Shown piece by piece: positions 1-64,000 of a stretch of DNA of 64,000 bases. This stretch comes from Euglena gracilis. Taxonomy: Eukaryota. Within the stretch, counting starts at the first letter, position 1. Each line of letters starts with the position of its first letter. The position numbers were made by a program, and so were the translations under genes. Under the pieces are notes generated by a model. That model was not told where the DNA came from. It worked only from the letters and a program-made list of their open reading frames with translations, and made no database searches. The DNA is taken from positions 24,874,954 to 24,938,953 of the forward strand of contig CP154954.1 of the NCBI GenBank assembly GCA_039621445.1. Reading direction: 5' to 3'.

Positions 1-379
1 ATACGTGATTCTTGCTCTTGGGCCTTTCTTTGTCCCAGCAAACTCAAGTAGAGGTACCACAGATGTGACCTCAAATCACATCCTGCACCTTCACCACCCC
101 CAAATAAACAAATGGATCCCCCAAAAAGACCTTCCTTTTTTTTCTGGGATTTCTGGAAGGAAGTCCAAAACATAGCCTCCCTTAAACTGTGAAAATGCCC
201 AAAAGCAATGATTTTTGGACTTTTCTTGGAATTTATCTGTTTTCAAATGTTATAATTGGTATTTTTTGAGACAATTTTTGCTCATTGCCGACCCATTAAT
301 TTTTTCCCTTTCAATTTCAGGGAAAATCCAAAAATTAAACCCCCCAAAGCCCTGTTTGCTGGGCAGCCGGACCCCGGGC

Positions 380-8048
<7,669 letters not shown>

Positions 8049-9934
8049 CTGAGGACATAACAATGCAACAAATGAAGGAAACAGGAAAGTTGTTCGCTAA
8101 ACGGCTCTGGGGTGGAACAGCGTTGTACTGACAATATAAAAAAAATTACAATAAAAATATTAATATAATAATAGCATATATTAATAATCATCAATATCAT
8201 AATAAAATTATAGCCCTAATGGACTGTGGAAGAACCGACCAGTCTAGACAAAAGATCACTTGCCCAATCTAAAAATAAAAAACTGAACTGGAAGATAAAG
8301 GTAACAGTTACAACCAGGTCAAACAGGGTCACGAGTTAGTATCCCAACGGGGGAAAGCCCTTGCAGCCGCAACCAGGCTTAACTCAACCATTTAGGACAT
8401 CCGTTCAAAAGGAGAGGAGACTGATGCACACATGGCACCAGCACACGCCGTATAACAACGCATTTCTTCATTCTCGTGTATATGCCGGTATAACAGCAGC
8501 CCCCACAAGAAATCAGGCTCAACAACCCACAGGACAACCAGCACTGAGCCTGGTGCACTGCTTACTGGGCCTTCTGAGTTGTATGCTCCCCCCCTCCTGT
8601 TCTCAGATTCACCTCCGGTAGCGAAGAAGAAAAGGGTTAGAGCGAACAGTGGATTGGGAAAGTGTGTGCAGGTCTTCATACCCCTTGCCCTTTGATTTGC
8701 CACCACCCTGACCCTTACCCGCTGTAGCCCATTGATCACCACCCTTGCCTTTGCTAAATCCCTTACAGTGACAGCCACCCTTGCCCATGCCAAACCCAGT
8801 TTGCTGGTCCGGCTGTTTCGGGCTCGATTGGTTCGGGGCAACTGCTTTTTGTGGCCGGTATGTTCACCACACATGTGATGGCAGCAGAAATCGAGTCCTT
8901 GGGGACTCAATTTCTGCTGCCACTGTCAGTGCCAGGCAATCCTTCTGTTCATGACCCTTTTCCTTGCACCAATTGCAGCGGCGCTCCTTGTCCAGGATGT
9001 CCTCTTTTGCCCTCGCCGCACCGCAAGCGCAGCGAAAACTTCGTGGAAAGAGGTTCTCAGGTCTGGGGTTGGTGTGGGGCTTTCCTCAGGTTCTCCTCCA
9101 AGCCTCTGGGTTGGATTTTCGACCTTGCACACAGATCCAGTGCAAACAAAAATTACAGGACACAAAAACTAAAAAAAATTATTGTAAAATGTTTGATTTT
9201 GAAGGTAAAAATTGGGAAACTTCAAATTTTCAGGAAAAATGATGGTAATCCTTTTCAGTTGTGACGAAGATTTTTTGGTACGGTTAACTGAAAATTCAAA
9301 AAAAACAAAATGGACTTCTGGTGGTCTTTGTCGTGATTTCTATTTCGAAATAAACACCCAAAATTGACACTATTACATGACCCAGTCTTTTTGTGTGTGA
9401 CATTTGACCACCCCTGAGAGGGAGCCACAGGAGCAGGAGAATACATTGTACAAAAAAATACGGGAAAAACGTAGGAAATCGGGGCAGTTTCGAGTAATTT
9501 TTGTCCAGATTGTATGAACACTTTATCCCACACAGAGACCTCTTCTCCTCTCCTGCCTCGGCAGCCGCCAGCAGTATGGCGTAGCGCTTGGTGGTTGGGG
9601 CATGGACACAGCAACCACCGTACTAAGGGCGGGGTTTGTTTAGATGATGTGTGGAAGACAGAAAGGAGGCAATTGCTGAGTGAGCTGTTGGCCGGCTGAG
9701 CCGACCCCTCATCACTCACAGACCCCCGCTCAGCTGTGAAGCGGGGGTCTGACTAGCCACCCGATTGCCGCTCCAACCGCCGTGGCCATGAAAGGCACAA
9801 GCCACTTCGTAGAAACTGGGGGTGTGGTCTGGATGGCATCGTCAGCCGTCACCTGGGGTGATGTTTGATTCATGAAAGCCAGGAGGTTGGGTCGACCTCA
9901 AATGCAAGCGTAACATGCAAACAGAAGCTATATC

Positions 9935-10060
9935 AGTTAGCAATGTCACAGAAATGTAACCTTGACCAATACTTACCCCTTTTCTGCACTTTCCCAGAGT
10001 TAGCAATGTCACAGAAATGCAACCTTGACCAATACTTGCCCCTTTTCTGCACTTTCCCAG
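9935..10060. repeat. 63-bp tandem duplication
   Basis: AGTTAGCAATGTCACAGAAATG...CTGCACTTTCCCAG occurs twice with few mismatches. Confidence 0.95.
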
Positions 10061-11957
10061 CCCCATCCATCTCTTAAAAATTTCCAGGGGGGGCTGCTGG
10101 CCGTCTAAGGCCATTTCCCAAAAAAAATTCGACAATTCGCGCCGAAACCCAAAAAAAAACCCAAACCCCCCTGGGGGGGGTCCGGGGGGTCCCACCCCCT
10201 CCTCCCCCCAGGGGGTCTTCTGACTTAAAATGAAGCCTGGCCTCATGCAGGATCCCCCTTTTTTGTGGGTCCTGTTGAAATTTTTTGAAAAGGTTTCAAA
10301 AAATTTTAAAATTGTATTCCGGGGGAGGGGTTAGGAGGCGGATGGGGAAACAAAAATACTGGTAGATAGGGCTGCCAAGGGCTTTGTTTTGGTCGCCGGA
10401 CATTTCCTTTGATTTTGTTTCATTTCCGAGATATTTTAGAAACATCGATTTTTTGACCCCGAGAACAATATGGCCCCAGAAATCGGCCAAAATTGGCCAA
10501 AAATGGCCATAACTCGGGCTGCACGAAGTTGGGAAGGATGGTTGGAAAGGGCATTCCAAGAGGTTCTTTCTTGTCTCCAGATATTTCCTTTGGTTTTGCT
10601 TTATTGTGGAGATATTTTGAAAAAAATATTTTTGACCAAAAAAAACCGGTCCAGAAAACCCCCCAAAAATGACTGTTTTGGGTCACAAAACCGGGCCGGA
10701 ACATGAGCCAGGCGTGTCGGCGGCCAAACAGCAAATGGGGGGGGGGGGGCGATAGAGGGTACATTTCAAATAACTCCAGGGGGGCATTTCGTCTGGCACT
10801 TTCGGAAATAATATACACATTTTTGAGATACTTTTGAAAAATCGATTGGTTTACCTACAATCTCACCCCAGTGAAATGGCAGGGTCGAAACTGGGGGGGA
10901 TTAATTCTACCCAGTTTGGCCCCTTGTCGGCTGAATAAATCGGGCCTGGCGGGAGTTGGGGGTCAGAGGTGATTTAGAAAGCCGGGATCCAGTCACTGAC
11001 CCCCCACTATTACCAAAGCGCCGGACGAAATTTTTTGTGCTCAAAATTGGCCAAAAATTGGCCAAAATGCCATTTTTGGTGTGGTTTGGGCAAACATTTG
11101 TCAAAATTGCCCCACATTTTCAATGCAAAGTGCCAGAATCGACCCCCCCCCTGGGGGGGAGGGATAGATGGGAAGCCCTTCGCTTTTGAGGTTTGAAAAG
11201 GTGTCCTCTGGTCGGGGGGGGGTGGCTGTTGGAAATGGAGGTCATTAGACATAGGGGGGGGGTACCACATCCACCACCACCACTACCATGACCACCGCCA
11301 TGACCACCGCCACCTAATAAATGACATCAGCAGCAGCCGCAGCAGCAGCAGCAACAACAACAATGATGAATTTGTCCCAGATATGTGTCCAGCAAATGGA
11401 TACCAAAGATTTGAGTCTGCTGTAAAAAGGCTGCTAGCTGACGTGCAAAATCCCCCAAGAAAAATAGAACATGGCAACTTTGAAGCAAACAAGGAAGCAT
11501 TTTCAGTGCCAATTTCAGGCAGAAAATATGTTGTAAGCTGTTTTTGGATCGTCGTTCGTTGTTTGCTTCGTGAATCCTTAATAACCAGCCCTGTTCAGAC
11601 TCGGTGGGCATACTTGGTGTTTTTTGGTGGTTTGGTGGTGGCCTGCAAAAAGGAATGATATTTGAATTACCGCTGCGTGTTTCTGGAAGGGAGATGCTTC
11701 CACTGTGTGCACTGCTGAATGGTCTGTGTGCAGCACTGAAGAGCATCGAGCGGCACCAGAACGCCGCCCACATGCCAAATATTAGGTGCACACCGCCTAA
11801 TTGTAACAATTTGGGGTGCCACACAGTCAACGCGTGCAGTGTGCAGGCATCTGCAGTTGAATCCTCATCCCAAAATCCCAAACACACAAATGGTGGGCAA
11901 AAAAACACAAAAAGATTGGCACAGAAAATGTCAAAGCAACAGGGAGGAAACAGGGAC

Positions 11958-12281
11958 CTGCGGAGGATCGAGTCGCGATGGAGGCAAATGGCTGAGGGAC
12001 AGGTGCACGGTCCACTGCCACCACGGGCTGCGCGTGGACGGTCCACCGCACGCCACTGCCGACGTTCGCCACGGCAGGCTGCGAGGAAAGTTCACATTGG
12101 CTTCTGGGTAGGCACGTTGGCCATGACTGTTGAGGCTCGGGCCACTTGGGCAACGAGCTCAGGGACGACCACCCCCAGTGGGACACACCTCTGGGTGCCA
12201 GGGCAGAAGTGCTGTGGTCAAGAGGGCAACAACCACGGCGCAGCCCAGCGGCCCGGACCACCGCGCACCGAAGAGCACCAT
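11958..12281 (-). CDS. Probable first two exons of the glyoxalase gene, encoding a signal peptide plus a transit-like peptide
   Basis: ATG at 12281. Exon 12281-12189 = MVLFGARWSGPLGCAVVVALLTTALLPWHPE, then a GT-AG intron (12188-12079), then exon 12078-11958 = PAVANVGSGVRWTVHAQPVVAVDRAPVPQPFASIATRSSA and a GT donor. A further candidate exon near 8970-9038 reads FAALAVRRGQKRTSWTRSAAAI. Linkage to GLO1 is inferred. Confidence 0.6.
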
Positions 12282-12884
12282 CGTTAGGCCTCAGCGGGAC
12301 ATGCAAGTCCTTCAAGGAGCAAGGGAGCGGCCGATGAGGTGGGGAGGAAAATGGGCCACATCGGCGCTGGCACCGTGCAACATCGCGGTGGGCCAGGCAA
12401 AGCCCATCAAAGTCACGAGAGCGACAAAAGTGTTCCCTTTGCGGATCACATAACACCACTCCTCCAAATGGTGCCGCTCTCGTTCCCCCCCCCCGCCCGG
12501 GTCAACGTCACCACAGTGACGCAAAACCCAACAACAAGCACAAGGTTGGGTCCAAAATCTTCTCTTTGGAGGCGGGAACCCCGGATTAGGGCAGGGAGGA
12601 GGATGAGAACTCCGAGACGTCTTGGAGGAGGAATGCAATGCAGTCCGCGCTTTGCATGCCATCTACTCACACAAGAAAACGATAAACAGCCTATGGGCAG
12701 CATACAGGCTGAATCAGACTTGGAAACCCCACATGAGAAAAAAACCCTCCTTGGCTGTGGGACCCCATCAGATCCCACCGTGCAGGTCCCCTCCGCACAC
12801 CCTCCCCCCAATTATGAATCTCTTGGCTTGTCATCGTCATTTCTGGTACCAAAATCAATCAAATTTCCATCTGCGCTCGGGGGT

Positions 12885-13938
12885 CAAGGGGGGGATATGC
12901 AACAAGCCCCTCAAAATATGCAATGCAAAAAAATGCAAAAAAGTGCAAAGAAACATGCAAAAAAATATATATATATATAAAAGTTGTATATAAATTCCTT
13001 GAGGAGCTCCCCGGGGATATACACTTTTCCACTGGAGAGGTGTAAATTTTCTCCTTCCTGAGGAAAGGTTTTTCACTTTGCAACATTCTTTTGCCATGCA
13101 ACATGGTGCATGTTTTGGGCAATCACAGCTAACGCCCCTGTTGTTGGCATGGATTGACATTGTAAATGAAACTCCAGAGAACAGGTTTTTTTTGGAACTT
13201 TTTGACAGAGTTTTTGAAAAGTTTTCAAAAATTATCTGAAAATTTTGACAACATTCGCAAAATAATTTGACAGACTTTTTTGAAAAAATTGACACAAAAA
13301 TCGAGCCAGTGATTTGTCCAATGGGGGCAAATTCTTCAATTTTGCCAAAAAAGTTTGAAACGTCTTTTTTCCCCAAAGACCCTGTCAAAAAGTTTCCAAA
13401 AAAACCTGTCAAAAAGTTCAGGAGATTCTGAACGCTTCATAAACTGTGTCATTTCTTTGCAAGAATTAGTCAATCTGTTCCAAGAATAGATTGCGCCAGC
13501 TGTGGATATACGAACTTTTATTTAACAGGACACAAAAAAAAACATGAACAAAACAGTGTCTGCGCACTTTTTCAAAAAAAAATTCAAAAAAATTCACCAA
13601 GGAACACCACACCAAAAAAAGTGTGGTGCAAACTTGCAAAGTGACATGATTTGCCCAGTTGCATGCATTTACATTTCATAGTGCAACAACCGTTAATGTG
13701 AAATGGTCCAAAAATGTCTAAATACAACTTCCATCTGGTGAGAGAGCAGTTTGCCTGTGCAATCGTGCAAAAAAGGTCGAAAAGGTCAAATAAGCAAAAA
13801 AAAAAAATGCAAAAATGCGACTTTTTCAAAAAAAAATTCAGTGGACAGAATGAAAACGATGCAATAAACTGCACGTTTTCAAGATTTTTGATTATCCAAA
13901 AAAATGCAAATTATGCAACTTGCATATTTCCCCCCTTG
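12885..13938. mobile_element. About 1-kb AT-rich element with terminal inverted repeats
   Basis: CAAGGGGGGGATATGCAA ... TTGCATATTTCCCCCCTTG. No clear TSD and no coding capacity recognised. Confidence 0.55.
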
Positions 13939-14479
13939 CAGGTCCCTGTGCCGGGGAACCACCGTTTTACCCTTGTAACAGACAGTAAGGAGACGACAGC
14001 AGGCCGACCTTGGGCTTGAGCACACTCGAATACCTATCCCGGGGAACAGAATCAATCGGTTTCCGGTTTGAGGGCCAAAAGGCCGTTTCTTATATGACCA
14101 GGTGACCATACCCAGGGGTACCCACATTTGGGGTCCCAGAGCACCCATCCAGATTCCTTCAAACTTTGCAGGTTTTACGACATGCGCATGTTTTTCACAC
14201 CTGTAGACACTAAAGACAGCACACTTGAATACCTATTCCAGGGAACATAATGGGAACCCCCAATCGGTCACTGCTACACACAAATGGAACGAATGTCATC
14301 AGGTAGTTTCCAGGTTAACATCCTTGGAAATTTCCATGGCCAGAGTGTTGAAGCGGATACCTCAAACAGCGTGAGGTCCATGCTCCCAACCGAAATCTGA
14401 TCAGAAGGGGATGACAACCCCTTCTGACCTGCTGTTCTGGGACAGGCTTTCTGCAGTTCTCTGTTCGGCGAGGCTACTG

Positions 14480-17400
14480 TACCACAACGATGTGGCGCTG
14501 AGGGTTGGGCATCAGCCGGCGGGGCCGACAGCAGGCTGAATTTGACCAACTCCAGGGGGGGGGTCTCCGAATGCCATGGAGTGCCCTCCCCTCCCCCCTG
14601 GGGGTCAGTGCCTGCCTTGCCGTGGGCCAGAAACGGGCCAAAAGAGGCCTTTCAGGACTTGTGCACTGGCGTACCTTGGCCGAGTGCCCATTCTTGGCCA
14701 TGTGCACTCCCGTGCTGAGGGGGCAGTCGGATCTGGGTGCCTTGGAGAGCCTCCCCAGCGGATATCCGCCACCAGGCTGAGGTCGCCCATGCCGTAAAAT
14801 TCAGCCGGGCCAGGAGAGGGGGGCCTCCAGTGGCAGCTTCGACTCCCCTCAAGGAGGGCGGGGTCAGGGTTTTTTTTAAGACCGGGGGGGGGACCCCCAC
14901 CCCCCCGCCCCCTGGGGGCTCCCCAGGGGGGAGCCGGCAGAACCCACAAAATTTGGCAAAAAAATCGCAAAAAAGTGTTAAAAAAGCACCTTTTCAAAAA
15001 TTCGGCACCGAAAAGTATATCCCACCCCCTCCGGGGGGACCCCCGGGGGGGGGGGGGCTCGGCCGGACCCACCCACCATACCCCCCCCCCGGGGGTCCAC
15101 GACTAAAAAAAACTCCTGGGCGGGGAGCGGCGGGCAGAGGGCGGATGGTGACACACAGCGGTGTTTTGGGCGGGGCTGAGATGCAAGGCGTCGGCCCGGT
15201 GGTGCGCGGGTTGGGCCCAGTGGCAATCCAGGGCTTCCGGAAGGGGGGGGTGGGGGAGGGGGAGTGGCTTCTGGTGCGTAGGGCGTTCGGGGTGATTGAT
15301 GCGTAGGGCGCTCAGGGTGATTGATAAAATCGGCTGGCGTTCGGGATGGTGCTTCGGATGCACTCCAGCCGGGTGTTCTGATGCACATTCCGGAACTGAC
15401 CGCCAAGGTTGGGGGCAAAGACCGCATGGGGCTCTCATTCAAGCTTGGGGGGCGAATGGCACAAATGATCACTCACAATGTGACAACGCGAAGAAGAAGC
15501 AGAGGCCAGGTTGTGCGGTGCAGGAAACGGGGGAGCAGGGGAGCGGAGGACGGCGAGGGGGAGCCTTCTGGAGCCGGCGAGGGGCGACCAGGGCTGCACG
15601 GGAAGGCCTGGGGGTCGACCCCCCCACCCGGGATTTGTGAGGGGGTTTTTTTACAAATTTTTCCTCAAAAGTTTTTGGGGTCGAAAATTGGTGCTCCCGG
15701 AAATACGGGAGGTGGTGGGGGGGGTCGATCCCCCCAACCCACCACCTTGGCCGATTCCCGTACTGCCCTGGGAGCAACTGGAAATCATCCTTCCGGCGGA
15801 GGAGGGCACGGCAGGTTGGGCGGGGAGGACGAACGGCCCAGCAGGGTCCAGGGCGGTCCTTGACATGAAAGGTGGAAAAAATGCCGTCCCCCCCATGCAA
15901 TAAAAACAGCATTTAAAAAAAGAGGTCGAAAATAATTCGCATGGTTTGACAAAGAGGTCGATATTGGGGGGGGGGGGGCTTCTGGCATCCTTGGACCATC
16001 GCCAATCCACCCAAAACGTCAAAAGAAATGCCGATTTCGACCTGTTTCCGGCCCCGGATGGCCCTTGGGCCAAGGGGGGTTTTAAGGGGCGCTCCATAAT
16101 TCCAAAAAAAAACTTTTCCTGGAAAGACCGATCTGCCGGGGTCTGTCTGTGTAGCCATGGTGCTGGCCTCAGGGCGTCGGGAGAGGAGGACGGGGGGAGA
16201 AGGTAGAGGGGGGGAGGGCACCACCCCCTGCGTGGGCTGCGGGGGCTGTGGCACGGAGGCGGGGGGGGGGGAGGGAGGGTGGGCTGGTGGTGGTGGCCGG
16301 GGGTGTTTGAGACCACGCGCCTCCCCCGCAGGACGTTGTTTAAGGGGGACTCTGGGCCTGGCCTGGCCCAGGGCCATACACGGGGGGGGGGGGGGGCCTG
16401 GATGCACCCACCCACCAATCCAGCACCGAGGGTCAACCTTTAGAGGGAGGAGGATTGTGGGATCTTTTGCAGACCGAAAGATTAGGGGGGGGTCGCTGAG
16501 CTCTTATCCCTTTTTAGGTAAGAGCGAGGCTTACCCCTGGGGAAAAGGGGGGGGTCGGACCCCCGCCTTCCCCCCCCCCGGGTCGGGGCCACCTCAGGAA
16601 CCAGCGAATTATCGCCATGATCCCAGCTCCGTTCCCGGAATTTTTTTTCAGTCGCGAGCGACTGGATTTCTAGTTTCTGAATCACCTCCGTTTGACCCCA
16701 ACTCCCCACCAGGTCCAGGTTATTCACGCGCGAAGGGGTCCAAACTGGGTAGGATTGTCCCGCCCCCCCCCCCCTCTTCCGACTCTGCCATTTGCCGGGG
16801 TCCAAAAATCGGTCAAAAAAATGATTTTTCGAAAATATCTCGAGAAACGAAGCAATGTTTTTTTGGCCTCCCGGACCCGGAAAACCTGCTTTTTGAGCTG
16901 AAAATGAGCGTTTTTCGACCTGCAGCCCGTTTTTGGCCCGAAACCCATTGGCTTTGGGTCAAAAACGGGTCGAAAAAGGCGAAAAAAATCGAGAGAAAAA
17001 AATGCCCGAAACGATGTTTTTTGGGTCTCCCAGACCCGGCTATTTTTGAGCCGAAAATGAGCGTTTTTTGACCCGCCAGCACCCCGTTATGGGCGCAAAA
17101 CCGAAGGAGTTTGGGTCAAAACGGGTCAAAAACGGGTCAAAAAAGTCGAAAAAAAATCGAAAAAAAATTCGCGCGAAAGGATGTTTGCCTCCCGGACCCG
17201 GAAAACCTGTTTTTGAGCCAAAAATGAGCGTTTTTCGACCCGCCAGCGCCCCGTTTTTGGGCCTGAAACCCAAGGACTTTGGGCCAAAGACGGGTCAAAA
17301 AAAGTCGAAAAATCGGGAAAAAAAATTACCCGAGATGATGCTCTTCGGCCTCCCAGACCCGGAAAAAAGTGGTTTTGAGCCGAAAATGAGCACAAAAACG

Positions 17401-20400
17401 TACCAAAAATTGCTTCCCACAACTCCCGAGTCCGTTTTTGGTTTTACAGTGAAAAACCGTGCAAGGTACAGAGCTCAGCACTATTCAAAACCTGGTTATC
17501 CTTGGAAAAAAAAATACTGGCAGCGAGATGAATAAAAAAAATCTTGCTGCCATGTCGGCGGCAAGGTAGTGTGAGGAACCCAAAAATTTCTTAAGGTGAA
17601 TTTGACAACCTTAAAAAAAGAATGCATTAATATTTTAATACAGCTTGAAAATCATCTTTAAATTTAATGCATCTTCAAAAATTCATTAATTATTTTGCTC
17701 AACTGTCTTAATGTGCTTTGAGATGCTCAGGGGATCTATTTGAAAGAGTGATCTGGGAAGAATCTTTCTGGACTGAACACATTTGTGCTCTGGCTGAAGA
17801 CACGTTCTGCTCCCCTGCAACCAGCAAGTGGAGGGAGGAATCGCAAGACAAGGTGGATGAGAGGGGGAGTGATAGGGTCGGGACGGAGCTGCCGCTCCAA
17901 AGGCTCCAAGCGACCAATGTGGCTCGGCTTGGGGTGGGGGGAGAATGTTTCTGGAAAAAACACTTTGGGAGAAGGGGCCCAGGCAATGTGGAACAAACCA
18001 GCCAAGAAAAAAAAGAATAGAACAACTCGTCACCTCCCATCTTCCATCATTTTCTGCCCTTGCCTTGAAATTGTGCAACAATATTTCTCTGAATTTTCTG
18101 AATCTGAAACCTCAAAAGGTAACATTGTACTTTTTTGGCTTTTTTAGAAGCAAATGTTGTTTTCGCACCAAAAATGTTTTTCTGTCTGGCACAGGACATC
18201 TGCCTGGGCGATCTGGACCCCCCATGTGGCAGGGGTAAAACAGAAGTCTGGATTAAAGTGATGAAAACTCCATATGCAAATCCGCATCAACGATCACAAC
18301 GAGGAAAACACTGTGCAACGTGGCGAGGGCATGTTTGGGGTGAAAAATCTGCCGACCAGGCAACCGGGAAAAAGGTCACCCGAAGCGCGGGCTGAAGGAG
18401 GGGGAGATGGAAAGCGGCAGTCACGGCGTTGCAGGCCAGGTCCGAGGCCTCTGTGGAGCGGCACCGACGATGCGGCACCCGGGGAGGGGGGCAGGCAGCC
18501 GTGGTGGAAGGGAAGGGCCAGGAATACCAACACTGACCCCAGGCGAGCGCTTGGGCAGAGTGGGAAAAAAGATTATGATAGTTGCCGATCCAAGACAAGA
18601 TTCAAACGGCTCCAAAAAATTCAACGTGTGCATATTTTGGGCTTGCGCGGGGGGGGTCAATTGGAGAAGGGGTCTGAAAAAAGGTCGATGGGCACCCGGG
18701 ACTCCACCCCCCAAAAGGGTCAAATTTTTCCTTCCGGGGCTTTGTGCTGAAAGTTTGAGCTATTTTACATATTTTTTGCTCAAATAGTGCCAAAAATGAC
18801 ATTTAAGCAAATTCGTGGCCGATTTGGGGGAAAATGTTTCGGTCAAACGCTTCATGACCGGCCAAAAAAAAAATGGCCAAAGATCCGAAAAGGTGTCCTC
18901 GCTGGGGGGTGGTCATGGGACATGAGGGGGGGGGGTCGTTGAACATAAGTGGGGGGGGGGGGTTCCTGGCAGGTTAGGCCACATCATCTCAGTTATGTTG
19001 AGACTCTGTCGCCCAGCCGTCAGTAAAAACAATGCAAGTCTGTCTGGGGTGAGAGAATTAATGCCCAATGCTTTGAAACTGTTTTCTCTCCTGTGCGGTT
19101 CTGTCTTGATTTAGAGGGTTCGGTCGCGGGCACAAATTGACCAATTATTCCAAGAGGAAAATACTGAAGGCCAGAGCAGAGTGGATGCACGGCGTCTGGG
19201 AGGGGTAAGAAAGCGTGTCAGGGCATTGCATTACAATGGGATACCCTGCACTTTCTTTGGCCCCCTGAATTTTGGGGCCCAGGTGGGGATGCAACAATTT
19301 GCTGCAGATTTCACTGCAGCAAATTTGATCATGCCTGATTTTTCCTCCCTGGTGCAAACACCAAAAAATATAAATTGTGTTGGGATTGGTTCAGCAGGTA
19401 TGGGGACTCTGGATAAGGAGCGGCCCGCCCTGCACCGCGCACACGCAAACCAGACAGCAGACATACATCAGCACTGGAGTCCCTTTTCTGCTTCCCCATC
19501 TTGCCTTTCTGCCTCTCCCCCTCCCTCGGACCTTGGACATTTAGCCGCTGGCCCCTTGAGCATAGCCACAAAAACACACAAAAAGAAAAGGAGTAAGTAA
19601 CCGAGAGGAGGCGCAGGCTCAAAAGCTGAACAAGGCAGTGACACTGCAGCGCACCACAACATCACAGCACTGAAAAAGCTCAGAACACTTTGTCACTCCC
19701 AAGAAACTGCACATAAACAGGAAACACTGAAAAAATATATATTACGACTAAGAACCTCAGAAAATGCAGAAAACTTTTGGGGAAGAAATCCAAACTTGCG
19801 GGGGTTGTGGGGCGGAGCACTTTATTTTGTTTCCTTTTGTGAACAAAATAAAAGATGAGCCCATTAAACAAACAATCCATTTCAAGCACAAGAAAGGGAC
19901 AGCCCACTCGCAGAAAGTCATCACAGCGAGAGAGCAGGGCGGACAGGAGAATGATTGCATGAGCAAACCGAGGGGTTGCGAGCAGGCTTTTGTTTAAGGA
20001 CCCGGGGGGGGGGGTACCGGCGGCTAGCCAAACGGCTAGACACTGGAAAAAGTGGACTAGCTAGCCCCCCCTCCCCCGGGGGGGGGGGGGGGGTCCGGGG
20101 GTCCCCCGAACTGGAAAAAATTTTCTCGGCGCTGCGCGCCAGAGGAAAAATGAGGTTTTTAATAGGTTTTTGGCTGATTTTGTTCCAAAAATTCCCAAAA
20201 ATGGCCAAAACCGGGCATTTTGGCCATTTTGGGGGGTCTCAAAAAAATTTCGGCGCTTTGCGCCGATCACTGGAAAAAAATTTCCACTAGCTAGCCCTGC
20301 TAGCAGACCCCCCCCCCCGGGGGGGGTCTGCTAGAAATCCCACTAGCCAAATTTGGACTAGCTGCAGTCCAGCCCCCCCCCGGGGGGGGGGGGGGTACTG

Positions 20401-23400
20401 CAATCCCTTAAGCAAAAGCCTGGTTGCGAGGTGGGTGGGTTGGCGAGCAGCGGATGGGACAGCTACAAAGATGGGAACGCCTCTGTCCACCAGCCAAGTC
20501 ACAGGGCAAAGGGCAGGCTGGAAGGACACAGCCAGGCAGGAGGGGGCAGCTGGGGAAACAATTGGTTGGAAGGAGCTTTTTTTTGCCCACCTGCCTGCCT
20601 GTACGAACAACATCGTTGCCCCAGTGGTGGGCAGGGAAGGCCTTTTTGGCGGTTGGAAAATACAACTCATTGATGGGGGGGGGGTCCGAGGCTGGAAACA
20701 GGCTGTTGCTGTTGGCTGGCTGGACCCCTATTGGGGGGTGGGTCAATTTTTCTTGACCTCCGCCCTGGCACCAAGGAAATCCTCGCAGACGCTGCACAGA
20801 GGCGCCAATCACATGTTGCAGAAAGCAGCGATGCAGCAAGCGACTGAGTTGGGTCTCACGGCTCAGACTGGCACTAGGATGCTGAGTGACGACCAGAAAC
20901 AGAAAAGAATTCGCAATTGAACAATCATTTTGCCATCACTTTTCTGCCCGTGCAGTGTGATTCCATGCTGGGACCTGACACACAATATCACAACAATCAG
21001 GCTTTGGCTTACCCCCCAATGTCCAACGACCGGTAGCCTTCTGTCCTCCAACCAGGGGGTGGTTGCTAGACATAGGGTTGTGACCAAAGATGGTGTTCTC
21101 CAACTGGGCGGTGGTCGTTGGACAAGGGGTCCAAAACAAAAAGGTCGACAGATACCTGAGACCCCCCCAAAATGTCAAAATTTTCCTTACAGCACTTCAA
21201 GCCGAAATTTTGAGGAAATCTGACAATTTTTTGCCCAAAAAGTACCAAAAAAAGGCACTTTGGCCAAATTTTGGCAAATTTTGGGCTCAAAAATTTTCGG
21301 CCCGGTGCGCCAGGACCAAGAATCTGGCCAAACCTCCGAAAAGGTGAAACCTCCAACTAGGGGGGTGCCGTTGGACATAGGGGGTAACCAACATATCCAG
21401 AATATCCGGGGGGGAGGGGCTCTGTTATAGGGTGCCTGCCCAAAATAAGACTGCCAGAAAAGGTCGGCTCTGCATCTGGACCAGGCTGTTTTTTTTACCA
21501 ACCCCGGGGGGGGGGGTCCGGAGTGCCTGCCCAGGTAAGCACTACCCCCCCCCGGGAGGTCAGATTTCGGCCTGTGCCCAGGCACATTCCTTTGAAAATA
21601 GGCCATTTTTGGCTCCCCGGCGTCTTCGGCGCCGGGGTTGTGATAGGGCACTTTTGGCCGTGTGCCCTACCCCTTAGTTGCACTAAGGCTTCTTGTCTGT
21701 TTATGGCCGGCGCTAGCTTCGCTTCTGGCCCAGTTTGCTGCGTGGTGAGTGGCCAGGTACCCCTAACACCAGTCCTCTTTTGTTGCTCCCCCTGGCCGGG
21801 TGAGTAACTCTGGTGTAATTCCAGCGCTGTAGGGACATACACTCACCTTGTGTGGTTGGTGTGGTTCCCGTGGGTGGGTCTACACCCTTGCGCCCCAGTG
21901 CTGCTCTTGCCTCCTGCCCTCTTCCCACTTTTCTGTGTGGGGGATGCATGGCGCAGGCACAACGCCATGACTTGAAAAATTACAATGTGGCCTCACGGTC
22001 CCGCGGCTTAGGTAAACCCGGGTCACCAAGTCTCGGCCTTAGGGCGGGTGGCGGGTGGGTAGTGTGCTGCTGGGTACCAGTAGTTCCTTACATACTGGTA
22101 CCTGCGCTCCATGCCCTGTCCGGGGTTGGTTTGGGCGGTCCTCTGCCTCCGGGACCGGACTTGGAGTGCCTTGGAGTGCCTGCCCATGCCCAGGCAGGCA
22201 CCCCCCCCCCCGGTGTGGGGTCGGCACCCGACTAAAATACGGCCTGATCTGGACGTGGTAGGACTACAAAATTGAACCTTGAAAGTCGCCTGTTTAGGGC
22301 CTGCACGGGCTTCACCCCCTCCCCCTCCCCTGCCCCACGGCTTCTCAACCCGGGGGTCATGTGCATTGCCTTAAAACGACTGGTGGCACGTGGGGGGGGG
22401 GGGGCTTCAATCAGCCAGCGAAGCTACAAACTTGAGGATGCATAAGAGGGAGGAGCACACACAGCCTTCTGTCCAGCGGTGTGGGGTGGGGAGGGGCGAG
22501 CTACGAGATGAAGGGGAGGAGCCGGAGGGCGATGGACACGAGAGCAAGGGAGGTCCGAAGCGTGCAATTGCTGGCCGGCATGAGGAGGAGGGTCGCTTGC
22601 AAAAACAAAGTTCCCCCGCAAGCTCCACAAGACAAGGAGTAGCGACCACTTTAAGGAAAAGCGAGCACCCCTCATGCAACTCCCACTCAGATTTGGAGGG
22701 GTTGCTGAAAATGGGTGACAAACTCTATGAGAGAGAAAATCAAGGCACCTGTCAACCATTTTGCAGCCAAATTCATCATGAAACCTTCTGAGAAGCCAGC
22801 ATGTTGAATATTTTGCCTGGAAACCCTCTCCACAGAAAAGAACGATCCAAGCTACCAAGGCCATCTGTTTGCTTGCTTTCGGCCACTTTTTAGGTGGGGG
22901 GGTCCCCCCCACCTGCCCTTTTATCGAAGCCTGGGGTCTGACTGACTTCTCTCCGGGGCATCGCTCAAACTAAAGGGGACGGGGGTTCTTGTGAGGTGAT
23001 CCACCAGGGTGTCCCAATAGTAGAATGGGGCATTCCTCATGATTTGCCATTTTTTGGGATTCAGATTGGGCAGCAATAATAAAGATAGAAATAGTAATTC
23101 AGTCGTCAGAGTTGGGTTCGAGATTTTAATTCTGCCCAAAGGGTGGGTGGATGGTAATGGTAAGCAAAAGTTTTTTTCCCCTTTGGGAGGTGAAAAAATG
23201 GACCAAAATGGATTAGAAAAAAGGGGCTGGGGACACACAATCACTTGGTCACTGGCCGGCCCCCTCCCCCCGGAGGACAGAGTGACTGATCAGTCTCTGG
23301 CCTGGACCCCCTCCCCGGGGGGGGGGGTCAGCTCCAAAGTGACCTGGAATTGTTTTTGGCTTTTTTACATTTATGGTCGGATTTCTCTTGGATTCCAGAG

Positions 23401-26400
23401 TGGCCAATCCCTCCGGGTAGTGACTGACTGGTTTTCCGGGGAAAAAAGTGTATGAATGGTTTTTGGAAGAGTAAAAATGACCCTCTCCGGGGTTCGATAA
23501 AACACTGTGTGGCTGGGTCAGCCAGGCAATTTTTTTGTCCTTTTTTGGTGAAGGAGCTGCAACACACACCAAGCTGAACCGTTGCTGGGCATGTGGGTTC
23601 ATGTGTGCAAAATTTTGTCAAGATGCAAAAAAAAAACTCGGCGCAAAGCGCCAGAAGGAAAATTTTGACCTTTTGGGGGGTGAGGGGAGAGGGGGGACAC
23701 CTCCCACTTAAACCCCATACACCCTTCTTTCCTCGAAGCCTGTCAGGCCCCAGCCAGCGCGAACAACTGCACGGGCAGGACGTAGAGCAAGAACCCCGAG
23801 GCCTTCAGCACCCAGTTGTCCGACTTGGCCTTGGATGGGCTCCGGGCTGGGCAAGGCTGGCGCAGAGGGGACCCTGACCTCAGACCTCCACAGCCTCGGG
23901 GGACAATTGGGGATGAGACCACAGAAATGCGGGGGCAGCCGGGGCAGAACGGGAAAGACAGGAAGAACCCTCACCCAGGAGGTGGGGGGTGACGCCCCCA
24001 CCCACCACAGCATCTTCACAGATTTTTAAACAAATTTTTCCTGGCGCCAAATTTTTGGGGTCAAAAATTGGTGCTACGGAAATACGGAAGGAGGTGGGGG
24101 GTCGACCCCCCCCCCACCCACCACCCTGGCTGTTTGGCCGATTCCCGTTCTGCCCTGGGGGCAACCAGGAACAACACAGCCGTGGAAAGGCTCTGCATCT
24201 CTGAGGAGATTCCCCTCACTGGTGGGATCAGGCCTTTGCTTAAAGACCCTCGGGGTGGAAGGGGGCGGTCGGTGTCAGGCACGCGACAAAGGAAGCGGCC
24301 CGGAGGGCCTGTCCAGACTTCCACAGCGGTTGATCCAGGTTGCATTGTGCACCGCTTGAATGCGGGTTTCCATCTGTTGCCGGGAATGGAGGTTTGGGGA
24401 GCATCACGTTCCCGCCCTCTCGATGGTTGTGTGGCAAATTAGTGGGAGGGGGCAAATGGCAGTGACTCAATGAAGGATTCTGGGTAAGTCCCGGTCTTAT
24501 GCAAAAGAATTGTTTAAACAATTGACAAATGTGGGCAGGAGATTACTCAAACAAGCAGGAGGCAATAGAACTGGAAGAAACTTTCTTGCAACAAATTTTT
24601 TACAGGGAGATAATTTTTTGAATTTGAATTGGTTCTTTTGATGAGTTCTTGGCTGAGTATGGAAGCTTTATTTTATGGCGAGCAGTTGTAACAAGCAAGA
24701 ATGAGTATGCAGAATTCCTGTTCATGTTTCTAAACCAAAAGAGTGGTCCAAAAAAAGCAAAAAGTCAAAATACGAACACAGAAACGACTCTGCGGTGCCG
24801 ATTTCCCCCTCCCTGTCAAAAGGATTTAAATCTTAAATCTACTATCAATGACATTTAAAACCAATGTCACCATTTCATGGTAGATGCTAGCACGTTGGCA
24901 TGGTTGGTGCTGCAACGCAACACCCAGATAATCACCCTAAGAAAAAGAAATGCACCAAGTGCCACAGGGGGGGTCAGGGTTCAAGCTTGGAAGGTGACAC
25001 CAGGGAGGATGCATATGGAACTCCGAAGCGATTGCGCAAGAAACTGCATTTAAAAACTGGCGGCATCGTTAACGGGTGAGCTTCGCTGACTTTCATTCAG
25101 TTTTCCCTGAAAATTGAATCACTGGTCGAGTGCTTGAAGGACTGCCCACTATCTGATCCCTGGCTTGAATGCCTCTAGGGATGCCCTTCGATGCAACATC
25201 CACTGTGCTGTGTTGCACGGTGTTGGTATGTACCGCATTGGCTGCCAACCTCCCCACCGTACTTGCCACCCCCCCCCCCATGTGTTGCCCAACTTGTCGC
25301 CCCCGGTCAGTGGCCACCAATTTGTGCTGCCGAACGTCAATCAGCCCTTCCCCTCCCCCCGGGGGATCATGAAGCAGTGGCATCCCCAGAATGCTCAAAG
25401 AATTTGTAAGAGCGAAGCCCGGGCGGGCCTCCAGCAGGGGCTGCTCCGGCTCGGGGATGGCGGCGGACGGGTCTGTCAGCCGCCCGTCGTGGACAGCCCG
25501 GGCGTCCTGCTGGGCAGATTGCGGGGCGGCGGTCGCGGCGGCGGCGACCAGCCGGGTGGTGGCGGGGCCGCGGGCGGGGAGGGTGGGCGACCGCTGGGGG
25601 TGGACGGGCGGGTGAGGGGACCGGTGGGCGGAAGCAATTGGCAACAATTTGCAAGTCATCAGAGGACAGATGAGGGAGCGAGTGCAGAAGATACGGGTTT
25701 GGTGTGTACCTTTCCAGGGGACCAGGGGCGTGACTGGTCAACTGGAATCAGTCACTGTTCACCGGCATGACTTTTGAGGAGGCTGTTCTGAATCTGAGAA
25801 GGGCAGATTTCAACACCTTCCCAAACTGCTCCTGGAAAAATCAGTATTCAGGAAAGCAGCTGACGATGCTTGTGGCAAATATTTTTGTTTGGATTTAAAC
25901 AAGAATGCTGATGCGAGAGGTTTTCAGAGGGTGTCAGCGCCAAGAGCACGGAAATCCTTGACTTTGAAGAATGAACCCTTGTGTAGAGACAATTCTTTAA
26001 AAGGGTAACAGAAAAAAATGCACAGCGCTCCATTTGGTGCCAGAAACGAGCACTCATTTTTGAGAAATAGCCAAATGTGACAAGGGACAGCTCTGTTGAA
26101 AGATCCAGCACTTTCCTTTCAAATCTCTCCAGCGCTGTTGGAGGAGATGGAAAAACCACCTCCTCGGAGGGAAAATTGTTGAAATGCGACATGGTTTGTG
26201 TCTTCAAAAATCATATATCAAAGCAGCGTCTGACGAACGTTTCCAGAGAATTATCAAAAATGCACAGCCAAAAGTGGCATATTCTAACAAGAAATACAAA
26301 ATATAATGCACGGCTTGGTTCTGCCAACCCCTGGATGCGCTTAATGTGGGGGGAAATAATACATTTCTTCAAAGTCCCTAAAGACTCCCAGAGGTTCAGC

Positions 26401-28164
26401 CGGCTGGCAGGAAAAAGGTGCTGGGTGGAATCCACCTCCTGGGGGGGGACCCAAATGGTACAAAACTGGACAGAGCACAACTGTCCAGCTGTCCAAAATG
26501 TGAAGGCAAACACCCAAAATCCCTCAGAAAACTTTTTGTCGAAAAAGGAGCAGTCCACAACTGCTATTTTTTTCGGATGGTTTGGGGGGGTACATTGAAA
26601 GTTATTTTTTTTGAAAAAGGAATTCGCCACCAAATTGCTTTTTGGAAAAGCGTTAAGCCAATCCATGAATGGTTTTGGGCAGGGAGGGGGAAAAATATCA
26701 GTCCATTGACGTTGCAGGTTCAGGTGAGAAATGGACTGGAATGAAATGCATACATGGCGGGGATGGCGGGGACAAAAGCAGCCGCCCACCCAGTTCGTGC
26801 AGTGTGGACTTCTGTTGCACAGCCTCTGCCAACGCTGTGCAGCCACAGCTTGAGATCCGGTGACCCTCCAGGGACAAGCTATGTAGTTGGCGACTGAGAC
26901 CAGGGGGACCCACCAAGGGTCCAAAAATTAAAAAAGGCGACCCAGCCCGCGGTGAGTTAAAAAGCACATCCTGAGCCACGTGCTTGAACAACAGCGTGCA
27001 AAACGCACGTGCGGGGCACCATTGGGCCAAGCTAGCAGCAAGTCCTAAACCACCTGTACAATGGGAGCCATCGTTGCCCACATTAATGCGCCCCTCCGAG
27101 CTGCAGCTCAGCTGCCGAGACTTCAGCACGGCACCAACCCCCCAAGGGGGCGCGCCTGCCTGCCCAGTTAGAAACCCTTTCCAAACCCGAAACAAGAAGG
27201 TGAGACAGACCCTTCCCCATTTCCCCCGGACAGTGAGGGGCACCCCTGCGCTGTCTCCAAGAGGGCGGCACAGCTGACAGCGCAGTCATGCCCACGCCCG
27301 TCTTTGGGGAGGGCCGGGGCCGACAGGGCCGGCTGGGCCCGGACCGCCTCGATGAGCCGCGGACCCCCGCCGCGGGACGGGACCCGGCCAGGCAGTGGCC
27401 GCCGGCTGTTCCCCGGCCCCGTGTCGGGCCCACACCGCCGCCGTGTGGGAGGGGGCTCCGGATCTGCGTGCCAAGCGACTGCCGGACCATGGACGGCCAG
27501 CCACGCGAGCGGAAACCGCGGCCGGAAGTGCAAAAACGTGGACACCGGGAGGGGGACAATGCCGGGCAAAACAACCGGCTCGCTGGCTTGAAATGCACCC
27601 TGGGTCTGGGTTGTGGTGCCCTGAGGAAAGACAGCCGACAAGCGAATGACCAGAATCAGGGAACTCCCTTGATGTGGCCCAGGGGGACTGGCTCTGGGGC
27701 AAAAGTCTCCACCACTCCAAAGACCTTTAAGCGCACTCTAAAGGCGTTTTCATTTTATGTGCAGTTTGTTGCATGTTTTGTGCGGTCTTGTGCTGCTTTG
27801 TGCACACTCTTGCCACACCAAAGCCAAACCAAACGAAAATTATGCAACAGAAAAAAATCAACGATATAAAAAGAAAAGTAAACCACAAATAAACCTGCGA
27901 AGTATCTTTGTGTGAATTTCAAAGAAGCGTCATAGAAAGATTGCAAAACAAAACTGCAAGAAAACCTTTGTACCAAAATACATGGGAATGCACACAGCAA
28001 TCCAATGTGGGAAGGGTGAATGGCAGGGGGGCAGCCTGGCTGAAGAAGCGGCCGGGGAGCGTGCCGGAGAAGTCGGGCCGCAGGTCGGGGATGGCGATGC
28101 AGAGCCGGGACAGCAGGGCTGGGCTGAACGGGCAGCGCCGGTCGAGGAGGCGGCCGCCCGCCAT
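14480..28164 (-). CDS. Unresolved multi-exon gene (possibly more than one) with N-terminal RI-like leucine-rich repeats and a Pro/Ser/Ala-rich tail
   Basis: ATG at 28164 follows a CAG acceptor (MAGGRLLDRRCPFSPALLSRLCIAIPDLRPDFSG...). The exon near 26790-26878, LSLEGHRISSCGCTALAEAVQQKSTLHEL, fits the RI-like LRR pattern. GC-rich exon-like islands lie near 27.3-27.5, 25.4-25.6, 23.8, 16.3, 16.15, 15.8, 15.5, 15.2 and 14.8 kb. The full structure was not reconstructed. Confidence 0.45.
14532..14808. mobile_element. hAT-like MITE, family D (TIR CAGGCTGAATTT); candidate intron 14527-14811
   Basis: CAGGCTGAATTT...AAATTCAGCCGG with flanks GCCGACAG/GCCAGGAG (5/8). Same terminus as 36741 and 55141. 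Confidence 0.75.
14865..15118. mobile_element. hAT-like MITE, family B (CAGGG-T-rich-AAG); candidate intron 14860-15121
   Basis: CAGGGTTTTTTTTAAGACC...AAAAAAAACTCCTG with flanks GGCGGGGT/GGCGGGGA (7/8). The interior matches 31077, 34172 and a partial copy near 62050-62190. Confidence 0.9.
15589..15770. mobile_element. hAT-like MITE, family A; candidate intron 15584-15773
   Basis: CAGGGCTGCACGGGAA...TTCCCGTACTGCCCTG with flanks GGGGCGAC/GGAGCAAC (6/8). Confidence 0.9.
15849..16135. mobile_element. hAT-like MITE, family C; candidate intron 15844-16138
   Basis: CAGGGCGGTCCTT...AAAGACCGATCTG with flanks GCAGGGTC/CCGGGGTC (6/8). The interior CATCCTTGGACCATCGCC.ATCCACCCAAA is shared with the 54647 copy. 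Confidence 0.85.
16850..17392. repeat. Degenerate tandem array, about 4 units of 153-167 bp
   Basis: The motif GACCCGG....TTTTGAGC..AAAATGAGC recurs near 16901, 17054, 17221 and 17383. Confidence 0.85.
19983..20422. mobile_element. hAT-like MITE with perfect 8-bp TSD
   Basis: GTTGCGAG-CAGGCTTTTGTTTAAG...CTTAAGCAAAAGCCTG-GTTGCGAG. A related CTAGC-rich copy lies near 2190-2630. Confidence 0.93.
23940..24157. mobile_element. hAT-like MITE, family A
   Basis: CGGGGCAGAACGGGAA...TTCCCGTTCTGCCCTG with flanks GGGGCAGC/GGGGCAAC (7/8). Confidence 0.9.
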
Positions 28165-30023
28165 GCTGTGTGGCTGCGAATGGATCCGTGGATGAGAATG
28201 GGGGGAGAGCAAGCATTCCGGTATCTTACAGTAAAAAAAAAAACTCCCAAGAAGAGCAACCCCAGGAAAACCAACTGAATGGTTGTTTCTAATCAAAGAA
28301 GTTTTGACCGACCCCCAAAGGGGTCACTTCCATTCTTCCAAAAAAACCAGTCAGTCACTACCCCCCCCCCCAGGACTCTGGAATCCAAGGGAAATTCAAC
28401 CACAAATGGGGGCGAAACCAAACAAATTCCGCCGCCTTTAGCGCCAGGTCACTTTGGTAATTTTTTGCCGACCCCGGGGGGGTCTGAACCAAAAACCAGT
28501 CAATCACTCTGAAAGAAACCAGTCATTCGCCAGGGGGGGGGGATGATTGCATGTTTCTGACCCAATGAATGTACTCTGAGTCACAGAGATATCCCACACG
28601 GAAAGATATCGGAAGCATTCGGGAAAATTGAAGGGACATGGGGGGGGGGATGTGGGAAATTGCGGGGAAATTCAGTTCGAAATCCAAATGTTCTAAGGGA
28701 GTTGAAATAGAAATTGTCCCATTTTGTGGATTTTATCCTTGACACAGAAAAGATGAATGAAACTTTCATTCCTTTCCCTTGGTGGGAAAATTTTTTTCGA
28801 AGATGCAAAAAATCACTGGAGTCCTCAGAAGCTAAGTGACGGAAATTAATGGACGTGGACATTTGACTTCCTTCTGCAAGCTTGGCAAGCTGTGGCAGAA
28901 CTGTCTCCCAACAAGTCGAGGCAGAACCCCTTCCGGACTTACGCAAGGCAACAGCTCATATCTAACATATTTCCTCTTCTTCCAAGCATCTTTGACGCAC
29001 ACGGGCGCATGCGCATGGGCACACGCACAGGGGAACTTGCACATGGGCAGGTGGAAACAGCAGCAACCCCATGAGAATTGTGCCCGGTGTCTGCTGCGGT
29101 GGGCCAGCGGGCAGGCAGACAACCGCGGCCGCGACGACCTTGCCGCCGGGGCGGGGCGGCGGCCGGGAGTCACACGGCGGCGCACGTGCACGCGACGGCC
29201 AGCAGAGCGGCGGCCCACACCGTCGGCCGCCGCAGCCGGGGCCGCTGCCGCCGGACCCAAAACCACACGCCGAGGGCCGTGGTTGGGAGGGCGAGCCGGC
29301 GCAGCCACCGCCACTGTGCTTTGGGCTGCGGCGGAGCGCAGCGAGGGAGGGGGCAGCAGATGAGTGGCGAAGTGGCACGTATGTGAATGTGTGGTGCTCT
29401 CCCGGAAGGCTGTTCCCTGAGTCCCCCCCTCCCGTCGCACGTCCGGGGAGTTTCTGAAAGCAAAATTCCCTTCCAGAGACCCCAACCCCACGCAAAGCAC
29501 GGCGCAGTTCCCCGGAGGGCAGAGGACAGGGGCAGACCTGTTGCGGGACTACTCCCACGCCGGAGGAGGCGGGTCCGGTAGTCCGCCGCCCGCCGGCGGG
29601 GGTGGCGTGCGGCTTGGGCTTGCCCACGGCCCAGTCTGCGCTGCGGAGCACCTCCACCGCCACTGGCTGGCCCGGGGGGGGGGGTCAGTGGATGTGTGAT
29701 GCACAGGGAGGTCCCGGAAGCGGTTGGGGACCGGGGGGGTTCTTAAGCACACAAAAAAAGCCTTTTACCTCTTAGCACATTCAATCAAAATCCAAGGGAA
29801 AAAACACAGCTGGAAAAAAAGGCCATATTTTGGCAAAACCAGATCGACTTTGGGGGGGGCGGGGGGATTTCTGGCATTCTTTTGGACCATCACCAACCCA
29901 CCCAACCATCAAAAAATGCGAGTTCAACTTCTTGAATGTTCGGTTCCATTTGAGCCCCGAATCGGCCGTTGCTCAGTACTCTGGCCTGACGGCAAGGGGT
30001 GGTGCTTGGCGGAATCGTGTCCC

Positions 30024-32109
30024 TCAAGGACCGCTGCTGCTGCTGCTGCTGACGGGGGAGGGTCTTTGGTGGTTGGTGGTCGTCCTTGCTTGTGGTCCAG
30101 CTTTGGAGAATTCTTCTCCGGGTTTACTCGGGCGAAGTACGGAAGCCCCATCGACCGCTGCCGCCGTGGATTGCGCCGCTGCGAGCAGCCTCCTGGGAGC
30201 CTGGCCACGGGTCCTCCCGGGCCAGGTCGTGGCGCGGTGCCAGCCGCGCGGAGCGACGACCTCCACGGCAGCGATGGTGGCAGGCGCCTCCCGGGACGCG
30301 GGGGGTCCGATGGGGACGGAGGGTCAGAGGGGCAGGGGGAGGAGGGGGGGGCCTGGGGGTGGTCGCCGCCCAGCTTGTTGAAGGAGGAGATGGAGACGTC
30401 GATGGCGATGAGGGTGTCGTTGCAAAACCTGCAGCGGGGGCAGAGCAGGTCGCAGCCCTCCTTTGCCAAAGGTTGGAGCCCCCACAGAAACTTGTCTGGA
30501 GGCGACACAGACCGACCGATTGCGGGGATGGGAGTGGTGTGTTTAATACTTTCTGGCGTTTCACGCAGGAACACAGGAGATGGTGTCTGATTTTGGAATC
30601 GGTCTCGATAGGGGAAACGGCTGCAATCCTGGTCTGAGAATTAACAAGAGGCTTGCCTGGGTTGGCCAAGCCGGAGCTTTCCTGGGCTCCACCGTCTTGA
30701 TCGGCTTCAGGCTGGAGTGCCTTCCAAGCCCTTTGGCACCTTGTCCACCTCACAAGAGGGGGGGAATCAGATTTTGCCGAATTCCAGACGAAGGTCGCAG
30801 ATTTTTCAAAAAATCTTGAAACATTTGCACTCGAAAACCTGGGGGGACCAGGGGGGTTTTGGGTCTTAGTGGTGCAAAATAGCCAGGCGTGGGGGTGCAC
30901 CTGCCAATGGTCCCCGAATACTGGATGGTGTGGCCCACGACCAGGCGGTCGATGGGTTGGCCGGCCCTCTGGGAATATTCCCGAATGACTTCCATCAACT
31001 GGCGGCACTCCCCTCCCTCCGCTTGGCAGATGAGGAGCCAGGCGATGATGTCTCTGTCCTCACCCCAGGCTTCAAACAGGGGTTTTTATAAGACCGGGGG
31101 GGTCCCCTCACCCACCCACCCCCTGGGGGGGGGGGGCACCCCCAGGGGGGGGGGTCCCAGGGGACCCAACCCACTTTTCCCCGAAAATGGCCAAAAAAAT
31201 CGTGAAAAATGCTAAAAATAGAACTGTTTTCAAAAATTCTCGGAAGCACCAAAAAGTATACCCACCCCCTCTGGGGGGGGGGGGGACCCACCCCACCCTA
31301 ACCCCCCCCCCCTGGGGGGTCCAAGGCTAAAAAGAAAAACCCTGGTTTCAGAATTGGCCGTGAAAAGGTGCTGTTTATTGTGCTGGCGTGAGACGAAAAC
31401 GTCCGTGAGACAGTGAGACGGGGCACGCTGTTGCTATTCTGGCGGAGACATCGTTGGGACCACGAGGGCCCGTCATCGGCCAGCACGAGGTGGTGCCAGC
31501 GTTCCAGGCTGACCTGCCGGCGAACCTGTGGGGATGGGCGGGAAGGCGAGAAACGCGAAGGTGAACAGTGGAACGTTGTCCCAACCGTCCCCATTCTGCC
31601 CGTTGTGCAACCCAGACAGAAGCCTGGGTCATGCTGCTTGGGCAGCTGGACGTGGAACGCATGCAAACAGTGCTTGGGTAAAGCAGCCAAGGACTGAGAC
31701 TGAGGGGAGGAGAGCTCAGAGTTTTCCAGCTCAGAGACAGGAAAACTTGGTTTGGATGGAAAAAAACTTCCCCTGGCTGCCTGGATGGAACGGAGTCCAA
31801 CTGGGGGTTAAACCGGGTCCAAAAACTGCCAGTTATGAAAAAAAATTCAACTTTTTGCCCCTAAATTTGTCCTGGCCGCCCAAATCCACCCATTTTGGCC
31901 CATTTTAGAACCTCCGAAAGCCAAGAATCTGTCACCTTCCAACCGCCCTTCGGGCTGCAAACAAAAAAAAAACTTATCGATGGGGGCGGAGGCGGTCCGA
32001 TGCCGGAAAAAGGCTGCTGGGTGTCTGGACCCCCCCCAGGGGGATGGGGTGCCCTCGGGCTTTTCCTATTCTTACCAACCACAGGGGTCTGACGCAATCA
32101 GCCGCAAAG

Positions 32110-32161
<52 letters not shown>

Positions 32162-32995
32162 CACGGAAGCACACGCATGCACACACAATCCATACACACC
32201 TCGTCATTCAGCTCTGAGATCGAAAGTTTGGCCAGCGTGGGTGTACCGCCAGGGATGAATATGAATGGGAGGGGACAGCACGAATTCAGGGGGTGCCCCA
32301 AAAACCTGGATGCAACCCTGGGCGACCCCTGCATGCACAAAGAGGGAGCGCCCCAGGAGGGTGATGGAGTCCAGCTGCCGCACCCAGCGGTATGGCCCCC
32401 TCTCCCCGAAGGCCTCCAGCCTGCCCTGCACGCCGCCGAAGGAGTCGACCTCCCCTGCCAGGCAGAGGCACGGCCGCCCGGCCTCCCCGCCGCCTCTGGA
32501 ATGGGTGGCACAGCACCTTCATGACACACCATGGAATGCAATTATTATTATTTCAAATTTATTTATTTTTATTATTTATTGTCTCTCAATGATTATTGGT
32601 ATTATTAATGATTAATGATTAATGATTATTATTATTATTTATTGATTTTTAATTGTTCTATTTTTAATTAATTTCAATCATTAAATCATAATATAATGAT
32701 TATTTTATTACATTCCTTGGCAATGGCCTTGGTCTCTGGATGGCAGGCACCACACACCATTGGAACCATTTGCACACTCGCAGCACTGAATCTCTTTCCA
32801 AATTTCTTCTCTCTGCACCTCATAAAGCATCATTTCAACCAAAACAGCGAGCCACTCCCCACACCTTCGAGAAAAAGATGCAACACATGTGAATGGACCT
32901 CCATATGGTCCACTGGCAAAAGCAAATATTCATGGTAATGCAATTGTCGCTTAGTACTTGATGCGGCCGCCAATGGCAACAAGAGCTGCAGTGAG

Positions 32996-33030
<35 letters not shown>

Positions 33031-34930
33031 CCAACGACCTCGCAAACCTTTGTGGGTGTACTTGGTGCGGCCCTTGAATGCCATGATCTCATGGTTGCCC
33101 AACAGCTGAATAAGGGCTCCTCCGGCTGCCGTCGCTTGCCGCGCCATCTTCTTCAAAAGGTCCAGTAACTGATGACGGCAGACAATCCGTCACTGACACG
33201 TTTACAGTTGTGACGAAGCAAGAGCCATGGTACAAAATACATCTGCATGAACGGATCAATCGAGGGAACGTGGGGAAACGATCACAGAAAACTTTGCTGT
33301 GGCAGAGCGTTTCCCTGCACTTCTGCTGGGAACAGGGCGTTGCTCGAAGACCTTACCCAAGGTGGTCCAGCTGAGGGGCTGGAAAAATTGGGCTGGCTGT
33401 AAAAAAAAAAAGGCTGCTGGCTGACCCCCGACTGATCCCCAGCTGGAACTGGGCCAGACTGGGGTCAGGGGATTTCTTAAGGACCCCCCAGGGGGGGGGG
33501 GGTTCCAGCCTCCGGCTGGCAAAAGGCTGCTGGCTGGAAATGAGCTGCTGGCTGGACCCCCCCCCGGGGGATAGGGGGGGAGGGGGGGTCTGGGGCTGGA
33601 GGGGGCTGGGCTGGGCTGGGTCGATGAAAAACAAAAAATTTTAAAACATTTTTGTCTTCTTGACATTTTGATGGACCTAGATCAAGGCTGGGGGCTGTGA
33701 TGGAGGAAGCTGTGATGAGGGGAAAAAAAAATGCAGGGATAGGTGTGCTGGGCAGCCCAGTTGGCTCAGCCAGCCCAGCCAGCCTGCGGCTGGCTGGCCC
33801 GGCCTCTGGCCGGGCTGGACCCAACTTTATTTCACTTGACCCCCCGGGGGGGCTCCCAGCCCAAATTTGGGCTGCTGGCTGGATGTGAGCTGCTGGCTGG
33901 CTGGACACCCCCCCCCTGGGGGATGGGGTCCCCTCTGGCTTAAGGAATCCCCTGCTGGGGGTCGAACCGGGTCCAAAAACCAAAACTGCAAAAATGCCCA
34001 AAAAACTGCCAATTATACAACAAAAAAATACATTTTTTTGCCCAAAATCTGGTCAGCCTTCTTCGAAAGCAAAAAAAATACAACTTCGGTCAACATTGTC
34101 CTTTGGTGCCGAAGAAACGTTTGCGTGCACAGCGACATGGCAGGTGGGGGGGAGCGACAGGTGGTCCAGAGCAGGGGTTTTTTTAAGACCGGGGGGGAGG
34201 GGGGTCCCCCCACCCACCCACCCCCTGGGGGGGGGGGGGCCGGGGGGGGAGGGGGGTCCGGGGGACCCACAAAAAATGGCCGAAAAATCGCGAAAAGTGC
34301 TAAAAAAAAGAATTTTTTCGGCGCCTGCGGCGCCGAAAAGTATATCCCACCCCCCTTCGGGGGGACCCCCCCCGGGGGGGGCTCGGCCGGACCCCCCCCC
34401 CCTACCCCCCCCCCCGGGGGTCCAAACTTAAAAAAATCCCTGGTCCAGAGCAACCGGCAAGGGAACACACCTGGCGCGAGTCCGGGCCGCGGTCCACCAC
34501 GTCCCCGGTCTGCACCAGCACCGCCGGGCCCCCCCGCCAGTTCCCCTTCGCGTCGGTCAAATTGCACAGGCGGAGGCAGCGCAGAGCGTTGCGGAGGTCG
34601 CCGTGGAGGTCGCCGAGGGCGAAGAGCCGCCCGCCGGGGACGAGCGGCGCCGACGAGGAGGGCAGGCGGCGGGGGCAGGCCCCGGACGGACGTTGTTTGC
34701 AGGAACCGGCAAAAAGTCCAGCCCAGGGCTGTGGGGGGGGGGGGGGGCATGGGGCCTTGGCAGACAATCGGTGTGCAAGTGGGTAACGTTCGTTAACTTA
34801 AGAGGGTTGTTGTAACCACCCTTGGCAGCGTAGGGAGGCCGATACTTCGCTGGGCTGTACCCCTTTTGATGCTGCAAAAAAAAAAATCAATCAAGACAGG
34901 AGAGGCCTGGGAAGAGGATCAGGACAAGGG
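30024..34930 (-). CDS. Shewanella-like (SLP/Shelph) PPP-family metallophosphoesterase, multi-exon; first exon not located, 3' end may extend to 29170
   Basis: Exons: 34930-34913; 34670-34471 (RLFALGDLHGD...LVQTGDVVDRGPDS); 33168-33048 (QLLGNHEIM); 32454-32324 (SLFVHAGV); ~31525-31457 (ADDGPSWS); ~31040-30901 (RLVVGHTIQ); 30428-30359 (LIAIDVSIS); 30275 onward (IAAVEV). The PPP motifs GDxHG, GDxVDRG, GNHE and HAG, then GHT and IDV, occur in order. Confidence 0.9.
30276..30358 (-). other. Short nonconventional intron in the SLP gene
   Basis: 5' CCC-CAGGC ... GCCTG-CCACC 3'. Excision gives KLGGDH|IAAVEVV. Confidence 0.8.
31077..31344. mobile_element. hAT-like MITE, family B, apparently inside an SLP intron
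   Basis: CAGGGGTTTTTATAAG...AAAAGAAAAACCCTG with flanks GCTTCAAA/GTTTCAGA (6/8). Confidence 0.85.
33466..33954. mobile_element. hAT-like MITE (GGCTG-rich interior)
   Basis: CAGGGGATTTCTTAAG...CTTAAGGAATCCCCTG with flanks CTGGGGT/CTGGGGGT. A related copy lies near 58067-58360. Confidence 0.85.
34172..34442. mobile_element. hAT-like MITE, family B, perfect 8-bp TSD
   Basis: GTCCAGAG-CAGGGGTTTTTTTAAG...CTTAAAAAAATCCCTG-GTCCAGAG. Confidence 0.95.
34671..34912 (-). other. Nonconventional intron in the SLP gene, following an 18-nt micro-exon
   Basis: 5' TCC-CAGGCCTC ... GGGGCCTG-CCCCC 3'. The join gives LVLILCRLPSSSAPLV. Confidence 0.7.
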
Positions 34931-36740
34931 CTGCAAACAAAGTGCTCATCTGGAAGCATCCATGCCTTCAAGCAAAGGACAAACAGTGAGGTGGCTTCCT
35001 TTTGGAATCCTTGGAGGTTGAATGCATCGTCGCAGTTCAGGCAAAAGTGGACGCAGTCACTTGTTGACGCTTGCAAAATGGGATAGGGGAAACAGCTGAC
35101 AAAACACAAAAAAAACTACAACGCAGCAGAGTTGCGATGCGCGATCAGAACTCCTCAACCCTTGCGAAGTGCCCACTCCAGACACGTGGTATTTTGGTGG
35201 CGTCGTTGGGATTTGTCGGGATTTGTCGGGTTTTGTCGGGTTTGGAACACTGGAATTGGGTCCCAGCCATAGAATTTTGGAAGCATTTTTTTTCTGAGTC
35301 GAATGACGTGTGTTGAACACAATGTGGTTCCTATGGAGTGTGGGTGTTGCATTGGCAGCATTGAATCCTTTCCATACCGCCACCCACCTTTCCAACAACC
35401 ATACACATTTGTCTTGCACCATGGGGACAGCTGTTGATATAGCCAAGGTTCACCTTGGACAGTGGGAGGGTCGTGGGCAAAACACAGAAGTGGGATTTTC
35501 TTGTTCAGACATATTGGAAACCACCTCCAGGCACAAGGTATTGTGTTGTCTTTGTCAGGGATTGCCAGGAATTGCCAGGAACATCCTGCTTTGATCCTTT
35601 TTGCAAATAATTGTTTGGATTGCATACCACGTCTCCTCCATTGCCCAAGGACAACTGATATTTGTCAATGATAGGGAGGGTGTTTGAAAAAGGTGGACAA
35701 GATGGTGATGGCAAGAAATTTGTAATAATTGAACATTTCTAACGCATGGCCTTTGGGGGGGAGACCCATATCACACTTTTTTATTTTTAGTTACTTTATT
35801 TGTTATTAATAATTACTTCTGAAATTTTCAGTGCCCTAAAGGAATTTTGCCTAAAAAGGGGGGTTCCAAGTTACGGGAACCATCTTTTTTGCCCCCCCCC
35901 GCCAATTTATTCGGCCCCCGCCAGGAGCAAGGACCCCGCCAGGTTATTTGGGGGCAGGTTAACTCTTTCTGGTCCCCCAGAGGCGTGGTTTCCGTCAAAT
36001 CCTGACAAACAAACAAATTCGGACATCCTTTTTTTGCAAAACTAAATTGTGGACAAAACTGGACCAAATAACCTGGCAGGGCAATAACCTGGACAAAAAG
36101 GGGACCAAGTAACCTGGCAGGGGGGGGGGGCAGGGCGGGCCAAAAGTTGGTTCCAATAACCTGGCACCACGCCAGGTTATTGGGGGGGGGGGAGTTGTCG
36201 TGATTTGTCGGGGTTTGTCGCTAGAGGTTCTGCCCAGTGCTCAGCAAGAACTCCATTCTGGAGCAAATATTCTTTGTGGCTTTCCAAATGAACAAAATAA
36301 CCCTGTGTATGAGCTGTATTGTGTGTATGTGTATTTTTTTGAAGTTTGGTGACCCAGGGGGAGGGGGTGGGGGTGGGGGTCCAGGCCAAGAGGGGGTGGG
36401 TCTGGACCCCCCCTCCCGGTCCTGAAAAATATTGTTTGAGACACAATGTCTTCATACATCCGGGCTGCTCCCGGATGCCATATGCCAACCCCTTTCTGCC
36501 TTGTTGCCTAAATCCTTTGACTGGCGTAGCTGCGTGTTGAGCGCCACTCGCCCCGGCATAACTCCCATTCCTACGGAAGACTGGCAATGTGTGGTCTCTG
36601 CCGGTGGTTTACTGCAGAATGCAGTAAACCGCGGACAAGAGGGGTCTGTGGTGCATGTCTGCAGTCAACACATGCGGAACTGAGCACACTAAGCACAGCC
36701 CGAAGTGTAAGCACGGAGGGAATGGAACATTGATGCGAAC

Positions 36741-37226
36741 CAGGCTGAATTTGACCAACTCTGGGGGAGGGGTCGCGGGTGTCATGGAGTTCCTGGGCAG
36801 GCAGACACCACCCCACCCCCCAGGTTTCGACACAATACGTATGAGGGCAGGTGGGGGTGAGTCGGACCCCTCCCCTCTGGTCCAGCAGAGGGGGGACATA
36901 CCCCCCATCAAAACAGTGGCAGTGGCACGGTCTGGGTGACCGAAAATTTTGCCCCTCCAAAACGGCCAAAAGTGCCAGGGCACCCCAACCTAAACCCCGT
37001 ACGCCCTCCTTATATCGAACCCTGATCCCCCCGGGGCATCAGTGCCTGTGTGGTCGTCGGCCAAAAGCTGCCCAAAAATGTGCTGTTCTGGGCTTCCGGC
37101 GCCTTAGTTACTGGAAGTGCCTTGAATGAGTGCCCAACCCGGGGGGGGGGGTGGGATCTGGGTTTACCCAGGCAAGTACCGGGGGGGGGGGGGGGGGGGG
37201 TCGGTCTCGCCTTGAAATTCAGCCTG
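36741..37226. mobile_element. hAT-like MITE, family D
   Basis: ATGCGAAC-CAGGCTGAATTT...AAATTCAGCCTG-ATGCAAAC (7/8). Confidence 0.9.
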
Positions 37227-37352
37227 ATGCAAACTTGGTGTTTGCCCTGACACATGCGCACGGTGCAGCGTGGTGGTGAGGGGTCAGACACACACATGCG
37301 GCCACTGTGCAGAGGGGCGTCGACTGGCCTTCACTGAACGGAAACCCCCCGC

Positions 37353-59340
<21,988 letters not shown>

Positions 59341-59569
59341 ATGGAAGTGTTGGGTTGCACGCAAGGCATTGCAACAAAGTGAAAGATCAAATCGTCCATG
59401 GTTGCCCCCCAAAAAATCCTAATCCGACAACTTCAAAAGCAAAAACAGCTGAATCCCCCCTCCGAGCAGCCGAGAAGTGGACTTAAACCCCCCTCCAAAT
59501 AAAAGCCCCCCCCCCAATGACAAACCCCCCCAAATAGAAGCCTCCCTCGGGTTTCCAAATAGTATATCC

Positions 59570-59650
59570 CAATCCAATCCAAATCCAAATAATAATCCAA
59601 ATCCAATCCAAATCCAAATCCAAATAATCCAAATAATAAATAATAATAAC
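59570..59650. repeat. Degenerate (AATCCA)n/(AAT)n repeat
   Basis: Directly visible. Confidence 0.85.
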
Positions 59651-60840
59651 CCAATCCGAATAACGCCCCCCCCAGGCAGCCGCACTCATTCAAGGCGTTG
59701 GCAAACTGCAAGTACACAAAAGCAACATGGATCGGGGTTTTGCCATAGTCTTAGCAACCTTTGGTTTCTTGAACCGTTTGGTGAGAGGGTTGGGACAGAG
59801 GACTCTTGGCACATAAAAAAGAGGTATTTCCACATCTCAGGAGTCCAAAAAAAAGCCGAAGCGCCGAAATTTGCCTTTTTGGGGCCACACAAGGGTGCCC
59901 AATTTGAAGCCCCCGCTCGGGTTTTCCGCAGACTGACCGAATACCAGCCCCGTTAGAAGCCAGGGGCTTCTAATTGGGGGGTTAACGTGACCCCCCCCCC
60001 CCGATTGTCGGCAGGGGGGGCGACAATTTGGGGGGGGGGGTGCCCATCCTATGCACATGTAGGGTAAATTGAGTAACCCCCCCTAAATGTCACCCCCCCC
60101 AATTGTCGCCAAGGAGGGTCAAAAGACTTCCTGGGGGGTGCCATATAGAGGGGGGGGTCACGTTAGTCTATAAAGGCTTGGCTTTAAGCCAACTCCTTTG
60201 AAACACCTGAAAAGCAACAGGGAACATGCTCCCATGCATTCCAATCTTCCTAACCTGCGCATGGCAATTATGGCTCAAAAATAGCAACGCCTTGAGGATG
60301 GTTGCATCCCCGTGGGCCACATCCCACGCCAAACTCTCCAGTGGGTGTAAGAACAAAACGGAAAAAACAAAAGACAAATTCAATAACATGTGACTGTGTG
60401 AATTGAAAAGGCAAAAAAAAAAGCAAAGAAAAAAGCAGTTCCTTCTTCTCCAGAGTAATTAGTAATTACCCATCCTAGATGGGTCAGAACTGAAACACAC
60501 TTCCACCGTTCCACTTGTTGTACATCAACTATGACCATGCTCACAATGGAGACTGGGTGCGCTGTTAACCAAAGACCCTTGTCCCCCCTCCAATGCCGCG
60601 GCGCCCCCCTCGGACCCCTCCCCCTCCCGAAAACAATTGTACTGATTTTTTCAACATTTTTTCCTCCAAAATCGCCATCCCGACCTGAAAAATTGCAAAA
60701 AAGTGTCTTTTTTCAAAAAAAAAAAAGCCAAAATTTGGTAAAAGTGCCACGTGTGGCGCCTTGGCTAGACACTTTGAGGTTGATGCTTCATGGAATTTTT
60801 TCGAAATTTCCGAAAACTTGCTCAAAATGCCATTTTGGGC

Positions 60841-61895
60841 CATTTTGACCAAAAAAAGTCCTTGGTGAACTTCACCGGTGAAGTTCACCGATGGGTTAGG
60901 CAGAGGGGGGGGGAGGCTGTCCGGGACCCCCCGGTGAACTTTCTACTACAAAAAAGAGGTGGCGGACGCCGGTTCTGTCCAAAGCACGGCGTCCGGAACG
61001 CCGTGCCGGGCTTTGGACAGAACCGGCGTCCGCCACCTCTTGTTTAAGCCGGCGTTTTAGAGACGCCGGGCTCAGGACAGAACCGGCGTCCCCAACCTTC
61101 GGCCAAAGGACACTCCCAGGACCAATCTCCGACCACTTATCTGCAATGTCACACCACTTTGCACTTCACCAAATTCCGGCGATCGCGAGGGTATTTCTGG
61201 CTGTGTCAATCGTCCAGGTATAAAATCACCCCTAGATCGAAAGCTCTTTTCATCAGACGACTGGCGATCACCACCAAATTCAGCCACGTCGCCTGGAGCT
61301 CTTGTTTTCTGTCAGTGGGGAATCCTAATTTCACAACTCTGGTGCCCCCCCAAGGCCCTCAGGTCGTTGAGTCGAAGAGGAAAAACGTTTCTGTAGGGTT
61401 TATTCAGCATCTTAAACCAAAAGTCACTGAAGATTGCTACAAGTTTCGACTCAGATTCTGGCCGATCCGACCATCGCGAGCGTATCTCGGGCTGCGTGCA
61501 ACGTTAGGGTACCAAGTTACCCCTCGATCGAAAGCTCTTTTCAACAGACGACCAGCGGTGCTCATCAGATCTTTCCACTCTATTTCCAAATCTGGGCCGA
61601 TTTTCACGAGATTTGGATATCCACCCCACTGGTCCCCAGATGGCAAAATTCATTGTCCTAGATGGTTGAAACACTCATACCAGCACCTTAGGGCCACTTT
61701 TGGGCACTTTTGGTGACATTTTTAGGAATGAAAACCGGACGCCGGGCTTTGGACAAAACCGGCGTTCCTAACACCGGGCTTTAGCGTCCGGAAAGCCCGT
61801 GGGGGGGACGCCGGTTCTGTCCTGAGCCCGGCGTCTCAAACGCCGGCTTAAACGGTGAACTTCACCATAGGGGGGGGGGGGGGGGGGTCAAAATG
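60841..61895. mobile_element. About 1-kb element with nested inverted repeats
   Basis: Outer CATTTTGACC/GGTCAAAATG; GGTGAAGTTCACCG/CGGTGAACTTCACC; about 50-bp inverted pair at 61043-61093 / 61804-61853; 32-bp-arm hairpin at 60954-61041. Confidence 0.75.
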
Positions 61896-63319
61896 ACCAA
61901 AGTCTAATGCCTGATCTCCCTACGCAGGAGGGCTCTCATCTCTAAGTGGTTGTCCAAAAAGTAGTGACAGACAGCGGTGTAGAAACAATTTTTTCTTGGG
62001 GGGGGGGGGCGAGATGCTGGGCCAGAAGCGAAGTCAGCGTCGGCCATAAACAGAAAAATTCCGAACATAGCACTTTTTCAAAAAAAATTTGGCGCCCTCG
62101 GCGCCGAAAAGTATATCCCACTCCCCCTGGGGTGACCCCGGGGGGGGGGGGGGGGCCGCTCGGCAGGACCCACCCATCCACCCATAGTGGGCCTGTGTTT
62201 TTTTGGACGTTGTTTTTTTGTTTTTTTTTTCAATTCTAACAATGTTTTTTTAAAAAAAACAAAAAAAACGCCCAGTGGGTTTTGCATGGAAAATTTTTTG
62301 AATGCACATTTTCAATGATTTTTGGCAACTTTTGGGTAATTTCTGCCAAAAGTTTCCTTGCACAACAAATGAAAAAAGTCATAAAATTCCATTTTGTTGC
62401 ATTTTTGGATGTTTTGACCATTTCTGGCAGTTTTTGAACTTAGTAGGATTCAAAGGAGGCTAGGCAGAGCGGGGGGGGGGGCTGGGGGGGGGGGCGAGCG
62501 GCCGCGCGGGCGGCCGCGCGGGGGGGGGGGGTCTGAGGGCGGCCGCGCGGGCGGCGCGCATCCTAAAATCAGTGATTTCGGGTCCAAAAAGTGGTCATTT
62601 TTTGCCTTTTTGGGCCATTTTTGACCAAAGAAGTAGCATTGCGACGTAATTTACAGTTGTAAGTTTGCTTGTAAGTTTCGCTTGTAACTTACGCGTAACT
62701 TACGGCATAATTCATTTTTTAATTTCCGCCGTGTAATTTATGTTCTGCCTTTTTTCAGAAATTTCAGACCGTTTCTCCCTTTTTTTTGTGTGCAAAGCAC
62801 CTTTTTTCCCATTTAAAAATTGGGTTTATGTGTTGTTGTCATCCCATGTGAGAAAAAACAAGTCAAAGGTCACTGCAAAAAAATGCAGTTCAAGTTTTTT
62901 TTTACAGCCAAAGGGGGAACCGTTTTTGGACCCGAAGGCAGCAACCTGCCTGAAAAAGTGCATTGGCTTGGATGAATTCCAAAGTAAAAATTAGCGGCGT
63001 ACTTAATCGGCGCGGTCTCGCCCCTCAAAGGAAAAAGCGGTGTGACCTCGTGGGTTTCGAACCCATGGGGTTTTCTCTCCGCGTCCCCCCCGCGTCCCCC
63101 CCCCGCGTCCCTCCCCCCCCGCGTCCCGATTTGCGCCCTGTTTCGCAGATTTTTTCCAATGCAGAACAATGCTCGCTTAGCAGAAACTTTGAAGAGGAAG
63201 AGGGAAAGGGAGAAGGAAAGAAGGCAAAAGAAGTGTGAATTGACCGAAGAGCACTTGGATTACTTGCAATCCATCTTGGAAATGGTGTGCCTTTTTGTTT
63301 GGTTCATAGTTCCAAAAAC

Positions 63320-63915
63320 CCATTGCCACAGGTTGATAACAGCAAGCCCAAATTTGCTGAAATTGCCCAGGAAATCAAGGATTTCGTCAGAAATATTTTG
63401 CATTTTTGTTTGGGCTTCCACAACGACAAGGACCTGTGAAAAACATTTGTTGGTGGATAAAACAAAAAAGGGTTTCCCATGCCTCATAATCAACGCCACT
63501 ATCACCAACTTTAGGATCTTGTTGGGCCCGCCGCATTGCCCCATAACTTGTCCACTTTTTCCATTTCGTCTTCACAACGTTCCGAAGGAAGTCCATGCTG
63601 CAGTGGAGGTCAAAATGTCTAGCTCCTTTTCCGTTCTAAGAAAAAATGGTCTGTTCCAGAGCATGTGCTTTCTCGTTTGTGGCCCTTCAACATCGTCCGC
63701 GATGTTTGGAGGGGGAAGGGGACCGATGGCGCCTTTGATCTCCAAAGGCGTCTTCATGTCCTTTTCCATTTTGTCAACTTTGCCCTGAAACGGCGGTTGA
63801 TGTACGAGCCCCCAGGTGTTTGGCCCATTCTCCCGCGGAGCGCCACTGCTCCCGCCCGGATCATTATTCACCCTGGAAAGTGATGGCCTGAAGTTTGTCC
63901 TTGATACAATGGGGC
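63320..63915 (-). CDS. Possible exons of an unidentified gene (separate, or the far 5' part of the membrane-protein gene)
   Basis: AG acceptors precede GKVDKMEKDMKTPLEIKGAI (~63784) and VLVVVEAQTKMQNISDEILDFLGNFSKFGLAVINLWQW (~63433), and a GAG|GCATGG donor lies near 63482. No family was recognised. Confidence 0.3.
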
Positions 63916-64000
63916 GTTGGCAGGGGGAGGGGGGTCCCGAGGTCTGATGGGGGGTTGGTACACCCCTCCCCCCCCCTCTCCGAGGGCCTCGCCACGCCAT

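Follow-up and report, generated by a model that had tools for sequence, protein, structure and literature searches.

Does the MITE at positions 15849-16135 of this stretch of Euglena gracilis DNA represent an intron that was gained recently through the insertion of a mobile element? The stretch, referred to here as the window, comprises 64,000 nucleotides in total. The original prediction held that the element interrupts an exon read from the minus strand, and that its removal along with three bases of one flanking duplication and five bases of the other would yield a continuous reading frame. The origin and the removal machinery of Euglena nonconventional introns are still open questions, and a 2025 paper on these introns describes their origin as unclear (PMC12501133). 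One hypothesis is that euglenid nonconventional introns derive from MITEs (Milanowski et al. 2014, PMC3935182; reviewed in PMC11282704).

Table 1. Coordinates of the element, its surroundings, its sibling copy and the control introns in the window. A slash marks the boundary between an intron and the following exon.
Feature	Position	Strand	Basis or detail
RNA-confirmed nonconventional intron, 78 nt, positive control, ACT-CAG ... CTG-TGTCC/A	9604..9681	-	
RNA-confirmed nonconventional intron, 41 nt, positive control, AGT-CAG ... CTG-TGAGT/G	9714..9754	-	
Adjacent MITE, 182 nt, from a different CAGGGC-type family	15589..15770	.	TIR 12/14
Would-be exon of 70 nt if both MITEs are cut by the 3+5 rule	15774..15843	-	inference
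Left copy of the 8-bp target-site duplication (TSD), GCAGGGTC	15841..15848	.	sequence
Predicted nonconventional intron, 295 nt, CGG-CAG ... CTG-GACCC/T	15844..16138	-	boundaries computed, with the code of PMC12501133
Family-C MITE copy, non-coding, 287 nt	15849..16135	.	end-to-end alignment with 54647-54947
Left terminal inverted repeat (TIR), CAGGGCGGTCCTT	15849..15861	+	0 mismatches, as at 54647
Conserved interior core, common to 54784-54814	15985..16015	+	motif search of the window
Right TIR, decayed, AAAGACCGATCTG	16123..16135	+	differs from the left TIR complement at 3 of 13 positions
Right copy of the 8-bp TSD, CCGGGGTC	16136..16143	.	matches the left copy at 6/8
Upstream flank	16139..16166	-	ATG (16157-16155) within CACCATGG
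Younger sibling copy, 301 nt	54647..54947	.	perfect TSD CCCAGGGG at 54639-54646 and 54948-54955; TIR 13/14

The element and its relatives

The presence of a MITE at 15849-16135 is confirmed, as terminal inverted repeats, an 8-bp TSD and many genomic copies are all found. The sequence CAGGGCGGTCCTT begins at both 15849 and 54647 with all 13 bases in place, and a search for it that allows up to two mismatches yields 11 matches compared to an expected 2.08, a number reached in none of 100 shuffles. The 31-nt core occurs at exactly two places in the 64-kb window when up to three mismatches are permitted, with none expected. Across their full lengths, the two copies are identical at 201 of 266 aligned positions (75.6%). 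The original prediction that the element shares both its TIR and its interior with the copy at 54647 is therefore upheld.

Two copies lie in the window, and part of the element is highly repeated in X16, a DNA-like run, whose summed depth in the bin 15801-16200 is 25,563 compared to approximately 22-40 for contigs of unique sequence. The core also attracts RNA reads that stem from other copies, with loose ends at 15980 and 15983. MITEs of the hAT superfamily create an 8-bp TSD, have short TIRs that begin with CAG, lack coding capacity, and reach high copy numbers. The element has each of these features, and its TSD length and TIR ends, which are the sole basis for this assignment, suggest that it is hAT-like.

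The two TSD copies agree at six of eight positions, an agreement that, by our binomial estimate for fixed positions, would arise by chance with a probability of approximately 0.4-1%. When read on the minus strand, GCAGGGTC and CCGGGGTC become GACCCCGG and GACCCTGC, and the pentamer GACCC is duplicated intact at both junctions because both mismatches fall outside of it, just as had been predicted. The same comparisons do not sustain the proposal that the element was recently gained. Two of the eight TSD positions and three of the 13 right TIR positions are mismatched, and the first 20 nt of the two ends pair at 11 positions, compared to 16 of 20 in the sibling copy. Moreover, DNA of a second strain, represented by an X16 contig (16105-16492, depth 21.1), has the right end of the element joined to its flank. 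Thus, the element is most likely old and partly decayed.

Other elements in the window share this architecture. The neighbouring MITE is flanked by GGGGCGAC and GGAGCAAC, which match at six of eight positions, and it has relatives at approximately 4279-4469 and near 24000. A scan of the window for CAG...CTG ends that pair at 12 or more of 14 positions returned 24 candidates, compared to 3, 0, 5, 3 and 2 in five shuffles. Six of these 24 carry 8-bp flanking repeats that match at six or more positions, whereas none of the 24 do so when the 8-mers are displaced by 8 nt. A young MITE copy at 19983-20422 adjoins an RNA-supported exon fragment and offers a better test case than the copy at 15849; its excision is predicted to place the exon start at 19977, where the first base is A.

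Searches beyond the family returned little. A metagenome scan with the upstream flank of the element gave no matches, and one with a 19-nt family core gave four contigs, all of which are chance matches of 19-28 nt that lack extended similarity. Comparison with Rfam gave six matches at E ≤ 1, every one of them far under its gathering score, and no match was found in a plasmid collection. A loose-end consensus at 16102, from X1, is absent from the rest of the window.

The element and the nonconventional splicing code

The Euglena nonconventional-intron code is given as 5'-N3-CDG ... CH'G-N5-6/purine (Nomura et al. 2025, PMC12501133). In the tests described in that paper, a 6-base spacer was less efficient, T as the first exon base was tolerated in one of two intron contexts, and C at the exon start led to an unstable transcript. 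Furthermore, five of five synthetic introns that were designed from the code alone were spliced (PMC12501133).

The window contains two RNA-confirmed nonconventional introns that serve as positive controls. Reads of four runs were aligned to the window, with approximately 5% of the RNA run X17 and 56% of X21 covered; 15 joints are listed at a threshold of three reads, and there are 323 further joints. The joint 9713/9755 is supported by 12 reads from X17, nine reads from X21 and one X1 contig, and the joint 9602/9681 by 11 reads, eight reads and one X1 contig, respectively, with none from X16 in either case. The boundaries of the 78-nt intron were slid by one position within two ambiguous letters. 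Both of the odd joints among those listed for the window obey the nonconventional code. Reads also support GT..AG introns, and six X17 reads terminate at 12310 with the complement of the tail of the Euglena spliced leader, for which the 3' end was taken from PMC4778363. A dinoflagellate origin of the DNA is rejected in view of the GT..AG introns, the spliced-leader tail and the nonconventional joints.

On the minus strand, the element has a 3-base spacer followed by CAG at +4 to +6 (CGG-CAG), and a complementary CTG followed by a spacer of five or six bases (CTG-GACCC or CTG-GACCCT). The 3+5 boundaries chosen in the original prediction are therefore those of the experimentally defined code, and in its N3-CAG ... 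CTG-N5 arrangement and pairable ends the element is like the introns described by Nomura et al. (PMC12501133). It differs from them in two respects. The first exon base is T with the 5-base spacer, and a purine (G) is reached only with the 6-base spacer, in which case the intron would end at 15843. In addition, two mismatches lie immediately inward of the CAG:CTG pairing, followed by eight pairs according to our reading of the sequence. The predicted minimum-energy fold pairs the ends of the element in a shifted register, with a z score of −1.48 for the whole fold. The sibling copy at 54647 fits the full code, including the purine, on both strands. The neighbouring MITE reads TCC-CAG ... CTG-GTCGC/C on the minus strand.

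Any element with inverted repeats that start with CAG and end with CTG, and with an 8-bp TSD, carries most of the nonconventional code by construction. Specifically, the 5' signal consists of CAG and the three TSD bases before it, and the 3' signal of CTG and the five bases that follow it in the second TSD copy. Because three and five sum to eight, a cut at the code positions takes out the element and exactly one TSD copy. A copy that carries the code in this manner is potentially excisable from a read-through transcript, and the success of the synthetic introns implies that a code-bearing element in a transcript may well function as an intron (PMC12501133). We infer that the copy at 15849 would probably be excised if both of its ends sit in one RNA. 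Such excision would be a by-product of the nature of the element, and does not show that a gene has newly acquired an intron.

Transcripts, flanks and competing readings

Transcription of the minus strand around the element occurs at a low level. Across all bins between 14201 and 16200, the stranded run X21 has a depth of 1.2-3.4 on the strand of minus-strand RNA, compared to 0-0.08 on the other. Three to four reads per run show the strain variants at 15465, 15466 and 15515, and an X1 contig extends over 15244-15390 at a depth of 18.6. The predicted joint 16139/15843 is not among the 15 joints listed (with 323 further), and the nearest unique stretch holds approximately three to four reads. 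By our estimate, nearly all RNA depth in the bin 15801-16200 is attributable to cross-mapping reads from other copies, in that six X17 reads of approximately 95 nt make up the bin total of approximately 508 nt, and three X21 reads of approximately 126 nt represent most of approximately 492 nt. Therefore, the RNA on 15400-15590 apparently does not continue unspliced through the element, which is equally consistent with excision or with a transcript start downstream of the element.

The flanks show no sign of protein coding. In the proposed frame of 15774-15843, GC content by codon position is 0.61/0.70/0.74, compared to 0.63/0.46/0.91 in a true coding exon, and it is flat in 15244-15560 and 14239-14557, although this periodicity test operates here on very short stretches. 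A GC3 scan recovered the glyoxalase exons and did not recover the proposed frame of the flanks. A 40-aa frame from the flanks has no match among proteins of 71-2000 aa, and one frame of the exon 18542-18427 has no protein match either; both are weak negatives because a single frame was searched in each case and only against proteins of at least 71 residues. For a neighbouring exon used as a control, the best protein matches are euglenid, and one is apparently derived from a Euglena gracilis transcript. The claim that the flanks are exonic is thus not supported by coding periodicity or by protein matches to the proposed frame. A 25-nt tandem repeat is present at 15275-15325.

Cutting 16138-15844 (295 nt) gives ...STMATQTDPAGPFVLPAQPAVPSSAGR..., and so the single open frame that had been predicted to result from excision is reproduced. 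This outcome is uninformative, since even in the unspliced DNA a stop-free frame of 262 aa (ORF 15651..16439, minus strand) spans the entire element. Alternative joins at this locus are also open, and joining the upstream exons to the flank in several ways leaves all frames largely open. As the frame is open without splicing, the in-frame argument for excision carries no weight and is no better than chance.

These observations are best accommodated, in our judgement with moderate confidence, by an old and partly decayed member of a hAT-like MITE family of very high abundance, residing in a non-coding, MITE-dense, GC-rich stretch transcribed from the minus strand. The flanks would then belong to a UTR, a non-coding RNA or a larger intron. 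Ahead of the segment 16139-16166 on the minus strand lies a pyrimidine-rich run with AG at 16168-16167 and 16163-16162, a configuration that looks acceptor-like and, if used, would place candidate exon starts at 16166 and 16161. Together with the ATG in a strong initiation context, this tract and its AGs resemble a real exon start, a resemblance that runs against our preferred reading.

A tentative alternative, less probable than the old-copy reading, is that the element is a complete and functioning nonconventional intron, not a recent one, that a stable minus-strand RNA loses by cuts at 16138-15844 (or 15843); the exons of this RNA would include 16139-16166 and 15774-15843 as UTR, non-coding RNA or a short open frame. 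The code is matched apart from the purine, and T is tolerated in one of the two contexts tested by Nomura et al. (PMC12501133). The acceptor-like tract upstream of the element and the minus-strand RNA downstream of it are in keeping with this alternative, as is the unique RNA depth over the element, which we estimate to be very low compared to that over 15400-15590. Also, the upstream minus-strand exons (19918.., 18542-18427, and 17880-17804, the last followed by a GT donor at 17803) must join a partner exon farther downstream. Weighing against it are the pyrimidine at the exon start with the 5-nt spacer and the two mismatches right beside the CAG:CTG pair. Excision of the neighbouring MITE, at a distance of 70 nt, would give an exon that starts with C, the variant with an unstable transcript in the published test (PMC12501133). 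The lack of the joint among the 15 listed, with 323 further and a threshold of three reads, also counts against a functioning intron and is not decisive. Of the original proposal of a candidate whole intron, the MITE identity and the 3+5 fit stand, and the purine, a coding signature in the flanks and a protein match are missing.

It is rather unlikely that the element lies inside a larger minus-strand intron that runs from the donor at 17803 to an acceptor below 15844, in which case it would never be present in mature RNA and its fit to the code would have no consequence. The exon 17880-17804 does end at a GT donor, and RNA depth is near zero in 17401-17800. Moreover, 14860-17400 is full of repeats with very high genomic depth, as is usual for introns, and a second pyrimidine-rich tract with AGs occurs at 15795-15840 on the minus strand. 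However, no joint from 17803 to any acceptor is found among the joints listed, and it is on the upstream side of the element, not the downstream side, that the strongest acceptor-like tract is located.

The idea that a protein-coding exon (MATQTDP/AGPFV...) recently acquired the element as an intron is disfavoured, and we regard it as very improbable. Excision leaves an open frame, and an ATG in strong context lies 18 nt upstream of the element. Yet the frame is open without excision as well, and when both MITEs are cut by the 3+5 rule, translation by hand gives approximately 68 low-complexity residues and then a stop. Neither coding periodicity nor a protein match was found, decay is evident in the TSD and TIR, and the element occurs in another strain too. 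Finally, only the count of two copies in the window suits the notion that there is no mobile element and that the likeness to 54647 reflects chance or local duplication, which is scarcely credible given that the ends and core match far beyond chance, the TSDs of the two copies are independent, X16 depth is hundreds-fold over that of unique sequence, and RNA reads of other copies align to the core.

Comparison with known systems

The hAT-like MITE ends in the window reproduce the splicing code, and thus the MITE-origin idea becomes directly testable, through comparison of family copies with RNA-supported introns and through comparison of strains. The copy at 15849 is a weak exemplar of such an origin, being decayed, located in non-coding sequence, and excised by prediction only. 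It shares with the introns discussed under the MITE-origin hypothesis the inverted repeats, CAG at +4 to +6, CTG at −8 to −6, and TSD-like repeats at the junctions (PMC3935182; PMC11282704). The 2014 paper states that transposable elements were still to be identified in the genomes of euglenids (PMC3935182). In contrast to the state of knowledge given there, the window holds named multi-copy families with intact 8-bp TSDs, none of which has been caught acting as an intron. In the openly available literature that we searched, we found no paper that ties a named hAT or MITE family to Euglena nonconventional introns.

A doubtful extension is that family C and its CAGGGC-type relatives are living "introners" of nonconventional splicing, with the copy at 15849 being one such intron of a minus-strand transcript. 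Under this scheme, the CAG and CTG termini and the 8-bp insertion duplication (3 + 5) would supply the whole splicing code, so that whenever a copy inserts into a transcribed exon it would act from the outset as an intron that can be removed precisely, restoring the original sequence. If this is true, the MITE-origin hypothesis becomes countable genome-wide, and one may ask whether excision machinery and transposase recognise a common hairpin-plus-8-nt geometry.

A precedent is gapC intron 4 in one strain of Euglena agilis, which is described as a recently acquired nonconventional intron whose junctions carry eight-nucleotide direct repeats (Milanowski et al. 2016, PMC4770533). In both cases there is an element-like insert with an 8-nt direct repeat and the features of nonconventional introns. 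The gapC intron resides in a known, expressed coding gene and is absent from other strains, whereas the element at 15849 has no gene context, its repeat has decayed to 6/8, and a second strain has it as well (PMC4770533).

Introners, or introner-like elements, of dinoflagellates, Micromonas and Aureococcus are described as DNA transposons whose ends and TSD provide the splice signals, and they include classes with 8-nt TSDs that are functional in either orientation (Roy et al., 10.1101/2020.10.14.339549). In that account, introners are removed by the spliceosome at GY...AG sites, whereas the boundaries at 15849 have no GT or AG and would use the separate machinery of Euglena (10.1101/2020.10.14.339549).

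The family-C element and the age of its insertion

The window, which is eukaryotic DNA with a GC content of about 50%, contains abundant microsatellites, as well as short repeats that include runs of G/C. Within it, the family-C MITE copy studied here (the target; coordinates in the table) and a sibling copy have no mismatches in their first 13 bases, have in common a 31-nt interior core that occurs nowhere else in the window, and are identical at 201 of 266 aligned positions. Pairing between the two ends of the element covers 16 of 20 positions in the sibling copy, which carries a perfect 8-bp target-site duplication (TSD), CCCAGGGG, but only 11 of 20 in the target. The TSD of the target, GCAGGGTC / CCGGGGTC, matches at 6/8 positions, and the right terminal inverted repeat of this copy is decayed (3/13 mismatches). 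The target is a genuine, old MITE copy. All sequence statements made about it in the original prediction are correct, including the minus-strand GACCC repeat and the peptide obtained after removal of 16138-15844.

The dating of the insertion fared differently. Public runs containing the stretch 7001-17000 were found, and two raw RNA runs (X17 and the stranded X21), RNA-like contigs (X1) and DNA-like contigs from a second strain (X16) were placed on 7001-19000. The X16 run, which over 389 nt shows 7 letter differences and 5 gaps relative to the assembly, has a contig at unique depth (21.1) that spans positions 16105, in the target, to 16492, in its flank. Because this contig crosses the target end, the second strain has the insertion too. 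Recent gain, as originally proposed, is not supported: two of the eight TSD positions and three of 13 at the right end are mismatched, a quarter of the positions aligned with the sibling differ, and the second strain has the same insertion. Because some RNA reads are at least 95% identical to the right half of the target, it has close relatives, and the 24% difference from the sibling may therefore be due in part to subfamily divergence rather than age.

Features of the window (positions in the window)
Feature	Position	Strand	Details
Target, family-C MITE copy	15849-16135		287 nt; starts CAGGGCGGTCCTT
Sibling, family-C copy	54647-54947		301 nt; initial 13 bases identical to CAGGGCGGTCCTT; CAG...CTG candidate with TSD-like 8-mers (end scan)
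Second MITE	15589-15770		70-78 nt from target; decayed, TSD 6/8; CAG...CTG candidate with TSD-like 8-mers (end scan)
CAG...CTG candidate with TSD-like 8-mers	4279-4469		end scan
CAG...CTG candidate with TSD-like 8-mers	19983-20422		end scan
CAG...CTG candidate with TSD-like 8-mers	34172-34442		end scan
CAG...CTG candidate with TSD-like 8-mers	36741-37226		end scan
Nonconventional intron	9754-9714	minus	41 nt; AGT-CAG ... CTG-TGAGT|G
Nonconventional intron	9681-9604	minus	78 nt; ACT-CAG ... CTG-TGTCC|A, slid by 1 of 2 ambiguous letters
Glyoxalase I (lactoylglutathione lyase) exon segments	322-483, 733-900, 4930-5142, 5497-5640, 6516-6653, 7826-8074	minus	GC3 0.9-1.0

Fit to the nonconventional splicing code

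The Euglena nonconventional splicing code has been defined via knock-in genetics (Nomura et al. 2025, PMC12501133). It comprises three spacer bases followed by C-D-G at the 5ˊ end, a complementary C-H'-G followed by five spacer bases (six being possible but less efficient) at the 3ˊ end, a purine at the start of the exon, and pairing between the regions adjoining both trinucleotides; all five synthetic 50-nt introns designed from it were spliced. The "3+5 rule" of the original prediction, under which three and five flanking bases would be removed with the target, is this published code.

The target with its flanks has the minus-strand sequence CGG-CAG ... CTG-GACCC|T and the plus-strand sequence GTC-CAG ... 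CTG-CCGGG|G. The former is the relevant reading, since the stranded run lies almost wholly on the minus-strand-RNA side, and it satisfies the code apart from the purine. The exon would start with T after a 5-base spacer or with G after a 6-base spacer, and T is tolerated in one of the two published contexts (PMC12501133). Inside the CAG:CTG pair, two mismatches are followed by eight pairs; in the predicted fold the ends meet in a shifted register, and overall stability is not unusual (z = -1.48). This fit to the code is due to the element's own structure. Because 3 + 5 = 8, any CAG...CTG transposon with an 8-bp duplication carries the code, and cutting such an element at the 3+5 points returns the pre-insertion sequence. 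By construction, the target is a potential nonconventional intron whose excision is predicted.

Two RNA-confirmed nonconventional introns occur in the same window. A minus-strand gene spliced within 7001-19000 has four GT..AG introns and two odd short joints, of 41 and 78 nt, which are present in X17, X21 and X1, absent from X16, and fit the published code exactly. These two introns are without a trace of a TSD, since their flanking 8-mers match at just 4/8 and 3/8 positions, respectively. One exon of the gene is a glyoxalase I segment whose best protein matches are euglenid (Eutreptiella, 87%; EG_transcript_18923, 89%), and such segments recur, which suggests either several domains in one gene or a tandem duplication of genes. 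The RNA contig differs from the assembly at 11/164 letters in exon 7884-8047 compared to 0/96 in exon 9755-9850, and therefore a paralogue or divergent allele is expressed. Six X17 reads extend beyond 12310 with sequence complementary to the conserved E. gracilis spliced-leader 3ˊ end (PMC4778363); the spliced-leader addition site of the gene is at 12309-12311 on the minus strand, with AG at 12311-12310. The spliced leader and the euglenid matches identify the source of the window as a Euglena.

RNA and coding character around the target

Minus-strand RNA extends across 14201-15800 (X21 bin depth 1.2-3.4), with strain variants at 15465-15515 in three to four reads per run, and an X1 contig at 15244-15390 has a depth of 18.6 compared to about 3 for nearby retained-intron contigs. 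Over the target itself (bin 15801-16200), we estimate that almost all depth is attributable to reads whose alignment starts only at the family core and which diverge further on, and which thus come from other family copies, with loose ends at positions 15980 and 15983. The joint 16139|15843 is not among the 15 joints listed at a threshold of three reads (323 further joints and 1444 loose ends lie beyond the listing), and the reads covered amount to roughly 5% of run X17 and 56% of run X21. These data suggest that the RNA downstream of the target does not run on unspliced through it, which agrees with excision of the target as a nonconventional intron, with a transcript start below it, or with its location inside a larger intron.

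The open frame obtained by excision (MATQTDP|AGPFV...) proves nothing, because unspliced DNA is already stop-free through the target: a 262-aa frame crosses it, and other joins are open too. A true coding exon here has strong periodicity (GC 0.63/0.46/0.91 by codon position), and a scan on this criterion recovers all glyoxalase exons. No codon periodicity was found at 15244-15560 and 14239-14557, where GC by position is flat, and the 70-nt stretch 15774-15843 is not coding-like in the proposed frame (0.61/0.70/0.74). That frame matched no protein among those of 71-2000 residues in a library that includes euglenid proteins, a weak negative. For the second MITE, the minus-strand exon start would be C, which gave an unstable transcript in the published test (PMC12501133); excision of both elements by the 3+5 rule yields about 68 low-complexity residues and then a stop (hand translation). 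Protein-coding flanks, as originally envisaged, are not supported, and the target does not appear to lie in coding sequence.

Some sequence features would favour an exon. The stretch 16139-16166 includes an ATG in the context CACCATGG and is preceded, in the minus-strand direction, by an extended run of pyrimidines with two AG dinucleotides. Moreover, the upstream minus-strand exons (19918.., 18542-18427 and 17880-17804, the last of which has a GT donor at its end) must be joined to some exon further downstream. Exon 18542-18427, in one frame, likewise has no protein match, and so all of the downstream part may consist of untranslated or non-coding RNA. The boundaries of this exon are not GT..AG, and it has two upstream partners in X21 reads (18542 to 19918, and 18534 to sequence absent from the window). 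Separately, a 167-nt tandem repeat (2.2 copies) lies at 16956-17324. The summed depth of bin 17001-17400 is 661,730 for the DNA-like run and 14,241 for the RNA-like contigs, and both strands are covered by RNA reads, which points to a very high-copy, transcribed family.

CAG...CTG elements across the window and published systems

The whole window was scanned for CAG...CTG ends pairing at 12/14 positions or more and 40-1500 nt apart. This yielded 24 candidates versus 0-5 in each of five shuffles, and flanking 8-mers were alike at 6/8 positions or more in six of the 24 versus none of 24 for displaced 8-mers. The target falls under this strict threshold because it is decayed. Taken alone, this locus holds modest interest; the useful lead lies in the family-level pattern, namely ends with CAG/CTG, a duplication whose 8 bp equal 3 + 5, and the presence of several young copies within 64 kb.

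The element at 19983-20422 (440 nt) has a perfect 8-bp TSD, GTTGCGAG (plus strand), and ends that pair at 13/14 positions. In the minus-strand direction it immediately precedes exon fragment 19918-19944, which is backed by RNA loose ends linking 18542 to 19918. Its minus strand reads AAC-CAG ... CTG-CTCGC|A, the full code including the purine, with a predicted exon start at 19977. Judged by its sequence, this element would be a better candidate than the target for showing a MITE at work as an intron. Another element with a perfect TSD, at 34172-34442, lies beside a stop-free, high-GC3 segment. Such segments, with very high GC3, occur on the minus strand at 30891-31082, 32297-32470 and 34459-34656; their translations carry motifs that we take to resemble metallophosphoesterase, and they probably represent a further gene. 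Repeat families D8, D9 and D12, which are made of palindromic GCGCAAATGCGCGC-like units, form a cluster at 47384-49944.

In the accessible literature, which leaves subscription papers and supplements outside, we found no paper naming a multi-copy hAT-like Euglena family with copies shown as nonconventional introns. A MITE-like origin of euglenid nonconventional introns is an idea from Milanowski et al. 2014 (PMC3935182), repeated in a 2024 review (PMC11282704) that describes TSD-like repeats and terminal inverted repeats carrying CAG at +4..+6 and CTG at -8..-6, and restated in 2025 (PMC12501133). Two further sources describe a strain-specific, recently gained intron with eight-nucleotide direct repeats in E. 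agilis gapC (Milanowski et al. 2016, PMC4770533) and, in dinoflagellates, well-documented spliceosomal introns made by transposons with 8-nt duplications (preprint 10.1101/2020.10.14.339549).

What the first reader, a model, noticed from the sequence alone, without database searches (positions are those of the whole stretch)
14480..15843. Three more MITEs in series separate short GC-rich islands that stay open after 3+5 excision
Removing 15773-15584 continues the previous frame: ...SSAGRMISSC|PSPAPEGSPSPSSAPLL. Removing 15121-14860 and 14811-14527 gives ...SARRSP|PSLRGVEAATGGPPLL|APPADAQPSAPH; a second frame is open until just past the last element. Four elements of four families within 1.7 kb would be a burst of intron gain in a low-complexity protein tail. 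Caveat: GC-rich DNA is stop-poor, so open frames are only modest evidence.
Basis: partly seen in the sequence, partly recalled or inferred. Interest (0 to 1): 0.75.

Follow-up and report, generated by a model that had tools for sequence, protein, structure and literature searches.

The report
Euglenid MITEs in a noncoding spacer
Three small transposon copies carrying the end-signals of Euglena-type unconventional introns sit in a weakly transcribed, apparently non-coding gap between two genes, which is ordinary for this kind of genome and does not show new introns in a protein.

Summary
The three elements are real. E1 (15584-15773), E2 (14860-15121) and E3 (14527-14811) are short terminal-inverted-repeat elements of three families. 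They have diverged copies elsewhere in the window, 8-bp target-site-duplication-like flanks, and DNA-run depth in their bins hundreds to about 1,500 times single-copy. The window is euglenid. That rule is confirmed here on two homology-checked introns of a glyoxalase I gene.

The "protein tail" reading fails:
- No single frame stays open.
- The two open frames (177 and 197 aa) are no longer than dinucleotide shuffles give (P=0.31).
- Codon-position GC is flat, against 0.66/0.46/0.87 in real exons.
- Pfam and a search of 1.84 billion proteins give nothing real.

The cluster lies in a repeat-dense spacer of about 11 kb between an upstream gene's inferred stop (~23.74 kb) and the glyoxalase start codon (12282). 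Island 15122-15583 is present in RNA contigs at about 10-15% of the glyoxalase level. Splicing of the elements could not be read.

By the published code only E2 is fully competent. E1 lacks the exon purine. E3 has CCG in place of CAG, and one RNA contig shows it unspliced.

The parts
15584..15773 (-). E1: 190-nt excision unit. The MITE proper is 15589-15770. Ends read TCC|CAGGGCAGTACGGG...CCCGTGCAGCCCTG|GTCGC, and the next exon base is C.
   Evidence: Copies at 24023-24159 and 4309-4469. TIR 14/20 and flanks GTTGCTCC/GTCGCCCC 6/8. The RNA fold pairs the two ends, z = -4.87.
14860..15121 (-). E2: 262-nt excision unit. The MITE proper is 14865-15118. Ends read GCC|CAGGAGTTTTTTTT...AAAAAAAACCCTG|ACCCC, and the next exon base is G.
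   Evidence: Copies at 34172-34443, 31077-31336 and 62098-62176. TIR 14/20 and flanks TCCCCGCC/ACCCCGCC 7/8. Fold z = -2.63, but the ends are not paired in the minimum-energy structure.
14527..14811 (-). E3: 285-nt excision unit. Ends read GGC|CCGGCTGAATTT...AAATTCAGCCTG|CTGTC. The 5' motif is CCG where the family has CAG.
   Evidence: The full family copy at 36741-37226 has TIR CAGGCTGAATTTGA. E3 has TIR 14/20 and flanks 5/8. Fold z = -0.19. An X15 RNA contig at 14503-14679 is colinear with the genome across the 3' boundary.
15844..16124 (-). E0: the fourth element, from the previous finding. Ends read TTC|CAGGAAAAG...CCGCCCTG|GACCC. The two ends are unlike each other, so it may be composite.
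   Evidence: TIR 8/20 and flanks 4/8. Its 3' end resembles the TIR of the element at 54647-54947. Partial copy at 29800-29928.
15122..15583 (-). Island 1: single-copy GC-rich spacer between E1 and E2. It is transcribed and not coding-like.
   Evidence: Every frame has a stop, and codon-position GC is flat at 0.59-0.70. X15 RNA contig 15244-15390 matches exactly at depth 18.6, and two contigs at 15515 sum to depth 30. X1 DNA depth at 15515 is 164. No true homologue.
14812..14859 (-). Island 2: 48-nt spacer between E2 and E3.
   Evidence: Only a self hit. One of its three frames has a stop.
15774..15843 (-). Island 0: 70-nt spacer between E0 and E1.
   Evidence: Sequence. Translations.
12189..12282 (-). 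First coding exon of the downstream glyoxalase I gene. ATG at 12282 has an in-frame stop 4 codons upstream. It encodes a signal-peptide-like MVLFGARWSGPLGCAVVVALLTTALLPWHPE.
   Evidence: A 585-nt X15 contig (depth 188) has listed pieces at 7884-8047 and 11957-12078. Its remaining stretches are placed at about 12189-12264 and in the 9.4-9.8 kb region by inference from variant rows of the same depth. Translation.
4274..4472 (-). Control: an E1-family copy whose CTG+N5 end is the 3' splice site of homology-checked glyoxalase intron 4974..4274.
   Evidence: Flanks GGAAGGGA/GGAAGGGG 7/8. The junction GMTL^GWRNL fits homologues.
34167..34445 (-). Control: an E2-family copy with a perfect 8-bp duplication CTCTGGAC. 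It lies about 25 nt inside an apparent GT intron after a metallophosphatase exon. The donor CAG|GTGTGT is read from the sequence only.
   Evidence: Pfam Metallophos on 34405-34797(-).
23629..23870 (-). Inferred last coding exon of the upstream minus-strand gene. All three frames meet a stop within 23700-23880.
   Evidence: GC3-periodic segment 23746-23871. Translations. The extent is inferred from the 831-nt X15 contig, depth 102.7.

Best explanation
E1, E2 and E3 are non-autonomous DNA transposons (MITEs) of three families in a euglenid genome. Each starts CAGG and ends CCTG, and each made an 8-bp target-site duplication, a hAT-like pattern.

They landed in a single-copy, GC-rich, non-coding spacer. 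That spacer lies between an upstream minus-strand gene and the glyoxalase I gene downstream on the same strand.

The element termini (CAG...CTG) plus 3 + 5 flanking bases equal the euglenid nonconventional-intron code. Removing such an element from RNA also removes one copy of the 8-bp duplication and restores the pre-insertion sequence. 'Open after 3+5 excision' therefore only says that the old spacer had few stops, which its C-rich strand gives by chance.

Shown: MITE identity, the 8-bp duplications, lack of a coding signature, and presence of island 1 in RNA.

Inferred: the spacer is transcribed on the minus strand at low level. E2 is likely excised when transcribed, E1 is doubtful and E3 is mostly retained.
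For: Euglenid origin: the glyoxalase exon's best hits are euglenid transcripts at 79-83% identity. Exons of a two-domain glyoxalase I map to 8026-379 on the minus strand.

MITE identity:
- Copies within the window.
- 7 elements in the window have CAG..CTG ends matching at least 11/14 and 8-nt flanks matching at least 6/8. The mean over 20 shuffles was 0.1, and 2 of the 20 gave one hit each.
- Perfect 8/8 duplications at 34172-34442, 19983-20422 and 54647-54947.
- X1 DNA depth is 84,000-260,000 in the focal bins, against about 140-350 in single-copy bins.

The code is real here: glyoxalase introns 6536..5859 and 4974..4274 fit N3-CAG..CTG-N5|G and give GT^ESQADF and GMTL^GWRNL, as in homologues.

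Non-coding:
- GC1/2/3 of 8 glyoxalase exons is 0.66/0.46/0.87. The islands and both post-excision ORFs are flat.
- ORF length P = 0.31.
- Of 198 ORFs scanned against Pfam, none in 14-17 kb gave a hit and only one elsewhere reached its curated cut-off.
- The only hit among 1.84 billion representatives is a 56-aa tandem-repeat protein matched at 11/23 residues, 12 times.

Position:
- The upstream gene's frames all stop by about 23.7 kb.
- The glyoxalase ATG at 12282 has an in-frame stop just upstream.
- Expressed pieces between the two show no codon periodicity.

RNA:
- X15/X1 depth ratio is about 1.1 for glyoxalase exons and about 0.001 for silent single-copy bins.
- It is 0.11-0.18 for island 1 and 0.02 for the E3 contig.
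- Stranded run X24 gives 0.79 against 0.08 in bin 15339-16005, the same orientation as the glyoxalase gene.
Against: RNA support is thin. There are only a few reads per bin, and 801 of 944 laid X21 reads fit only partly, so most come from repeat copies elsewhere.

Island 1's depth is about 100 times background, which looks more like an exon of a stable RNA than like spacer read-through. A real exon-intron chain therefore cannot be excluded.

The opposite strand passes there as well, and the filter also fires inside MITEs.

The extent of the upstream gene's last exon is inferred from variant positions, not from a listed alignment.

The hAT assignment rests on recalled family features. No transposase was found among the 198 ORFs scanned, which are only part of the window's ORFs.
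Confidence: 0.65

Rival explanations
1. The elements are genuine, efficiently removed nonconventional introns, but of an untranslated exon chain. That chain could be the 3' UTR of the upstream gene, an alternative 5' leader of the glyoxalase gene, or a long non-coding RNA. The islands would then be real exons without coding function.
For: Island 1 sits in RNA contigs at 0.11-0.18 of DNA depth, about 100 times silent background. The E3-containing contig is 5-9 times lower. Further non-periodic expressed pieces lie at about 17.85, 18.5 and 19.4-19.54 kb on the same strand. E2 fits the experimentally defined code in full. E1 has CAG/CTG and paired ends. The PNAS 2025 knock-ins show that introns carrying the cis signature, including synthetic ones, are spliced when inserted into an exon.
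Against: No RNA joint at the three junctions was displayed. Coverage falls about tenfold between 12.67 and 14.67 kb. E1's acceptor exon base is C with either N5 or N6, and a C variant gave an unstable transcript in the paper. E3 has CCG, and single substitutions in CAG abolished splicing. One contig runs unspliced over E3's 3' end.
Confidence: 0.22
2. One reading: the islands are coding exons of a low-complexity protein tail that recently gained four MITE introns.
For: The quoted frames exist and cross the junctions. The second ORF starts with ATG at 15438. A 102-nt stretch shows S-W-S periodicity. Transcription appears to be on the minus strand.
Against: No single frame is open. The first ORF has no Met in the first ~100 codons read (16440-16141), and its one Met lies five codons before the E1 junction. 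ORF lengths match shuffles. GC1/2/3 is flat. There are no homologues. The upstream gene's frames end about 8 kb away, and the glyoxalase CDS is closed upstream.
Confidence: 0.05
3. The locus is silent. The RNA signals would come from other alleles or paralogues, or from genomic DNA carried over in the RNA libraries.
For: Read numbers are very small. The 3 X21 reads at 15515 all carry a variant and at least 3 other differences each. X15 is only guessed to be RNA.
Against: X15 contigs 15244-15390 and 14503-14679 match the window exactly. The first stands at depth 18.6. Single-copy silent bins of the same run stand at 0.2-0.4, although DNA depth is similar.
Confidence: 0.08

Closest known systems
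Euglenid nonconventional (NC) introns, with code 5'-N3CDG-/-CH'GN5-6|R (PMC12501133; also PMC11282704, PMC3935182)
   Same: CAG at +4..+6 and CTG at -8..-6 (E1, E2). The ends are inverted repeats. TSD-like repeats sit at the junctions. The boundaries are not GT-AG. The same rule gives correct glyoxalase junctions in this window.
   Different: Removal from RNA is not shown here. E1 has a pyrimidine at the acceptor exon start. E3 has CCG instead of CDG. The flanks are not demonstrable exons of a protein-coding gene.
hAT-type MITEs (8-bp target-site duplication, short TIRs beginning CAGGG as in Ac/Ds; features recalled, from no call)
   Same: 8-bp duplications, perfect in 3 of 7 census elements. 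TIRs start CAGG(G). Size is 180-490 nt with no coding capacity. Copy number is high.
   Different: No autonomous partner or hAT transposase was seen in the ORFs scanned. The E3 family's TIR (CAGGC) departs from the recalled consensus.
Introner elements of Micromonas, Aureococcus and dinoflagellates (described in PMC11282704, passages read)
   Same: Multi-copy TIR/TSD transposons whose insertion can create an intron. Excision removes the element plus part of the duplication.
   Different: Those are spliceosomal, with GT/GY-AG built from the element and TSD. These elements have no GT-AG ends (E1 TC..GC, E2 GC..CC, E3 GG..TC) and would need the euglenid NC pathway.
Non-canonical MITE-derived introns of the tunicate Fritillaria borealis (PMC11282704, passage read)
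   Same: Non-GT-AG introns thought to derive from MITEs.
   Different: In Fritillaria they are removed by a modified spliceosome. Euglenid NC introns are reported to leave as circles by an unknown machinery.

Membership tests
Euglenid nonconventional intron | N3 spacer followed by CDG at the 5' end | tested here: inconclusive
   2 of 3 meet it: E1 TCC|CAG and E2 GCC|CAG. E3 has GGC|CCG and fails. An alternative E3 register (CTG 14804-14802 / CAG 14538-14536) would change the excised length to 277 or 278 nt.
Euglenid nonconventional intron | Complementary CH'G, then N5-6, at the 3' end | tested here: inconclusive
   E1 has CTG+GTCGC and E2 has CTG+ACCCC, so both meet it. E3 has CTG+CTGTC, but its middle base does not pair with the 5' CCG.
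Euglenid nonconventional intron | Purine as the first base of the acceptor-side exon | tested here: inconclusive
   E2 has G and E3 has G. E1 has C with N5 and C with N6, so it fails. The paper reports a C variant as unstable.
Euglenid nonconventional intron | Terminal base-pairing that brings the two ends together | tested here: inconclusive
   E1's ends pair in the minimum-energy and centroid folds, z = -4.87. The ends of E2 (z = -2.63) and E3 (z = -0.19) are not paired in the predicted fold, although the TIRs match 14/20.
Euglenid nonconventional intron | Actual removal from the transcript (junction reads, or the circular intron) | tested here: inconclusive
   The joint table was filled by repeat joints from the DNA run, with 1016 rows not shown. 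No RNA joint at the three junctions was displayed. One X15 contig (14503-14679) is colinear over E3's 3' end, with only 24 nt beyond it.
MITE (non-autonomous TIR transposon) | Terminal inverted repeats | tested here: met
   14/20 in E1, E2 and E3. 11-13/14 in the 7 census elements.
MITE (non-autonomous TIR transposon) | Target-site duplication of fixed length | tested here: met
   The duplication is 8 bp. Focal copies score 6/8, 7/8 and 5/8. Family copies score 7/8 or 8/8. The chance of 6 or more matches is 0.012.
MITE (non-autonomous TIR transposon) | Many dispersed copies; short; no ORF of its own | tested here: met
   Copies in the window. X1 DNA depth in the focal bins is 84,000-260,000, against about 140-350 single-copy. 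Lengths are 190-285 nt.
hAT superfamily | 8-bp TSD plus a hAT transposase in an autonomous relative | tested here: inconclusive
   The 8-bp TSD is met. No transposase domain appeared among the 198 ORFs scanned, but these are only part of the window's ORFs and no genome is held.
Spliceosomal introner element | GT/GC...AG boundaries | tested here: not met
   E1 is TC..GC, E2 is GC..CC and E3 is GG..TC at the proposed boundaries.
Protein-coding exon of this genome | Codon-position GC pattern (GC3 far above GC2), an open frame beyond chance, and homology | tested here: not met
   Exons show 0.66/0.46/0.87. The islands show 0.59-0.70 in all positions. ORF P = 0.31. No Pfam hit in 14-17 kb and no true sequence hit.

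The most novel reading that the evidence does not exclude
The euglenid nonconventional-intron code may be nothing other than the terminus of active hAT-like MITE families plus their 8-bp target-site duplication. CAG...CTG would be the TIR ends, and N3 + N5 = 8 would be the duplication. RNA-level excision would then remove the element plus one duplication copy and restore the empty site exactly.

This window would give family-level evidence for the long-standing, still unproven MITE-origin hypothesis. It holds seven such elements, three with perfect duplications. One supplies the 3' splice site of a conserved glyoxalase intron, after inserting exactly onto an older intron's CTG-N5 site. On this reading E1-E3 are young copies that the NC machinery can clean from any transcript, coding or not.
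Probability: 0.45. Interest if true: 0.6.

Novelty: new member of a known kind. Interest (0 to 1): 0.3.

Why it matters
For the finding itself there is little at stake. It is a MITE cluster in non-coding DNA of a genome whose relatives have most introns nonconventional (71.8% in E. agilis, PMC12501133) and in which repeats fill most of the neighbourhood.

The papers I read still call the MITE origin of these introns a hypothesis. PMC12501133's discussion says 'origins ... remain unclear'. PMC3935182 says that as of 2013 no transposable elements had been identified in euglenid genomes. My three searches found no paper that names such families.

A genome-wide census of these families against annotated NC introns would test that hypothesis directly.

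Tried and rejected
- Whole-genome search: no genome is held for this window.
- The look-up of sequencing runs: no RNA holder listed. RNA runs came only as same-species additions or as small-share rows guessed to be RNA.
- Read laying: I included one DNA run as a control. Its repeat joints filled the joint table, so no RNA joints for the three junctions could be read.
- An X15 loose end at 16261 leads into sequence absent from the window (0 matches with up to 3 mismatches). It lies in a G-run, so I treated it as uninformative.
- A metagenome scan with a 29-nt stretch of island 1 gave 0 matches.
- The search of earlier findings by place, words and sequence returned nothing.
- Rfam: 0 matches at gathering score in the window. 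There were 3 weak matches far below gathering score in 14000-16600.
- Pfam on 124 + 74 ORFs gave only Metallophos at 34405-34797 above its curated cut-off. Five other hits fell below their cut-offs.
- The representative-protein search's single hit (E = 3e-17) was rejected as an artefact of a tandem-repeat protein.
- Early idea of a dinoflagellate introner: rejected once the glyoxalase hits pointed to euglenids.
- I ran no further search on the upstream gene's short last exon (42 aa, low complexity).
Full report
**What is there**

On the minus strand the region reads island 0, E1, island 1, E2, island 2, E3. The coordinates are:
- island 0: 15843-15774
- E1: 15773-15584
- island 1: 15583-15122
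- E2: 15121-14860
- island 2: 14859-14812
- E3: 14811-14527

A further element, E0, lies upstream at 16124-15844.

A self-BLAST of the window finds diverged copies of each element elsewhere:
- E1: 24023-24159 and 4309-4469
- E2: 34172-34443, 31077-31336 and 62098-62176
- E3: two parts of a longer copy at 36741-37226

The islands hit only themselves.

Each element begins CAGG (E3: CCGG) and ends CCTG. The first 20 nt of the two ends match 14/20 in all three. The 8 nt on either side match 6/8, 7/8 and 5/8, against a mean of 2.1/8 for random pairs from the same region, where the chance of 6 or more matches is 0.012.

A census of the whole window asked for CAG..CTG ends matching at least 11/14 and 8-nt flanks matching at least 6/8. 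It finds 7 elements, including E1 and E2, three of them with perfect 8/8 duplications. Shuffles gave a mean of 0.1, and 2 of 20 shuffles gave one hit each.

In a DNA run the focal bins stand at 84,000-260,000 depth, against roughly 140-350 for single-copy bins. These are real multi-copy MITEs that make 8-bp target-site duplications.

**Which organism, and what '3+5' means**

No genome is held for the window. A well-conserved exon at 8026-7835 (minus strand) belongs to a two-domain glyoxalase I. Its best database relatives are euglenid transcripts at 79-83% identity, and none is identical. Its exons map from 8026 down to 379.

In euglenids most introns can be 'nonconventional'. A 2025 study defines their code genetically as 5'-N3CDG-/-CH'GN5-6|R(exon)-3' (PMC12501133; abstract and sections 5, 7, 9, 11 read, plus discussion passages). 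A 2024 review places CAG at +4..+6 and CTG at -8..-6, with TSD-like repeats at the junctions (PMC11282704, passages).

I checked the rule inside the window. Two glyoxalase introns, 6536..5859 and 4974..4274, fit N3-CAG..CTG-N5|G. Their junctions (GT^ESQADF and GMTL^GWRNL) agree with the homologues. Three other glyoxalase introns are conventional GT/GC-AG.

The 3' end of intron 4974..4274 is supplied by an E1-family copy (4472-4274). That copy inserted onto the older intron's own CTG-N5 site and regenerated it through its duplication GGAAGGG(A/G).

Because N3 + N5 = 8 equals the duplication length, excision restores the empty site. This is why frames 'continue' across the elements.

**Are the islands coding?**

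The evidence says no.
- The quoted peptides are correct, but they come from two different frames.
- After excising E0-E3, frame 1 is open for 177 aa and stops at TGA 15475-15473. Another frame is open for 197 aa from ATG 15438. No frame is open throughout, and island 1 has a stop in every frame.
- In 1000 dinucleotide shuffles of the excised sequence the longest ORF averages 180 +/- 48 aa, so P(>=197) = 0.31. Stops number 15 against 19.6 +/- 3.3 (P = 0.10). The strand is 41% C.
- Real exons of this genome have a strong codon signature: GC1/2/3 = 0.66/0.46/0.87 over 8 glyoxalase exons. The islands and both ORFs are flat at 0.59-0.72.
- One 102-nt stretch (15178-15279) passes my periodicity filter. 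The opposite strand passes there too, and the filter also fires inside MITEs.
- Pfam on 124 minus-strand ORFs from 9.2-30.6 kb gives nothing in this region.
- The 111-aa island ORF, searched against 1.84 billion representatives, hits one protein. That protein is a 56-aa tandem-repeat product matched at 11/23 residues in 12 repeats, which I reject as spurious.
- Rfam finds nothing.

**Context**

- Downstream: the glyoxalase CDS starts at ATG 12282 with an in-frame stop 4 codons upstream. It opens with a signal-peptide-like stretch. This exon and the next are in a 585-nt RNA contig of depth 188.
- Upstream: a minus-strand gene has GC3-periodic exons at 25411-25527 and 23746-23871. All three frames stop within 23700-23880. 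An 831-nt RNA contig appears to run through that stop; this extent is inferred from variant positions, not from a listed alignment.
- Between about 23.74 and 12.28 kb the expressed pieces (about 19.4-19.54, 18.5 and 17.85 kb, and island 1) show no codon periodicity.
- High-copy repeats occupy 18 of 30 bins of 6001-26000, including nine consecutive bins from 12004 to 18006. Four elements in 1.7 kb is therefore the local norm and not a burst.

**RNA**

I laid two raw RNA runs, one set of RNA-like contigs (X15) and one DNA run on 6001-26000. The ratio of X15 to X1 depth gives a scale:
- about 1.1 for glyoxalase exons
- about 0.001 for silent single-copy bins
- 0.0001-0.007 for MITE-dominated bins
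- 0.11-0.18 for island 1 (an exact contig at 15244-15390 with depth 18.6, and two contigs at 15515 summing to 30, over DNA depth 164)

Island 1 is therefore in RNA well above background.

The stranded run X24 puts first mates on + for the minus-strand glyoxalase gene. It also does so in bin 15339-16005 (0.79 against 0.08), but that is only a handful of reads.

An exact 177-nt contig of depth 3.3 spans 14503-14679. It runs from E3 through the proposed 3' junction with 24 nt beyond. That is below the 31 nt needed to count as bridging, but it suggests that E3 is retained in some molecules.

RNA joints were not readable. The DNA run's repeat joints filled the table and 1016 rows were not shown. 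Most laid raw reads fit only partly (801 of 944 in X21), so they come from repeat copies elsewhere.

**Predicted splicing competence**

- E2 fits the published code fully (GCC|CAG...CTG|ACCCC|G).
- E1 has CAG/CTG and ends that pair (z = -4.87). Its acceptor exon base is C with either N5 or N6, and a C variant gave an unstable transcript in the paper.
- E3 has CCG where its family has CAG. Single substitutions in CAG or CTG abolished splicing.
- The code fits only 61.2% of annotated NC introns, so these are leanings and not verdicts.

**Verdict**

Its reading as intron gain in a protein tail is not supported. My weights are:
- 0.65: MITE copies in a weakly transcribed non-coding spacer, able to be cleaned from RNA to differing degrees.
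- 0.22: real introns of an untranslated exon chain.
- 0.05: a coding tail.
- 0.08: a silent locus.

**Novelty**

The MITE origin of euglenid NC introns is an old hypothesis (PMC3935182, passages). The 2025 paper still calls it unclear. My three literature searches found no paper naming such families.

The window's coincidence of code, TIR ends and 8-bp duplication in multi-copy families is a lead worth a genome-wide test. The hAT label rests on recalled features. Supplements of the cited papers were not opened and may bear on this, for example the direct-repeat length distribution in PMC12501133.

Noticed in passing
window 379-12282 (minus strand): A two-domain glyoxalase I gene spans about 12 kb. 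Its N-terminal extension looks like a signal or transit peptide and is encoded by exons at 12282-12189 and 12078-11958. The gene mixes conventional GT/GC-AG introns with nonconventional ones.
   Followed up: partly
window 4274-4472 (minus strand): An E1-family MITE inserted exactly onto the CTG-N5 3' site of an older nonconventional intron. Its own end plus the duplicated GGAAGGG regenerates a working 3' site, so one-step or nested two-step removal would give the same mRNA.
   Followed up: partly
window 30314-34797 (minus strand): A metallophosphatase gene. Pfam Metallophos hits the first exon. Likely later exons are at 32297-32497, 30909-31022 (GHT motif) and 30314-30499. A perfect-TSD E2-family MITE sits just inside its first intron.
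   Followed up: partly
window 16956-17324: A 167-nt unit is repeated 2.2 times here. DNA-run depth is about 1.6 million in its bin against about 170 single-copy, so there are on the order of 10,000 copies. It is also the most RNA-covered repeat in the laid stretch.
   Followed up: no
window 7884-8047: The RNA contig covering this glyoxalase exon differs from the window at 11 of 164 positions, while other exons differ much less. At 7854 only part of the RNA depth carries the variant. Diverged alleles or homeologues seem to be expressed together.
   Followed up: no
window 1437-2174, 2643-2814, 5235-5484: Long microsatellites are present: (AG)57, about 600 nt of (GT)n, (GCGT)n, and (CAA)83. The last lies inside a conventional glyoxalase intron.
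   Followed up: no
window 19983-20422 and 54647-54947: Two further CAGG...CCTG elements have perfect 8-bp duplications (GTTGCGAG and CCCAGGGG). They are probably recent insertions. The second shares its TIR with the 3' end of E0.
   Followed up: no
window 15272-15321: A 25-nt tandem duplication (88-92% alike) lies inside island 1.
   Followed up: no
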